Positions 1 to 64,000 of a stretch of 64,000 nt of DNA are shown here, one piece after another. The stretch is taken from positions 5,600,001-5,664,000 of the forward strand of contig OZ241986.1 in NCBI GenBank assembly GCA_965204375.1. Reading direction: 5' to 3'. Source of the DNA: Candidatus Latescibacterota bacterium (GTDB lineage Bacteria > Latescibacterota > UBA2968). A program made the translations under genes and the position numbers. Every line of letters starts with the position of its first letter. Position 1 is the first letter of the stretch. The notes beneath the pieces were generated by a model. That model made no database searches. It was not told where the DNA came from and saw only the letters and a program-made list of their open reading frames with translations.

Positions 1-633
1 TATTTCGCGTTTGTTGTGGGCAAATAAGTCGGGTTTTACGTCGAGGGCAATGGGGTTGACGAGATAATAGCGTCCAGAGATTTTAGCAGATGCTGTGGCG
101 ATGCCGGCGACGGGAAAATGGTAGCGGTGGTAGTCTGCGGGGGCCAATCGAATGACGAGTGCAGCGCCATTTCTATAGGGGATTGCGGATTCTTTTGATG
201 ATAGGAGGTGTGCAATATCGACATGGGATCCTTTGACTGGTAAACGGGTTTGTGCATTCAGTTTGGGATATGCGAGTACTTTTCCGTCGGCGGGTGAACA
301 GAAGATGTGGGGATCTGCGATAAAGGGGCGTGCGTCGGGTTTGAGTTTGCGCGAGAAAAAGGCGTTTAGATTTTTGTATTGGTTCAGGGGCAATTCGATT
401 TCGTCGAGGTTGATGTCGTATTTTTGGACGAATGGTTGGATTTTTTTTTGCGATCCCGATAGGTCCATCCATTTGCCGAGTAGCCAGCAAAATGGGTATG
501 TGTTCAGGAGGATGTTGTATATAAATATCGCGATGCGAGATCGCGCAACAGCATATTGAACGCGGGGCAATATGAGCGGTTCGGAGATCATTTCATCTGT
601 TTTGCGGTTGCGATAGGTTATTTGCTCGGTCAT
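1..633 (-). CDS. psd: phosphatidylserine decarboxylase proenzyme (3' end runs off the window)
   Basis: Not in the ORF track. Manual translation from the ATG at 633 gives MTEQITYRNRKT...FFSRKLKPDARP...CSPADGK...RLAPADYHRYHFP...VNPIAL, the typical PSD motifs. Confidence 0.9.
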   Translation of the reverse strand, partial: MTEQITYRNRKTDEMISEPLILPRVQYAVARSRIAIFIYNILLNTYPFCWLLGKWMDLSGSQKKIQPFVQKYDINLDEIELPLNQYKNLNAFFSRKLKPDARPFIADPHIFCSPADGKVLAYPKLNAQTRLPVKGSHVDIAHLLSSKESAIPYRNGAALVIRLAPADYHRYHFPVAGIATASAKISGRYYLVNPIALDVKPDLFAHNKREI

Positions 634-652
634 GGGTGAGGTGTGCCTGAAG

Positions 653-1300
653 CTATGTGAAAGATTTGGGCCAAAATTTTTCTGGCCGGGTTTCAAAGGT
701 CATGCGTTCCTTTTTTGTCGGGTGCGTTATGGTCAGGGCCTGTGCGTGGAGGGCGATGGCGCGGTTGGGAAATGGTTTGCGCGATCCGTACTTAAAGTCG
801 CCCATTACGGGGTGGCCTATGTCCGCGAGTTGTACGCGTATTTGATGATGGCGCCCGGTGGCGAGGTCCACGCGCACTGAGGATATGCCTTTGTGGTATG
901 CCAGTCGCTCGTACGTGAGTTCTGCGCGTTGTCCATGAGGGGCGTTTACGATGCGGCTTTTTGTCTGTCGCCGCGCGATGTGGTTTACGAGGTGGCCGTT
1001 TTCGGGAATTTTGCCGTGGACGAGAGCGATATAGCGTTTTTCTACGGTTCGCTCTCGAAATTGTTGCGATAAGCGGCGCGCTGATGTCGATGTGCGCGCA
1101 AAGACGACGACACCTGATACGGGACGGTCCAATCGGTGTACGAGTCCGAGAAATACGTTGCCGGGTTTGTTGAATTTGACTTTGAGATAGGCTTTGCCTA
1201 TGTCCAGCAAGTTTTCGTCGCCGGTGTGGTTGCCCTGTACGAGTATGCCAGCGGGTTTGCGTACGACCAGCAGGTGATTGTCGAGGTAGAGGATGTCCAT
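653..1300 (-). CDS. RluA-family pseudouridine synthase
   Basis: KPAG, VHRLDRPVSG (catalytic Asp), TGRHHQIRVQL, HPVMGD and LHA motifs. Confidence 0.93.
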   Translation of the reverse strand: MDILYLDNHLLVVRKPAGILVQGNHTGDENLLDIGKAYLKVKFNKPGNVFLGLVHRLDRPVSGVVVFARTSTSARRLSQQFRERTVEKRYIALVHGKIPENGHLVNHIARRQTKSRIVNAPHGQRAELTYERLAYHKGISSVRVDLATGRHHQIRVQLADIGHPVMGDFKYGSRKPFPNRAIALHAQALTITHPTKKERMTFETRPEKFWPKSFT

Positions 1301-1417
1301 TGTGATTGAAATTTACATGCTAAATAGTAAATGCGCAACTGATGTGGGCATTTTGCGGTTGACCGCAGGATGTGAATGGGATAGCTTGCAGCGGTTGGTG
1401 GATGGTGGTTTAGCTTC

Positions 1418-2872
1418 TTGCGAGAGATGAAGATGAAAAATTTTTTTGTTTTGTTCATGATAGTCAGCGCGCCTCTCAGTGCAGATGAAAGTCTTCATCG
1501 GGCTGCGATTGATGCGATGGTTGTGGCGACGCGCTATTTTCGCACCGATGTTGCGTCTCATGGCGGTTATCTGTGGCGGTATAAGACCGATTTTTCTATG
1601 CGCGAGGGCGAGGGTACGGCGTCGCCTTCGACGATCTGGGTGCAGCCGCCGGGTACGCCTGCTGTGGGTATGGCGTTTTTGGAGGCGTATGAGGCTACGG
1701 GCGATACGCTGTTTCTCAATGGTGCTGTTGAGACGGCACGCGCGCTTGTGTGGGGACAACTCGCTTCTGGCGGTTGGGATTATCGCATTGATTTTGATGC
1801 CGAAGGAAGTAAGCGCTGGCACTTTCGGCGCGATGTGGAACGGGGCGATGTGCATAGGGGTGATCGCCGCAATCGCACGACGCTTGACGATAATAATACG
1901 CAGAGTGCCTTGCAATTGTTGATGCGGGTGGATAAGGTGCAAAATTTTGAGGATGGGGATATTCACGCGGCGGTGCTATTTGGTCTCGATGCGCTTCTCA
2001 AGGCGCAGTATCCAAATGGCGCGTGGCCGCAGCGGTTTGAGGTTTTTCCCGATTTGGAAAAATTTCCGGTGAAGAGGGCGCGTTATCCCGAAACGTGGTC
2101 GCGGACCTATCCCAATACGCGGTATTTGGATTATTATACGTTTAATGATAATGCGATTGCCGATGTGATCGAGACGATGGTTGAGGCGTACGATGTTTAC
2201 GGGGATGATCGCTTTCTCGATGCGGCTAAGCGCGGTGGCGATTTTATTATTCTGGCGCAGATGCCCGAGCCACAGCCCGCGTGGGCGCAGCAGTATAATC
2301 TGGATATGGAGCCGACATGGGCGCGTCGTTTTGAGCCGCCTTCTGTTACAGGTGGCGAGAGTTTTGGGGTTTTGCAAATGCTTTTGGATTTGTATTTGGC
2401 GACTGGGGAGGAACGCTTTTTGGATCCGATTCCCAGTGCGCTGGATTGGGCAAAACGCTCGCGTTTGCCCGATGGTCGCCTGGCGCGGTTTTACGAGCTT
2501 CAGACCAATCGCCCGCTGTTTTTTACCCGCGATTATGTGCTTACGTATGACGATTCGGATTTGCCCACGCATTATGCGTTTAAGGTGAGTGGAAATCGGA
2601 TTGAGAGGGTTGAGGTTCTGTACAATCGCGTGATGGCAGAGGGGCGGGAGAAGATTTTATCTGAGCGCGGGCGCGTTACAAGCCCGGGTGCTGATCGCGT
2701 GAAAGAAGTTATTGACGCGCTCGATGACCGGGGTCGCTGGGTCGAGCAGGGGACGTTGAGAAATCCAGAGAACCGGCGCGAGCGCATTGAGGCGGAGATT
2801 CTTTCGTGTCGCACTTTTATTCGAAATCTGAGCTTGCTGGCGCGTTATGTGAGAAGTGTGATCCGCAGATGA
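1418..2872 (+). CDS. secreted pectate lyase-like protein (PL10/PelA-type)
   Basis: Signal-peptide-like N-terminus; QYPNGAWPQ, TFNDNA, WAQQY...ARRFEPP motifs. True start may be 1427 or 1433. Confidence 0.75.
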   Translation: MREMKMKNFFVLFMIVSAPLSADESLHRAAIDAMVVATRYFRTDVASHGGYLWRYKTDFSMREGEGTASPSTIWVQPPGTPAVGMAFLEAYEATGDTLFLNGAVETARALVWGQLASGGWDYRIDFDAEGSKRWHFRRDVERGDVHRGDRRNRTTLDDNNTQSALQLLMRVDKVQNFEDGDIHAAVLFGLDALLKAQYPNGAWPQRFEVFPDLEKFPVKRARYPETWSRTYPNTRYLDYYTFNDNAIADVIETMVEAYDVYGDDRFLDAAKRGGDFIILAQMPEPQPAWAQQYNLDMEPTWARRFEPPSVTGGESFGVLQMLLDLYLATGEERFLDPIPSALDWAKRSRLPDGRLARFYELQTNRPLFFTRDYVLTYDDSDLPTHYAFKVSGNRIERVEVLYNRVMAEGREKILSERGRVTSPGADRVKEVIDALDDRGRWVEQGTLRNPENRRERIEAEILSCRTFIRNLSLLARYVRSVIRR

Positions 2873-2890
2873 ACGCAGATGAACGCAGAT
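2861..2890 (+). repeat. short tandem repeat (CGCAGATGAA)x~3, a dispersed family
   Basis: atccgcagatgaacgcagatgaacgcagat; near-identical copy at 57691-57720 and a partial copy near 33783. Confidence 0.8.
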
Positions 2891-2920
2891 TTGTAAACGC
2901 AATACAAATAAGGAGATGCT

Positions 2921-3841
2921 ATGCCCGAACTCGAAACGCGACGTCTTGGTCGCACTGAACTTAAACCTAAAGCGATTGGTCTTGGTTGTGCTTTTCTCGG
3001 TAGTCCGCAGCGGGTTGCCGATGATGAGGGGATTGCGACTGTGCGAGAGGCGATTGATCGGGGGATTAATTTTATCGATACGTCTGCTGCTTATGGCGGG
3101 GGCGAGAGCGAGCGGCGCGTGGGTCTGGCGCTTCAAGGGGGGTACCGGGAGAAGGTTTATTTGCAGACTAAGGCGGGTACCCATCGGGATAGGCGGCACG
3201 ATTTTTCGGCCGAGTCGATCCGGTGGACGGTGGAGAATAGTCTTAGACAACTCAAGACGGATTATATCGATGCGGTGCTTATCCACGATCCACGGGATAT
3301 TGAAGAGGCTTATTCCCCGGGGTATGCTTCGGATGAGCTTTTGAAGATGCGGGATGAGGGGCTGATCGGATATACGGGTGTTGGCTGTCGTTCGCACGAT
3401 TTTCACCGCTATGCGATTGAGACGGGGGGTTGCGATATTGTGATTACGTTTCTCGATTATACGTTGCTGAGTCAGACGGCTGCACAGACGACGATTCCTC
3501 TCGCGCTTGAACACGATGTGGGTGTTATTCTGGCGAGTGTGCAGGGTATGGGCTTGCTGGCGGGTCCCAGGCCCGATGTCGAGTTGTCTGGCCGCCGGTA
3601 TCCGGGACAGGGTGATCGCGCTGTTGCGATGTGGGAGTGGTGCAATGCGCGTGGGATTAGTATTCGCCGATTCGCTCTGCAGTTTTGTCTGGCTGCACCT
3701 TTAAATGGAAATGGTATGCTTCTGGTGGGACCAGCTTCTCCCCAAGAACTCGACGAGGTGCTCTCCGATGCCACCGCCGATGTCGATCTCGATCTGTGGG
3801 GGGAATTTGAGAGGACGTTTGGCGTGGGGTTGGAAGTGTGA
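2921..3841 (+). CDS. aldo/keto reductase
   Basis: RRLGRT...IGLG, GINFIDTSAAYG...SE, SLRQLKTDYIDAVLIH; AAGGAG RBS. Confidence 0.92.
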   Translation: MPELETRRLGRTELKPKAIGLGCAFLGSPQRVADDEGIATVREAIDRGINFIDTSAAYGGGESERRVGLALQGGYREKVYLQTKAGTHRDRRHDFSAESIRWTVENSLRQLKTDYIDAVLIHDPRDIEEAYSPGYASDELLKMRDEGLIGYTGVGCRSHDFHRYAIETGGCDIVITFLDYTLLSQTAAQTTIPLALEHDVGVILASVQGMGLLAGPRPDVELSGRRYPGQGDRAVAMWEWCNARGISIRRFALQFCLAAPLNGNGMLLVGPASPQELDEVLSDATADVDLDLWGEFERTFGVGLEV

Positions 3842-3885
3842 AGTGGGATACAGGTGAGACGTTAAAGACCGTCCAGTGTATAATT

Positions 3886-3970
3886 GTAGGGGCGGGTCCC
3901 CGTGCCCGCCCGTCATCGCGGCAGGATTAAAGCCGCGATTCAGTATTTGTTGTAGGGGCGACCCCTTGTG
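3886..3970. repeat. cluster of GTAG-type REP copies plus a GTCATCGCGGC palindrome
   Basis: GTAGGGGCG cores at 3886 and 3952, matching the REPs around the RAYT gene; hairpin atcgcggc...gccgcgat within 3910-3943. Confidence 0.7.
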
Positions 3971-3983
3971 GATATCTAACAAC

Positions 3984-4205
3984 ATGGCAACCAGCAGAAC
4001 CTTTTACAAATATCACTTTAAGTTGGGCAATCGTATTGTCCACACAGGCATCACCAGAGACATTGATCGCCGCGAGGCCGAGCATCAGCGAAAACCCGGC
4101 TGGAGCAGAGGCCACATTTTTCAGGTCGGTTTTCGTACCACCCGAGAAGCTGCGCTACAATGGGAAGCGGAACAACGGCGACTGGGCAAGCCAACAGGGC
4201 CGTAA
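3984..4205 (+). CDS. minimal (73 aa) GIY-YIG-like protein
   Basis: YKY...VHTGITRDIDRREAEH...AALQWE matches the GIY/YIG/R/E spacing. ATG 3984 preferred over 3876, whose extension is REP DNA. Confidence 0.6.
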   Translation: MATSRTFYKYHFKLGNRIVHTGITRDIDRREAEHQRKPGWSRGHIFQVGFRTTREAALQWEAEQRRLGKPTGP

Positions 4206-4224
4206 TGTCTGAGAAAATCCCCTA

Positions 4225-4653
4225 ATGGAGTATGCTATGATATCGCCCCTGAAGAAGATTTTGTTCCATCAGGGCGGACTGAAGCACCTTCGCACCCCCC
4301 AAGATGAGACGGCTGAATTTTTGGTGCGACACCGCAATCTGGATGTGGGGCATCTCACGCTTCGAGGCGGAAAGTGGCATTTCGAGTACACGGAAAGTTT
4401 CCGGGGAAAGAAAGACATCTGCCCAATCATAGACTTCCCGCATCTCGACAAACACTACGAATCTGATGTATTGTGGCCGTTTTTCGTGATTCGCATTCCC
4501 GGCTTAGGACAACCGGCTATTCAGCGCGTGATCCGCGAGGAGAATCTCGACCCACACAATGAAGTCCAACTGCTCAAGCGTTTTGGCAAAACCACAATTG
4601 CCAATCCGTTTATCTTGATCCCCAAAGACAATCCCGCCAAACCCGAAGAGTGA
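4225..4653 (+). CDS. HipA N-terminal (couple_hipA/HipS-like) domain protein with no adjacent kinase
   Basis: VGHLTL...WHFEY...FP...YESDVLWPFF.RIP pattern. Confidence 0.7.
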   Translation: MEYAMISPLKKILFHQGGLKHLRTPQDETAEFLVRHRNLDVGHLTLRGGKWHFEYTESFRGKKDICPIIDFPHLDKHYESDVLWPFFVIRIPGLGQPAIQRVIREENLDPHNEVQLLKRFGKTTIANPFILIPKDNPAKPEE

Positions 4654-4673
4654 TTATCTCCTTCAAGCTATTT

Positions 4674-4714
4674 AAAGCCCAACGGCATCTTCTAAACCGT
4701 TGGGCTTTTTCTTT
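4674..4714 (+). terminator. rho-independent terminator
   Basis: Stem aaagcccaacgg/ccgttgggcttt followed by a T tract. Confidence 0.8.
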
Positions 4715-4904
4715 TGGGGCTTCACTGATGGTTTCAGTAGATTTGTTGCTGAGCATGAGAGCAGAGGACCACGAGCAAAATCGGTCTTGATAAATTCCGA
4801 TTCTCAATGTATTCTGATTGGGAATGCGACAGAAGACAGCGAGTAATTTGAGCTATCCAGCGAGTCTGATAACCTGAAATGGACACAGTCGGTTTGAATA
4901 TAGC

Positions 4905-5114
4905 TCAAGTCGGCGGAGGTTGCATTTCCGGCTCTTTCAACACTTGGTCGAGTGAAACCCGACCCGATTCAATGGCCAGAACGGCTCTTAGAACGTGCAG
5001 TTCAAACATCATTTCATCGTCGGGAAATTCAGATCTGACTTGATGGCATATTTGATCCAGATGCACGTTTTTGATGCCGGTTCGGCGTGCAGCCCTGAGA
5101 TAGTCAAACATCAT
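4905..5114 (-). CDS. small hypothetical protein, possible antitoxin for the upstream PIN protein
   Basis: 69-aa ORF starting 11 bp after the PIN stop, with an AAGGA RBS. Confidence 0.5.
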   Translation of the reverse strand: MMFDYLRAARRTGIKNVHLDQICHQVRSEFPDDEMMFELHVLRAVLAIESGRVSLDQVLKEPEMQPPPT

Positions 5115-5125
5115 AATTGGAATCC

Positions 5126-5572
5126 TTAAACCTCGGGTGGTGCAATAATTTCTATCGTGGGGTATCCGTTAAAAATGTTGACTTCATTGACCCTTGCCCG
5201 GCGGCGGTTGACCAGATGCCTGAAATTCCAGCTTACCAGAATATCCTGGCGAGAAATTGTAGCGGTAGCAACATGAAGTGCATCGTTCAAAGTTGCGGGA
5301 GAAAAAATACCGTTTTCCAGATAAAGGTTTGCAAGATACTCGACCGAATCGTCAATTGGGACAAGAATTAAATTGCCAATGTGGTTTAGCATCTGATTTT
5401 TGCGGGTTTCATCCTGGGTATTCTGGATCTCTGTTTTTGTGAGTTCAGAGATGCTGAACTCATGCTCAACCGACAGTTTCCAGAATGCAACTGTGTCTTT
5501 TTGTCTTTCGGGATATCGGTCATCAAAATAGGTGCTGACAACCGAAGTATCCAAATATATCTTAAGTGCCAA
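5126..5572 (-). CDS. PIN-domain (VapC-like) ribonuclease
   Basis: IYLDTSVV...E...DALHVATA...LVSWNFRH acidic PIN pattern; TTG start at 5572 with AGGAG RBS. Confidence 0.85.
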   Translation of the reverse strand: MALKIYLDTSVVSTYFDDRYPERQKDTVAFWKLSVEHEFSISELTKTEIQNTQDETRKNQMLNHIGNLILVPIDDSVEYLANLYLENGIFSPATLNDALHVATATISRQDILVSWNFRHLVNRRRARVNEVNIFNGYPTIEIIAPPEV

Positions 5573-5686
5573 ACGATTCTCCTGTTTGTTACAAATATAC
5601 AAAAAAAAGAGACCAAGACAAAGGGCGAGCTAATTGGTCATTCACAAGGTCCTCCTACAACAAGGACATATAACAAAGGAATACAC

Positions 5687-6433
5687 ATGAAAAAAATTCT
5701 CATTACAGGCATGAGTGGGCTTATTGGCGGGGCTGTTCGCGAGCAGCTTGAGGGCAAGTATGAGTTGCGTGCGCTCAATCGCCGCGATGTGGCTGGGGTG
5801 GATTGTCGTCGCGCTGATATTTCGGATTTTGACGCGATTTGTCCTGCGTTTGAGGGGGTTGATACGGTTGTGCATCTGGCTGCTGCGATTAGAAGCGATT
5901 TTGAGGGGTTTGTCGCGCACAATATCGTGGGGACTTATAATGTTTTTGAAGCGGCACTTTGCGCCGGGGTCAAGCGCGTTATTTTTGCCAGTAGCGGTTC
6001 GGTGACAGCGGGTTGGGAGAATGATTCGCCTTATGATGCGATTGTGTCGGGGCGATACGATGAGGTGCCCGAGTCTTGGGATAAGTTTTCACACAGGACG
6101 CCTACGCGCCCGCGCGGGATTTACGGCTGTACAAAGGTCTGGGGCGAGGCTTTGGCACGGCATTATGCCGATAGTACGGATCTGTCTGTTATTTGTCTGC
6201 GTATTGGTGCGGTGAATGCCGAGGATCGGCCCAATGGGACGCGCGGTTATTCTGTGTGGTGCAGTCAAAGTACGATTGCTGGCATGGTTGAGTCGTGTAT
6301 TGAGGTGTCCGCTGATCTCAAGTTTGATATTTTTTATGTTGTTTCGAATAATAAGTACAGTTATCGGGATATGACGCATGCGCGCGATGTGCTGGGTTTT
6401 GAACCCGAGGGTGATGCGGAGGCGTATCGGTGA
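5687..6433 (+). CDS. NAD-dependent epimerase/dehydratase (uronate dehydrogenase-like)
   Basis: ITGMSGLIG Rossmann motif, VHLAA, YGCTK (YxxxK); ATG 5687. Confidence 0.88.
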   Translation: MKKILITGMSGLIGGAVREQLEGKYELRALNRRDVAGVDCRRADISDFDAICPAFEGVDTVVHLAAAIRSDFEGFVAHNIVGTYNVFEAALCAGVKRVIFASSGSVTAGWENDSPYDAIVSGRYDEVPESWDKFSHRTPTRPRGIYGCTKVWGEALARHYADSTDLSVICLRIGAVNAEDRPNGTRGYSVWCSQSTIAGMVESCIEVSADLKFDIFYVVSNNKYSYRDMTHARDVLGFEPEGDAEAYR

Positions 6434-7107
6434 ATTATACCACTATTTTTTTTGATGGGTATGGGACGCTTTTTGACAAGGCGTTTGACGCGCTGTACGA
6501 GACGTGTCAGGTTATTGTCGATGATTTGCAGATCGATATGAGCAAGGAGGCGTTTCTCGATCACTGGGACCGCTACTTTTTTCCCCTGTTGAGAGAGGGG
6601 GATTTTATTTCGTTTTGGGATGCGCATATTATCGGTCTGGAGAAGACGTTTGCGGATTTGAATGTGCGGGGGAATCCCGAGTCTTATATGACAGGTCTTT
6701 TTGACGCTTTTGGCCGCGTGCCCGTGTTTTGCGATGTGAAACCGGCTATTGATGCATTGTCCGATGTGAAAACCGGGGTGATTTCCAATGCGGATCACGA
6801 GCATCTTACTTTGGCTTTGCGTGCGAATGAGCTGAGTTTTCCGGTTGTGATTAGTTCGGAGTCCGCACGGTGTTACAAGCCGAATCCCGATATTTTCTTT
6901 TCTGCTTTTGAGGCTCTCGGTGCCGATCCCGATCAGACTCTGTATGTCGGAGATTCTCAGGAGGACGATATTGTGGGGGCAAGGCGGGCGGGTATTTCCG
7001 TTGCGTGGCTCAATCGGGATGGGGCTGTGCGGCGGGATGGTATTCCGGAGCCTGATTATGAGATCAGTAGTTTATCGGCGTTGTGCAATATTCTTGGAGA
7101 GGAATGA
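6430..7107 (+). CDS. HAD-superfamily hydrolase
   Basis: FDGYGTL (motif I), SN, KP, GDSQEDD motifs; GTGA overlap with the upstream stop. Confidence 0.9.
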   Translation: MNYTTIFFDGYGTLFDKAFDALYETCQVIVDDLQIDMSKEAFLDHWDRYFFPLLREGDFISFWDAHIIGLEKTFADLNVRGNPESYMTGLFDAFGRVPVFCDVKPAIDALSDVKTGVISNADHEHLTLALRANELSFPVVISSESARCYKPNPDIFFSAFEALGADPDQTLYVGDSQEDDIVGARRAGISVAWLNRDGAVRRDGIPEPDYEISSLSALCNILGEE

Positions 7108-7910
7108 TGCAACCGACTGAAATGGAAGAGTATCTTTTTGATTTGCGCGGTTATATTGTGCTCAAGAATGCCGTGGATGCCGGACATCTCGTCGCGCTCA
7201 ATGAGATTATCGATACGTATGACGATCTCGAACCCGATGGATGGCGGGGGTGGGTTCATCGGAGCGGGGGCGCACGACATTTGCACAATATTTTTGAGAT
7301 GGGTGAATCTTTTGAACGCTTGATTGACCATCCGTCGTGGATTCATCACATGAGGCGTTTTGTCGGTGGGGATGATGGTCTTTTTATAGATGAATCATTT
7401 ATCGATATTCGGTCTCGGGGCGGTGCGACGCGCATTCATTCGGGCGCGCACAAGCGGCGTATCCGCACGCAGTTTCGCTTTCACAATAATCAGTTTCGGT
7501 GTGGGCAGATCAATATTTTGCTGGCGCTTAACGATATTGGGGATGGCGATGGGGCGACGATGGCGATTCCCGGTTCGCATAAGTCCAATTTGCTTCATCC
7601 CGCGTTTGAGGATCCCAAGGGTACGGGTAGTGGGCATTCGCTGGATCGCGTTGAAGCGGCTGTTCAAATTCAGCTCGATGCGGGTGATGCGATTTTTTTC
7701 GTGGATTGTATGGCGCACGGTTCGTCAGAGCGCACGCGCTCCGGGGAGCGTCGCGTTGCTATTATTCGCTATGGTCCGCACTGGGGCAATGATCGATATG
7801 GCTATCAGCCTTCGCCCGAGTTGATTGCGCGTTTGACGCCCGAACGACGTAAAATTGTTCAACCCCTGCCGCCCAAGATGCCGCCGGGTGTGCAGTGCGT
7901 AAGTTATTGA
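7104..7910 (+). CDS. PhyH-family Fe(II)/2-oxoglutarate enzyme with an HxG motif
   Basis: FDLRGYIVL, IHSG, GATMAIPGSH, GDAIFF...HGS...RR. Confidence 0.85.
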   Translation: MMQPTEMEEYLFDLRGYIVLKNAVDAGHLVALNEIIDTYDDLEPDGWRGWVHRSGGARHLHNIFEMGESFERLIDHPSWIHHMRRFVGGDDGLFIDESFIDIRSRGGATRIHSGAHKRRIRTQFRFHNNQFRCGQINILLALNDIGDGDGATMAIPGSHKSNLLHPAFEDPKGTGSGHSLDRVEAAVQIQLDAGDAIFFVDCMAHGSSERTRSGERRVAIIRYGPHWGNDRYGYQPSPELIARLTPERRKIVQPLPPKMPPGVQCVSY

Positions 7911-7922
7911 GGAGTTACCCAC

Positions 7923-9113
7923 ATGATGAAAAATGGACATGCCCCTCTCGCCCGTTTTACTGTGCTCGATTTGACCCGCGTGCGTGCGGGTCCTACTGCT
8001 GTGCGTCAGCTCGCGGATTGGGGTGCGAATATTATTAAAATTGAGCCGCCCGAAAATATTGACGAGGCAAAGACTATGGGGGGACCGCGTCACGGGCCGG
8101 ATTTTCAGAATTTGCACCGGAACAAACGCGGGATGACCTTGAATCTCAAAGCCGATGTGGGACGCGAGGCGTTTTTCCGTATGGTTAAGCGCGCGGATGT
8201 GGTTGTGGAGAATTTTCGACCCGATGTCAAAGATCGCCTCGATATAGGGTATGAGAGGTGTAAGAGGGAAAATCCGGGTATTGTGTACGCGAGTATTTCG
8301 GGGTTTGGGCAGGAGGGGCCGTACAGGTTGCGACCGGGTTTTGATCAGATTGCACAGGGTATGGGGGGGTTGATGTGGATTACGGGTTTGCCGGGGCAAG
8401 GTCCGGTGCGCGTCGGGGTGCCGATTGCAGATCTCGCTTCTGGTTTGTACACCGCTATTGGTATTCTCACGGCTTTGCTTCAGCGCGAGGAGACCGGGGA
8501 GGGGCAGTGGGTGCATACGTCGTTGTTGGAAGCGCAAATTGCGATGCTGGATTTTCAGGCGGCGCGATGGTTGATTGCAAATGAGGTGCCAGAGCAGGCG
8601 GGTAATAATCATCCCACGAGTATTCCGACGGGTGTGTTTCAGACCCGCGATGGGTATATCAATATTGCCTGTAGCGGGGAGCTTATGTGGCAGCGTTTGT
8701 GCGATGTGCTGGGTGCTGGAGATTTGTACAGGGATGAGAGGTTTTCCAATGGCGGAGTGCGGTTGAGAAATCGGGATGCGCTGAATGAGTGTTTGCAAGA
8801 GCATTTTGCGACGCGAGATAGTGCCCATTGGATTGATGCGCTGAATGCCGCGGGTGTGCCGTGTGGGCCGATTTATAAGATGGACGAGATGTGGTCCGAT
8901 CCACAGGTTGCGCATTTGAAGATGTCGCGTTCGGTGAATCACAGTGTTATGGGGGATTGCGATGTGGTGAGGAATGCGACGAATTTGAGTAATGCGCCAG
9001 ACTTGCCCTACAGGGCGTCGCCCGAACGGGGTGAGCATACGGATGAGATTTTGCGCGAGTTTGGATTTTCAAAAGATGAAATTGCGGCTATGAAAGAGGA
9101 GAATGTCGTTTGA
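7923..9113 (+). CDS. class III CoA transferase (CaiB/BaiF)
   Basis: VLDLTRVRAGP, RNKRG, DVVVENFRP, GFDQIAQ. Confidence 0.95.
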   Translation: MMKNGHAPLARFTVLDLTRVRAGPTAVRQLADWGANIIKIEPPENIDEAKTMGGPRHGPDFQNLHRNKRGMTLNLKADVGREAFFRMVKRADVVVENFRPDVKDRLDIGYERCKRENPGIVYASISGFGQEGPYRLRPGFDQIAQGMGGLMWITGLPGQGPVRVGVPIADLASGLYTAIGILTALLQREETGEGQWVHTSLLEAQIAMLDFQAARWLIANEVPEQAGNNHPTSIPTGVFQTRDGYINIACSGELMWQRLCDVLGAGDLYRDERFSNGGVRLRNRDALNECLQEHFATRDSAHWIDALNAAGVPCGPIYKMDEMWSDPQVAHLKMSRSVNHSVMGDCDVVRNATNLSNAPDLPYRASPERGEHTDEILREFGFSKDEIAAMKEENVV

Positions 9114-9133
9114 TGTTCTCTGTGGGGTATTCA

Positions 9134-9919
9134 ATGACAGATAAAATTATTGTTCAGAAAGACGGCGGTGTTGGGCATATTCGCCTGAATCAGCCGGAGA
9201 AACACAATGCCATTTCTTATGATATGTGGCAGGGTATGGCGCGGGCTATTGACGATTTTGAATCGGATGATGCGGTTCGCGTTATTGTGCTTTCGGGCGA
9301 GGGTGGCAGGGCGTTTTCTGCGGGGGCGGATATTTCGCAGTTTGAGGAGAGACGTGCGTCGGCAGATGCGGTGGAGGTGTATAATGCGACTATGGGGCGC
9401 GCTTATGAGAAGCTCGCGCATGTACTCAAGCCCACGATTGCAAAAATTGCGGGGTATTGTATTGGTGGAGGGCTTGCTACTGCGCTGTGTTGCGATTTGC
9501 GGATTGCGTCCGATGATTCGTCTTTTGCCATTCCCGCCGCGAAGCTGGGCCTGGGGTATGGGTACGGGGCACTCAAACCGCTTGTGGGTCTGGTGGGTCC
9601 GTCCAATGCGTGCGAGATTTTGTTTACGGCGCGCCGGTTTAATGCTTCTGAGGCATACCACATGGGTCTGATTAACCGGGTTTTGTCGCGGGATGAATTA
9701 GACGCTTATGTGGATGATTATGCGGAGACTATTGCGGGCAATGCACCGCTTACGATTAGCGCGAGTAAGCAGATTATTGCAGAGATTGGCAAAGACGCGG
9801 ATCAGCGCGATCTCGATTTGTGTCAGCGGGTTATTGATGCCTGTTTTGAGAGTGAGGATTACAAAGAGGGCCGCGCGGCATTTATGGAGAAGCGCAAGCC
9901 GGATTTTCAGGGGAAATGA
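9134..9919 (+). CDS. enoyl-CoA hydratase/isomerase
   Basis: FSAGADI, IGGG, CDLRIA, EGRAAFMEKRKP. Confidence 0.93.
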   Translation: MTDKIIVQKDGGVGHIRLNQPEKHNAISYDMWQGMARAIDDFESDDAVRVIVLSGEGGRAFSAGADISQFEERRASADAVEVYNATMGRAYEKLAHVLKPTIAKIAGYCIGGGLATALCCDLRIASDDSSFAIPAAKLGLGYGYGALKPLVGLVGPSNACEILFTARRFNASEAYHMGLINRVLSRDELDAYVDDYAETIAGNAPLTISASKQIIAEIGKDADQRDLDLCQRVIDACFESEDYKEGRAAFMEKRKPDFQGK

Positions 9920-9920
9920 C

Positions 9921-10826
9921 CTATTCCCAAAGTGCTTTTAGGCGCGGGATCAAAATTTCTGTGTCGCGGTCGTGGACTTCTCCTTGCCACATCTGATTTG
10001 TTTGTGTGGGTGAGCGATCAAAGGAGGCCTGCATCAGGTCGGGCAGATCCAGTGTGCGGAAGCGGGTTTTGAAATAGCCGTCTTCTGTGAGCCAGACTTC
10101 GCGGAAGCCCAATGGGAAGCCTATCAGGCAGGCGGTGTCAACGATGAGGAAGTCGCGATACATGCGGATGCGGTTGATGTGTCTGTGTCCGGTGAAGATG
10201 GCGATGACAGCGGGCTGGTCTTTTACGGTTTCCATGAGTTGCTCGGCGTTGGCTACAATACCGCCCGGTACAAAGTCGGCCTGTGCTTCGTATTGGGGGA
10301 AGACCCAGGGGTGAATGAACAGGATGAGCGCACAACGATCGCTATAAGCTCTTGCGGCGGCTTCGCGCAAGATGCGGTCGTGCGCTTCTGTCCATGTGCC
10401 CAAACTGTCTTCCAGCGGGCTGACGGGATACACGTTGGCGAGCGCCAGGCGCAGGCGCGGCGCAGCTTCGACGATGTCCAGGGTTTCGGGGATGGGAAAT
10501 TGTCTGGCAAAAGCCTCAAAGCTCCCTTCCTGGGCATCGCAGTCGTGATTGCCCGGGACGTAGTATGTGGGCGCGTGAAGGCCGTCAAATGCCTTTTTGG
10601 CTTCGTCTATGGTTTGCAAGTAAATATCAAAGGGCATTTCAAAGGCGCCACCGCCGCAGACCACGTCGCCGCCGTGTACGATGAAGTCCGCGTTGCAGGC
10701 GTTGATGGCGGGTGTCATTGCACGGTGTATTTCATGGCTGCGCGTTAGCATTTTGGGCGCGCCGAAGTCTTTTTCGGCTGCAGCGTGATGATGGCTGTCT
10801 GTGACAAAGACAAAGTGTGAGGGCAT
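9921..10826 (-). CDS. calcineurin-like metallophosphoesterase
   Basis: DSH, GD, GNHD, HP and GHRH motifs; ATG 10826. Confidence 0.88.
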   Translation of the reverse strand: MPSHFVFVTDSHHHAAAEKDFGAPKMLTRSHEIHRAMTPAINACNADFIVHGGDVVCGGGAFEMPFDIYLQTIDEAKKAFDGLHAPTYYVPGNHDCDAQEGSFEAFARQFPIPETLDIVEAAPRLRLALANVYPVSPLEDSLGTWTEAHDRILREAAARAYSDRCALILFIHPWVFPQYEAQADFVPGGIVANAEQLMETVKDQPAVIAIFTGHRHINRIRMYRDFLIVDTACLIGFPLGFREVWLTEDGYFKTRFRTLDLPDLMQASFDRSPTQTNQMWQGEVHDRDTEILIPRLKALWE

Positions 10827-10840
10827 GGGGTCTCCTTGGG

Positions 10841-12250
10841 TCAGGGGTGCTTTGTTTTGAATTGAAATGCGTAAAGTCGGGCGCAGAGAATATAAAATCG
10901 CAGTTTTACGGTTGTTCCGATCAGGGTGCGTACATCGCCGCCCGACCAGGAGACGCGATGGCGCACGGAGTCGCCGATTACGGGTTCGCACGATTGGCGA
11001 TCAAATCCTTCGATGACTTCATTTTCGTCGTTTAATATTTCGACGCGTATCTCTCCCCAGGTTGCATCTGCGTTTATTTCCAGGTGGGTGCCCGAGAATT
11101 GTATGGGTATGGTTGTGATTGTGCCGCCGCTCGGTTTTTCACCTGCGTCAATCGAGATGAATCCATCCAGGCGCAGTGTTGCCAGTCCTATTCCGCTCTT
11201 TTCTTCAAACGGACGTCCCATCCCGTTCCAGTGTGGTCGGTTGCTGCCGTGGTAGTAGATGTGGATTTGATCTTTTACGACTGATGGCGCGCCGACCATG
11301 ATTTCTGCCGATTCATAACTGTTTGGTTCTCCCAGTGGTATGAATATGTCGCGATTTCCCGATCGACGCCAGTTTACATTGTCCCGGCTCGTGGCCAATT
11401 GTACCTGAAGTTTTCCGGTTCGCCAATCAAAAAGGCTGGGCATCATAATATAGGCATAGTCCGCTTGCGGGTACTTAAATGCAGCGGATGTGTAGATGTC
11501 TGTGTCTTCGGGGTCGTGTTCGTCTGGTTTCAGGACGATTGTCGGTGTGGTCCAGTGGATGAAGTCTTCGGATTCGATGCGTCCCAATGCGCGGTGTCGC
11601 TTTCGCGGTCTCTGGTTTATGCGTACGTATGCGACGTATTTGTCGTTGTCCTGTACTGCGACGTTGAAGGTGTCAAAGACGCCGGGTAAGACGGTTTTGG
11701 GGTGTTTTGTCCAGTGGATGCCGTCCGAGGAGAATGCGACTTTTAGTCCGCCGCCTTCTTCGATGGTTTTGTAGAGCATTTTGTATTTTTTTTCGAGGTT
11801 CTTTTCACCAGGTGTTTTTAAGACGCATACGCCGCCACTTCCGCCAGGTCCGGGGTCCAGCAGGAGGTTGGTTTTTGCGGATCCCTCATGGGGCAGGATG
11901 TCGAGGGTGGGTTTTGTCCATTTGAGCCCATCTTCAGAGGTGGCATAGGCCATGAGTACTGCACTGTCTTTGCCGTATTTATGGGTTCGGTTTGTGTACC
12001 ACATTTTGTAGATTTGGTCTTCTTCATCCCAGAGGACGGAACCGTAGAGTTGTACCTGCAATTCCCAGGGCATGTCGGGTACGAGCAGCGGGTTGTGCGG
12101 ATGTTTTACCGGCTGGTGCATGACATAGCGAATCCCTTCGGCGCGTTCTATCAGGAATCCGTCGTCCAGAAAGAGTTGCTTCTGATCGCCCACGTCGATA
12201 TGACGCCCCACATGCCGGGGCCAACTTGCATAATTTATGTCTGATGCCAT
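10841..12250 (-). CDS. glycoside-hydrolase-like beta-propeller protein (GH32/43/130-like)
   Basis: Repeated S-x-D-G-x-x-W blades (ATSEDGLKW, FSSDGIHW, ESEDFIHW, ATSRDNVNW) and a C-terminal LRLDGF. Confidence 0.65.
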   Translation of the reverse strand: MASDINYASWPRHVGRHIDVGDQKQLFLDDGFLIERAEGIRYVMHQPVKHPHNPLLVPDMPWELQVQLYGSVLWDEEDQIYKMWYTNRTHKYGKDSAVLMAYATSEDGLKWTKPTLDILPHEGSAKTNLLLDPGPGGSGGVCVLKTPGEKNLEKKYKMLYKTIEEGGGLKVAFSSDGIHWTKHPKTVLPGVFDTFNVAVQDNDKYVAYVRINQRPRKRHRALGRIESEDFIHWTTPTIVLKPDEHDPEDTDIYTSAAFKYPQADYAYIMMPSLFDWRTGKLQVQLATSRDNVNWRRSGNRDIFIPLGEPNSYESAEIMVGAPSVVKDQIHIYYHGSNRPHWNGMGRPFEEKSGIGLATLRLDGFISIDAGEKPSGGTITTIPIQFSGTHLEINADATWGEIRVEILNDENEVIEGFDRQSCEPVIGDSVRHRVSWSGGDVRTLIGTTVKLRFYILCARLYAFQFKTKHP

Positions 12251-12272
12251 GAGATTGTCTCCTGATTTTAAT

Positions 12273-12438
12273 ATCTGATGTTACGCATAGGCACACTATA
12301 CTGCGCCTGTCATTCTGAGCGGAGCGCAGCGGAGTCGAAGAATCTTCTACCACATATTACTTTATGAGTAAAAGATGCTTCGTCAGCCTGTCGGCTTCCT
12401 CAGCATGACAGAAACGTAAGACAGGCGTAACGTCAGTT
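12273..12438. mobile_element. MITE-like element with terminal inverted repeats and an internal palindrome
   Basis: Ends atctgatgttacgc and gcgtaacgtcagtt (12/14 inverted match), AAT on both sides; inner arms ctgtcattctgag...gaagaatctt and aagatgcttc...ctcagcatgacag. Confidence 0.6.
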
Positions 12439-12531
12439 AATATTATGGGATCATTTTAATATTGTGGGATAAAGAAGTATAGCGTTTTTTCTATTGGTTG
12501 ATAGGGACAAATGGTTGATAGGGATAAGCCG

Positions 12532-12565
12532 CCGTCATCGCGGCAGGGTTTCAGCCACGATCCAG
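12532..12565. repeat. second copy of the GTCATCGCGGCAGG palindromic repeat
   Basis: ccgtcatcgcggcagg is identical to 3910-3925 and is followed by agcc(a/g)cgat(c/t)cag. Confidence 0.7.
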
Positions 12566-12670
12566 AAGGTTTTTTTGTCATTACTGTTGTTGTGGTTGTG
12601 TGTTGCACGATGCGCATGACGTCATCCAGTGGTTTTGAGTCGCCTGTAATATCAAATACAAGGGGTATCC

Positions 12671-14719
12671 ATGGCAAATAATTCGAGTACCCGTGCGGAT
12701 TTTGGTGAACATATCGGTTTTATCTGGTCCATTGCGGAACTTCTGCGGGGTAATTACAAGCAATCGGAGTATGGGAAGGTGGTGCTGCCGTTCACGGTTT
12801 TGCGACGGCTCGATTGCGTGCTCGTGCCGACAAAAGACGCTGTGCAGGCGCAGTTGGAAAATTTGCCTGAGAATATTGACGAGACGATGCGCGAAACCAT
12901 GCTCAATATGGCGAGTGAAAATAATTTTCACAATACCAGTCCGTTTACCTTTGAGAAGTTGCTGGATGATCCCGATAATATCGCTGCGAATTTGAACAAT
13001 ATGATTAACGGGTTTTCGTATGATGCGCGTGATATTTTTATCGATCGGTTTAATCTGCCCGAGCAGATTGCGCGGCTTGACCGGGATAATTTGCTCTATC
13101 TGATCGTCAGTCGCTTTGCACAGGCAGATTTGCATCCGGATCGCGTTTCCAATCTGCAGATGGGCTATATTTTTGAAGAACTCATCCGTAGGTTTTCCGA
13201 GCAGAGCAATGAGACGGCTGGCGAGCATTTTACCCCTCGTGAAGTTATCCGGTTGATGGTCAATCTTCTGTTTTTAGAGGATGAGGCCGCGCTTACCCAG
13301 CGGGGTATTATTCGCAAGTTGTATGATCCGGCGTGTGGCACGGGGGGAATGCTTTCTATTGCGGAGGAGTATCTCAGAGAACTCAATCCAGAAGCCAGTT
13401 TGATCGTGTATGGGCAGGAGTTGAATGATGAAAGTTATGCGACCTGTAAATCAGATATGATGATCAAGGGACAAGATGCGAAGAATATTCATCCCGGCAA
13501 TAGTTTTACAGAGGATGGCCTTCCCGATGAGCAATTCGACTATATGTTGTCCAATCCGCCGTTTGGGGTGGATTGGAAGAAGGTGGCATCTGAGATTAAG
13601 GATGAAGCCAATCTCTTCGGTTATAAGGGACGCTTTGGCGCGGGTCTTCCGCGTGTTAGCGATGGTTCTTTGCTTTTTGTGCAGCACATGATTTCAAAGT
13701 TCAATCAGAATGGCGAGTTGTCCCGCCTGGCTGTTGTGCTCAATGGGTCGCCCCTTTTTTCAGGTAGTGCAGGAAGTGGGGAGAGTGAGATCCGTCGCTG
13801 GATTATTGAGAATGATTATTTGGAAGCGATTATAGCTCTGCCTACAGATATGTTTTACAACACGGGTATTGCGACTTATATCTGGATTATTACGAATCAG
13901 AAGACGCCGCAGCGCAAGGGTAAAGTGCAATTGATTGATGCCGCAGATTTTCACGTTGCGATGCGCCAGAGCTTGGGTAGCAAGCGCAAGCAGATTTCCG
14001 ATCAACAGATTGAGGAGATTACGCAGTTGTTTGGCGATTTTGAGGTTGTGGAGGCATGTCCTGAAAAGGGTTTATCCAGAGATCGGGTGAAGATTTTTGA
14101 CAATGTTGACTTTGGGTATCAGCGCATTACTGTCGAACGGCCGCTCAAGCGCAATTTTCAGGTGTGTGAAGATCGCATTGAGATTCTCAAATCGGCGAGG
14201 AGCTTTATTCGTTTGCCGCAGGAACAGCAACAGCGCGTTCTTGAGGTTCTGGCTACGCTTGAGGGTGATTGTCTGTATAAAAATCGTGATGAGTTTATTG
14301 GCATTCTTACGGGTGCTTTTACAGAGGCGCAGGTGAATATTACTACGGCTCAGTTGAAGTTGATTTATCAATCGCTGGGCGAGTATGACGAGACCGCTGA
14401 GGTTTGTACCAATCGCAAGGGCGAGCCAGAACCCGATCCCGATTTGAGGGATTATGAGAATGTGCCGTTGCGAGAGGACATTGATGCGTATTTCGAACGC
14501 GAAATCCAGCCCCATGTGCCCGATGCTTGGATAGATTACAGCAAGACAAAAGTGGGTTATGAAATTCCCTTTAACCGGTATTTCTATACGTTCAAACCGC
14601 CCCGTGCATTAGATGAAATTGGTACGGATTTGATAGGTGTGACGGATAGTATTGTCGAGATGATTGAAGATGTGACGGATGGGATTGTTGAAACGGTTGG
14701 AGGGATTTTGAATGGGTAA
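12671..14719 (+). CDS. hsdM: type I restriction-modification methyltransferase subunit
   Basis: IWSIAELLRG, GEHFTPREV, DPACGTGGM, NPPF, DMFYNTGI. Confidence 0.97.
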   Translation: MANNSSTRADFGEHIGFIWSIAELLRGNYKQSEYGKVVLPFTVLRRLDCVLVPTKDAVQAQLENLPENIDETMRETMLNMASENNFHNTSPFTFEKLLDDPDNIAANLNNMINGFSYDARDIFIDRFNLPEQIARLDRDNLLYLIVSRFAQADLHPDRVSNLQMGYIFEELIRRFSEQSNETAGEHFTPREVIRLMVNLLFLEDEAALTQRGIIRKLYDPACGTGGMLSIAEEYLRELNPEASLIVYGQELNDESYATCKSDMMIKGQDAKNIHPGNSFTEDGLPDEQFDYMLSNPPFGVDWKKVASEIKDEANLFGYKGRFGAGLPRVSDGSLLFVQHMISKFNQNGELSRLAVVLNGSPLFSGSAGSGESEIRRWIIENDYLEAIIALPTDMFYNTGIATYIWIITNQKTPQRKGKVQLIDAADFHVAMRQSLGSKRKQISDQQIEEITQLFGDFEVVEACPEKGLSRDRVKIFDNVDFGYQRITVERPLKRNFQVCEDRIEILKSARSFIRLPQEQQQRVLEVLATLEGDCLYKNRDEFIGILTGAFTEAQVNITTAQLKLIYQSLGEYDETAEVCTNRKGEPEPDPDLRDYENVPLREDIDAYFEREIQPHVPDAWIDYSKTKVGYEIPFNRYFYTFKPPRALDEIGTDLIGVTDSIVEMIEDVTDGIVETVGGILNG

Positions 14720-14820
14720 AGAGGTGATTCATTGTAGGGGCGAAAAACCTTTCGCCCCATGTGTGGATTTAGCAATTACATCCAGAAGCATTGTAGGGGC
14801 GAGGATGCGGGGGCCAAAAT

Positions 14821-15408
14821 ATGCGATATGATCCTAAACACCATCGCCGTTCAATTCGTTTGAAGGGGTTCGATTATACTCGGGAAGGTGCGTATTTCGT
14901 GACGATTTGTACCCAAAATCAGGCGTGTCTGTTCGGCGAAATTGTGAACGGACAGATGCAGTTGAGCGATGTGGGTGAGGTCGCCGATACATGTTGGCGG
15001 GCTATTCCCGAACATTTTCCCAGGGTTGTATTAGATGCCTTTGTGATTATGCCGAATCATGTGCATGGTATCATTTGGATAGGGCTAGCAAATAGGGTGA
15101 ATGTAGGGGCGAAAAATCTTTCGCCCCTACCGCCCCCACCACCCCGACCATCCCAACGGGACACATCGGCATTTCGGTCGCCATCGAAAACGGTCGGTTC
15201 CATTGTGCGCGGTTTCAAAATTGGCGTTACCAAATGGGTGCGGTCAAACAAAAATTTCTATACCGTATGGCAACGCAATTATTACGAACACATCATCCGG
15301 AATGACACCGCCCTGAACCGCCTTAGACAATATATTACAGACAATCCGGCACGCTGGGAGGATGACCGAGAAAACCCCATCCATCACAGCAAAGGACATA
15401 CATCATGA
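14821..15408 (+). mobile_element. REP-associated tyrosine (HUH, Y1) transposase, RAYT
   Basis: RRSIRLKGFDY...YFVTICT, MPNHVH (HUH), WQRNYYEHIIR, YI..NP.RW. Confidence 0.92.
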
Positions 15409-15519
15409 TTCATACCATCAGACCCAAGACCAGTGCCGTAGGGGCGAACAATGCGGGTGAATTGGGTAATGTTGAGGCGAATGATGCAAATGTAGGGGCG
15501 AAAAACCTTTCGCCCCGTG

Positions 15520-15589
15520 CGTAGATTTACACGCCAAAATTTGTTTCGGGTGCGGCAATTTTACACAACCTATCGGGACGATGAAGAAG
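15520..15589 (+). pseudogene. fragment of a YhcG/DUF1016-like N-terminal domain
   Basis: RRFTRQNLFRVRQFYTTYRDDE resembles the GF.R.NL.RMRQFY..Y signature; bounded by REPs on both sides. Confidence 0.55.
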
Positions 15590-15648
15590 GTAGGGGCGAG
15601 GCATGCCTCGCCCGATTTGCAATGCGAGTCCGCCGAGGAGAACGACAC

Positions 15649-16929
15649 ATGAGCTTTAAGAAGTATGAAGCATATAAGGAGAGTGGGGTTGAGTGGTTGG
15701 GAGAAGTGCCGAAGCATTGGGTGATTGGAAAAGTGAAATATGTTACTGAAAACTTGGATAAATCCAGAGTTCCTTTAAGCTCTCTGGAACGTGGAAAAAG
15801 ACCGGGTATATATCCCTATTATGGTGCATCAGGAATCATAGATTACATTGATGACTACCTATTCGACGAGGATACCATATTGTTTGGCGAAGATGGTGCA
15901 AATCTTTTGGCTCGCTCTACGCCACTTGCTTTTCTTGCCACGGGAAAATATTGGGTTAACAATCACGCCCATGTCCTTAAGGCAAAGGATGGTCTTAATC
16001 GCTTTTGGGTTATGGTCTTAGAAAATATTGATATTACACCCGTAGTAAGTGGTTCTGCTCAACCGAAATTAACATCAGAAGCATTGGGCAATTTGAATGT
16101 TGTTTATCCACCAAGTATTGATGAACGTCAAGAAATTCTCACATTCCTCGATAAAGAAACGATAAAGATCGACACCCTCATTGACAAGCAAGAGCAATTG
16201 ATCGCACTGCTTCAGGAAAAGCGACAGGCGGTCATTTCACATGCCGTTACCAGAGGGTTGGACCCGAATGTGAGGATGAAAGACAGTGGGATTGAATGGT
16301 TGGGTGAGGTGCCGGCGCATTGGGAGGTCTCCCTCCTCAAACGGTGGTATCAGGTCACATTGGGCAAGATGCTCAAGTCCAAACAAACATCACCTGATGA
16401 AACTGAAGATCCTTACCTGAGAGCAGCAAATATCCATTGGCAGGGTGTGGATATGACTGATGTCAAACGCATGTGGTTCACGCCAGAAGAAAAGAAGAAA
16501 CTGAAACTTTATAGAGATGATTTGTTGGTCAGCGAGGGCGGTGATGTTGGCCGAAGTTCGCTTTGGAATGAGGAGATTGAAGACTGTTATATTCAGAACT
16601 CAATCAATCGCATTAGAGCACGCGAGGATGCAGACACGCGGTTTCTTTTTTACTGGATGTATTTCATCAAGCACGCGGACTACATAGATATGATCTGCAA
16701 TAAAGCAACCATTGCCCATTTTACCGTTGAAAAGGTTGAGGCGACCCCATGCGTGTATCTACCATTGGAAGAACAAAAGCAAATCGCTGCGTTTCTTGAT
16801 AGCGAAACAACGAAAATCGATACTCTCATTGAAAAATGTGAAACGGCGATTGAGCTACTCAAAGAACGCCGCACCGCGCTGATTTCTGCTGCGGTGACGG
16901 GGAAGATTGATGTGCGGGATGCAGGCTAA
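15649..16929 (+). CDS. hsdS: type I R-M specificity subunit
   Basis: Two conserved repeats (YKESGVEWLGEVPKHW and MKDSGIEWLGEVPAHW), two TRDs and the ALISAAVTGKIDVR end; GAGGAG RBS before ATG 15649. Confidence 0.96.
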   Translation: MSFKKYEAYKESGVEWLGEVPKHWVIGKVKYVTENLDKSRVPLSSLERGKRPGIYPYYGASGIIDYIDDYLFDEDTILFGEDGANLLARSTPLAFLATGKYWVNNHAHVLKAKDGLNRFWVMVLENIDITPVVSGSAQPKLTSEALGNLNVVYPPSIDERQEILTFLDKETIKIDTLIDKQEQLIALLQEKRQAVISHAVTRGLDPNVRMKDSGIEWLGEVPAHWEVSLLKRWYQVTLGKMLKSKQTSPDETEDPYLRAANIHWQGVDMTDVKRMWFTPEEKKKLKLYRDDLLVSEGGDVGRSSLWNEEIEDCYIQNSINRIRAREDADTRFLFYWMYFIKHADYIDMICNKATIAHFTVEKVEATPCVYLPLEEQKQIAAFLDSETTKIDTLIEKCETAIELLKERRTALISAAVTGKIDVRDAG

Positions 16930-16943
16930 AGAGGCAGGGTAGT

Positions 16944-18581
16944 TTAAAGGTTGAAGTGATCAGCGATTGCATCCAGTTTCTCGCTTACTTCTGGGTGAAT
17001 TTCCTCTTTTGTCATTTGCTCGGCAATTTGGTAGTAGTCGTTTTCTTGTACGTCTATTTCCGATTCCTGCATGATTTTGGAAAGAATATTCTTTGCCTTG
17101 GTATCTTGCAAATAATCCGATGGGCTGAAAGGATCTTCATACAATGCAGGAGGGAATTGCTGCCTCATATAATTATCTGCTCTGTCTGCTGCTTCTTGTC
17201 CGCTGACGCTTTTCACAAAACGTACGATAGATTTGGGATGAATAAGATAGCTTTCAATTTCGTAACGGCCCCAGTGCATCCGTGCCAATCCATTTTGTAA
17301 ATTTTTCGGGTCTGTATTGACCTCACGTCCATCGCTGTCACGCAATTCTATGCCAGGGATACCTTGTTGTACCAATTTCAATGCTTCAAAGTGTCTTTCC
17401 GCCTTTATGCCATCTACGTCTGGATGCGTCTGGTAAATGGTTGGCTTCCAAAAAGGTTTATCAAGAAATGAGAAGAGGGGATGAGCCAATTTTTCTGCCC
17501 AAACGCGCAGAATGGCGATGTCGGAGTGTCCTTCCACGTATAAGATTCCTGGTGCGGTGAGTGCTAAGGCGATATCTACATTGTCTAGCGCGGTGAGGGA
17601 AGTAATCAAGGCGACACGTTCCGATTTGTCAGCGGCAATTTGGGGTCGTCCATCCATCAAGACGCATAAACGCTGTGGAGCAACGGCGTTAATAAGTCGC
17701 TCTGAATGCGTGGCAATAATCAGTTGTGTTCCGTTTTGATGGGCATAGTCGCGCAAATCTCGATACATTTTGTCCTGTAACAAGATATGCAAATGTGCAT
17801 CAGGCTCGTCAATTAACAATACCGATGCTTCTTTCGCCAGTAAAGCAGAGTAAACCAATAAAACCTGTAGAAACCCACTTGCCGCACTGCTCAAGTCATA
17901 AGTTTGGCCTTGCTCCGAATGACGGTAAGGGGCGTATATTTCAGCACCGGCACTTGGAGATAATAACTCATAACCAAAAAAAGACTTGACGACTTCTTGC
18001 AACTTCTGCCATTTCTGGGCATCCTGGCTGACGGCAAGAAGGAGATTACGCAACACGCTACCCGCCTGCGCTCGTGCTAATCGAGCTGGGATAACTACGG
18101 GATCAAAAGGAGACTCTTTAATCTCCACACCTGAGAGGGGCGGGATATAAGTGGGAATGAGCGGATCATTGATATACCGCTCTAGATCATTTTCGCTCAC
18201 ATCCTTCGCAGGACGAATAACCGCCAACTCTGTCTCTTTATAGACGATCTCAAAGCCGATTTTCCATTGGTTCGTATGCAACCAGACAGATGCGGATTCT
18301 TGAACGTTCTTATCTTTCCAAAGATGGCCAAAGTCTGCCAGTGGAACCGAATGGAAGCTCAACAAGTTAAGGTTAATTGGGGGATAGTTCTCGTCTTCTT
18401 CTCGGGCCAGATCCGGGTTATTTTCCGACCACTGGAAGGCGATTTCCGACCAGGCAGCGATAGCCTGGAGAAGCGATGTCTTACCAGAGTTGTTTGGTCC
18501 GGCGATGACGAGATGGGCTGGAAGATCAAATTCCAGGTGCTCGAATTTTTTAAAGTTATTGATGAGGACTCTACGGATCAT
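16944..18581 (-). CDS. ABC/AAA ATPase plus TOPRIM protein (OLD-family-like ATP-dependent nuclease)
   Basis: GPNNSGKT Walker A, ASG signature region, LLIDEPDAHLH Walker B, ATHS H-loop, TOPRIM YVEGHSD and RDSD (DxD), YEIESY. Confidence 0.85.
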   Translation of the reverse strand: MIRRVLINNFKKFEHLEFDLPAHLVIAGPNNSGKTSLLQAIAAWSEIAFQWSENNPDLAREEDENYPPINLNLLSFHSVPLADFGHLWKDKNVQESASVWLHTNQWKIGFEIVYKETELAVIRPAKDVSENDLERYINDPLIPTYIPPLSGVEIKESPFDPVVIPARLARAQAGSVLRNLLLAVSQDAQKWQKLQEVVKSFFGYELLSPSAGAEIYAPYRHSEQGQTYDLSSAASGFLQVLLVYSALLAKEASVLLIDEPDAHLHILLQDKMYRDLRDYAHQNGTQLIIATHSERLINAVAPQRLCVLMDGRPQIAADKSERVALITSLTALDNVDIALALTAPGILYVEGHSDIAILRVWAEKLAHPLFSFLDKPFWKPTIYQTHPDVDGIKAERHFEALKLVQQGIPGIELRDSDGREVNTDPKNLQNGLARMHWGRYEIESYLIHPKSIVRFVKSVSGQEAADRADNYMRQQFPPALYEDPFSPSDYLQDTKAKNILSKIMQESEIDVQENDYYQIAEQMTKEEIHPEVSEKLDAIADHFNL

Positions 18582-18936
18582 GTTTGTTCACCTCTGGCAC
18601 AAAAAGTGGAGGGGCTTCGCTCCAGACAATGCACCCTTCTCGTAGCCAGTAATGACATCGACAGGGGAGCCCGGTCACATGAACCGAGGGTAATAGCGAA
18701 ATTCGTCCGTCCGAGTGTTCTTTTATGCGCCACTTTTTGACTACCTGGGGCGATACATCAAGGTGAATAATCTGTTGGCATGCTTGACGTGGACAAACAA
18801 TTGCCGCATAGAAGGGATGGTCACGCCCCCCAATGATATACACTGTATTTTTCTCAGTGTTTTCCGGTAAATCCTCTACCCACTTTGTGCGGTAAGGATG
18901 GAAACGCGCCCACAAATTGAATAACCATCTAATCAT
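18571..18936 (-). CDS. DUF6527-like small Cys/His metal-binding protein
   Basis: CPRQAC...W...ISLLPSV...CRCHYWLREG.I.W pattern; overlaps both neighbours. Confidence 0.75.
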   Translation of the reverse strand: MIRWLFNLWARFHPYRTKWVEDLPENTEKNTVYIIGGRDHPFYAAIVCPRQACQQIIHLDVSPQVVKKWRIKEHSDGRISLLPSVHVTGLPCRCHYWLREGCIVWSEAPPLFVPEVNKHDP

Positions 18937-20320
18937 GACTAATGTTGTTTTTTACAAGCAAACTTCTGTCGCCTGTTCCCTTATATCGTTTTAGTAACGG
19001 ATGCGGAATGCCCGTGTCCATATCGTTTTCATAGCACCCATGCACCAGACGAAACCTTTGAGTTCCAAATTCGTAGTTGTCGTCAAAACGGTAGGTGTGA
19101 ATCCTGGCCATAAAATCATTAAAAGCCATGCACGCCGCTTGCATATTGACAGACATGACAGCGGGTTGTTCCTCGCCGACTGCCGCCAAATATCCGGCCA
19201 CGCGCTGTTCCTGGTAGTATGATGGGTCTTTTCTCTGCCAATTTTCCGCTGTTACCTGTTCCATTGTGTACGCGCCTCGCGAAAGCAAGCTTCCGCCTTC
19301 CGGGTGGATGTAATGAGACACAGCATCAGCAGAGGTAATGCCACCTTTGCCATCGGCGTCGATATCAACGCCTACATCAAAGTATGGGATCAAGTACGCA
19401 CTCGCCAGGCAATCCAAATGGTATCTGCCAAAGGCGGAATCCACACAACCAAAAATCACATCGCAATCCACCAAAGCCTCTACAACATCCGGTGAGTCTG
19501 TTAATCCTTGGAGGGCTTTGACTTCTGTCTCCATTCCCATTGCCTGAATTGCCTGTTTAATTGCCAATACTTTCGGCTGTTTCTTACTCGCAGCGTTCAT
19601 TGTGCTGTTGATAATGCGGTTCAGATTTTTCTCTTCTAAAATATCGTTATCCACTATTACCAACTCTCCTACACAATTGCGGACGAGAAGTTCTATTATG
19701 ATGCTACCAGTGCCTGAGCAGCCGATAACTCCCACCCTCATATTGTGCAACAACTCCAGCGTTCCTTTACCAAAGGTTTGTGACAGCTTACTCTGGTACG
19801 CAGTGTGTTTTCTTTTTTTGCTCTGCTTCCAGAGGCGGATATTGTTGCCGACTACGGAAACCGTCGCCAGGTTAGCGAACTTACCATGCGCGTCAACGGT
19901 GCGTGCATTGATTGCGCCATTCGACAACATGATTGCGGACCCATTTGGGCGATTGTCGTCAAACCAGTTACAAACCGAAGGAAATAACTCTCGATCGTTT
20001 AGATCATCAATTTCTGAAAATCGGCCGTATCCCTTAGGATGTGAATGAATGGTAACGATAGACTGACCGCATAGGTCTATTTCGCTAATTTTTTCTGGTG
20101 GAAGGTGATCGCCAAAAGGCCAGGAAACAAAGTTTTTCTTTCTCCTGGAATCACTATGCGGCAAAGATAAAACATCCGTGGCCAGAAGACGGTGGGACTG
20201 TTTTCCCGTTCCTTGATTACACAGTAAAATCGCGGCGGCTTCCAGTCCATCGCCGGGAAACAGATGCTTAAAAACAGCCTCATGGAGGCACTCAGTCATC
20301 GCCAGAATGGCGGAGTTCAT
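18929..20320 (-). CDS. JAB/MPN+ peptidase fused to a ThiF/E1-like adenylation domain
   Basis: E...IHSHP...FSEIDD (JAMM motif); VIGCSGTGS, DNDILEEKNLNR, GCVDS..GR (E1 motifs); TGATG overlap with the upstream stop. Confidence 0.9.
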   Translation of the reverse strand: MNSAILAMTECLHEAVFKHLFPGDGLEAAAILLCNQGTGKQSHRLLATDVLSLPHSDSRRKKNFVSWPFGDHLPPEKISEIDLCGQSIVTIHSHPKGYGRFSEIDDLNDRELFPSVCNWFDDNRPNGSAIMLSNGAINARTVDAHGKFANLATVSVVGNNIRLWKQSKKRKHTAYQSKLSQTFGKGTLELLHNMRVGVIGCSGTGSIIIELLVRNCVGELVIVDNDILEEKNLNRIINSTMNAASKKQPKVLAIKQAIQAMGMETEVKALQGLTDSPDVVEALVDCDVIFGCVDSAFGRYHLDCLASAYLIPYFDVGVDIDADGKGGITSADAVSHYIHPEGGSLLSRGAYTMEQVTAENWQRKDPSYYQEQRVAGYLAAVGEEQPAVMSVNMQAACMAFNDFMARIHTYRFDDNYEFGTQRFRLVHGCYENDMDTGIPHPLLKRYKGTGDRSLLVKNNISHD

Positions 20321-21423
20321 CACCCTATCGCACCTTTCATCTCATTTTTGACATACTCAATGTGCGTCACAAGGGTATCAATTCCCGGTCTCCACTGATA
20401 GTGACGCGACCATCGTTGCCAGGTCCGACCAAAATGGATTTCAGACGCCAGCGCACCTATTGTCCCGCCATTCGCTGTATTGAGTGGTGGGGCAAAATAG
20501 AACATGTCCAAAGCCGATCCGGGATAACCGCTTGGAATGAGTAACATCAGTGTAGATTTTTCTATCGTATAGCCGTTCGGGATAGGGAAATCCTCTATGA
20601 GCAAACCAAATTTTCCGTTACCTTCAGATATTTTTTTCCATTTGGATGGAAAATTCCCATCCAAATACTCAGTATCTTCCGGCAACAGGCCATAGAGGGC
20701 ACCTTGTTGCGCTTGTCGTCGAACGGTTTCAAAGCGCTCAATGCCAGGACAAGCCAGGTTGACCTTCTCATCGGCATCGATTTTTTCTCTTTTACCGCCG
20801 CGTAGTTTCTGGTTGAGCGACCATTCATCAAAGTTTTTCCCGGCCAAGGCCAAAATTTCGGTTCCTATGATATCCTCGGTGGCCACGGTGTACTTGTCTC
20901 CGTCTATGCGGATGCGATATTTTTTTCCTTTGGGTGGACGGCGTCCGTGCTTTCCACACTCCTCTATATCGATTGAATCATCGCCATTGATGATGGGAGG
21001 GATAACAAAATACGAGTCCTCATCCTGAATAACAATTGTTATATCATCCGCAATTTCCACATCCACGCCGTCTTCGATATCCGCAAACAGGCGTCCCTGA
21101 GGGAATTTATCATCTAGTTCTTTTAGTGCTTTACCGGTAACTTTTGCAGTCGGTAGAGCAATGCGGGAACCGTTGAACTCAGGCTGTATTTCATTCCGTA
21201 ATAGGGGATTATTCTCTATACAACTTTCTCCAACCACAAATTTTTCTCCGCCGTGGATGATCAGATATTCCTTTGGCAAAAGAGGAATGTCTATGCCGTC
21301 TTCACGGTTCAAAAAAAGTCGTTTTCCGTTGCAGTCGGCAAGTTCACAAAGAACGGTAACGGGAATAAATCCCGAATGGATGGGCTTTTCCTGCCCGTCA
21401 ATTTGGATAAAAAGTTGATTCAT
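20320..21423 (-). CDS. multi-ubiquitin (3x Ubl) domain fused to a prokaryotic E2/UBC-like domain
   Basis: Three ~70-aa beta-grasp-like repeats (I.IDG/FNG...G..L..L...E.F) ending in QAQQG, then P.GY...IP.GYP...DMFYF.P...WQRWSRH..WRPG.D.L.TH; AAGGAG RBS before ATG 21423. Confidence 0.85.
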   Translation of the reverse strand: MNQLFIQIDGQEKPIHSGFIPVTVLCELADCNGKRLFLNREDGIDIPLLPKEYLIIHGGEKFVVGESCIENNPLLRNEIQPEFNGSRIALPTAKVTGKALKELDDKFPQGRLFADIEDGVDVEIADDITIVIQDEDSYFVIPPIINGDDSIDIEECGKHGRRPPKGKKYRIRIDGDKYTVATEDIIGTEILALAGKNFDEWSLNQKLRGGKREKIDADEKVNLACPGIERFETVRRQAQQGALYGLLPEDTEYLDGNFPSKWKKISEGNGKFGLLIEDFPIPNGYTIEKSTLMLLIPSGYPGSALDMFYFAPPLNTANGGTIGALASEIHFGRTWQRWSRHYQWRPGIDTLVTHIEYVKNEMKGAIG

Positions 21424-21439
21424 GACTATAAACTCCTTA

Positions 21440-21538
21440 TGTTCTTCAGTGATAGATGGTTTTTGATCTATCAAGATTGCTTGACATTTTACAATTTTCG
21501 TCACAATTTTCGTGACGATATGTCATAATTATTATGAC
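21440..21538. promoter_or_regulatory. divergent promoter region with palindromic operators
   Basis: GTCACAATTTTCGTGAC (21500-21516) and GTCATAATTATTATGAC (21522-21538); extra inverted repeat tgatagat-N8-atctatca (21440-21463); TTGACA at 21481. Confidence 0.7.
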
Positions 21539-21570
21539 GTTCTGTATCAATTTAAAGGATTTACATCACT

Positions 21571-21909
21571 ATGTCAACCCCTACTACTGGTATATTTCCC
21601 GATAATCTGAAAAAGATACGAGAAATCAAAGGATTAAGCCAGACTGAACTTGCAAAAAGATCTGGACTTCAGCCATCCGCAGTCTCACATTTTGAGACGG
21701 GTAGGCGGGCACCTTCCTTTGATAACTTAAAGCGTTTGGCAGACACGCTTGAGGTCACAACTGACTTTCTTATAGGTCGTGAAATTGATCCAACTACGTC
21801 TGGCCCGACCTTAGAAAGCATTTTCAGAAATGCTCAAGAAATGGCAGATGATGACCGTCAGAAATTGGCTGAGTTCGCGGAATTTCTTGCCAGCAAAAAG
21901 AAATCGTAG
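21571..21909 (+). CDS. XRE-family HTH transcriptional regulator
   Basis: LKKIREIKGLSQTELAKRSGLQPSAVSHFETGRRAPS...LADTLEVTTDFL. Confidence 0.93.
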   Translation: MSTPTTGIFPDNLKKIREIKGLSQTELAKRSGLQPSAVSHFETGRRAPSFDNLKRLADTLEVTTDFLIGREIDPTTSGPTLESIFRNAQEMADDDRQKLAEFAEFLASKKKS

Positions 21910-21924
21910 TGGTAGGAGTAAATT

Positions 21925-22773
21925 GTGAATCAAAGATACCGGTTATTGCAAGCAGAAGCTCATGCTGAAAATTTGGTGAAACAGCTTGGTATTGCATCGC
22001 TTCCTATCAACCCTATTGAGATTGCCGAGCAACATGAAATCAGGTGTAAGCCTGAAAAGATACAGGGATTTTCTGGTTGTTTGATAAAACGAGGAGACGT
22101 TTTCGGCATTCTTTATTCATCTAAATTCAACAATGAAGGGTTTATTCGATTTACTGTGGCACACGAATTAGGGCACTATTTCTTACCAGGCCATCCAGAA
22201 CTTCTATTTCCAACAGGTAATGGTACTCACTATTCTCACAACGGATTTACAGCCCGTGACTTTCACGAGCTTGAGGCCGACCACTTTGCCGCAGGGTTAC
22301 TCATGCCTCGACATTTGTTTGGAGTAGCACTGGGGCAAGAGACAATTCCCGGATTTTATGCAATTGAATCACTTTCCGAAAAATGTAAAACATCAATTAC
22401 TGCTACTGCTATCCGATATGCGACCTTTGCAGATTATCCCGTTGCTCTCATTGTAAGTTCCAATAATAGAGTTGAGTACTCGTTTATGTCTGACACGATG
22501 AAAACAAAAATTCGAGGAGCCTCGTGGCTGAAAAAAGGAGAGGGCATACCTCCACAAAGCCAAACCGCTGCATTCAATGAAGATCAAAACAACATTCTAT
22601 CGGGTGCAAAAGAGGAAAGTAGCTCCTACTTGGATGCCTGGTTTGCAGGAGCACAGTCGGAGGAAATCAATGAAGATGTGATTGGACTGGGTGGCTATGG
22701 AAAGACCCTGACGGTTCTATTTTCCGAAGAACCACTAACAGATGATAACGAATTAAATTTTGGAGATTATTGA
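21925..22773 (+). CDS. ImmA/IrrE-family zinc metallopeptidase
   Basis: RFTVAHELGH (HExxH), ELEADHFAAGLLMP. Confidence 0.92.
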   Translation: MNQRYRLLQAEAHAENLVKQLGIASLPINPIEIAEQHEIRCKPEKIQGFSGCLIKRGDVFGILYSSKFNNEGFIRFTVAHELGHYFLPGHPELLFPTGNGTHYSHNGFTARDFHELEADHFAAGLLMPRHLFGVALGQETIPGFYAIESLSEKCKTSITATAIRYATFADYPVALIVSSNNRVEYSFMSDTMKTKIRGASWLKKGEGIPPQSQTAAFNEDQNNILSGAKEESSSYLDAWFAGAQSEEINEDVIGLGGYGKTLTVLFSEEPLTDDNELNFGDY

Positions 22774-22864
22774 TTACAAACTAAGTGAATTTATTCATGA
22801 TTTGATTGCAGAATCGGGACAGGGAAAAGGCGTCTCAACTGATATACTCCGTGAAGGGGTAAAA

Positions 22865-23314
22865 ATGCGACAAACCATTGAGGCTACGATTGATGAACAG
22901 GGCAATGTGCGGTTATTACAGCCCATCCAGTTGTCAAAACCACGACGCGCTTATGTGACAATTCTCGCTGATGAGCGAGATATTCCTGAAACGGCATTGC
23001 TCAGTGAAGCCGCACTTGCCGAAGACTGGAATCGTCCAGAGGAAGACGCCGCTTGGTCACATCTACACCCTGCGCCTGTTCGCCTCGACTGGCGTCAAGT
23101 GCGCTCCGTTGTCGAGGCAGCCGCTTCCGAGTTGAATTGGAATGTTGAAATCTCTATTGATACTGCTGAAAACCTCATTGTCGTGGCTGTGCCAGAGGAC
23201 CAGGACGACTTGATGGTGGAGACTGAGTTTGATTTCTACGCATTGATTATGAATCAATTAGACCAAGATGTCTTTAAGACAATTAATTTCTTTTTCGTTT
23301 CGGATTCTGACTGA
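22865..23314 (+). CDS. antitoxin-like N-terminus fused to an unknown acidic domain
   Basis: MRQTIEATIDEQGNVRLL...LSEAALAEDWNRPEEDAAWSHL normally ends a ~70-aa antitoxin-like protein; here it runs on for ~80 aa. Confidence 0.5.
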   Translation: MRQTIEATIDEQGNVRLLQPIQLSKPRRAYVTILADERDIPETALLSEAALAEDWNRPEEDAAWSHLHPAPVRLDWRQVRSVVEAAASELNWNVEISIDTAENLIVVAVPEDQDDLMVETEFDFYALIMNQLDQDVFKTINFFFVSDSD

Positions 23315-23350
23315 CCGAACTTCGTTCATCGAAATTCAGGAGGACCGCCC

Positions 23351-23521
23351 ATGTCTAAGAACACATCAGAAGAAGGACCGAAGATATATGTAACCTCAAG
23401 GGGAGCAAGGTATGTCAAAGCAGATGAGGTGCTCAAGAGTCCCAAGGTGCGCAAAGCAATTGAAAAAATGGCGCAGATTCCCATTGAGCGGAAGTCATCT
23501 GGCACGTCTCCGAGTAAGTAA
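23351..23521 (+). CDS. small basic protein (56 aa), absent from the ORF track
   Basis: AGGAGG RBS; MSKNTSEEGPKIYVTSRGARYVKADEVLKSPKVRKAIEKMAQIPIERKSSGTSPSK*. Confidence 0.55.
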   Translation: MSKNTSEEGPKIYVTSRGARYVKADEVLKSPKVRKAIEKMAQIPIERKSSGTSPSK

Positions 23522-23555
23522 AAAACCAGTGTAATCATTTTATGAGGAGGCCCCA

Positions 23556-24251
23556 TTGGGTCTTGGATTACTTCTTATCCCTACTCTCGGAGGATACTGG
23601 TTTTTGGCAAATCTGTACCTCGCGCGCTACAGTATGCTTCGGGATTCGGGTTACCATGTCTTATTTAAATCTGCTATCGCAGGTTGCTTTTTGGTTGTCG
23701 TTGCACGCTTGATCGTTGTTAGCCTTCTAAATCCCTATCTTCCCTATGTCGGCGAATTTTGGAAGTTCTATGTACCTTTCGATTATTCTGGTACGGTTGC
23801 ATTAAGCCTTCTGTTAGGGCCTCTGTTGCCGATAGTGATCAATCGGCTCTACGGCGCAGAAAAGGCGGCGCAACGGACGGCGATAAGTAATGGCGACCTC
23901 ATCGAACTTTTAATCAGTGAATCCATAGAACGTGAAGAGTTCGTTGAACTCTCGCTAAGAAGCCGGAAATCCTATATTGGTGTGGCTCTTGTGAGTGGAA
24001 TAGCAAGTCATGGAGAATCTGATATTGCACTTATCCCTGTAGCAAGCGGTTATCGAAAAGAAGACACCCACGAGTTAGAAATTACGACTAATTATGCTCC
24101 TGTGCTTTGGGAATTTCTTGAAAAACAAGGGTCAACGGGTCTGGTTTATGAGGATTTTCGGATTGTGATTCCCATGTCCGAAATTGTGTCCGCGCGCATC
24201 TTTGATCCTGATGTGTACGAATTATTTCAGCAAGAAGGATCATCCGAATAG
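23556..24251 (+). CDS. hypothetical membrane protein with N-terminal TM helices and a soluble C-terminal domain
   Basis: AGGAGG RBS with TTG start; about 3 hydrophobic segments, then K.YIG...SGYR..DT...TTNY...F.IVIP..EI.SAR.FD. Confidence 0.7.
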   Translation: MGLGLLLIPTLGGYWFLANLYLARYSMLRDSGYHVLFKSAIAGCFLVVVARLIVVSLLNPYLPYVGEFWKFYVPFDYSGTVALSLLLGPLLPIVINRLYGAEKAAQRTAISNGDLIELLISESIEREEFVELSLRSRKSYIGVALVSGIASHGESDIALIPVASGYRKEDTHELEITTNYAPVLWEFLEKQGSTGLVYEDFRIVIPMSEIVSARIFDPDVYELFQQEGSSE

Positions 24252-24269
24252 CCAGTAGAGGCGGCCTGT

Positions 24270-24506
24270 ATGAGCCATATCAAATTTCAGGTTCGTATTG
24301 AACAAAATGAGGACGGCGTTTTTGTGGCCGAAGTACCCGCGTTGCCTGGGTGTATTGTGCAGGGACAGACGCGAAGCGACGCCTTGTTAAATGCCGAAAA
24401 AGCGATTGAAGATCATGGTCTCGCGCAATTGATAAATGAAGTACAGGATGAAGAACGTCTTAATGGAGAAGATGCCTATAATTACTATAGATCGCTGAAA
24501 AGTTGA
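24270..24506 (+). CDS. HicB-like antitoxin (orphan)
   Basis: EDGVFVAEVPALPGCIVQGQTRSDALLNAEKAIE; no hicA adjacent. Confidence 0.75.
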   Translation: MSHIKFQVRIEQNEDGVFVAEVPALPGCIVQGQTRSDALLNAEKAIEDHGLAQLINEVQDEERLNGEDAYNYYRSLKS

Positions 24507-24526
24507 ATATTTCCTGATCTCTTACA

Positions 24527-27500
24527 ATGACCAGAAAACCCACATCTGAAAAAGACTTTGAAGACGCGATTGAAGCGTGGCTGGTAGGTCGCGCTGGATA
24601 TGCCAAAGCCGATAGTCGCCAGTTCGATTCCGAACTCGGTCTGGACAAACACACGTTGCTCGCGTTTCTCAAAGAGACGCAGTCCGATACAATGGACGCG
24701 CTCAAGAGAAGCTATGGCAACGCGGTGGAGGAGGCTGTTGTCAAGCGGATTGCCTCTGAGTGCGATAAGCGCGGGTTGCTCGATGTGGTGCGGAATGGCG
24801 TGCGTGACCGGGGGCAACATCTGCGTCTGGCTTATTTTCGCCCGCCGACCCGTCTGAATGTCGAAACGGAAAAACGCTATAATCAGAATCGCCTCACGGT
24901 GATGCGACAGGTGCGTTATGATGTGGAGAGTAATCATTCGATTGATATGCTCTTGTCGCTCAATGGTCTGCCCATTGCTACGGTCGAACTCAAAAACGCT
25001 TTCACGGGACAGCGTACGGGTCACGCTATTCAGCAATATATCAAGGATCGCGTCCCCACCGTCAGAACCCCTCTTATTCAGTTCAAAAAACGCGCGCTCG
25101 TGCATTTTGCCGTTGATACCGATGACGTGTATATGACGACGCGGCTTTCGGGTGATAAGACTTTCTTCCTGCCTTTTAATACGGGTAATAAAGGTGGTAA
25201 AGGCAATCCCGACGATCACCAGTATCAGACGGGATACAAGACCGGTTATCTCTGGGAAGAAATCTGGCAGCGCGATAGTTGGCTGGATATTATCCACAGG
25301 TTTATCCACCTTCATGTGGAAAAAAGTACCGATATCGCCACGCGCAAAACGACGACCAGAGAAACCCTCATTTTTCCCCGCTATCACCAGCTCACCGCTG
25401 TTCGCAATCTGATTGCAGATACCAGAGCCAAAGGTGTGGGTCACAATTATCTGATTCAGCACAGTGCCGGGTCGGGTAAGACCAATACGATTTCGTGGCT
25501 CGCCCATCAGCTTGCCAGTATCCACGATGATGCGGATGCGCCTATTTTTAATTCGGTTGTGGTTGTTTCCGACCGGCGCAATCTGGATAAGCAGTTGCAG
25601 GATAATATCTATCAGATCGAACACAAGCAGGGTGTGGTTGTCAAAATTGATGAGGACCGCAATTCAAGTGATCTGGCTGATGAACTCAATAAGGGGACAA
25701 AGATCATTATTACGACGCTGCAGAAATTTTCTTTTTTGATGGGCAAGGTGGAGGATCTGTCAGACAGGAAATTTGCGGTGATTGTAGATGAGGCTCATAG
25801 CAGTCAGGGTGGGCGAAGTGCGAGCAATTTACGCGGTGTGTTGGGTGGACTGGAGAAAGCAGAGGCTGAGGAAGAAGATCCGCCCGATATGGAAGATTTG
25901 ATTCTTGCGGAGGCCAAACGTCGAGGGCCACAGCCGAATATCAATTTTTACGCTTTTACGGCAACGCCGAAGCACCGTACGCTCGAGATGTTTGGCGTGC
26001 GCGATGCAGAGGGCAATCCGCAGCCGTTCCATCTTTATGCCATGCGTCAGGGTATTGAAGAGGGTTTTATCCACGATGTGCTCAAGCATTATACCACGTA
26101 CAGGACGTATTACAAATTGTCCAAAGCGATTGAAGACGATCCCGAGGTGGATGAGAGCAAGGCGAAGCGGGCTATTGCGCGGTTTATGAGTTTGCATCCG
26201 CACAATATCGCGCAGAAGACGGAGATTATGGTTGAGCATTTTCGGGCTTTTACCCGTAAGAAGATTAATGGCAATGCGAAGGCGATGGTTGTGACGCGCT
26301 CGCGGTTACATGCGGTGCGCTACAAACAGGCTTTTGAGAAATATATTGAGGCAAGAGGATATACCGGTCTCAAAACGCTTGTGGCGTTTTCTGGAACTGT
26401 TTTCGATCCAGATGTGGAAGATAAGCAGTACACGGAGGCGAGCATGAACGGCATTAGTGAACGAGAATTGCCCGCCTATTTTGCTACGCCCGAATATCAG
26501 ATTTTGATTGTTGCGGAGAAGTATCAGACGGGTTTTGATCAACCTCTTTTGCATACGATGTTCGTCGATAAGCGGCTTGCTGATCTGAAGGCTGTTCAGA
26601 CTCTGTCGCGGCTTAACCGCACGGCGGGTGGGAAGGTAGATACGTTTGTGTTGGATTTTGCCAATGAGATTGACGAGATCAAAGAGGCGTTTAAGCCGTA
26701 TTACGAACAGACGGAGATCGATGAACCGACCGATCCCAATCACCTCTATACGCTGGATGCAAGACTGAAAAGCGAACCTGTGCTGCGCGATGAGGAGATT
26801 GGGGAATTTGCCAGGACCTATTTTAAGCTCCAATCACTTCGAACAAGGGATGATCACGGACAACTCAACAAGTGGGTCGATCCCGCTGTGGAGCGATTCA
26901 AACAATCTTATGGTGTCTCGGGTTCGGATGGGGACGCATACACGGAAGAAGGCGAGATTTTTAAAAGCACCTTGCAGAGCTTTATACGGCTGTATGGCTT
27001 TTTGAGTCAGATTATCGAATGGCAGGATCCCGCGTTGGAGAAGCTCTATGCGTATGCGAGGCATTTGTTCACAAAATTGCCTCGGCGTTCGGGCGAGGGG
27101 ATGTTGGAACTCGACGATGAAGTTGCACTTTCGCACTATCGCAACGAGATGACATTTTCTGGTAGCGGAGCTTTGGAGGTGGGAGACAAAGATTTTGTGC
27201 AGGGCGTGGGTGATGTTGGTACGGCAACGGCCAAAGACGACCATACCGCACCGCTGTCGTCTATTATTGAAGTGATCAACGAGCGGTTTGGCACCAGTTG
27301 GACGGATGAGGATAGATTGTTGTTTGATCAGATTTCAGGCGATATGGTGCGAAATGCACGTCTTGCGGAGCAGGCGCAGGCCAATTCAATAGATCAGTTT
27401 AAGCAGGTTTTTGAACCCGAAGTGATGAAGGCATTTGTTCAACGGCAGGGCAGAAACCAGAAGATTGTGAACGATTTTATGTCTGATAGAGCACTGCGCG

Positions 27501-27553
27501 ATTTCATCATGGACGCATTGCTCAAAGAGGTCTATAACGCTGCCCGAGTTTGA
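24527..27553 (+). CDS. hsdR: type I restriction endonuclease subunit R
   Basis: D...NGLPIATVELK nuclease motif, HSAGSGKT, DEAH, FTATP, TGFDQP, QTLSRLNR. Confidence 0.97.
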   Translation: MTRKPTSEKDFEDAIEAWLVGRAGYAKADSRQFDSELGLDKHTLLAFLKETQSDTMDALKRSYGNAVEEAVVKRIASECDKRGLLDVVRNGVRDRGQHLRLAYFRPPTRLNVETEKRYNQNRLTVMRQVRYDVESNHSIDMLLSLNGLPIATVELKNAFTGQRTGHAIQQYIKDRVPTVRTPLIQFKKRALVHFAVDTDDVYMTTRLSGDKTFFLPFNTGNKGGKGNPDDHQYQTGYKTGYLWEEIWQRDSWLDIIHRFIHLHVEKSTDIATRKTTTRETLIFPRYHQLTAVRNLIADTRAKGVGHNYLIQHSAGSGKTNTISWLAHQLASIHDDADAPIFNSVVVVSDRRNLDKQLQDNIYQIEHKQGVVVKIDEDRNSSDLADELNKGTKIIITTLQKFSFLMGKVEDLSDRKFAVIVDEAHSSQGGRSASNLRGVLGGLEKAEAEEEDPPDMEDLILAEAKRRGPQPNINFYAFTATPKHRTLEMFGVRDAEGNPQPFHLYAMRQGIEEGFIHDVLKHYTTYRTYYKLSKAIEDDPEVDESKAKRAIARFMSLHPHNIAQKTEIMVEHFRAFTRKKINGNAKAMVVTRSRLHAVRYKQAFEKYIEARGYTGLKTLVAFSGTVFDPDVEDKQYTEASMNGISERELPAYFATPEYQILIVAEKYQTGFDQPLLHTMFVDKRLADLKAVQTLSRLNRTAGGKVDTFVLDFANEIDEIKEAFKPYYEQTEIDEPTDPNHLYTLDARLKSEPVLRDEEIGEFARTYFKLQSLRTRDDHGQLNKWVDPAVERFKQSYGVSGSDGDAYTEEGEIFKSTLQSFIRLYGFLSQIIEWQDPALEKLYAYARHLFTKLPRRSGEGMLELDDEVALSHYRNEMTFSGSGALEVGDKDFVQGVGDVGTATAKDDHTAPLSSIIEVINERFGTSWTDEDRLLFDQISGDMVRNARLAEQAQANSIDQFKQVFEPEVMKAFVQRQGRNQKIVNDFMSDRALRDFIMDALLKEVYNAARV

Positions 27554-27576
27554 GAATGCAGGAGTTTTACGCACGG

Positions 27577-27628
27577 AACGGGGCAATCAGTCCACAAGAG
27601 CGGGTCACTGATTGTCCCGTTATTTTTT
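27577..27628 (+). terminator. terminator-like hairpin after hsdR
   Basis: aacggggcaatcagt...actgattgtcccgtt followed by a T run. Confidence 0.65.
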
Positions 27629-27673
27629 GACTATTATATTGCTATCTCGACAAAAAATTGTTATTATTGCAAT

Positions 27674-28879
27674 ATGATTCATAAATTTTCCATATCCAAC
27701 TTCCATTCGGTCCGCGAAGAAGTCGTTCTCGATCTACGTATTCCGGGAACAGCTCCCGACCTGCCGCGGTTCCGCCAGAGCAAAGCAAAGCCGGATATTC
27801 GGCTTCCTTCTGCCGTCGTGCTCATAGGTCCCAACGGGTCGGGCAAGACAACGCTACTCAATGCGCTGGTCACTACCGCCATCATTGCCTCATTCGCATC
27901 ATCCACTGAAAAGACCAGCCCGCTCAAGACCTTTTTCCCCTTTTTTTCTGAAGAAACCAGAAACGAACCGACGCGGTTTTGTATGGAGTTCGAAACAGAT
28001 TGGCTGGACGAGACCCATCAGTTGTTCCGATACGAGTTGGCAGTGGTACGCGGTTCTACTGGCTCCGATGATCCTTTCTTCTCTTACGAAGCCCTGTCCT
28101 ACTTCCCAAAAGGCCGCCCCAGGCGCCTTTTCGAGCGCGGTGCTCCGGAAGAACCTATATACGTCTCTAACGAATTTGGTCTTAAACCCAGAGATGATCG
28201 CCTCCAGGCGGTTCGGGCAGACACATCGGTGATCGCCACGCTCGCCATGCTCAATGTGCCCCTGGCGATGCGTATTGCAAAATGGATGTACGGTTTTCTT
28301 TCGTCATCCAATATCATGATTCGTGAGAGATGGGCTCCTTCGACCCAAAGTGTGATTGACAGACTTGAGAGCGATCCCGATATGGGATCCTGGGTTAGAA
28401 ATCATATCCGATCCAGTGATTTGGGGATTCAGGATATAACTATTTCTGACCAGTCTGAGAAAAAGGAAGTGTTCTTTGACCATCACGGGCTTGATACGCC
28501 GATCCCCCTGCGTTTTGAATCCAGTGGGACGAAGCGCCTGTTCCATCTGTTGCCTCAGATCAAGGTCGCGTTCAGCCTCGGTGTTCCTGCTGTTTTTGAT
28601 GAGATAGATGGCGATCTCCACGTGGATATTGCTGGCGAGATTCTTAGCTGGTTCCGTTCCCAGGAGGTCAATCCTTCAGGCGCACAACTTTTTGTCTCCT
28701 CTCACAATGTCGGCTTGCTCGACCATCTGGAAAAGGAGGAGATTTTTATCGTCGAGAAGGACAGCAGTGGCGCAACCCGTGTACATGGAGCACAAGATGT
28801 GCAGGGTCTCCGCCGAGATACACGTCTCTATCCCAAATACCGGGCGGGGGTGCTCGGTGGTATTCCAAAGATTGGTTAA
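27674..28879 (+). CDS. AAA_21 (RloA/AbiEii-like) ATPase with no RloB partner
   Basis: SNFHSVRE, GPNGSGKT, ESSGT, DEID..LH, SSH, C-terminal YRAGVLGGIP. Confidence 0.82.
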   Translation: MIHKFSISNFHSVREEVVLDLRIPGTAPDLPRFRQSKAKPDIRLPSAVVLIGPNGSGKTTLLNALVTTAIIASFASSTEKTSPLKTFFPFFSEETRNEPTRFCMEFETDWLDETHQLFRYELAVVRGSTGSDDPFFSYEALSYFPKGRPRRLFERGAPEEPIYVSNEFGLKPRDDRLQAVRADTSVIATLAMLNVPLAMRIAKWMYGFLSSSNIMIRERWAPSTQSVIDRLESDPDMGSWVRNHIRSSDLGIQDITISDQSEKKEVFFDHHGLDTPIPLRFESSGTKRLFHLLPQIKVAFSLGVPAVFDEIDGDLHVDIAGEILSWFRSQEVNPSGAQLFVSSHNVGLLDHLEKEEIFIVEKDSSGATRVHGAQDVQGLRRDTRLYPKYRAGVLGGIPKIG

Positions 28880-28935
28880 AAAGTGAACTGAAAAGACTTC
28901 TCGAAATCCTCGGTCTTTGATTTTTGTCAAAAAGT

Positions 28936-28974
28936 AAAAAGGACATGCACTCGATATGAATGCGTGTCCTTTTT
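28936..28974. terminator. bidirectional terminator between convergent genes
   Basis: aaaaaggacatgca...tgcgtgtccttttt. Confidence 0.75.
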
Positions 28975-28994
28975 GTTTAGATGGCAAATAGGAA

Positions 28995-29840
28995 TTAACG
29001 ATCCACCACACACCGAAATCCAAGTGTATCGGTTTGGAGATTGGATTGTCGAGCGTCGCGTGCTGTTGTGCGAATGAGGAATGCCGTGCTGAACCAGGAG
29101 CCACCGCGTACGACGCGTTCGATGTGTAAGTAATGAGTTCTGAGTTCGTAGTTGACGGGATTATCACGTGGGCTACGTTGATAGTACGCGCTGTCGTATT
29201 CGTCCTGTGTCCATTCCCAAACATTGCCTGCCATGTCCAATACGCCATAAGGGCTGCGCCCGTCGCTATTGCCTTCCCGATAATATGCAACAGGTGCTGT
29301 CCCGTTGTCAAAGGGATCGCCGCTGTTGAGGTAGTTGGCTCGGTTGGGGTCTGGCTTAGCACCCCAGGGATAGATGCGCCCATCGGTTCCGCGCGCTGCT
29401 TTTTCCCATTCGGCTTCGGTGGGCAAGCGTCCGCCGAGCCATTTGCAGTATTCGCCAGCTTGAAACCAATTGATGTTGACAACGGGATGTTCGGGCGGGT
29501 CAAAGTTGGGCAGTTGACGCTCGGCAATGGCGTAGGGGTTCCATTGGGCATTGGTGATTTCTGTGCGGTCTATGTAATAGGCTTTGAGATGGACGGTGTG
29601 TTCTGGGCCTTCGTTGCGTATGCCGTTGTTGGCGCCCATTTCGAACGGGCCTTCGGGTATTAAGATGAGGGTGTGCGTTGTGCCCACATGGGTTGTGATC
29701 TGGATACCTGTTTGCGTCTGGGATATAACGTGCGGTGGCGGCTCTGGTTCTTCTGGCGGTGCAGTGGGTTTGTCTTTGCATCCGGGCAAGGAGGCAGAGA
29801 GAATGATGAGATAGAAGGATATGCGGGTAAGGGGCTTCAT
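28995..29840 (-). CDS. FGE-sulfatase (SUMF1-like) domain lipoprotein
   Basis: Lipobox LPGC; F.MG, RLPTEAEWEKAARG, DMAGNVWEW, RGGSW, GFRC. Confidence 0.88.
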   Translation of the reverse strand: MKPLTRISFYLIILSASLPGCKDKPTAPPEEPEPPPHVISQTQTGIQITTHVGTTHTLILIPEGPFEMGANNGIRNEGPEHTVHLKAYYIDRTEITNAQWNPYAIAERQLPNFDPPEHPVVNINWFQAGEYCKWLGGRLPTEAEWEKAARGTDGRIYPWGAKPDPNRANYLNSGDPFDNGTAPVAYYREGNSDGRSPYGVLDMAGNVWEWTQDEYDSAYYQRSPRDNPVNYELRTHYLHIERVVRGGSWFSTAFLIRTTARDARQSNLQTDTLGFRCVVDR

Positions 29841-29967
29841 AGTGGATCAGGTAGAGAATGTGTGAAGAACGGAAAAGGAATATAATGTATCTGCGCCAAA
29901 AGAGAAACCATCTGCGACCTGAGTGTGTCCAATGGGTGATGGTTTTTAATTCGTTTGCGAGAAGAAG

Positions 29968-30333
29968 GTGACGCTTATGAAATCGAAATTACAGACTATC
30001 ACTAAATTGACAAAGCGACGGCTTCCGATCAACCGACCGCCAACGCACCCGGGCGAAATGTTATTGGAAGAATTTCTCAAGCCTATGGGAATCAGTCAAT
30101 CGGCCTTTGCAGTGAAATTGGGCATTTCATTCCCGCTTTTGAATAAAGTTATAAACGGCAAGCGATGTGTCACACCAGATATCGCATTGCGCCTGGCACA
30201 AGTGCTTGGCATGTCAGCGGATTTTTGGCTTGATCTGCAATCAGATTGGGATTTGTGGCATGCGATGCGAACCGAAAAAGCAGAGAAAATTGCACAACTT
30301 GAGCCATTACCCGATTTGACCTGTTCTGAATAA
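29968..30333 (+). CDS. HigA-family antitoxin (orphan)
   Basis: PTHPGEMLLEEFLKP...ALRLA...FWLDLQ..WDL; no higB upstream. Confidence 0.88.
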   Translation: MTLMKSKLQTITKLTKRRLPINRPPTHPGEMLLEEFLKPMGISQSAFAVKLGISFPLLNKVINGKRCVTPDIALRLAQVLGMSADFWLDLQSDWDLWHAMRTEKAEKIAQLEPLPDLTCSE

Positions 30334-30411
30334 AAAGGTCTGTGACACTCGTCACAGACCTTTTGCTTTTTACGGGTGGTCGTTTACTCAGCGGGTTGCT
30401 GTATTACGCGC
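30329..30411. repeat. direct repeat copy 1: terminator plus duplicated 3' end of the peroxiredoxin gene
   Basis: Matches 32953-33036 with about 5 substitutions; minus strand encodes RVIQQPAE*. Confidence 0.9.
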
Positions 30412-30496
30412 TGAAAGAGAAACTATATGAGGTTTAGGTGTGTCTAACGGGCGATGGTTTTTCAAGATGCTCTATTTGTAACGGAGGCGGGTTGTC

Positions 30497-32938
30497 GTGT
30501 TTAGAAATTATCTGATTATCGCGCTGAGAAATCTCAATCGGCAAAAGACTTTTAGTGCGATCAATATTTTGGGGCTTGCCATTGGTCTGGGAACGTGCTT
30601 TTTGATCGTGCTCTATATTCAAGACGAGTTGAGTTTTGACAGTTGGCATACAAAAGGAGATCGGATCTATCGCGTGGTCCGGGAGACCCGATCTGGGGGG
30701 CAATCGGATTATTTGCCATTTACGTCTGGCGCGCTGGCACGGGCACTTGCGCGGGACTTTCCCGAGGTGGAGAAAGCCGTTCGCGTGATAACGTGGAGTT
30801 CCGTAGATGTGCGTTTGGATGAAAAAAAGTTCGAGATGGGTGTCTGTGTTGCCGATCCCGAGATGTTTGAAATTTTCGATTTTCCATTTGTGCGCGGCAA
30901 TCTCGAAACCGCATTTTCCAATCCGAACGCTATTGCCATAACAGAGTCGGCGGCAAAGTTGTTATTTGGAGACGAAGATCCGATTGGGAAGACCATCACC
31001 GCTGAGAGCAATCACCACGGAGGCGAGCGCACCATCACTGCGGTATTAAAAGATGTGCCCCACAATTCTACACTGCAATTCGATTATGTTTCAACAGGTG
31101 GATTTACGTCCCCAGGCGCAAAATACGCCTGGGAAGATTGGATACCAACCGATGGCTGGCGTCCTGTCAATACGTATTTTTTGCTGCGAGAAGGGGCGGA
31201 TCCAAAGGCGCTGTCCGCAAAATTTCCCGAATTTATCGATCGCTATATGGGTGCAGAGATCGCGCGCACAAATGCATATCATCTCCAGCCTCTCAAACGC
31301 ATTTATCTCTATTCGAGGCAGGACTACAATCTGGATTGGTACTTCGGTGATATTGACCGCGTTTATCAATTTGGGGCTATTGCTGTTCTGGTGCTTGCGA
31401 TTGGATGTATTAATTTTACAAATTTGACCACGGCGCAATCTGCTCGCAGGGCGCACGAGGTGGGTTTGCGAAAGGTGTCGGGTGCGTATCGCTCGCAACT
31501 GATGGGGCAGTTTTTGGGCGAGTCTGTTCTCACGGCATTGGTCGCGCTTGTGCTCGCGCTCGTTGCTGTCAAATTGGTGCTGCCCGAGTTTAATGCCTTT
31601 TTCTTTAAGCAGATTGAGTTGAATTTGTCGAGTGATCCTTTGCTCGCCATTGCTTTGATTGGTATTGCCGTATTCGTCGGGCTATTGGCTGGTGTTTATC
31701 CCTCGTTTTTTCTTTCGGCGTATGAACCCACAGAGACGCTAAAGGGAGCGTTTCGCGCGGGTTCTCGGGGGCAGTGGATTCGAAAGGGGCTGGTGGTGGC
31801 GCAATTTGCTATTTCAATTATCCTGCTTGCGAGTACGGGGGTGATCTATCGCCAACTCGATTATATTAAAAATAAGAACCTGGGTTTTAATATGGAGCAG
31901 ATGGTGCTCATACCCATATTTGTGTTGGATCAGGAGACAAAATCGGATCCTGGACAAAAGCTCGCCGCCCGTTATACGACGGTGAAGGAAGCATTTCGCG
32001 CCCATCCGAATGTGCTTGAGGTAACGGCTTATCGCTGGTGGGTTGGATGGGGTGGGGGTATTACCCGAACCATTCGGGCAGAGGGTCACGAGGGCACGGA
32101 CTGGCGCATGCCCCTTCTGGAGGTCGATGAAGATTATCTCGATGTGTTTCAAATCGGGCTGGTAGAAGGGCGAAAATTTGATCCGATTGCATTTCCCACA
32201 GATACGTCGAAGGCTTTTATCATTAATGAAACGGCGGTGGCTCGGCTCGGTTGGGATGATCCTATTGGCAAGTCTTTTGAGTGGGTTGACCGGGTGAGAA
32301 ATCGAAAGGGGACGGTGATTGGCGTGGTGAAAGATTTTCACTTCAGTCCGCTACGAGAGGAAATTGGTCCTATTGCGCTGACGATTCGACACCAGCAGTT
32401 TTACAATCTGGGCGCGCGCGTCAAAACCGAGGGTCTGGAAGAGACGCTCGCTTTTTTTGAAGAGACCTGGAAGCGTTTCGCTCCTGCAGATCAGCCTTTT
32501 GACTATCTGATGTGGGATCAGCAGTTTGAATTCATGTACTATGCAGAACAACGGGCGCAGGCGCTGACCTTGCTCTCTTCGGGGATGGCGATTTTGCTCG
32601 CGTGTATGGGGCTTTTTGGTCTTGCGGCATTTACGGTTGAGCAGCGTGTGAAAGAGATTGGGGTGCGAAAGGTTTTGGGTGCGAGTGTGTCAAATATTGT
32701 GATGCTCATTTCCAGGACATTTGCAATTATGGTTTTGATTGCGAATCTGTTTGCATGGCCGGTTGCGTATTTTGCGATGCGAAGTTGGCTGGATGGTTTT
32801 GCCTATCGCACGGATCTTTCGTGGTGGATATTTGTTTTGAGTGGTGCGATCGCATTGGCAATCGCGTTGTTTACCGTGAGTTTTCACGCCCTCCGCGCGG
32901 CTGTGTCCAATCCTGTGGAAGCACTGCGGCATGAGTAG
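30497..32938 (+). CDS. MacB/FtsX-type duplicated ABC transporter permease
   Basis: MFRNYLIIALRNL...INILGLAIGL, two periplasmic/FtsX halves (RAHEVGLRKV and RVKEIGVRKVLGA), NPVEALRHE. Confidence 0.93.
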   Translation: MFRNYLIIALRNLNRQKTFSAINILGLAIGLGTCFLIVLYIQDELSFDSWHTKGDRIYRVVRETRSGGQSDYLPFTSGALARALARDFPEVEKAVRVITWSSVDVRLDEKKFEMGVCVADPEMFEIFDFPFVRGNLETAFSNPNAIAITESAAKLLFGDEDPIGKTITAESNHHGGERTITAVLKDVPHNSTLQFDYVSTGGFTSPGAKYAWEDWIPTDGWRPVNTYFLLREGADPKALSAKFPEFIDRYMGAEIARTNAYHLQPLKRIYLYSRQDYNLDWYFGDIDRVYQFGAIAVLVLAIGCINFTNLTTAQSARRAHEVGLRKVSGAYRSQLMGQFLGESVLTALVALVLALVAVKLVLPEFNAFFFKQIELNLSSDPLLAIALIGIAVFVGLLAGVYPSFFLSAYEPTETLKGAFRAGSRGQWIRKGLVVAQFAISIILLASTGVIYRQLDYIKNKNLGFNMEQMVLIPIFVLDQETKSDPGQKLAARYTTVKEAFRAHPNVLEVTAYRWWVGWGGGITRTIRAEGHEGTDWRMPLLEVDEDYLDVFQIGLVEGRKFDPIAFPTDTSKAFIINETAVARLGWDDPIGKSFEWVDRVRNRKGTVIGVVKDFHFSPLREEIGPIALTIRHQQFYNLGARVKTEGLEETLAFFEETWKRFAPADQPFDYLMWDQQFEFMYYAEQRAQALTLLSSGMAILLACMGLFGLAAFTVEQRVKEIGVRKVLGASVSNIVMLISRTFAIMVLIANLFAWPVAYFAMRSWLDGFAYRTDLSWWIFVLSGAIALAIALFTVSFHALRAAVSNPVEALRHE

Positions 32939-32952
32939 ATTGGGATAATGAA

Positions 32953-33036
32953 AATAAAAAAGGTCTGTGATATTTGTCACAGACCTTTTGCTTTTTGCGG
33001 GTGGTCGTTTACTCAGCGGGTTGCTGTATGACGCGC
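32953..33036. repeat. direct repeat copy 2: bidirectional terminator plus the current 3' end of the peroxiredoxin gene
   Basis: aaaaggtctgtga-loop-tcacagacctttt, then gtggtcgtttactcagcgggttgctgtat. Confidence 0.9.
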
Positions 33037-33641
33037 AAATAGGGTTTTACAGCGGTGTATCCGGGGAAGCGTTCGTCGGCTTCTTCGTCTGTAACCGTGG
33101 GTGAGATGATCACGTCTTCGCCGGGTCGCCAGTTTACTGGCGTGGCCAAACTGTGTTTGGCTGTCAATTGCAGGGAATCGACTACGCGCAGGATTTCGTC
33201 GAAGTTGCGGCCCGTAGATGCCGGGTAGGTGAGCATCAGTTTGATTGTTTTGTCGGGTCCAATTACAAATACCGATCGCACGGTCAGGGTGTTATCTGCA
33301 TTGGGATGGATCATTTCGTAGAGGTCGGCTACCTGGCGGTCGGGGTCGGCGATCATAGGATAATTCACGGTTGCATTTTGCGTTTCGTTGATGTCGCTAA
33401 TCCAGCCTTCATGGGATTCGAGGGGATCAACGCTGATCGCCAAAACTTTGACGCCGCGCTTGTCAAATTCGTCTTTGATATTCGCCATGGCGCCCAATTC
33501 GGTGGTGCATACTGGCGTAAAGTCAGCCGGATGGGAAAACAGAATACCCCAGCCATCACCCAACCATTCGTGAAAATTGATGGTGCCTTCCGTGGTTTCT
33601 GCCGTAAAGTCGGGGGCAACATCGCCTAACTGCAATGACAT
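33009..33641 (-). CDS. 1-Cys peroxiredoxin (Prx6 family)
   Basis: FSHPADFTPVCTTELG, YPASTGRNFDEILR; ATG 33641. Confidence 0.95.
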   Translation of the reverse strand: MSLQLGDVAPDFTAETTEGTINFHEWLGDGWGILFSHPADFTPVCTTELGAMANIKDEFDKRGVKVLAISVDPLESHEGWISDINETQNATVNYPMIADPDRQVADLYEMIHPNADNTLTVRSVFVIGPDKTIKLMLTYPASTGRNFDEILRVVDSLQLTAKHSLATPVNWRPGEDVIISPTVTDEEADERFPGYTAVKPYLRVIQQPAE

Positions 33642-33800
33642 AGTATAATCCTTTCTATTGGATTGTGGAGGAGAATAAAGCGAGAATCCAACTGCGTGGC
33701 GATAATATAAGACAAAACGATACTCCGTCAAGTTGTCAAGTTTATCGCGTTGTTGCATGAGGTGGAGCTTTAAAATATATTCGATGAAACGCAGATTGGT

Positions 33801-36020
33801 TTGATGATCTCAAGGGAGGCGATTGTGTCCACGATTCATTTTGATAAACTTTCGATGTACGACCGTATTGGCGAACCCGTTTCGCTCGGTATTCCATTTG
33901 CCCAGGGGCGACTCACCGACTCTGGGCAATTTGGTATTTGTAATGATGGAACAGATATAGCGGTTCAGACAGATGTTACAGCGCGCTGGGACGATGGGTC
34001 GATCAAGTGGCTTATGGCGCATTTTCTGGCTGATCTTCCCGGCAACCGCGCGCACGATCTCACTTTTGCCACTGATGGCAGTATTTCTACGCCTGATCTC
34101 GATCAGAGGACCACAGTGACGCAACGGGGAAATTTCTATACTATTGATACGGGTGTTCTTTCTGTTGATGTTGGGGTCGGGACAGATCTGTTTAAGGCTG
34201 TTCGGGTGAATGATGCTGAATGGTTTGGTGCAAATGCTTCTTTTGGTATAACTGATGCAGAAGGTGGATTGTATTTCGCCAATATTGACCAGATTACGAT
34301 TCTGGAGTCAGGTCCTGTACGGAGTCTTGTCGAATGTGCAGGTAAACACGTTGGCGATGCAGGAACATTGTTCGATGTGCGCGTTCTCATTGAGGCATGG
34401 GCGGGAAAACCTTTTGTTCGTCTGGACTATCAGTTTATCAATCGAGAGAAGGCAGCGAGTGTTGATGTGGCAGAGATTGCGTTGAAGTTCGCCGCATCGG
34501 GTGCGGGCGATGTGCGCTGCGCTACTGGAGAGGGTTATTATCGCACCGATCTTACAGAGGGGGCAAATGCGCGTCTTCTGGATGCTGAGACGATTCTTTT
34601 TCAGTCTGTTGAACACGTGCTTGAGACGTTTTATGGAGATTTCTGGGCAGACTGGTGCGATGCTGAAAAGGGCGTTTGTATTACGCCTTTTCATGCCCAT
34701 CAAAATTTTCCCAAGGGGATTGCAGTTGGCGAAGATGGCATTGATTTCGATATTTATCCCGCGAGTGAGGATCCCGTCAAAATTTTGCAAGGCGTGGCCA
34801 AAACTCATCGCATGCAATTTTATTTTCACACTTCTGCCGTGTCTCTGGACGATGTTGTTGTTCAATCGCTCCAATTTCAATATCCGGATATTGGTATTTT
34901 GTCCGAGTCCTGGTATCGCGAAGCGAATGTGTGGGAGAATCTCTTTCCCGAAAATAAGAATCAGGATATTGAAGCCAGTATTATCAATATGGCCGATGGG
35001 CGCAATCAGGGGCTTGGGATGATGCACTGGGGCGATGGTCCGGATCACGGGTACACGCAGCAGGGTCGGGGTAAAGGGGAGTTGGTGTGGACCAATAATG
35101 AATACGATTTTCCACATGCGATGTTTTTGCTCTATGCGAAGACGGGCGAGCGCCGGTTTAGAGATGTTGCGTGTGTGGCTGCACAACACTGGATTGATGT
35201 GGATTTTTGTCATTATAGCGATGATCCACTCAAGATGGGTGGGCAACCCATTCACACGGCGGGGCATGTGACGGGCAGTGTAACGCCTTCGCACGAGTGG
35301 ACCGAGGGGTTGCTGGATTATTATCACATGACTGGTAAACGGGAGGCTCGCGAAAAGGCCATTTCTATTGCGGATAATATGATCCGCCATCTCGAGTCGC
35401 CCAAATTTGCGCGCGCCGGGGGGCAGCAAGCCCGGGAGACTGGCTGGGCGATGCGCGGTCTGATTGCTGTGTACATTGAGACAAAGGAAGAGAAATACCT
35501 CGATGCGTGTCGCAGTATTGCCGAGCAATTTATCGCGTGGAAAGAAAAATGGGGTGCTTTTCTCGCGCCTTATACCGCGCATACGCTGGTGCGCGTTCCT
35601 TTTATGATTTCCATAGCGATCAATGCGTTGCATCGCTATTATACCGCGACGGGAGATGGTCGTATTCCACCGCTTATTGTAGCGGAGATGGGCGATTTGC
35701 TCGATCACTGTGTGATGCCCGATGGACGCTTTTTTTACAAGGAATTGCCGAGCCTCCAGCGGCGCGCGGGCGGTCCTCGAGAAATGGAAGCGCTGTGTCA
35801 TGCTTATGAGCACTCGGGCGATAAACGCTTTTTGGAACAGGCTGAGCGCATGATGAAATCCATGCGTCCGGGTGGCAGTCGTAGTGGCAAGCGCATTGTT
35901 AAGGATCTCGTTGGTGATACCGTGCTTTTCGATGGTTCAGGTCCCAAAGCGTTTGCTTCTTTTTATGTTCCTTTTATGTCTTCGTACAAGATTTTGTCGG
36001 ATGAGAATTGCCTGACTTGA
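33801..36020 (+). CDS. YetA/exo-rhamnogalacturonan lyase (PL26)-like protein
   Basis: EPV.LGIPF.QG, RWDDGSIKW, W.NNEYD, SHEWTEGL.DYY.MTG, RETGW; start position uncertain. Confidence 0.6.
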   Translation: MMISREAIVSTIHFDKLSMYDRIGEPVSLGIPFAQGRLTDSGQFGICNDGTDIAVQTDVTARWDDGSIKWLMAHFLADLPGNRAHDLTFATDGSISTPDLDQRTTVTQRGNFYTIDTGVLSVDVGVGTDLFKAVRVNDAEWFGANASFGITDAEGGLYFANIDQITILESGPVRSLVECAGKHVGDAGTLFDVRVLIEAWAGKPFVRLDYQFINREKAASVDVAEIALKFAASGAGDVRCATGEGYYRTDLTEGANARLLDAETILFQSVEHVLETFYGDFWADWCDAEKGVCITPFHAHQNFPKGIAVGEDGIDFDIYPASEDPVKILQGVAKTHRMQFYFHTSAVSLDDVVVQSLQFQYPDIGILSESWYREANVWENLFPENKNQDIEASIINMADGRNQGLGMMHWGDGPDHGYTQQGRGKGELVWTNNEYDFPHAMFLLYAKTGERRFRDVACVAAQHWIDVDFCHYSDDPLKMGGQPIHTAGHVTGSVTPSHEWTEGLLDYYHMTGKREAREKAISIADNMIRHLESPKFARAGGQQARETGWAMRGLIAVYIETKEEKYLDACRSIAEQFIAWKEKWGAFLAPYTAHTLVRVPFMISIAINALHRYYTATGDGRIPPLIVAEMGDLLDHCVMPDGRFFYKELPSLQRRAGGPREMEALCHAYEHSGDKRFLEQAERMMKSMRPGGSRSGKRIVKDLVGDTVLFDGSGPKAFASFYVPFMSSYKILSDENCLT

Positions 36021-36114
36021 TTTGAGACCGACAAATGGTTACTTTTGAAATGTTGTGTTTGATTCGAGGCTGTGCAGATGCCGGGTTAATATTTAGACAG
36101 GTGATAAAAATTCT

Positions 36115-37053
36115 ATGGCTTTTGATGAGATAGGTGAGACGGGTATCCAGCAGGTGAATGACTCCATGAAGATGCTTATGGGGGAGTTGGCTAATTTTCA
36201 GGATATTGCCCGCTACGTCAAACCATTGCCGGGGGAAATACCCGCGCTCGATGGTGTTGATATTTACGGTGAGACCATTCCGCTCAACGGTATAGTGGGT
36301 GGCGATCATATTGTCTATGTCGATTTTAAGAAGCGCTATGATCTCGATGCTCGAATAAAAAAAGCCCGCGACCGAGGGCAGGATTATGTTGTCAAAAAGC
36401 TGGAGGAGTGTCGCTTTAAGGCCGGTGTGGCTGTGGCCGATGTTTCAGGGCATCAGATCACGGACGCGCTTCTCGCCGCGATGCTCCATCAGGCTTTTTT
36501 GATGGGTGCGATTTACGAGATGGATTATTACGGCAATATCACGGCCAAGTTGTTTGAAAATCTCAATACGCGGTTTTACAATTCGTCGAGTCTCAGCAAA
36601 TTTATTACGATGATTTACGGTGAGATATCTCAGGAAGGGCATTTTCAGTTTTTGTCGGCGGGGCATCCCATGCCGCTGGTGTATTCGCGCAAGTACAAAG
36701 GTATTGTCGAAGTGCCCGAAGATAGGATGATCGCCTCTCCGCCCATTGGCACGCTTCCTTCGGGACGCGATATCGATCGAAATATCAATGAGAGTGTGCT
36801 CGGTTTTAAGGAAGAGTACGAACTTAATGAATGGGATTTAATGGGCACGGGCGATATTCTCATTCTTTACACCGATGGTCTGGTTGAACACCACTGCAAT
36901 GGCGAGTTTTACGCGCCGCATTATCTCGAACAAAAACTTCACGAGATCAGAGATCTGACCGCCAAAGAAATTTTCTACGCGATCAAAGAGGATCTCATCG
37001 CGTTTAATAGACCGGATGACGATATCAGTTATGTTGTTATCAAGCGGAACTAA
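36115..37053 (+). CDS. stand-alone PP2C/SpoIIE (RsbU-like) phosphatase
   Basis: VGGD, VADVSGH, SAGHP, LYTDGLVE, DDIS. Confidence 0.88.
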   Translation: MAFDEIGETGIQQVNDSMKMLMGELANFQDIARYVKPLPGEIPALDGVDIYGETIPLNGIVGGDHIVYVDFKKRYDLDARIKKARDRGQDYVVKKLEECRFKAGVAVADVSGHQITDALLAAMLHQAFLMGAIYEMDYYGNITAKLFENLNTRFYNSSSLSKFITMIYGEISQEGHFQFLSAGHPMPLVYSRKYKGIVEVPEDRMIASPPIGTLPSGRDIDRNINESVLGFKEEYELNEWDLMGTGDILILYTDGLVEHHCNGEFYAPHYLEQKLHEIRDLTAKEIFYAIKEDLIAFNRPDDDISYVVIKRN

Positions 37054-37073
37054 TCAACATCCCTCCTTTCGCA

Positions 37074-38327
37074 CTATCCTTCTTCTACTTCATCCAGTGC
37101 GCCTACTTTCCTCAAGCTCGGGGAAGCTATTGCGGTTATGCCTGTGACCAATAGTGTTCCGATGCCGCCGCTTACGACTGAGAATACAGGTCCATACAAT
37201 TCCGCTACACCTCCAGATTCGAGGCCGCCCAGTTCATTTGACGCGCTCACAAATACCCCGTTTACAGCCGATACCCTGCCGCGCATTGCATCGGGTGTGA
37301 TTAACTGTACGAGTGTGTGACGAATGACCATGCTGACGTTGTCAAATGCCCCGGTCAATACGAGCATCGCAAATGACAACCAGAAGTTTTCCGATATTCC
37401 GAATACTATGGTTGCGATGCCAAATCCAGCTACGGTGAGGAGCAGATTTCTGCCAGCTTTTTTCATTGGCGGCAAGTGTGCCAGTGTGAGTGCCATTATC
37501 AGGGCACCCACCGCAGGTGCTGATCGCAAAATTCCGAATCCCTCGGATCCTACCTTCAATATGTCCTGTGCGTATATCGGCAATAAATACACGGCTCCGC
37601 CCAGTAGCACGGCAAACATGTCCAGTGCCATGAGCGACAATAGCAAGCGGTTGTTCTTTAAGAATACCAGCCCGCCCATCAGATTTTGCAATGGTGAAAC
37701 CCGCTCTGCGTTTTTATCGCGTTCTACGGGCGGTACGCGCAATCGGGACAATATCAGCAAAAACCACCCTGTACATCCGGCACTTGCCAGGTACGCTGCG
37801 GGTACGTAAACTGCTGCGATAAAGCCCCCGATCATAGGTCCCACCACCCACGCCATTTGCATCAAGCTCATGCTCCAGGCCACGGCATTGGGAAATATCC
37901 CGCGCGGTACCAGTTGGGGTACGATTGCCCGCCGTGCAGGTGCGCCGAGTACGGTTATTGCGGCATCTGCTACGAGTATGGCGTACATCAGGGCAATTGG
38001 TCCCTGTTTCCACGATACCGCGGCAAGGCCCAGAGAGGTTAGGGTCGTACCCGTTAGACTCAACATCATGACCGTGCGCCGGTTAAAACGGTCGGCGAGA
38101 TAACCCGCGGGGAGTGCCAGGATCATTGTGGGCAATGCAATTGCCAGGCCCACGAGGCCGAGCGCGAGTGCTTGCCCGGTGCGGGCATACATTTCCCATC
38201 CTATGGCGGCACTCTGAATTTGCGTGCCGACCAATGCGGCAAACCAGCCCAGCGCGTATAACCGAAATTCCCTGATGCGAAATGCTTCATAGGGATTGTG
38301 TTTTGTCAATATAATTCCTGTTCGCAA
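37074..38327 (-). CDS. MFS transporter (DHA3/EntS-like)
   Basis: GYLADRFNRR motif A, about 12 TM segments, PDAMRGRV. Confidence 0.9.
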   Translation of the reverse strand: MRTGIILTKHNPYEAFRIREFRLYALGWFAALVGTQIQSAAIGWEMYARTGQALALGLVGLAIALPTMILALPAGYLADRFNRRTVMMLSLTGTTLTSLGLAAVSWKQGPIALMYAILVADAAITVLGAPARRAIVPQLVPRGIFPNAVAWSMSLMQMAWVVGPMIGGFIAAVYVPAAYLASAGCTGWFLLILSRLRVPPVERDKNAERVSPLQNLMGGLVFLKNNRLLLSLMALDMFAVLLGGAVYLLPIYAQDILKVGSEGFGILRSAPAVGALIMALTLAHLPPMKKAGRNLLLTVAGFGIATIVFGISENFWLSFAMLVLTGAFDNVSMVIRHTLVQLITPDAMRGRVSAVNGVFVSASNELGGLESGGVAELYGPVFSVVSGGIGTLLVTGITAIASPSLRKVGALDEVEEG

Positions 38328-38489
38328 GAATTATGTCAAATTTGGACATGATTATAGTTATCTTACACCGGATGTCAACACATCGCTAAAAGTTATGTGT
38401 TTGCCCTTGACATTTGCTCAAATTAAAACTATACGTGTGTTCAGTATATTTGCTTGTGAAATCGTGTTAAACAATCTCGGGAGAAATTC

Positions 38490-39338
38490 ATGCGACGTAC
38501 TTTTCAATTTGACCAGAATACCCCGCCCCTTTGTCGCCTGGGGCTGGCTACGAGGGGCAATACGCACTTGTCTCCGGCAGATGTTCGTTATGCGGTTGAG
38601 CGCGGTGTCAATTATCTCAACTGGTGCGGTCGTCCCGATGGTTTGAGCAGCGCGGTTGCGGGTATGGGGGCGGAGCGGGAGGAGATTGTGCTGGCATGGC
38701 AGCTCAAGTCCCGTACTGCTTCAAGTGCGGAACAAGAGCTTGACAATGCGTTGTCTGAGTTGAATACCGATTATATAGATGTTGTGACTTTTTACTATGT
38801 GGAGAGCGAAGGTGAATGGTGCGATATCGCGTCCGATGGGGGTGCTTATGAAGCTATGGCTCGCGCCCGCGAGCAGGGCAAGGTGCGCTTTCTCGGTCTT
38901 ACCAGCCACCAGCGCAATATGGCTGCTCGCATTGCTACGGGTGAACTCAGAGCACCTGAACAGGTTGAGTCCCGCCCTCTGGATATGCTGATGCTCCGGT
39001 ACAATGCCGCCCACCGTGGTGCAGAAGAGGATGTGTTCCCTTTGACCGATCCGTGCAATATTCCGGTGGTTGTCTATACCTGCCTGCGCTGGGGCGCTTT
39101 GATGAAGCCTACGCCGGATGATCCGCCCAATTTTATACCGCCACCCGCAAGAGAATGGTACCGCTTTGCACTGGCTCATTCTTCTGTCGCTATTGCCATT
39201 GCAGCGCCCAATGACCGCGCGGAGCTTGAGCACGATTTTTCACTGTTGGACGATTGGCGGGCGCCTGCGCCCGAAGAGTATGATATGCTTATGGCACACG
39301 GTGACCGCGTCTATCAACACGGGGGACGTTTTCCATAA
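38490..39338 (+). CDS. aldo/keto reductase family protein
   Basis: RLGLA, ERGVNY, L.ELNTDYIDVV, GKVRFLGLTSH, RYNAAHRGAE. Confidence 0.8.
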   Translation: MRRTFQFDQNTPPLCRLGLATRGNTHLSPADVRYAVERGVNYLNWCGRPDGLSSAVAGMGAEREEIVLAWQLKSRTASSAEQELDNALSELNTDYIDVVTFYYVESEGEWCDIASDGGAYEAMARAREQGKVRFLGLTSHQRNMAARIATGELRAPEQVESRPLDMLMLRYNAAHRGAEEDVFPLTDPCNIPVVVYTCLRWGALMKPTPDDPPNFIPPPAREWYRFALAHSSVAIAIAAPNDRAELEHDFSLLDDWRAPAPEEYDMLMAHGDRVYQHGGRFP

Positions 39339-39344
39339 ATCTCC

Positions 39345-40730
39345 ATGTTTTACAATTTTTTGACAGTTGCGATTCGCAATGCGATGCGTCACAAGTTCTA
39401 TGCGATTATCAGCCTGAGCAGTCTGGCCATTGGATTGACGTGTGCTGTGCTTATTATGCTTTCTATCCGCTATGAAATGAGCTACGACGCCTTTCGTCCC
39501 TACGCTGACCGCGTCTATCGAATTATGAAGAGGGAGCTAAACGCGCACGGACGGAGGGGTGGGTTTGAAACCCACCCGTACGAATGGCGTGGGGCACTTC
39601 CCTCAGAGCTTGCCGTGCATTTGCGCGATGAATATCCCGAGGTCGAGGCTGTTGTTCAGTTCCGTCGCATTACGTCCTGGTTTCGCGCGGAGGACCGCTT
39701 GTTCCAACAGCGCCTTTGTCCGGTTGATGGAGATGTTGTGGATTTCTTTGGTCTCGATATTATTCGGGGAGATGTTGCCGCGCTCAAACGCCGAGATGCG
39801 TCTGTTGTTTTAACGCAGGGCGTGGCCCGCAAACTCTACGGTAATGTAGATCCTATTGGTCGCACTGTTGAGGTGCAGCGCGAGACCTATCAGCAGGTGT
39901 TTACGGTTGTTGCCGTGATGAAAGACCGCCCGACCAATACGCGATTGGAGTTTGATAGTGTAACTTTTTTTGCGTCCGATAACTGGGCCATACGCGCTGC
40001 GCCGATTTACGTGCGTTTGCGTCCCGATGCAGATGTTGAGGCTCTGGAGCGCGCGCTTGCCGCGCATTTTCCCTCTGAATCGGAGGCGACTTATCATCTC
40101 CAGGCCCTGCCGCGTATCCATCTGTATTCCAGGATTGATCTGGAGGGTTTTACAGGGGATTCGGGGATGCCGTATCGGGATATCCGCGATCTCTACCCCC
40201 TGTCTGTTCTGGGTCTGGGTATTTTGCTTATCGCCTGTATCAATTTTATGAATCTGGCTACTGCGCGATCAGCTATTCGCGCCCGCGAAATTGGTCTGCG
40301 CAAGGTTGTGGGGGCGCGTCGGCAGCATATTGTGGGGCAATTACGGCAGGGGCGCATTTTTACGCGGTCCGCAATTGTCGCCGTTGTGCTGGCCTGTCTG
40401 GGTCTGGCGGGTCTGGCGGCTTTTGCCGCTGAACAGCGCACCCGCGAAATTGGTATTCGCAAGGTGCTGGGTGCTTCGGCATCCCATCTCGTCGTTTTGA
40501 TTAGCCAGGATTTTGCCAGGCTCGCTGTGTTCGCCAGTTTGATTGCGTGTCCGGTTGGATATTTTTTGATGCGAGACTGGTTGCAGAATTTTGCCTATCA
40601 GATTGATCTCGCGGTTTGGCCGTTTCTTTTGAGTATAGCTGTCCTGCTTTTTATAGCTGTTTTAACAACAGGATGCCTTGCATGGAAAACAGCGTGTGCC
40701 AATCCCGTTGATATATTGCGATGTGAATAA
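39345..40730 (+). CDS. MacB/FtsX permease with an in-frame internal deletion (possible pseudogene)
   Basis: Same N- and C-termini as the 813-aa paralogue but only 461 aa; jumps from GARRQHIVGQ to the last FtsX domain. Confidence 0.75.
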   Translation: MFYNFLTVAIRNAMRHKFYAIISLSSLAIGLTCAVLIMLSIRYEMSYDAFRPYADRVYRIMKRELNAHGRRGGFETHPYEWRGALPSELAVHLRDEYPEVEAVVQFRRITSWFRAEDRLFQQRLCPVDGDVVDFFGLDIIRGDVAALKRRDASVVLTQGVARKLYGNVDPIGRTVEVQRETYQQVFTVVAVMKDRPTNTRLEFDSVTFFASDNWAIRAAPIYVRLRPDADVEALERALAAHFPSESEATYHLQALPRIHLYSRIDLEGFTGDSGMPYRDIRDLYPLSVLGLGILLIACINFMNLATARSAIRAREIGLRKVVGARRQHIVGQLRQGRIFTRSAIVAVVLACLGLAGLAAFAAEQRTREIGIRKVLGASASHLVVLISQDFARLAVFASLIACPVGYFLMRDWLQNFAYQIDLAVWPFLLSIAVLLFIAVLTTGCLAWKTACANPVDILRCE

Positions 40731-40979
40731 AAAAAGGTTGAAATCATTATGCGCTAATGATAACTTGCGCCAGGTTCAAATGTAGTGATTGGTTTGCGTT
40801 CTGGGAGAGAATTGGCGAAACAAAGGCGGGATGAATTGATGTAAGTGCGCCAAAAGAAGATCGTAGAATAGAGCAGAATATTGAGAAGGCATTTGAAAAA
40901 CAAACAATAATCATTGTTACGAACCGGGTGCGCACAGCGGAATCAAATTTTGGGTCAATGAGAAAGGTGGGGGGGAGCA

Positions 40980-42545
40980 ATGGAATATATCCATGTCATT
41001 ATGGCCGGGCTAACGGCGATTATTCTCTTCATCTTTGGATTGGAGAATTTTTCAGCGGAGATCGAACAAGTCTCTGGCGAAAAATTCCGAAGATTTCTCG
41101 CCAAGGCGACCAAAATTCCAGTTATAGGTGTGCTCATAGGCGCGCTCGTAACCGCTGTGATCCAGTCGAGTTCTGCGACCTCGGTGATTGCTGTGGGTCT
41201 GGTCAATGCGGGCGTGCTTTCGTTCAAAAGTAGCGTAGGCATTATTTTTGGATCGAATATCGGCACCACGATTACGGCTCAACTGGTCGCATTTAAGCTC
41301 ACGGCGTTTGCGCCCGTATTTATCATTCTGGGATTTGTCCTTTCCTTTGTTCGGTCGAGAGTTGCTATTTTCGGCAAGTCTATTTTTTATTTTGGTTTTG
41401 TTTTTTTTACCCTCAATCTGATCTCTTCTTCACTTGGTCCTATCCAGAATGATCCCGCGCTGACTCAATATCTCATAAATCCTCAAAACCCGCTACTCGC
41501 GATTCTGGTGGGCTGTCTGTTTACGGCTGCCGTGCAATCGAGTTCGGTGACTACAGGTCTGGCAATTGTATTCACGCAACAGGGGTTGTTGAGTCTGGAA
41601 AACGCGGTGCCCATCATCATTGGGGCGAATATCGGCACTACGGCAACGGCATTACTCGCGATGGTACACATGGACTTTGCCGCCAAGAAGACCGCGCTTT
41701 CTCATTTTTTCTTTAATGTGGGCGGTGTGCTGCTTTTTTTACCCATCCTTTTGCTTTTTGGCGATAGACTGAATGAATTTTCCACCGACCCCGCGATCGC
41801 ATTGGCCAATATTCACCTCGTATTTAATGTGGTGACCAGTCTGATTTTTGTTCTTTTGATCACGCCTTTCACGCGATTGATCGATATGCTTTTGGGGGAG
41901 GACGAGATGGATTTTGAGCGATTGGCCATTCCCGCGTTTGACGAGCAAATCGCTTTTAAGAAAGTAAAATCCGAACTGCGCCAAAATCTCGTTGATCTCC
42001 TCTCCTTTTTGCAGGAAAGCTACAATCTCGTTACGCTGAGTATCGAGTCTAATTACCGTGGCATCTTTGAGGCGTCTGCCAAGCGCCTGGAATACGTCAA
42101 CTTTTTGGAGAAGGAATACGTGAGCTATTTTTCCCAAGCTGTCGTATCCGTTACCCGTGAACGCGAATCCCGGGATTTGCTCAAGTTGCATACCCAGTTT
42201 GATTATCTTTTTTCGATATACGATTCAATAGACGATATCTTCAATACCAAGAAAGCGTTGAACATGTATTATGTGGAGTTGGAGAGCGACATTTTATTGA
42301 TGGTCAGAACGCTTTCTGGACATACATTGGCTTTGTTCGAAGATATCTGCAAGTCGCTTGAGGAGGAGTCCAAGGTAAAGGTCGAGAAAAGAGCCGAAAA
42401 GCTTCAGGAGGTGCTGGATGAGATCAACCGCGAGTTGCTGCCGCTGTTGGTGCAGCCGGACAGGCGCGATGCGGGTACGCTCTCCAATTTTGTCACCTAT
42501 TCCCGGCGCCTCAAGGACAAATTGGTCAATTTTGCAGACCTGTAA
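40980..42545 (+). CDS. Na+/Pi cotransporter family protein
   Basis: Two QSSS...G.NIGTT repeats and a helical PhoU-like C-terminus. Confidence 0.92.
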   Translation: MEYIHVIMAGLTAIILFIFGLENFSAEIEQVSGEKFRRFLAKATKIPVIGVLIGALVTAVIQSSSATSVIAVGLVNAGVLSFKSSVGIIFGSNIGTTITAQLVAFKLTAFAPVFIILGFVLSFVRSRVAIFGKSIFYFGFVFFTLNLISSSLGPIQNDPALTQYLINPQNPLLAILVGCLFTAAVQSSSVTTGLAIVFTQQGLLSLENAVPIIIGANIGTTATALLAMVHMDFAAKKTALSHFFFNVGGVLLFLPILLLFGDRLNEFSTDPAIALANIHLVFNVVTSLIFVLLITPFTRLIDMLLGEDEMDFERLAIPAFDEQIAFKKVKSELRQNLVDLLSFLQESYNLVTLSIESNYRGIFEASAKRLEYVNFLEKEYVSYFSQAVVSVTRERESRDLLKLHTQFDYLFSIYDSIDDIFNTKKALNMYYVELESDILLMVRTLSGHTLALFEDICKSLEEESKVKVEKRAEKLQEVLDEINRELLPLLVQPDRRDAGTLSNFVTYSRRLKDKLVNFADL

Positions 42546-42631
42546 GATGCTGTGGTACCCGCGTTTTGATTTGTCGATTGGGTAATGCAAATAAAGATGG
42601 ATTTCATACACATGAATTGGAGGTGGTCGCT

Positions 42632-43090
42632 ATGAACGAGACGCGAAGAGACTGGCTGGCTAAAGTTACAATGGGTGTAGGGCTGGTTTTGGGCTATGGG
42701 GCGTTCGCAACACAGGGTCTTCTCTTTTTGTTGCCCAAACGTTTGAAGCCAAAGACGAGGCGGTTGTTTGTGGGACCGGTAGATCGATACCGCGTGGGAC
42801 AGGTGGCATCGGTCTATGATTTGGAGGGCAATGAAATTCTGGTGAAGCGGAGCGAGGCCGGGTTTGTGGCTTATTCCTCAACCTGCCCCCACCTGGGGTG
42901 TAAGGTTCATTGGATGCCGGATAAGAGGGAATTTCTCTGCCCCTGTCATCAAGGTGTGTTCAATGCCGATGGCGTGGCTATTTCCGGGCCGCCAGCCGAT
43001 GCAAAACAGGATCTGTTTCAGGTGCCGTTAAGCGTGGAAGGCGGTGTGGTCTATCTGGATGTCGTGGATGCGAAACGGAGGAAAGTGTGA
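42632..43090 (+). CDS. Rieske [2Fe-2S] subunit with a Tat signal
   Basis: TRRDWL, CPHLGC, CPCHQGVF, GPP; GGAGG RBS. Confidence 0.92.
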   Translation: MNETRRDWLAKVTMGVGLVLGYGAFATQGLLFLLPKRLKPKTRRLFVGPVDRYRVGQVASVYDLEGNEILVKRSEAGFVAYSSTCPHLGCKVHWMPDKREFLCPCHQGVFNADGVAISGPPADAKQDLFQVPLSVEGGVVYLDVVDAKRRKV

Positions 43091-44148
43091 GTTTAAGTTC
43101 GAAGGATAGGCCTGATTCCCGTTTGGAGGCACTGTTCCCTCTGGACTGGGATTTGATCCGCCATGCGGGGGCCGAACCCGTGCCCCATCATTTGAAAAAG
43201 TGGTGGTTCTGTCTGGGCGGTACGCCGTTTTATCTGTTTGTGGTGCAGGTTGTTACGGGAATTGCGCTCGCATTTTATTATGTACCGACGCCAGAGGGTG
43301 CATACCAGAGCGTGGCGGCGATTACCCATGAGGTGCGATTTGGATGGTATATCCGATCACTGCACAAATGGTCGGGCAATTTGATGATTGTGGCGGTGTT
43401 TTTGCATATGCTTCGGGTTTATTTTACTGGGGCTTATCGTCAGCCCAGGCAACTGAACTGGTGTATTGGAATTTCGCTTTTGGTGACCACGCTGGCATTC
43501 GGATTCACGGGGTATTCGCTGATCTACGAGCAACTCAGCTTTTGGGGCGCGACGGTGGCTTGCAATCTGGCTGAGGCTGTGCCTCTGGTGGGATCCCATA
43601 TTGGATATTTTTTACGGGGAGGTCCGGAAATTGGCGAGAATACCCTGACCCGGTTTTTTATGCTGCACATTGGCGTGTTGCCAACGGTTATGTTTTTTTT
43701 GTTAGGGCTTCACGTTTTTTTGATTCGTTCGCATGGGGTGACTGAGTTTGAGGATGAGGTTGTGCCGGAAGAGAAACGATTTTTCCGCTTTTTTCCCGAT
43801 CATGTGACCACCGAGTTGTTGATCGGCGTTTTGCTGATGTACATATTGACCCTTCTCGCATTGATATTTCCGGCTGGGTTGGGTGCGCCTGCCGACCCAA
43901 CGCAGACTCCACCCCACATCAAGCCGGAGTGGTATTTTTATTTTAATTTTCGCCTGTTGAAGCTCACCTCTTTAAGGATGAGTGTATTGCTGACTATGGC
44001 AATTGGGGTGGTTGTTTTTTTCTGGCCCTTTATCGAGGGTTTTCTCGCGCGACGGCTCAAAATGCCGGAATGGGTATCGGTGCTTTTGGGCGTGATTGGG
44101 TTTTTGGGATTTCTGGTGCTGACGGTTTGGGAGAGCTTTGCGGTATAA
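43087..44148 (+). CDS. cytochrome b (b6-like, fused with subunit IV)
   Basis: WFCLGG, four heme His (LHKW...LHMLR; LHIG...LHVF), KPEWYF. Confidence 0.93.
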   Translation: MSLSSKDRPDSRLEALFPLDWDLIRHAGAEPVPHHLKKWWFCLGGTPFYLFVVQVVTGIALAFYYVPTPEGAYQSVAAITHEVRFGWYIRSLHKWSGNLMIVAVFLHMLRVYFTGAYRQPRQLNWCIGISLLVTTLAFGFTGYSLIYEQLSFWGATVACNLAEAVPLVGSHIGYFLRGGPEIGENTLTRFFMLHIGVLPTVMFFLLGLHVFLIRSHGVTEFEDEVVPEEKRFFRFFPDHVTTELLIGVLLMYILTLLALIFPAGLGAPADPTQTPPHIKPEWYFYFNFRLLKLTSLRMSVLLTMAIGVVVFFWPFIEGFLARRLKMPEWVSVLLGVIGFLGFLVLTVWESFAV

Positions 44149-44158
44149 GGAGGTATGT

Positions 44159-45754
44159 ATGACACTGACGACAAAACGGTATATTGTGGGGGTGCTGTCG
44201 TTCTTGTTTCTGGCCTCGCTTTTACTGGTGGCCTATCAGGAGTCGAAGCGGCACCGGGAAGAGGTAGAACCAGGGCCGATTGTGACGGCTCCGAATGAGG
44301 GCTGCGTGACCTGTCACATGCAGGATTCACCGGCGATGGTCATGGAGTGGCAACGCTCGCGACACGCGCAATTTGGGGTGGGTTGTGTCGATTGTCACGC
44401 CGCACAAGAAGGGGAGATTGACGCTTGGGAACACGAAGGCAGAGTGGTGTCTGCACTGGTGACGCCTAAGGATTGTGCAAGGTGTCATGTGCGCCAATTT
44501 GAGGAATTTTCTCAGAGCCACCATGCCAGAGCGGGCGAGATTCTGGCCAGTCTGGACAATGTGCTGGCCGAGAAGGTGGCTGGTATGCCGGGCAATATTG
44601 CCGATGCCGTGAACGGGTGCTGGCAGTGTCATGGGAGCATTGTGAAGTTTGTGCGGGATGAGGATGGACAGGTAAAACGCACGGGCAAGGAATACCGTCC
44701 GGTGATTGACCCGGATACCTGGCCCAATAGTGGAATGGGACGGCTCAATCCAGATGGGTCAAAAGGGTCGTGCCATGCCTGCCACTCGCGCCATGCATTT
44801 GAAGCCAAATTGTCGCGGTCTCCTGAAAACTGCGGGAAATGCCACATGGGGCCTGATCACCCGCAGATCGAAGTCTATAACGAGTCCAAGCACGGGATTG
44901 CATTTTACGCCAATCGGGACCTTATGGCGCTGGACAAACCGGGCGACTGGGTGCTGGGTAGAGATTATTCGGCGGCTCCAACGTGTGCGACCTGTCACAT
45001 CAGCAGTTATATGACGCCGCAGGGCGTGTACAATGCCAATACACATGATGTGGGCGAGCGGATTAGCTGGACGTTGCGCCCGGTGGTGAGTACCAAACTG
45101 AATCTGGTGATTTTCGAGGATGGGTTCAAAGAAGATTACCCGGATACGCGGAGCTTGCCAGAGGTTGGCTCTGAGGTGGCAACGGTTGAAAAGGTGGTGG
45201 AAAACGAGATGCTGGTGAGTAAGACCGTGATGCGGAAGGTGGAGAGGATTGTGACCTGGGAGGATCGACGGGAGACGATGAAGGGAGCCTGTCGGAATTG
45301 TCACAACGATACTTATATCGATAATTTCTACAAGCAGTTTGACGATCTGGTGGTGCTTTATAACGAGAAGTTCGCCAAACCTGCAAAACAGCTTATGGAT
45401 GAGTTGAAAGCCGATGGCGTGCTCAATCCCAATGCGCCATTTGAACACGAGGTGCAATGGGTGTTCTGGGAGTTGTGGCACCACGAAGGGCGCAGGGCGC
45501 GGCATGGCGCGAGTATGATGGGACCAGATTATACACATTGGCACGGAATGTATGAGGTGGCGAAGCATTTTTATCAAAAGTTTTTGCCCGAGGTGGTTGA
45601 GGCCGCTGGGACGAAAGGATCGCAGATGAAGGAAAAGTACGCGCAAAGGGTTGCCCAACTGCTCGCACAAGACGAGCACCTCTGGCAGAAGGGGTTGAGC
45701 GCGGAAGAGGCCGAGCGTTTGAGGCAAATGTACCAGGAGCGTTATGATCAGTGA
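44159..45754 (+). CDS. membrane-anchored octaheme cytochrome c, HAO-like
   Basis: Eight CxxCH motifs (CVTCH, CVDCH, CARCH, CWQCH, CHACH, CGKCH, CATCH, CRNCH), GPDHPQ.E.Y.ESKHG, MMGPDYTHWHG. Confidence 0.88.
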   Translation: MTLTTKRYIVGVLSFLFLASLLLVAYQESKRHREEVEPGPIVTAPNEGCVTCHMQDSPAMVMEWQRSRHAQFGVGCVDCHAAQEGEIDAWEHEGRVVSALVTPKDCARCHVRQFEEFSQSHHARAGEILASLDNVLAEKVAGMPGNIADAVNGCWQCHGSIVKFVRDEDGQVKRTGKEYRPVIDPDTWPNSGMGRLNPDGSKGSCHACHSRHAFEAKLSRSPENCGKCHMGPDHPQIEVYNESKHGIAFYANRDLMALDKPGDWVLGRDYSAAPTCATCHISSYMTPQGVYNANTHDVGERISWTLRPVVSTKLNLVIFEDGFKEDYPDTRSLPEVGSEVATVEKVVENEMLVSKTVMRKVERIVTWEDRRETMKGACRNCHNDTYIDNFYKQFDDLVVLYNEKFAKPAKQLMDELKADGVLNPNAPFEHEVQWVFWELWHHEGRRARHGASMMGPDYTHWHGMYEVAKHFYQKFLPEVVEAAGTKGSQMKEKYAQRVAQLLAQDEHLWQKGLSAEEAERLRQMYQERYDQ

Positions 45755-45767
45755 TTCAGAATTTCCC

Positions 45768-45796
45768 TTGATAGATATACAAATGTTCACTATAAT
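45768..45796 (+). promoter_or_regulatory. sigma70-type promoter
   Basis: TTGATA-17bp-TATAAT upstream of the ankyrin gene. Confidence 0.6.
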
Positions 45797-45848
45797 TTAT
45801 TAGAAGACGTGGAGATGTTGTGCATTGATGTTCGAGAAAGGAATTAAC

Positions 45849-47537
45849 ATGGATACAAATGGAACTTATCAAGTCGCTGACTTGTGCGAAGCGGCAAGTG
45901 AGGGCGATGTCGCCAAAATTCGTCATATTCTGGATGTGCAACCCGATCTGGTCAATGTTCATATGGCCGAAAATGACGAGCACCTCGCCATTCACTACGC
46001 GGTTATGAATCAGCACGCGGATGCAGTGCGCATGCTGATGGAGGCGGGTGCAGATCACACGTCGGGTATTTATCCCCACCGCGATGCTACGGACGCGCTT
46101 ACCATAGCAGATGAACGCGGCTTGGATGATATTGTTCAGATTTTGCGAGAGGAAGACGAGAAACGCAAACTCGCGGCTTGCGAGAATATTACCATTACGG
46201 AGGAGAATGACGCGCTTTTTGAGGCTATTCGTGAGGGGCGGATGATGGAGACCGTGGAAATTCTCTATAAGAATCCCGATTTGATTAACGCCTGCCATCG
46301 CAATGGCGGTAGTGTGATTCACACTGGTGCATCTCTTGGAAATTATGAGCTTGTTCAATATCTGCTCAAGCGCGGTGCGGATATCACCCATCTCACGCCC
46401 GAGGGTCAATCGCCTCTCGACGGTGCTGTTCACAATATTCGCGGTCGCAACAGGCCACTCAACGAGGGGTGTTTGATTTGTGCGGGTATTCTCCTTCAGG
46501 CCGGATGCGAACAATCGCTTGAGTCTGCTGTCGCGCTTGGGGATCTTGGTTTTGTTCGCGCGTATAAGAGACAACATCCCGAACGCTTTCAGTCCAATGA
46601 CAGCGAGCGAGACGGTCTTTTACAGATCGCTGTGCAAAATGACAATCTCGATATGGTGCGTTTGCTGCTGGACCTGGGTCTCGATCCCGACGACAGATAT
46701 CAACTTCACCACTATGAAACCAAACCCTATTCATGGGGTCAACCGCTGGCTCATGCGGCGGGTCACTCGCAGTATGAGATTGCCGAACTTCTGCTCGAGC
46801 GCGGTGCCGATCCCAATGCGAGTATTTACGCGAGTGGCAATCCCATAGCGGCTGCGTACAATAATCGCGACGATAAGATGAAGGGGTTGCTGTTTAGATA
46901 CGGTGGGGTTTTGGATCATATTACTGCTGGACTTGAAGGTGAGACGTCTGCTGCTGCTGTTGCGCTTCACAATGATTCTTCGCTTGCGGAAAGACTTTTG
47001 TGGGCTGCGGGCTGTGGGGGCGATCCCAATATTGTGGGGATGTGTCTGCGCCAACTCGAATGGGGTCCCGATGACGGTCGCTGGTTTGGCTTGCTCGAGC
47101 AACCTGTGCGCCTGTGGCGCACTCACCCGCATCGCAAATTTCGAGATTTTGACCGCACGGTTTATCCCGAGATTTTTCGCATGATTCTCGATCACGGCGT
47201 CAGTCCCAATCTGGTCGGGCGTTTCGGGTATCGCCTTGCCCATCACATGGCGGCATGTGGTGTTGTGTGGGGAGAGGTGATTATGACTGAGGCCGAGCGC
47301 GTTGCTTTTGCCACTATTCTCCTCGACTATGGTGCAGATCTCGATGTGATTGATGAGCTTTTGCAATCTTCACCGCTTGGCTGGGCTGCGCGATGGGGCA
47401 AGTACGATCTCGCGCGTCTCTATCTCGAGCGCGGTGCCGATCCCACACTGACGGGTGCTGATTGGGCAACGCCACTCGCCTGGGCAGAGAAAAAAGGATA
47501 TGGGGATATTGCCGATCTCATCAGACGGTATCTGTAA
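45849..47537 (+). CDS. ankyrin-repeat protein
   Basis: Multiple (T/S)PL..A...G...(I/L)..LLL..GAD units. Confidence 0.9.
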   Translation: MDTNGTYQVADLCEAASEGDVAKIRHILDVQPDLVNVHMAENDEHLAIHYAVMNQHADAVRMLMEAGADHTSGIYPHRDATDALTIADERGLDDIVQILREEDEKRKLAACENITITEENDALFEAIREGRMMETVEILYKNPDLINACHRNGGSVIHTGASLGNYELVQYLLKRGADITHLTPEGQSPLDGAVHNIRGRNRPLNEGCLICAGILLQAGCEQSLESAVALGDLGFVRAYKRQHPERFQSNDSERDGLLQIAVQNDNLDMVRLLLDLGLDPDDRYQLHHYETKPYSWGQPLAHAAGHSQYEIAELLLERGADPNASIYASGNPIAAAYNNRDDKMKGLLFRYGGVLDHITAGLEGETSAAAVALHNDSSLAERLLWAAGCGGDPNIVGMCLRQLEWGPDDGRWFGLLEQPVRLWRTHPHRKFRDFDRTVYPEIFRMILDHGVSPNLVGRFGYRLAHHMAACGVVWGEVIMTEAERVAFATILLDYGADLDVIDELLQSSPLGWAARWGKYDLARLYLERGADPTLTGADWATPLAWAEKKGYGDIADLIRRYL

Positions 47538-47651
47538 AAATGGATATTATCCAGAACGCCATCGGAAATGCTTGCGATGGCGTTTTCTTTTTGTACCATG
47601 AAAGCGCCAGAGGTTGATTTAGCCAACAGTAAGATCAAAAGGAGATAGAGC

Positions 47652-48593
47652 ATGGTTCGCACGTTGATTGGCAGTCGGTATTCAGAGGATGTTGAGGCGT
47701 TGTTAGAAGGTGCGCCTTCTGAGGTTGAGGTGATTTTTCTGCCGGAGGGGGAAAAGCAGGCTGATTATTTGTCGGGCGTGGAAGTGCTTTTTGGCCGGCT
47801 TCCGGAATCCGATTTTGATCACGCAGATGCGTTGAAGTGGGTTCAGCAGCCCCATGCGGGGGCCGAAGGGCATTTGTATGAAAAATTTAAGAATAGCGAT
47901 ATGGTTTTGACCAATGCTGGGGGATTGTTCGGTCCTCAGATTGCAGAACATGGGTTTGCGCTTTTGCTGGCGTTGACGCGACAGATTCACACGCAGTTGG
48001 AGTTTATGAAGCGCAAGCATTGGGAGCGCGTGCCGTGTTTGGAACTGGCGGGTATGACGATGGGTATTATTGGTTTGGGGGGTATCGGGCAGGCGATTGC
48101 AGACCGCGCAAAAGCGTTTGAATTTCGGGTTATTGCCGTCGATCCCGAGGATATGGATTGTCCGGATTCTGTGGATCGGTTGGAAAAGATGGATTATTTA
48201 CCCGAACTTATGTCGCAGTCCAATGTGGTTATGGTGTGTTGCCCCAGTACGGCTGAAACGCATAAGATGCTATCGGGCGAGATGTTTGACCGGTTGATGG
48301 AGGGTAGTTTGCTCGTCAATGTGAGTCGGGGAAAGGTGGTGGATGAGGAGGCTATGGTCGCGGCGTTGCGATCGGGCAAACTGGCGGGTATTGGGCTGGA
48401 TGTAACTTATACGGAACCCTGTCCGGAAGATAGTCCGCTGTGGACCGAACCCAATGTGATTTTGACATCGCACAGTGCGGGGTCTTCACAACATATTCGG
48501 AGGCGCGCTATGGTGCGGTTTGTGGATAATTTGCACAGGTATGTGAGGGGTGAGGCGCTGCAGAATGTGGTGGATAAGGTGAAGGGGTATTAG
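47652..48593 (+). CDS. D-2-hydroxyacid dehydrogenase
   Basis: GLGGIG, NVSRG, LDV..EP, TSHSAG. Confidence 0.93.
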   Translation: MVRTLIGSRYSEDVEALLEGAPSEVEVIFLPEGEKQADYLSGVEVLFGRLPESDFDHADALKWVQQPHAGAEGHLYEKFKNSDMVLTNAGGLFGPQIAEHGFALLLALTRQIHTQLEFMKRKHWERVPCLELAGMTMGIIGLGGIGQAIADRAKAFEFRVIAVDPEDMDCPDSVDRLEKMDYLPELMSQSNVVMVCCPSTAETHKMLSGEMFDRLMEGSLLVNVSRGKVVDEEAMVAALRSGKLAGIGLDVTYTEPCPEDSPLWTEPNVILTSHSAGSSQHIRRRAMVRFVDNLHRYVRGEALQNVVDKVKGY

Positions 48594-48603
48594 GGGCTTC
48601 CCT

Positions 48604-49332
48604 TTATTCCCCCAAAAAAGATGCTTTCCAGAGATTTGCAAAGTGGCGTTTTACCCATTTTAATGGTTTTTGAGCGAGTGCATTAAACCCACCCCATGTC
48701 CACCGCGTGGGGTGGGTTTTTTTTGTTATTTGCTGGAATAGTTCTCGACGGTCTGCATCCAACCAGTTGAGTGTGTCAGATAGATAGATCAATTCGCGCT
48801 CGTATTCCATGGATACCATCGCTTTCATGTGTGCATCGACTTTGTCGGTTTCTTGTAATTTTGTTTTTGGGCATACTGTGTATCGCTCTGTGGATAAGAA
48901 GGACGATATCCATTGATAGGGTACCTGGTTGCGTGCGGATTCAGCGGTGGCGTTGACCTGCGATACCTGGTTCAAAATACCGTAAGTGCGACAGGTCAAG
49001 GGGCGCGCCGAATGGATTGAGCAGCCGCCTTCGGGTGTTAAGAACGGACAGCGACGCGGGCGTTCTTCGACTGTGTTTAGCAATTCTCGCTGTTTTTTGG
49101 GGTCAAAGTGCGAGCGCACATAATCTATGATGTTGATGTATTCGACGGCGTAGAGCGGATACATGGTTGCAAAATTGTCGTTGTATTCGGCATCTGTTAG
49201 TTCACAACAGCTTCCCGGGGCATCGCAACCGGCGCACGATACAGCGGGGACCTGTGCATACACTGCGTTCAGGCGCGCGCGGGTCTCTTCGGGTAAAATT
49301 GGCGATGCGATTTGTAGCAAGGAGTCACTCAC
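48604..49332 (-). CDS. YkgJ-family cysteine-cluster protein
   Basis: CAGC....SCC, CPFL....CSIH.ARPLTCRTY. Confidence 0.8.
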   Translation of the reverse strand: MSDSLLQIASPILPEETRARLNAVYAQVPAVSCAGCDAPGSCCELTDAEYNDNFATMYPLYAVEYINIIDYVRSHFDPKKQRELLNTVEERPRRCPFLTPEGGCSIHSARPLTCRTYGILNQVSQVNATAESARNQVPYQWISSFLSTERYTVCPKTKLQETDKVDAHMKAMVSMEYERELIYLSDTLNWLDADRRELFQQITKKTHPTRWTWGGFNALAQKPLKWVKRHFANLWKASFLGE

Positions 49333-49343
49333 TTTTTGCGCCT

Positions 49344-51184
<1,841 letters not shown>

Positions 51185-51240
51185 AAGTCGGTAGTCAGTG
51201 GTTAGTGGTTAATCCGCCTTGCTTCCCAATTTTTAATTTA

Positions 51241-52224
51241 TTATACCTTTCCCCGTCCGCCGGAAATAAATTTGGCGAGTTGTCGATGGAGATGGGCGCG
51301 CACTTCTGGATTATCTGGATTCAATGCAATGGCCTGGCGGATGATGAAAATGGCGCGTTCGGTATTGCCCATCTGGTAATGCAATTCGGCCAGTGTGTCC
51401 AGATAGGAAGGCGTGTGTGGGCGCAGGCGCAAAGACCGCCGCGATAGGCGAATGCCTTCGCGCAGGTGTATCCCCTGAATGGCGTATATCCAGGCGAGAT
51501 TGTTCAGGCTGCTGTCGTCGAGGGGGTTGAGTTCCAGTGCTTTTTTGTAAAATTCTTCGGCTCGCTCATAGTTTTTGCGCTCGTAATAGACATTGCCCAA
51601 CTCGCCGTGCGTGCGTGCCTGTATTTCCAATTCATTGTTGTTTTTGGGTTCAATATCCAGTGCCTGTACATAAGCCTCTTCGGCGCGCTCGGGCCATTTT
51701 AATACCATGTAAAGACCGCCCAGTTGAAAATGTGCCCACATGGTTTTCGGCCATTGTTCGACAACTGTTTCCAAAAGGGATTGCGCTTCGCTCAACTGGT
51801 CGTGAGCCAGATAGAGGCTGACGAGGTCGCGGTAAGATTCCCGGTGCGCGGGCACTTGCGATATGGCTTTTTCCAGCCACGCGATAGCGGCGTCTGGCCT
51901 CTCAAGTGCTTCATTGACGATTGCGAGGTCACGGTACAAGATCATATAATTGGGAGCTAATCCGAGCGCAGTTTCAAATTCGACGCGCGCTGCGTCGTAT
52001 TGGCTGCGCCTCAGATATGCCCTGCCCAACCACCGCCGCAAAACCGCGTCTTCGGGGCAAATATCCACAGCAGCCTGAAATATCGCCAGCGCTGTTTCGC
52101 GATCGCCATTGGCCTCGATAGCAATGGCGCGGTCTAAATGGCGATACGCCCGATACTGTGCACAGCCAGACAAAAGCAGGACGGATGCGAGTGTGCAAAA
52201 GAGAATTGTGCGTGTGTTATCCAT
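51241..52224 (-). CDS. TPR-repeat lipoprotein
   Basis: LLSGC lipobox; repeated LG..Y.....Y..A...Y.KAL...P units. Confidence 0.85.
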   Translation of the reverse strand: MDNTRTILFCTLASVLLLSGCAQYRAYRHLDRAIAIEANGDRETALAIFQAAVDICPEDAVLRRWLGRAYLRRSQYDAARVEFETALGLAPNYMILYRDLAIVNEALERPDAAIAWLEKAISQVPAHRESYRDLVSLYLAHDQLSEAQSLLETVVEQWPKTMWAHFQLGGLYMVLKWPERAEEAYVQALDIEPKNNNELEIQARTHGELGNVYYERKNYERAEEFYKKALELNPLDDSSLNNLAWIYAIQGIHLREGIRLSRRSLRLRPHTPSYLDTLAELHYQMGNTERAIFIIRQAIALNPDNPEVRAHLHRQLAKFISGGRGKV

Positions 52225-52291
52225 AGAGCTACTCCTCAGGGGAAGTATAGAAATCGCAACAGGGGTTGTCAAGGTGCAAAGGTGTTTTCCC

Positions 52292-52319
52292 TTGACGCAT
52301 ATAGGTGGGCGGGTATAAT
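52292..52319 (+). promoter_or_regulatory. sigma70-type promoter of the TAXI operon
   Basis: TTGACG-16bp-TATAAT. Confidence 0.65.
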
Positions 52320-52360
52320 TAGGCAAATAAATTTCTGTTCACTTTTTCTGAGGTTTTTCC

Positions 52361-53359
52361 ATGTCGCGTATCTATTTCGTTCTTGTTTTTTTGTTTTGTA
52401 TCTCCTGTGGAGCACCGCAGGAGGGTATGCAGACGCAGAATTTGATTATTGCAACGGCTACGCCCGGCGGTACGTATTATCCGGTGGGTGTTGCGCTGAG
52501 TACGACGATTACACAGAAGCTACAGCCCAAGATTGTGGCAGCAGCTATCAATTCTGCAGGGTCGGGCGAGAATATTCAGATGCTGGTCAATCGAGAGGCA
52601 CATCTGGCGATTTTGCAGGGTTTGTACGGTGCGATGGCTTATCGCGGAGAGGGTACCTATCAGGGGCAAGCGGTTAGAGATCTCCGGTCTATTACCCTGC
52701 TATGGGAGAATGTCGAGCATTTTCTACTTCGGGCGTCTGATGCCAAAACAGGTACTGTTGAGGACTTGAGAAAACTCGGCCGCAAATACGTTATTGGCAA
52801 ACGCGGCAGTGGTACAGAAGGCGCGACTCGAACTATTCTCGCAGCGCTTAATATTTCTCCGGATGAGGATTTTACGTCTGAATATCTGGGTTATAGTCCG
52901 TCTGCTCAAGCGATGATTGACGGTCGTATTGCAGGGGCGACGCTTTCGGCTGGTCCGCCCGTGGCCGCTGTGACGCAGGCTTTTGCCCAGCTCGGTGCGG
53001 ACGGGGTTTCTGTGCTTGCTTTTAGCGATGATCATCTCATGGCGATCCAAAATGCGTTTCCCGTGTGGACGCGGTATGTTATTCCGGCCAATACGTATCC
53101 CGGGCAGTCCGAAGCGATTGAGACGATTGCACAACCCAATTTTTTGGCGTGTAGAGCAGATTTGCCCGAGGATGTGGTCTATGAGATTACAAAAACTATT
53201 TATGAGAATTTAGAGGAGATTCAAAATATCCACAAGGCCACGCTCGCAATGTCTCTCGAGAAAGCGACGATGGGCCTGGCTGTTCCCCTGCATGCGGGTG
53301 CCGCGCGCTACTATAGCGAGAAGGGTATCGATATTTCGCCGTCTCTGATAGGGGAATAG
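52361..53359 (+). CDS. TAXI-family TRAP solute-binding lipoprotein
   Basis: IATATPGGTYYPVG, SAGSGEN, PLHAGAARYY. Confidence 0.93.
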   Translation: MSRIYFVLVFLFCISCGAPQEGMQTQNLIIATATPGGTYYPVGVALSTTITQKLQPKIVAAAINSAGSGENIQMLVNREAHLAILQGLYGAMAYRGEGTYQGQAVRDLRSITLLWENVEHFLLRASDAKTGTVEDLRKLGRKYVIGKRGSGTEGATRTILAALNISPDEDFTSEYLGYSPSAQAMIDGRIAGATLSAGPPVAAVTQAFAQLGADGVSVLAFSDDHLMAIQNAFPVWTRYVIPANTYPGQSEAIETIAQPNFLACRADLPEDVVYEITKTIYENLEEIQNIHKATLAMSLEKATMGLAVPLHAGAARYYSEKGIDISPSLIGE

Positions 53360-53361
53360 GT

Positions 53362-55245
53362 TTGAATTCCGAATTTGAACAGGGCGGCGAAGTGAGTACA
53401 CCGCATCGCGTGCTTACTGGCAGGCATCAGGTGCTCGTGGTTGTTGTGGGGGTCTGCCTGTCTCTGTTTCACCTGTGGAGCAATACGCTGGGTGTTTTGC
53501 CTGAATTACAGCGCAATGCCGCCCATTATGCTTTCATTCTTTTTTTGGGATATCTGCTTTATCCCGTTTCTACGCGCTATGCCTCGCGCACGCTGATTCT
53601 CGATTATTTTTTTGCTATTCTCTCTTTCGTCGTTGCCCTTTATCTCGTGTTTTTTGAAGACGCGCTGCACGCCCGCAACGAAGTGCCGAATACGGCTGAT
53701 CTCGTTTTTGCGGGTATTGCGATTCTCCTTTTGCTCGAGATTACGCGTCGTACGACCGGTTTTTTTATTCCTCTGCTCGCGCTTGTATTTCTCACTTACG
53801 CGCTTTTTTGGGGGCAATATGTTTCGGGTATATGGGCGTTTCCCGGGGTGTCATTGCCGCGCTTGTTGTATCGCATGTATTTCGCTCCCGATGGTATTTT
53901 TGGAACGATTGCGACTATTTCATCTACTTTTGTCGCGCTTTTTGTGCTTTTTGGCGCGTTTCTCCTGCGTTCGGGTGCAGGCGATTTTATGATTCGTCTG
54001 GCGCTCGCGTTGCTGGGGCGCACGGTGGGCGGACCGGCAAAGATGGCGGTTTTTGCCAGTGGTATGCTCGGCTCGATTTCGGGGAGTGCTGTGGCGAATA
54101 CGGTGGGGTCGGGTTCGCTTACTATTCCGATGATGAAGCGCACGGGTTTTTCGCCTACGTTTTCAGGCGCGGTCGAAGCGGCGGCATCTACGGGTGGTCA
54201 ACTCATGCCGCCGATTATGGGTGCGGGCGCGTTTATTATGAGTCAGTGGACGCAAATTCCCTATCTGACTATTGTCGCTGTGTCCTTTATTCCCGCGCTG
54301 ATCTATTTTTTGAGTGTTATCTTTTTTATACATTTTCGCGCGCGAAAACGGGGGATTGCGCCTTTACCTGCCTCAGAACTTCCAAATATCCGCGATACGG
54401 TCCGCGAAGGCTGGCATTTTGCGATTCCTATTGTGGTGCTCGTGGGTACACTGATCTACGGTTTTACACCCACGTTTGCCGCGGCAACGGGAACCGCGAG
54501 TATTGTCGGTGCGAGCTGGCTGAATAAGAATACGCGCATGAATATCCGCGATATTGTCGATGCTCTTGCGCTGGGTGCTCACAATATGATTACCACGGGT
54601 ATTATTCTGCTGTGTGCGGGTATTATTGTGGGTGTGGTGCTGATGGTTGGCGTTGGGATCAAATTTTCTTTGCTCATTTCGGCGATTGCCGGAAGCAGTG
54701 TGCTTATTACTGTTGTGCTCATCGCCATTGCGTCTCTGATTCTGGGCATGGGCCTGCCGGTGACGGCATCTTATATCGTGCTGGCAGTGCTGGCTGCGCC
54801 CGCGCTGACCAATCTGGGCGTTAGCCTGATCGCGGCGCATTTGCTGATTTTCTGGTATTCACAGGATGCCAATGTCACGCCGCCGGTTTGTCTGGCTGCG
54901 TATTCCGCTGCGGGTATTGCGGGGGCAAATCCGCTGCGTACGGGTTTTGAGTCGTGGCGCATCGCTAAGGGTATTTATTTTATTCCTCTGCTTTTTTGCT
55001 ATACGCCCATCCTTTTTGAAGGGGAGACCTGGCGCGTTATTGAGACAGTGATAGCTACGCTTCTGGGGTTGCTGTCTTTTGCGGCGGCTTCTGAGGGTTT
55101 TCACATGGTGTCGCTGGGTGTATTATATCGCGTCTTATTCCTGGCGGCAGCGGTGCTGTTGCTTTGGCCTTTGCTGGTATGTCATGCTGTTGGAGCGGCG
55201 ATTTTTCTCGTTCTGGTGTTGGTGCAAAAACGCGTCGCTACATAA
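53362..55245 (+). CDS. TRAP fused permease (4TM/12TM)
   Basis: GGPAK, SGSAVAN, EAAASTGGQLMPPIMGA, GMGLP, TPPVCLAA. Confidence 0.93.
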   Translation: MNSEFEQGGEVSTPHRVLTGRHQVLVVVVGVCLSLFHLWSNTLGVLPELQRNAAHYAFILFLGYLLYPVSTRYASRTLILDYFFAILSFVVALYLVFFEDALHARNEVPNTADLVFAGIAILLLLEITRRTTGFFIPLLALVFLTYALFWGQYVSGIWAFPGVSLPRLLYRMYFAPDGIFGTIATISSTFVALFVLFGAFLLRSGAGDFMIRLALALLGRTVGGPAKMAVFASGMLGSISGSAVANTVGSGSLTIPMMKRTGFSPTFSGAVEAAASTGGQLMPPIMGAGAFIMSQWTQIPYLTIVAVSFIPALIYFLSVIFFIHFRARKRGIAPLPASELPNIRDTVREGWHFAIPIVVLVGTLIYGFTPTFAAATGTASIVGASWLNKNTRMNIRDIVDALALGAHNMITTGIILLCAGIIVGVVLMVGVGIKFSLLISAIAGSSVLITVVLIAIASLILGMGLPVTASYIVLAVLAAPALTNLGVSLIAAHLLIFWYSQDANVTPPVCLAAYSAAGIAGANPLRTGFESWRIAKGIYFIPLLFCYTPILFEGETWRVIETVIATLLGLLSFAAASEGFHMVSLGVLYRVLFLAAAVLLLWPLLVCHAVGAAIFLVLVLVQKRVAT

Positions 55246-56416
55246 GATCATCTGAGTCGGCCAGTTGCACTGTCAGTTTGGTCAAGGCATGGGTGAGGTG
55301 TACAATTTTTTGTAGATCAATTGCACGAGGCCAACGGTCGGCGGGATGATGGAAGAGACGATTGCGACCTGTGATGGAAATATATTGCCCGCCTCTGTCG
55401 TAGATATTCCGCGCTTCGCCGCCGGGGCGCGTGCCAACAGGTGTAAAGTCTATTGCCGAAACACTGACTCCCGCAATGGCACGATGGGCCAATTGCGCCA
55501 ATTCCTCGCGTGACGCTTGTAGTCTTATGGGACAATTTGCTGCTGCAAAATTCGCGCCCAGATGAATCCAGATGTGCGCCGCTTTGATCAATGGACGATG
55601 GTGCGAGAGGAAGAAATCCAATCCCAGGTGCCCCAATTCGTGTCCCGTGCTTGCGACAAACCACACGTCTCGCTGTGGCTGATGTTCAGAGAGGGCGCGG
55701 ATCATTTCGAGCCAACATGCTATTCCACCTCCGCGTTCCGACACACATTGCCACCAGCCACTTCGCGGGGTGATGACTACGAGCGGGGGCAGGGATGAAT
55801 TTTTGCCCTGTATTCGCGTTTCAACGTTCAGTGCCTGGACTTCTGTGCGCGCTACCTGGGCTATTAAGCGCGCTTCTTTTTTAGCAGATATGGCTTCTGC
55901 GATACGCTCTTCGGCACTGTCCGGTACCTGTAATACGGGCGGTCCAAAAGGTGTTGTAAAATTCTCTGCATTGGTCGGTGTCAATCCGCGCATGTCATCG
56001 GGATAGGTTCGTTTGCATATTGCAATCATGGCTTTGACGTTGCTCCGTTGCCGGGTATGGGTAAGTTGTGGCTTGTCCCATCCCCGATTGGTCAGGTGGT
56101 GTCCCACTGCTATGGGTGCGTTATTTTCTGGACCACCCATCCGCCCTCTTACGCCATTTTTATCTGTAAATGTGCCGTCAAAAAAGGGTATGCCTTGAAT
56201 TGTTTGGTTGCCGATTTGAAGCTCTGACTGTATTGGATCAACGCGCAAATGCCGAAATTTTGTCAATAGAGGTTTTTGGCCCGTTGCTTTTATTTGTTCG
56301 GCCAAATAGTGTGCATTTTCCGTATCTCCTATTGTTCCAGTACGGTGAATGCCCTGCTGATCGTAGGTCTCCAAAATTTCGGCGACTCGTTGTTCGAGAG
56401 ATTTGTTTTTAGACAT
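55238..56416 (-). CDS. hypothetical protein, possibly M28-peptidase-like fold
   Basis: HRTGT.GD, ERGGG, STGHELGHLG, FHHPADR; canonical Zn ligands not clearly present. Confidence 0.5.
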   Translation of the reverse strand: MSKNKSLEQRVAEILETYDQQGIHRTGTIGDTENAHYLAEQIKATGQKPLLTKFRHLRVDPIQSELQIGNQTIQGIPFFDGTFTDKNGVRGRMGGPENNAPIAVGHHLTNRGWDKPQLTHTRQRSNVKAMIAICKRTYPDDMRGLTPTNAENFTTPFGPPVLQVPDSAEERIAEAISAKKEARLIAQVARTEVQALNVETRIQGKNSSLPPLVVITPRSGWWQCVSERGGGIACWLEMIRALSEHQPQRDVWFVASTGHELGHLGLDFFLSHHRPLIKAAHIWIHLGANFAAANCPIRLQASREELAQLAHRAIAGVSVSAIDFTPVGTRPGGEARNIYDRGGQYISITGRNRLFHHPADRWPRAIDLQKIVHLTHALTKLTVQLADSDDLM

Positions 56417-56507
56417 TTTGTTTCTCCATAATTCTTTTGGCTAACTTCTACAACACAAAAGTATTATTATACACGATCACAATAGAATTTCAAACAGGAG
56501 ATAGACG

Positions 56508-58979
56508 ATGAATCCAGAACGCGATAAGCAAGCACCATTGACCGGGATTCGCGTTGTCGATTTCGGTCATTATATTGCCGGGCCGTTGACGGGGATGTTA
56601 CTCGCAGATCAGGGGGCTGAGGTGATTAAGGTGGATCGGCCGGGCAAACCGGATTGGGATACGCCGGCAAATGGCGTTTTTAATCGGGGCAAACAGCGCA
56701 TTACTCTTGATCTGAAAGATGTAGATGGTCTCGCGACTGCGGTGAAGTTAATGCGTTCGGCAGATGTGGTTATTGAAAATTTCCGCCCGGGCGTTATGCA
56801 GCGATTGGGTTTGGGTGCAGAAGAGATGACTGCGCTGAATCCGGGGTTGGTTTATCTCTCTTTGCCGGGTTTTGCTTCGACGGATGAAAGAGCACCAATT
56901 CGCGCATTTGAAGGTATTATCAGTGCGGCAATAGGTCAATATACAGATCTTCAGAGTAGAAGACCGGATTTGCCGCCTGTTTATACGCCGATGCCATTGG
57001 GTTCGACTTATGGTGCAATTCATGGTGCTATCGCTGTTACGCTTGCGCTGTATGCGCGTGAGGAGAGCGGGCGTGGTGATGTTATTGAGGTTTCTCTGGT
57101 TGGTGCGGCGATGTCTGCTATGGCGGTTATTATGCTGGATGTGGCGGATAAACCCGCGCGATATGGCACGCCGACTAATGCTGTTCGTCAGAAACAACGC
57201 AGTAGCGCGGGGTCGCCTTTTAGTGGTACGTTTCGGGCGGGAGATGGGCAATGGCTTTATATTATTGCGGCTGGACATTCCCGAAATAGTCGGTCACTGG
57301 TCAAGGCGCTGGAGGTGTACGATGATTTGATCGCGGAGGGGATGGTCGATGTGCCCGTGTATGAGAATCTGCATCTGACGAATAATATTCCCGATTCATC
57401 CCATTTGTCCAGTGAATGGAATCTCAAAGCGCGAGAGAAAATTGAAAGTGTGCTGGCGAGTGAACCCGCACAACACTGGGTCGATGTTTTGACGGCTGCT
57501 GGCGTGCCGTGTACGATTCAGCGCACGGCACAGGAGTGGTTGCACAAATCCGAGACCGAAGAGGCGGCTTTGACTGTTGTGGTTGACGATCCCGAATACG
57601 GTCAGATGCGGCAACTCGGCGTGCAGACGTGGCTTTCCAAGACGCCCGATGAATGCGCGATTCCCAGGCCGTCGAGACCTTTAGAAGCGTATCCGCAGAT
57701 GACGCAGATGAACGCAGATGGATCTTTTGCAGGTGGCGGTGAATCCAAATCTATAGAAGCTGCAAAACCCATTCTGGAAGGTATTCGCGTTCTGGATTTG
57801 TCCAATGTGCTCGCGGGACCAGCCAGTGCGCGCACGCTGGCGGAATACGGCGCGGAGGTTATTAAGATCGATCCGCCGGAGCCTTATTTTGGTCCGCGTA
57901 TTTCCAGTTGGTTTCCTCTGGAGGTCAGCCCTGGCAAGCGCAGCGTGATTTTGAATTTGAAAGACGAGGCTGGCAGGGTAGCTTTTATGAAGTTGGTTGA
58001 GACAGCCGATGTTATTGTTCACAATTTCCGGCCCGGGGTTGCGCAGAGTTTGGGTATTGGTTACGATGCTGTTAAGAGGCGCAAACCCGATATTGTGTAT
58101 CTCAATCTGACGGCTTTTAATGGTCCGCGTCCAGGTCCGTGGATGAATCGTCCGGGTTTTGATCCACTGCTTCAGGGATCGACGGGGATACAGATGCGCT
58201 ATGGCGGTGAGGGCAATAGACCGGTGTTGCACGGTTGGGCGTCTTGTATCGATTATATTACGGGATATTCAGCTACTTATGGCGCGGTGCTGGCGTTGCT
58301 CAAGCGCAGACGCAGTGGCGTTCCCGATGGCGGTGATTTTGTGGCGACTTCGCTCGCGCAGGGGGGGCAACTCGTGCAGGCGCCTTTTATGTATGCTTGC
58401 GAAGCCGGGTGCTCGGGCGATGAGCCGTCGGGACAGGGTGCTGTTGGTGAGCACGCGCTTCACCGCATGTATCGCGCGCGCGATGGCTGGGTTTTTCTGG
58501 GTGGTTTGGAGCAGGAGATGGGTAAGTTGAGGTGTGTTGTGGGGTTGGAGAATACACCCGATGAAGATGCTGGCGAGTTTTTAGAGGGTGAGATCAGAAA
58601 ACGCGATGTGGGTCATTGGGTCGAGGTTTTTAACGAGGTGGGACTGGCCGGGCATCGCATTGATTCGTTAGAAGATATTCGCGAGATGTTTTTGCACGAG
58701 GTAGGTGACGATAATTTGGACGCCTGGGATGATGGGCGGTCTATTTCTATTGTTCGTTTTACAGATCACCCGGTTGGCAGTGCTGTCGATCTCGCACCGC
58801 CCGCGTATGTGCGTTTGAAGAATGCGCCTGTTCAATTGCTCTACGCTTGTCCCAAACAGGGGGCGCATACGAGGGAGATTCTCGGGGAATTGGGTTATGA
58901 TGACGATTATGTTGACGATTTGATCGCAAAGGGCGTGGCGAAGGAGCAACTTCACAAATATTATTTGCCACACGGTTAG
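56508..58979 (+). CDS. tandem two-domain class III CoA transferase
   Basis: Two copies of L.GIRV.D....AGP...LA..GAEVIK.D and DV...NFRPGV. Confidence 0.92.
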   Translation: MNPERDKQAPLTGIRVVDFGHYIAGPLTGMLLADQGAEVIKVDRPGKPDWDTPANGVFNRGKQRITLDLKDVDGLATAVKLMRSADVVIENFRPGVMQRLGLGAEEMTALNPGLVYLSLPGFASTDERAPIRAFEGIISAAIGQYTDLQSRRPDLPPVYTPMPLGSTYGAIHGAIAVTLALYAREESGRGDVIEVSLVGAAMSAMAVIMLDVADKPARYGTPTNAVRQKQRSSAGSPFSGTFRAGDGQWLYIIAAGHSRNSRSLVKALEVYDDLIAEGMVDVPVYENLHLTNNIPDSSHLSSEWNLKAREKIESVLASEPAQHWVDVLTAAGVPCTIQRTAQEWLHKSETEEAALTVVVDDPEYGQMRQLGVQTWLSKTPDECAIPRPSRPLEAYPQMTQMNADGSFAGGGESKSIEAAKPILEGIRVLDLSNVLAGPASARTLAEYGAEVIKIDPPEPYFGPRISSWFPLEVSPGKRSVILNLKDEAGRVAFMKLVETADVIVHNFRPGVAQSLGIGYDAVKRRKPDIVYLNLTAFNGPRPGPWMNRPGFDPLLQGSTGIQMRYGGEGNRPVLHGWASCIDYITGYSATYGAVLALLKRRRSGVPDGGDFVATSLAQGGQLVQAPFMYACEAGCSGDEPSGQGAVGEHALHRMYRARDGWVFLGGLEQEMGKLRCVVGLENTPDEDAGEFLEGEIRKRDVGHWVEVFNEVGLAGHRIDSLEDIREMFLHEVGDDNLDAWDDGRSISIVRFTDHPVGSAVDLAPPAYVRLKNAPVQLLYACPKQGAHTREILGELGYDDDYVDDLIAKGVAKEQLHKYYLPHG
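57691..57720 (+). repeat. CGCAGATGAA repeat inserted in frame in the interdomain linker
   Basis: atccgcagatgacgcagatgaacgcagatg encodes PQMTQMNAD. Confidence 0.75.
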
Positions 58980-58992
58980 GAGGAGGGTTTAT

Positions 58993-59397
58993 ATGCCGCC
59001 AGAAGAAGCAGTTGCACAGGCGAGAGAACGGGCGATTCCCGTGCTGGATGCGTGGATGGCCGGTTTTAATGCGCTGGATCTACAGGCGTGGAAGGCGACG
59101 ATGCATTTTCCACATTTTCGCCTGGCTTCGGGAATTATGCACCGATGGGAAGACGCGGATATGGACGATGGGTTTATCGCGCGTGTGAGGACGGGGTTGG
59201 GCAATATCGGTTGGCACTATAGTGTTTGGACCCGGCGCGAGATCGTCCATTGTTCGGATGAGAAAATTCACGTTGATACGCAATTTACCCGCTACCGCGA
59301 AGACGGTTCGGTGATTGCCGCTCACGATTCACTTTATGTTTTGACGTATGAGGATGGCAGGTGGGGTATTAAATTGCGCTCCAGTTTTGCCAGATAG
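58993..59397 (+). CDS. NTF2/SnoaL-like protein
   Basis: FNALD......HFPH, FTRY..DG....SLYV....GRWGI..RSSF. Confidence 0.65.
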
Positions 59398-59402
59398 CTA
59401 CT

Positions 59403-60440
59403 ATGAGTTACCAGAGAGAGTTCGAGAGTCGGCTGAATGTCGGCGTTGTTGGTGTGGGGTCACATTGCTACAGGAATATCCTGCCTGCGATGCATTATCT
59501 TCCGGTGAGGCTTAAGGCTTTTTGCGATTTGAGGCTGGATCTCGCGAAGGCGACGGCGGAGGAATACGGCGTGGATGCTTGCTATGCCAGCACTGCGGAT
59601 ATGTACGCGGGTGAAGATCTGGATTGCGTGTTTATCTGTGTGTCTCCAGAAGCACATCCAGAGCTGGTGTGCGAGGCGCTGGATGCCGGGCTGCATGTGT
59701 GGATGGAGAAGCCGCCCGCTACGCTCGCTTCTGAGGTGGAAACCATGATGCGCCATCGCGGGGATCGCGTGGTTGTTGTTGGTTTTAAGAAGGCATTTAT
59801 GCCGGCGACCCGGAAGGTGATTGAGTTGATGGAGACAGAGGATTGCGGTCCGCTCAGGGGACTTTCCGCAGAGTACCCGATGACTATTCCCGAAGATGGA
59901 GAGCAGGTACTCAGAACGCGCGAAGCGCCCAATTGGCTGAAGAATGGCTGCCATCCGCTTTCGCTGCTGCTCGCTGTTGGAGGCGATGTTTCGGCTGTTA
60001 CTATGCATAGAAGCGATTACGGTACTGGTGTGTGTATTCTCGAATTTGCGAGCGGTGTAGTAGGGTCTTTTAATCTGGTTTCCGCGCGTCGGGGATGCGA
60101 GCGGTATGCATTTTGGGGGAATCAGCATGTGGCGATTGACAAAGACCTTCGCGTGACTCTGGAACGCGGTATTCCTTTTAATTATTCACGTACGACAAAT
60201 TATATTCCCACGGGTTTGGATTCTGGTGCGATCTCCTGGGAACCCCAGGATACGCTGGGGACCCTTGAGAATAAGGCGCTTTTTACGCAGGGTTTTTACG
60301 ATGAACTGCGCTATTTTTGCGATTGTGTTCTGGAGGATAGGACGGCAGAGGTCGGGTCCCTGGAGTTCGCTTTGTCTGTTATGAAGGTTTATGAGGCGGC
60401 GCTGATGTCGAGAGGGCGCAGGGTCGCGATTCCGCAATAA
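59403..60440 (+). CDS. Gfo/Idh/MocA oxidoreductase
   Basis: VGVVGVG, H...[13 protein letters not shown]. Confidence 0.9.
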
Positions 60441-60449
60441 GGAGTTTTT

Positions 60450-61895
60450 ATGGCTGATCAACCCAATATTCTCTATATCTTTTCCGATCAGCATCGGGGT
60501 GATGCGATGGGGTGCGTTGGGCATCCGGTGGTTAAGACGCCAAATCTGGATCGTCTCGCGTCTGAGAGTGTCACTTATACGCAGTGCTATACCAATTGTC
60601 CGTTGTGTATGCCGTCTCGCGCATCTATGATGAGCGGTCTGTATCCCCGCGAACACGGGCTGTGGGCAAATGACCAGGATGCCAATTGCGAAGGTTCCAG
60701 CCATGTGCGTCAGGTGCGCGATGCGGGTTATCATACGGCTTTGATCGGAAAGTCACATCTCTATCTCCACGGCGGGGTGCCGGCTTCGCATAGCAGAGAT
60801 CGCGTCGATGTGCTCAATGCGTGGGGGTTTGACGATCCGCACGAGCTTCACGGTCCGATTGCTTCGGGGAGACACAGTTCACCTTATACGGATTATCTCG
60901 AGGAGATGGGGCTGCTGAGGACGCATCGAAAATTTATCAATGATTATCGCATTCCGTGGCAAAGAGGGACGCTCAAGCCCTGGGAGGAACCTCCCTGTCC
61001 ACTGCCTACTGAGGCGCATTTAGATAGTTATACGGGGCGCACTGCGGCGAATTGGATTCGCAATTACAGGGGCGATAAGCCTTTTTATTTGCAGGTTCTT
61101 TGTCCCGGTCCCCACGATCCATTTGATTCTCCACAGGAGTACCGGGATATGTACGATCCCGGGGATATGCCGGCTGGTATTATGGATGCGCCGGGTGATC
61201 CCGTTCCGCTGAATGTTCGACGTATGCAGAGGAGTAAGAATTTGTCGGGTATGACGGTTGAACAAAAGCAAATTATGATGGTGAATTATTTTGCGAAGAT
61301 TACGCTGATTGATCACTATATTGGCAAGATGCTGGACGCGCTTGAGGAAACGGGTCTCGCGGATAATACATGGGTGATTTACAATTCTGACCACGGCGAG
61401 ATGCTGGGCGATCATATGTTGTATAATAAGATCGTTTTTTACGATGCGTCTGTTCGCGTTCCCCTGATTGTGCGTCCGCCCGGAGGTTCGCGGGGTTGGC
61501 AAACCGGGGCGTTGACCGATGTGATTGATGTGGTCGCTTCTATTGTTGATATTGCCAATGCCGAACCTTTGCAGACCGATGGACGGTCTTTTGTTTCACA
61601 GGTTCAAGCCGGTGCGGATGCAGAGGGCGCGCAGAGGGGGAAGGATGCCGTGATTAGTGAGGTTTTGGGGCATACGATGGTGTTTGACGGGCGGTATAAG
61701 CTCGGGGTGGAATCTGTTTCGGAGAAGTCGGTTGAGCTTTACGATTTGGAAGCCGATCCGGATGAGCTGAATAATCTGGTGGAAGATGCTGAGCTTGAAT
61801 CCGTTCGTCAGGATTTGATCGAGACGCATATTGGACCATTGCGCGATCGCTTTGATCACGATAAATACCAGCGATGGGTAAATTTGAGGAGATGA
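60450..61895 (+). CDS. sulfatase (S1, Cys-type)
   Basis: PNILYIFSDQHR, CMPSRAS (CxPxR), GKSH, PHDP, SDHGE. Confidence 0.95.
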   Translation: MADQPNILYIFSDQHRGDAMGCVGHPVVKTPNLDRLASESVTYTQCYTNCPLCMPSRASMMSGLYPREHGLWANDQDANCEGSSHVRQVRDAGYHTALIGKSHLYLHGGVPASHSRDRVDVLNAWGFDDPHELHGPIASGRHSSPYTDYLEEMGLLRTHRKFINDYRIPWQRGTLKPWEEPPCPLPTEAHLDSYTGRTAANWIRNYRGDKPFYLQVLCPGPHDPFDSPQEYRDMYDPGDMPAGIMDAPGDPVPLNVRRMQRSKNLSGMTVEQKQIMMVNYFAKITLIDHYIGKMLDALEETGLADNTWVIYNSDHGEMLGDHMLYNKIVFYDASVRVPLIVRPPGGSRGWQTGALTDVIDVVASIVDIANAEPLQTDGRSFVSQVQAGADAEGAQRGKDAVISEVLGHTMVFDGRYKLGVESVSEKSVELYDLEADPDELNNLVEDAELESVRQDLIETHIGPLRDRFDHDKYQRWVNLRR

Positions 61896-61966
61896 CCACC
61901 TGAGATCCCCGTCAGAAGGACTCACCCAGTGGAATCGGTTGCATTATTGTGGGAAAGGAGAGATAA

Positions 61967-62431
61967 GTGAGCAAACTACTTGAGGAGATACTGGAGCGAA
62001 AGCGAAAGCAACAGGCCGAATCGGAATTTGAACATGTAGCCGTTCGTCAGGAATGGATCTCCAACTGCGAAAAGCTCATGTCAAGGATAACCGAATGGTT
62101 GAAGCCTCTCGAAGGCGAAAACTATCTCGAAATTCAGTTAGAGTACGTTCCGATTCGAGAAGCGTTGATTGGGGATTACGAAGCCCCAGCCCTACAACTG
62201 GTCTTTTTAGACAGCCTAATTCTCAATTTTAAACCGGTCGGGTATTTCGTTATAGGCTCTCAGGGCCGGGTTGATGTGGTTTCGGGTGGCACACGTCTCG
62301 CAATGCTGATTCATAAAGGGAATGATGAGTGGGATTTCGCCAGGAGAGAGGAAATGTATGGGAAACCCAGGACATGGCCATTTAATAGAGTAACCTTCGA
62401 GGTATTTCTGGCTGATTTCCTAGAAGAATAA
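61967..62431 (+). CDS. hypothetical protein
   Basis: AAGGAG RBS; W....L...I..WL...GDYEAP.L...P.G..VIG.QGRVD. Confidence 0.7.
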   Translation: MSKLLEEILERKRKQQAESEFEHVAVRQEWISNCEKLMSRITEWLKPLEGENYLEIQLEYVPIREALIGDYEAPALQLVFLDSLILNFKPVGYFVIGSQGRVDVVSGGTRLAMLIHKGNDEWDFARREEMYGKPRTWPFNRVTFEVFLADFLEE

Positions 62432-62433
62432 AA

Positions 62434-62964
62434 ATGCGCGAATTTGCTTACAATTCGTTGCTTCAAGATTACGCCTTGGTCCAACAGGGTGTGAAAGATC
62501 TTAGAGACGAGAATTTCGATTACCCCACGTCTGTTGAACGAGAGGAACACCGTACAGACCTGCTTGAGGAGATACGCAAGGACTATGCATTCAAGCTCCT
62601 TACGCTTCTGGAGGCAGACCTTCGAGAAGATTTTCTCAACTCTATCGAAAGTAGAAAGCGCGATACACTTAGCCGAGCGTATCGAGATTTATGTTTGGAA
62701 TATCGCAGGGAGACTCGTCAAATTAGCAAACGTGCTGCTCAGGCGTGTAGTCGGATGCCACTTGACCGGATATTCGACAAATTACGCGACTGTTTCCACA
62801 GTATTGATGAGGAATTTCGGAGGATATGTTCGGTGACCAAGGGGTACTTTAGCTTTCGGAACTGGTATGCACACGGTCGGATTCGCGCAATGCCGGTTGT
62901 TCCAGATCCAGAGGACGTATATGATGCGTATGAGCAGTTTCGAGAGAAGGTGTTGGATAGATAG
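62434..62964 (+). CDS. helical protein with an R-x4-H motif (HEPN-like)
   Basis: LLEADLR and FRNWYAHGR; starts 2 bp after the upstream stop. Confidence 0.6.
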   Translation: MREFAYNSLLQDYALVQQGVKDLRDENFDYPTSVEREEHRTDLLEEIRKDYAFKLLTLLEADLREDFLNSIESRKRDTLSRAYRDLCLEYRRETRQISKRAAQACSRMPLDRIFDKLRDCFHSIDEEFRRICSVTKGYFSFRNWYAHGRIRAMPVVPDPEDVYDAYEQFREKVLDR

Positions 62965-63014
62965 AGGTAGGTCTGCTTGACAATTATGTGGACAGCGAGA
63001 TGAGAAGGTTAGAG

Positions 63015-63045
63015 GCTGACTGCTGAAAGCTGATGGCTGATTGCT
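63015..63045 (+). repeat. heptamer tandem repeat (GCTGANN)x4
   Basis: gctgact gctgaaa gctgatg gctgatt gct. Confidence 0.7.
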
Positions 63046-63059
63046 TAGAAGGAGTTTTT

Positions 63060-63872
63060 ATGGATCGTTTGAAAGATAAGGTCGCTATTGTTACGGGTGC
63101 GGGGACGCGCGAGGTTGAGGATGAGAAGTTGAGAGGGATAGGGAGTGCGACTGCGGTGCTTTTTGCCCGCGAAGGGGCGAGGGTCATTCTGGCGGATATT
63201 GATGAGGGAAATGCGGAGAGGTCCCGGGCGGAGATTCGGGCAGAGGGTGGAGAGGCAGAGATTGTTTTGGCCGATGTTTCAAAGACGGATCAGTGTCAGG
63301 CGATTGTGGATGCGGCGATTGAACACTATGGGAAATTGGATATTCTGTTTAATAATGTAGGGGTTCACGGGCCTGGTAGGGTGACAGAAGTCGAAGAAGA
63401 GAACTGGCATCGCGTGATGGATGTGGGGCTTAAGAGTATGGTTTTTTTGTGCAAGTACGCGATTCCCAAAATGGCGGCATCTGGCGGTGGTTCTGTTATT
63501 AATATTTCGTCTATTGACGGTATGCGCGCTGGCAGTTCGCGCAATGTTCCCTATGGGATTACCAAGGGGGGGATTATTACGCTGACGCGATTGGCTGCGG
63601 TTCACCATGGGCGCGAAAATGTGCGTGTGAATAGCATTGCTCCCGGGCATCTGCACACGACTTTTGTCGGCAATATTCCCCAGGAGTTGCGAGATCGCCG
63701 CCGCAAAATTGCGCCGCTGGGCACAGAGGGAAATGCATGGGATATTGCCTGGGCTGCCGTGTTTTTGGGTAGCGACGAGTCGCGCTGGATTTCGGGCGTG
63801 GTCCTGCCCGTGGATGCCGGGCTTTTTGCGGGGTCGCCGCTGTCTATGTATGACAATTTGAATGAGGAGTAG
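63060..63872 (+). CDS. short-chain dehydrogenase/reductase
   Basis: KVAIVTGAG...GIG, NNVG, YGITK, VRVNSIAPG. Confidence 0.93.
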   Translation: MDRLKDKVAIVTGAGTREVEDEKLRGIGSATAVLFAREGARVILADIDEGNAERSRAEIRAEGGEAEIVLADVSKTDQCQAIVDAAIEHYGKLDILFNNVGVHGPGRVTEVEEENWHRVMDVGLKSMVFLCKYAIPKMAASGGGSVINISSIDGMRAGSSRNVPYGITKGGIITLTRLAAVHHGRENVRVNSIAPGHLHTTFVGNIPQELRDRRRKIAPLGTEGNAWDIAWAAVFLGSDESRWISGVVLPVDAGLFAGSPLSMYDNLNEE

Positions 63873-63899
63873 GTGAAACCTTAAAAAAAGGAGTTTTTT

Positions 63900-64000
63900 A
63901 TGGCTTATAAATTTCAACCCGATAAGATGTATCGCATGCCCACGCATTTTGGCCCGCTTATGGGTCCTCGCCAGGGGCCAGATGGTCGCAAATTTGAATG
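63900..64000 (+). CDS. partial CDS, possibly acetoacetate-decarboxylase family (N-terminus only)
   Basis: AAGGAG RBS; MAYKFQPDKMYRMPTHFGPLMGPRQGPDG... runs off the window. Confidence 0.45.
   Translation, partial: MAYKFQPDKMYRMPTHFGPLMGPRQGPDGRKFE

Follow-up and report, generated by a model that had tools for sequence, protein, structure and literature searches.

Inside a type I restriction-modification (R-M) locus of a Candidatus Latescibacterota bacterium, a bacterial ubiquitination-like operon ends in a gene for a putative ATPase-nuclease. Does the nuclease belong to the conjugation pathway, or is it a second effector expressed with it? The locus was analysed within a 64,000-nucleotide stretch of contig OZ241986.1 (the window) and compared with related loci in genomes, metagenomes and plasmids.

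Layout of the locus

Four overlapping genes, BubAB (Ubl-E2), BubCD (JAB-E1), BubE (DUF6527) and an ABC-ATPase-Toprim gene, occupy the minus strand from 16944 to 21423. The cassette is divergent to a CapH/CapP pair and is flanked by hsdS and hsdR. The features are:

12671-14719, plus strand: hsdM, type I R-M (PADLOC MTase_I, 9.8e-278)
14821-15408, plus strand: REP-associated tyrosine-transposase-like ORF between hsdM and hsdS (NCBIfam REP_Tyr_transpos, 1.6e-13, below the model cut-off)
15517-16929, plus strand: hsdS (PADLOC Specificity_I, 1.6e-113), likely start near 15649
16944..18581, minus strand: ATPase-Toprim gene, 545 aa; OLD-family ABC ATPase (residues 1 to about 330) and predicted Toprim-plus-helical nuclease domain (about 335-545)
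17279..17684, minus strand: segment of the ATPase-Toprim gene resembling a swapped allele (codons about 300-434, linker and first half of Toprim)
18571..18936, minus strand: BubE, 121 aa; DUF6527 (Pfam PF20137, 1.4e-13)
18929-20320/20323, minus strand: BubCD, 463/464 aa; JAB/JAMM peptidase fused to an E1 adenylation domain (Pfam Prok-JAB, 7e-7; ThiF, 8e-24)
20320-21504, minus strand: BubAB ORF, probable gene 20320..21423; multi-unit Ubl (BubA) fused to E2 (BubB) (Pfam Multi_ubiq, 6e-14; Prok-E2_E, 2.9e-31)
21424..21570, no strand: divergent control region; palindromes as candidate CapH operators, and a sigma-70-like match
21571..21909, plus strand: CapH-type HTH repressor (PADLOC capH, 3.1e-26; Pfam HTH_3, 1.4e-17)
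21925..22773, plus strand: CapP-type M78/IrrE metallopeptidase with HELGH (PADLOC capP, 1.3e-62, residues 9-267; Pfam Peptidase_M78, 3.9e-6)
22760..23314, plus strand: 184-aa ORF of unassigned function, overlapping the capP stop
23556..24251, plus strand: 231-aa ORF with a hydrophobic N-terminus; DUF6338-like, as a lead only
24527-27553, plus strand: hsdR, type I R-M (Pfam HSDR_N, SWI2_SNF2, ResIII and T1R_D3-like; PADLOC REase_I, 3.8e-31)

Read directly from the sequence, the BubAB stop shares 1 bp with the BubCD ATG (TGATG; 4 bp if the BubCD GTG start is used); the overlap is 8 bp between BubCD and BubE and 11 bp between BubE and ATPase-Toprim. An earlier note on this DNA had described this gene order and these overlaps, the position between hsdS and hsdR (both flanks have PADLOC or Pfam matches), the domains and the CapH/CapP-type regulator pair, and all are borne out. 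It had also reported no CD-NTase, and none of the 12 ORFs scanned with PADLOC matched a CD-NTase model. The hsdS and ATPase-Toprim genes are convergent, with stops 14 bp apart. Neither small ORF matched Pfam or PADLOC; that of 184 aa is kept only in the nearest relative of the cassette, L004 (88% match), and that of 231 aa resembles, by Atlas feature score (0.96), a cluster with DUF6338 in 32% of its members.

The Bub core and its regulators

The true start of BubAB is probably the ATG at 21423 (367 aa, as against 394 aa for the long ORF), since AAGGAG lies 8 nt upstream and homologues begin there. BubA ends in RRQAQQ-G268 and BubB carries a WSRH motif (S366/H368; numbering of the 394-aa ORF); G268, S366 and H368 are invariant among ten cassette homologues. 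BubA is a separate gene in four cassettes (L009, L013, L055 and L065), where it ends one to five residues past the Gly matching G268. The three Ubl units claimed in the earlier note are plausible, a count that rests on one confident Multi_ubiq match, to the third unit (4.4e-12; unit 2, 0.054; unit 1, none); profile-profile self-comparison of the units gave 5e-4, 0.023 and 0.072.

BubCD likely starts at the ATG at 20320, as its homologues are 463 aa long. Its JAB residues (E28, H93-x-H95 and D106) and E1 features (GCSGTGS loop, NLNR with R236, and Tyr378 in a crossover loop that has no Cys; 464-aa numbering) are invariant in a 25-sequence alignment. The gene called DUF6527-like in the earlier note does match DUF6527, but is more than that: it encodes BubE, described in a 2024 preprint (bioRxiv 10.1101/2024.11.21.623953) as a Ser-His protease that removes conjugates. 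S84, H95, four Cys (C48, C53, C92 and C94) and a hydrophobic N-terminal extension are present, and the BubE residues are invariant among 11 cassette homologues. Positions in BubE were mapped by comparison with BubE of a Citrobacter koseri plasmid and with the residues that the preprint names, and the BubCD residues were mapped as well. All the residues given as catalytic in the preprint occur here and are invariant in homologues. From these residues and the domain matches, BubAB-BubCD-BubE with CapH/CapP is, at the level of sequence, a Type I Bub operon in the sense of the preprint, where CapH and CapP accompany 168 of 544 Bub operons.

The control region contains a candidate CapH operator, the palindrome GTCATAAT-a-ATTATGAC at 21522-21538, and a second candidate, TCGTCAC-n7-GTGACGA, at about 21500-21520, which is kept in L004. 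The best sigma-70-like match in the 8.2 kb scanned (21577..21549, 10/12) is directed at bubAB. Promoter-like sites overall were not above shuffles (10 observed against 13.1), so it is the location alone that is suggestive of a bubAB promoter.

The Bub preprints (among them bioRxiv 10.1101/2024.11.21.623953) report a response of CapH/CapP to DNA damage and allow for a role of Bub either in immunity or in some other stress response. The locus might therefore encode a DNA-damage or stress module rather than an antiviral one, with Ubl tagging and the Toprim nuclease directed at the host machinery for DNA repair or replication. A precedent outside defence exists in archaeal Cran1, an OLD class reported to have its role in the cell cycle (PMC12796447). 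However, the patchy distribution (the cassette is shared by one of 20 same-genus genomes), the location within an R-M locus adjoining an AbiLi-like ATPase gene and the allele-swapped segment of the ATPase gene (below) are all typical of defence cargo, and make a non-antiviral role improbable.

The fourth gene

The ATPase-Toprim ATG, with GAGGTG 8 nt upstream, lies within the overlap with BubE. The protein matches Pfam AAA_15 (1e-21) and AAA_21 (1.9e-21) and PADLOC NsnB (1e-26), AriAB (5.7e-24), AriA (2.8e-23) and GajA (8e-22). Its ATPase part has Walker A GPNNSGKT (K34), signature S235-G236, Walker B D258-E259 and H292; predicted Toprim residues are E350, D354, D415-x-D417 and E441/E443, followed by K495. 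The ABC motifs and Toprim acidic residues form invariant columns in a 21-sequence alignment; DxD is replaced by DxN in some homologues of the Bub-linked clade.

The full model (pLDDT 84) matches PtuA and retron ATPases over residues 1-331 (VIA Z about 20). The C-terminal domain (pLDDT 93) is predicted to fold like the Toprim nucleases of OLD and PARIS AriB (TM about 0.5, Z 9-11), its top structural matches being AriB (8v46_D, Z 10.8, 192 aligned) and Bp OLD (6nk8_B, Z 9.1); Foldseek gave Xcc OLD (6njv, E 3.4e-4). Searches of Pfam, NCBIfam and sequence-to-PDB did not detect Toprim, and the TOPRIM assignment of the earlier note is retained because of the predicted fold and conserved acidic residues.

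One segment (17279..17684) had no blastn nucleotide match in L004, although the rest of the cassette is 93% identical. Protein identity is 73-75% in the segment region versus 94-98% for the Bub genes. Two sequence types are apparent in this region of the alignment, and the segment looks like a swapped allele.

Linkage of the ATPase-Toprim gene to Bub

BubAB, BubCD and BubE lie directly upstream of the gene, on the same strand, in 14 of the 80 genome loci found with this ATPase. The BubE stop/ATPase start overlap has the same spacing in the 13 of these cassettes with BubE detected and in two metagenome cassettes. Order and overlap recur in 16 cassettes, down to 40% ATPase identity, and identity to the window of BubCD correlates with that of the ATPase (Spearman 0.84, 16 cassettes). 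The metagenome-assembled genomes concerned are labelled as at least seven phyla (Binatota, Latescibacterota, Thermodesulfobacteriota, Nitrospirota, Rhodothermota, Chloroflexota and Pseudomonadota). In a midpoint-rooted tree from a quick search, the Bub-linked ATPases fall into a single clade (18 rows, 15 of them Bub-linked and three not seen with Bub), separated with SH-aLRT 100 from 52 rows linked to type III R-M; the tree omits 11 of the 80 loci, for which no intact ATPase ORF > 450 aa was called. An RNA-library contig (run X17, 90-95% alike) spanning 17923-19544 crosses the ATPase/BubE/BubCD junctions; it is a weak hint of expression across them, as it derives from relatives and may be contaminating DNA.

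The ATPase-Toprim gene could be a chance arrival next to Bub within a defence island, the two sharing nothing, since defence genes cluster and this ATPase family occurs in other contexts too. Recurrence of order and overlap in co-diverging cassettes of at least seven phyla speaks against chance, and the 11-bp overlap leaves no intergenic room for a promoter. The conservation data all but refute accidental neighbourhood, which is highly improbable.

Co-occurrence with homologous Ubl operons, which the earlier note had set as a test, is thus real: 14 of 80 genome loci show it, as do 2 of 56 assessable metagenome Bub loci and 1 of 40 relatives. Nevertheless, the gene is not a general Bub component, because it is missing from the other 54 metagenome operons and from the plasmids of PLSDB: 172 plasmid records there have a BubCD-like match, but plasmid ATPases in the database reach no more than 27% identity.

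Is the nuclease controlled by conjugation?

The earlier note proposed a coupling of Ubl conjugation to a nuclease effector. BubA might be conjugated to ATPase-Toprim, or to a partner restraining it, and so switch the nuclease on or off, with BubE resetting it and all four genes forming one pathway. The overlap kept in 15 cassettes, the co-divergence of BubCD and ATPase, and the single clade of Bub-linked ATPases are consistent with this. A Bub target encoded in the operon would also be an economical idea. However, most Bub operons work without this gene, and the sister clade operates where there is no Ubl machinery: its genes are flanked by mod and res in type III R-M operons and keep the same catalytic motifs. 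An MTase_III-type Mod and/or ResIII-type gene adjoins the ATPase in 51 of the 80 loci (both in 35). In the Bub-linked and type III R-M clades alike, 78 positions, including all catalytic motifs, are ≥ 90% conserved; set against these sisters, the Bub-linked ATPases showed neither a conserved patch nor a conserved lysine peculiar to Bub, only 14 scattered Bub-specific positions. Coupling thus found no direct support, and such control, though possible, is doubtful.

The contexts of the family raise another explanation. ATPase-Toprim may act as a guard, as in PARIS, sensing a phage counter-defence protein (for instance a DNA mimic that blocks restriction, or a protein inhibiting the host operon) and then unleashing an abortive nuclease activity. 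Such a role would account for the presence of the family in R-M, BREX and Bub loci alike. In its favour are AriB as best structural match of the predicted C-terminal domain, the AriAB and AriA model matches, and the sister clade within type III R-M operons. A Nostoc plasmid carries a 27%-identical relative within a BREX-1 system, flanked by pglX and pglZ, and type I hsd genes are beside the window cassette and four others (L004, L007, L011 and L012). Against it, other PADLOC models match about as well (see below), and R-M embedding may only mirror clustering in defence islands. A PARIS-like guard is unlikely on this evidence; it would refine, and is compatible with, an autonomous module.

A probable portable nuclease module as second arm

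On balance, we modestly favour a Type I Bub operon that is controlled by a divergent CapH/CapP switch and has acquired, at its 3' end, a translationally coupled gene for an OLD-family ABC-ATPase-Toprim nuclease. The nuclease itself would be the portable, self-contained module, found in one clade with Bub and in the sister clade with type III R-M. Autonomy of the nuclease is a preference, not a finding, because overlap conservation and BubCD/ATPase co-divergence would also be expected under mechanistic dependence.

CapH would repress the divergent promoters until DNA damage or infection lets CapP inactivate it, and bubAB-bubCD-bubE-ATPase-Toprim would then be transcribed as a single unit. The BubCD JAB domain would cleave BubAB after Gly268, and the E1 domain would adenylate BubA, passing it through oxyesters of Tyr378 and then BubB Ser366 onto target lysines; BubE would strip the conjugates. 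CapP inactivation of CapH, JAB cleavage, the E1 relay and conjugate removal have each been shown elsewhere (bioRxiv 10.1101/2024.11.21.623953). ATPase-Toprim, from the same expression burst, may cut nucleic acid (DNA or tRNA, like its OLD and PARIS relatives). It would be a second effector arm, linked to Bub by expression and not necessarily by chemistry.

Comparison with known systems

The earlier note regarded the combination as uncharacterised. A literature search, including Table S1 of PMC11601596 and covering sources available in part, found no paper describing Bub with ATPase-Toprim, but the three-gene core with CapH/CapP is the described Type I Bub.

For conjugation gating a nuclease, the comparison is type II CBASS, in which Cap2/Cap3 prime the CD-NTase. 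For a guard it is PARIS, which is triggered by an anti-restriction protein; models for PtuA, GajA, NsnB and mad3 match the fourth gene about as strongly as AriA/AriAB, and therefore indicate no specific PARIS membership. With the Bub core and CapH/CapP already known, the conserved fourth gene is the new part, and an OLD-type ATPase-nuclease may be the missing killing arm of Bub.

Operon layout and flanking island

The ubiquitination-like locus that the earlier note described between hsdS and hsdR is real, and its interpretation was right in part. Four minus-strand genes face the divergent pair capH and capP inside a type I restriction-modification (R-M) locus.

Features of the cassette and of the island around it
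12671-14719: hsdM, type I R-M
14821-15408, plus strand: ORF resembling a REP-associated tyrosine transposase, between hsdM and hsdS (NCBIfam 1.6e-13, below cut-off)
End at 16929: hsdS, 14 bp from the convergent ATPase gene
16944-18581, minus strand: ATPase-Toprim gene, 545 aa (AAA_15/AAA_21 1e-21; PADLOC NsnB, AriAB, AriA, GajA, PtuA, mad3)
18571-18936, minus strand: BubE gene, 121 aa (DUF6527, PF20137, 1.4e-13)
18929-20323, minus strand: BubCD gene, 464-aa ORF (Prok-JAB 7e-7 and ThiF 8e-24)
20320-21504, minus strand: BubAB gene, 394-aa ORF (Multi_ubiq 6e-14 and Prok-E2_E 2.9e-31)
21571-21909, plus strand: capH, 112 aa (PADLOC capH 3.1e-26)
21925-22773, plus strand: capP, 282 aa (PADLOC capP 1.3e-62; HELGH motif)
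22760-23314: unassigned ORF between capP and hsdR
23556-24251, plus strand: ORF of 231 aa with a hydrophobic N-terminus, between capP and hsdR (no Pfam or PADLOC match)
24527-27553: hsdR, type I R-M

Direct reading of the junctions gave the same overlaps as the earlier note: 1 bp (TGATG, with the E1 gene read from its ATG), 8 bp and 11 bp. The likely start of bubAB is the ATG at 21423, which yields a protein of 367 aa; it is preceded 8 nt upstream by AAGGAG, homologues begin at the same ATG, and an 8-8-8 inverted repeat is present in the interval from 21423 to the GTG upstream. There is no space for a separate promoter of the ATPase-Toprim gene and GAGGTG is found 8 nt ahead of its ATG, within bubE, so its product is probably made together with the Bub proteins.

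The divergent region between capH and bubAB is 147 bp long. It contains two palindromes as well as the best promoter-like match of the region, directed at bubAB, and is likely to be a CapH-controlled switch. The pair has the marks of CapH/CapP, being a small HTH repressor and an M78/IrrE-type metallopeptidase divergent from the operon (PADLOC, motif). The cassette is covered by RNA-library contigs from relatives (90-95% alike), one of which spans the ATPase/BubE/BubCD junctions. As such libraries may hold DNA, these contigs (from runs in which the share of sampled words was only 0.06-0.16) give just a weak hint of transcription. In one of these runs (X20, record 23), a 12-kb contig from a relative connects the hsdS end with capH (window 16931 to 21627) by 2987 other letters where the window has the 4695-bp ATPase-Bub cassette; thus, different cargo may adjoin the same CapH/CapP pair in that relative.

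Directly past hsdR, a 401-aa ABC ATPase (27674-28879, plus strand) matches PADLOC AbiLi (1.2e-56), adding another putative defence-type gene to the island. By language-model features, the ORF at 23556-24251 is nearest to clusters partly with DUF6338 (score 0.96). The window contains no tRNA gene, hence no tRNA-linked integration site was seen in it.

The Bub core and its active-site residues

The available text of a 2024 preprint (Ye, Gong, Chambers, Corbett, bioRxiv 10.1101/2024.11.21.623953) describes the Type I Bub operon, formerly the 6E.1 or DUF6527 operon, as BubAB (a Ubl-E2 fusion), BubCD (a JAB peptidase-E1 fusion) and BubE, for which it demonstrates Ser-His protease activity; the papers on DUF6527 include two 2024 preprints, both from one group. 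According to the same source, the relay forms an oxyester on a Tyr of the E1 crossover loop (Y370) and then one on a Ser of the E2 (S333/H335), and CapH and CapP accompany 168 of 544 Bub operons (31%). The residues named in the preprint were mapped onto the window proteins by way of the Type I Bub operon of a Citrobacter koseri plasmid and the cassette homologues. All of them are present and are invariant among the homologues aligned (BubAB residue numbers refer to the 394-aa ORF).

In BubA, the C-terminal Gly268 is invariant in 10 homologues and aligns with the Gly of the C. koseri plasmid BubAB. BubA is a separate gene in four related cassettes, where it ends 1-5 residues past the conserved Gly, an independent mark of the processing site. 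These split cassettes (loci L009, L013, L055 and L065, about 5150-6265 in each) have a BubB ORF of 129 aa, and the clade therefore holds both fused and split Ubl-E2 forms. Of the three Ubl units proposed in the earlier note, the C-terminal one is a clear Multi_ubiq domain; the other two are marginal, both by Pfam on the separated units and by hhalign self-comparison. The WSRH motif of BubB (S366/H368) is invariant in 10 homologues and aligns with the C. koseri WSRH, with Ser/His instead of Cys.

Throughout 25 aligned sequences, BubCD retains E28, H93/H95, D106, R236 (NLNR) and the loop Tyr (Tyr378 in 464-aa and Y377 in 463-aa numbering), and the crossover loop as read contains no Cys. From its GY context, the loop Tyr probably corresponds to Y370 of the preprint, with the C. 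koseri numbering shifted. BubE S84, H95, C48, C53, C92 and C94 are invariant among the cassette homologues; its first Cys pair is spaced CPxxxC, not CxCxC. Judged by its residues, the core belongs to a system already described: it is a Type I Bub operon, for which Ubl processing and oxyester conjugation are predicted.

The ATPase-Toprim protein

The earlier note called the fourth protein an OLD-like ATPase-TOPRIM, and both its invariant motifs and its predicted C-terminal fold bear this out. In an alignment of 21 sequences, the Walker A lysine (K34), signature S235-G236, Walker B D258-E259 and H-loop H292 are invariant, as are Glu350, Asp354, Asp415, Glu441, Glu443, Lys495 and Lys497 in the C-terminal third. 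The second Asp of the DxD motif, Asp417, is Asn in three of the 21.

When the full-length protein was modelled (pLDDT 84), its fold matches were to PtuA and retron ATPases, Thermus OLD and GajA, and residues 1-331 reach VIA Z 19-20 to PtuA/retron ATPases and 17-19 to Rad50/SMC heads. Pfam and NCBIfam models gave no Toprim match and a profile search against PDB sequences matched the ATPase part only. As full-length fold searches were also taken up by ABC-ATPase matches, the C-terminal domain (residues 330-545) was folded alone (pLDDT 93). With this model, the top seven Foldseek matches in the PDB were all OLD C-terminal/Toprim regions or PARIS AriB (best 6njv, E 3.4e-4, TM about 0.5). A VIA search, independent of Foldseek, gave OLD-family or retron-effector nucleases in six of its top seven rows: AriB (8v46_D, Z 10.8, 192 residues aligned), Burkholderia OLD (Z 9.1), the retron Eco2 and Eco8 effectors, Thermus OLD and GajA. 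The uncharacterised Pyrococcus protein PH0156 ranked third (Z 7.8) and rows after the top seven had Z of 5.7 or lower. A complex prediction with the BubB E2 domain, BubE and ATPase-Toprim gave ipSAE of 0.00-0.01 with no controls run, a result that speaks on neither side of the question of binding.

Compared with the cassette of the nearest relative (L004), the island is 93-95% identical in nucleotides except for the target-recognition regions of hsdS and codons ~300-434 of the ATPase-Toprim gene, where segment 17279-17684 has no nucleotide match in the relative (L004:8897-9277). Two sequence types of this segment recur across homologues. The segment, comprising the linker and the first half of the Toprim domain, looks like an allele swap.

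Occurrence of the fourth gene with Bub operons elsewhere

The earlier note had made its reading depend on the ATPase-Toprim gene accompanying Ubl operons in other organisms, and it does so in both genomes and metagenomes. Many contigs in the homologue lists of the ATPase and BubCD are identical in length. In a genome scan (one genome per species, ATPase alignment as query), the nearest 80 ATPase loci included 14 with BubAB, BubCD and BubE directly upstream on the same strand (tblastn and ORF clustering). BubE ends 4-11 nt inside the ATPase start in these Bub-linked loci. Where ATPase identity was at least 46%, 12 of 14 loci were Bub-linked; the two others are L012, with only 258 bp upstream, and L006, whose ATPase is fragmented and preceded by a Dsr1-like gene. 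The other two Bub-linked loci have an ATPase identity of 40-42%. The Bub-ATPase cassettes come from metagenome-assembled genomes labelled as seven different phyla.

A reverse metagenome scan with BubCD gave the nearest 80 Type I Bub loci, 56 of which have at least 600 bp past BubE. The ATPase was present in only two of these 56, both with the highest BubCD identity (74-76%). On plasmids, a BubCD-like match was found in 172 PLSDB records, and PLSDB held no ATPase closer than 27% identity. Among 40 relatives of this genome, one (G002) has the same cassette and nine others have BubCD-like matches with no adjacent ATPase match. In the viral contigs searched, the best ATPase relative was 29% identical and none fell in the Bub clade, giving no sign of a phage-borne cassette in that collection. 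Across 16 cassettes, BubCD and ATPase identities to the window are correlated (Spearman 0.84). Taken together, the genome, metagenome, plasmid and relative surveys and this co-divergence indicate that the fourth gene is a stable member of one Bub clade and not a general Bub component.

Other Bub operons were seen along the way. On the Citrobacter koseri IncHI2 conjugative plasmid pK820-1 (L085, NZ_CP136753.1, 314180-316988), the Type I Bub operon has three genes and lacks the fourth. Copies almost identical to it (BubCD 35.5% identical to that of the window) are found on many enterobacterial PLSDB plasmids. Three metagenome Type I Bub operons (L089:3460-6270, L090 and L091:7773-10583; BubCD 57% identical) have another fourth gene 41 bp past BubE, encoding a ResIII-helicase-like protein of 936 aa, which PADLOC REase_III matches weakly; the downstream partners taken up by Bub operons may therefore vary. 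The window's own genome contains, outside the window, a second Bub operon of the other type (L083, G000:C1:4039000-4058000), with a DUF6791-ThiF protein (409 aa, E2-E1 fusion), DUF6527 (144 aa) and an IrrE/HTH pair. Its neighbours are a Mutator-family transposase and two UvrA-like genes, and a SocA/Panacea-domain gene follows BubE with no ATPase-Toprim.

Sister clade and origin of the nuclease module

The ATPase gene adjoins one or both of two mod/res-type genes in 51 of the 80 genome loci, and both in 35. The upstream gene encodes a protein of about 920 aa (PADLOC MTase_III 2e-151), the downstream gene one of about 1040 aa that combines a ResIII helicase with a TnsA-like endonuclease domain, and the genes overlap each other by 4 bp (for example L017:4-7105 and L020:5161-12775, from the set L017-L082). 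By its gene content, this arrangement is the mod-X-res of a type III R-M-like operon.

A quick maximum-likelihood tree (IQ-TREE, 70 rows, midpoint root; 11 loci without an intact ORF call excluded) splits the ATPases, with SH-aLRT 100, into a Bub clade of 18 rows (15 Bub-linked) and a type III R-M clade of 52 rows. When 15 Bub-clade proteins were compared with 32 R-M-clade proteins, 78 positions were at least 90% conserved in both clades, including every catalytic motif; only 14 positions, scattered and mostly conservative, were specific to the Bub clade.

A 27%-identical ATPase lies between annotated pglX and pglZ of BREX-1 on plasmid pNsp_c of Nostoc sp. ATCC 53789 (L084:6001-7878, NZ_CP046706.1). 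Its PADLOC AriAB score is 2e-32. Cassettes stand beside type I hsd genes in the window, its nearest relative (L004) and loci L007, L011 and L012. The picture suggested by these neighbourhoods is of a self-contained nuclease module that enters operons of other defence systems.

Proposed working of the cassette

According to the accessible preprint text (bioRxiv 10.1101/2024.11.21.623953), DNA damage or infection leads CapH and CapP to derepress linked operons, BubAB is trimmed by BubCD and conjugates are stripped off by BubE. In the window, a CapH-controlled switch in the 147-bp divergent region would govern the operon, the ATPase-Toprim protein would be co-produced with the Bub proteins and it would then serve as a nucleic-acid-cutting arm. 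Its coupling to Bub could lie either in shared expression or in conjugation itself. Direct control of the nuclease by BubA conjugation is kept alive by the long-kept BubE/ATPase overlap and by the BubCD/ATPase co-divergence. Against it, each partner works in sister lineages that lack the other and the ATPase shows no visible Bub-specific surface, so that this form of control is doubtful. For the same reasons, we favour, at somewhat better than even chances, an autonomous module coupled to Bub at the level of expression.

A PARIS-like 'guard' role of the ATPase-Toprim protein would fit its AriB-like fold and its embedding in R-M and BREX loci; this would be a refinement of the autonomous module, not an alternative to it. 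A bolder proposal, and a rather improbable one, is that Bub immunity in this clade has its missing effector in the ATPase-Toprim protein, which would be armed or disarmed by BubA conjugation and its reversal by BubE, the same module being a plug-in 'last resort' arm for type III R-M, BREX and Bub sensors. If true, the four-gene cassette would be the first Bub system with a readable output, and OLD nucleases under ubiquitin-like modification would form a new context class.

Literature and significance

Full-text searches gave no link between Bub/6E/DUF6527 operons and OLD/Toprim proteins, and an earlier mention in subscription journals is possible. The words Toprim and nuclease are absent from the main texts of both Bub preprints, ATPase is absent from the text of the second and effector from that of the first (bioRxiv 10.1101/2024.11.21.623953). 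Table S1 of the Bub preprint (PMC11601596) has no column or word on Toprim, nuclease or ATPase. The accessible portions of two OLD-family papers (PMC10568477, PMC12796447) do not use the words ubiquitin, restriction-modification or methyltransferase in that sense, nor was a mod-OLD-res arrangement found described in them. Toprim is absent likewise from the accessible part of Iyer et al. 2006 (PMC1779556), and literature on 'multiubiquitin' gave eukaryotic ubiquitin papers only.

Bub has a striking biochemistry, in which oxyesters on Tyr and Ser form the relays and the serine protease is a new one, and its targets and biological role are not known according to the available text of the 2024 preprints (bioRxiv 10.1101/2024.11.21.623953). 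A clade that has kept a nuclease gene over long evolution offers a concrete output to test for, namely toxicity, DNA/tRNA cleavage or phage restriction, and closely related three-gene and four-gene Bub operons form a natural experiment. OLD nucleases gain two contexts not found described, the 3' end of a Bub operon and the position between mod and res of type III R-M. The locus is also an example of the modular shuffling of regulators (CapH/CapP), sensors and effectors inside R-M loci.

Comparison with known systems

The locus shares E1/E2/JAB chemistry and a defence-island context with type II CBASS (Cap2/Cap3) and Bil. It differs in the fusion of its Ubl to the E2 and in BubE, a component that only Bub has. 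Bub E1 and E2 also lack a catalytic Cys and use Tyr/Ser oxyesters, as described in the accessible preprint text (bioRxiv 10.1101/2024.11.21.623953). PADLOC CBASS 'E1-E2' models match the ThiF region weakly (about 1e-10). The earlier note's view that this is not CBASS holds, since PADLOC CD-NTase models gave no match among the 12 ORFs scanned between 12671 and 27553.

MADS, in the part of its description available (PMC13662399), likewise places an OLD-related ATPase-nuclease module, MAD3-MAD4, within methylation-based defence, which parallels the mod-X-res sister clade. The nuclease is fused in the fourth gene, whereas MAD4 is separate, and no other MADS genes occur here. The matches (PADLOC mad3 4.6e-17; NCBIfam MADS3 1.9e-9, far below cut-off) cover the ATPase termini only.

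With PARIS, the fourth gene shares AriB as its best C-terminal structural match, PADLOC matches (AriAB 5.7e-24, AriA 2.8e-23; PtuA, GajA, NsnB and mad3 scores are similar in size) and relatives within restriction/BREX loci. In contrast to PARIS it encodes one fused polypeptide, and the AriAB model matched only over positions 279-539 of 694.

The OLD family and the fourth gene have in common an N-terminal ABC ATPase with an inserted domain, a C-terminal Toprim and helical domain, and the conserved Glu, DxD and further acidic residues; the predicted fold matches Ts OLD, Bp/Xcc OLD, GajA and the retron Eco8/Eco2 effectors. OLD classes are defined by gene neighbourhood in the accessible parts of PMC10568477 and PMC12796447: alone (class 1), with GajB (2), in retrons (3), as split AriA/AriB (4) or archaeal (5). 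The fourth gene falls outside all five, its neighbours being BubE, BubCD and BubAB: it is not alone, has no UvrD-like GajB and no retron RT, is not split like AriA/AriB and is not in an archaeal membrane-protein operon. ORF calls, Pfam and PADLOC revealed no adjacent helicase, RT or split nuclease gene at the locus.

The closest system is Type I Bub, with which the window shares the three genes, their order and fusions, the BubA C-terminal Gly, the E2 Ser/His, the JAB residues, the E1 Arg, the crossover-loop Tyr without Cys, the BubE dyad and four Cys, and the divergent CapH and CapP. The identity of its BubCD to Bub E1s carried on plasmids, enterobacterial ones included, is only about 35-44%. 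It differs from Type I Bub in possessing an OLD-family ATPase-Toprim gene that overlaps the bubE stop.
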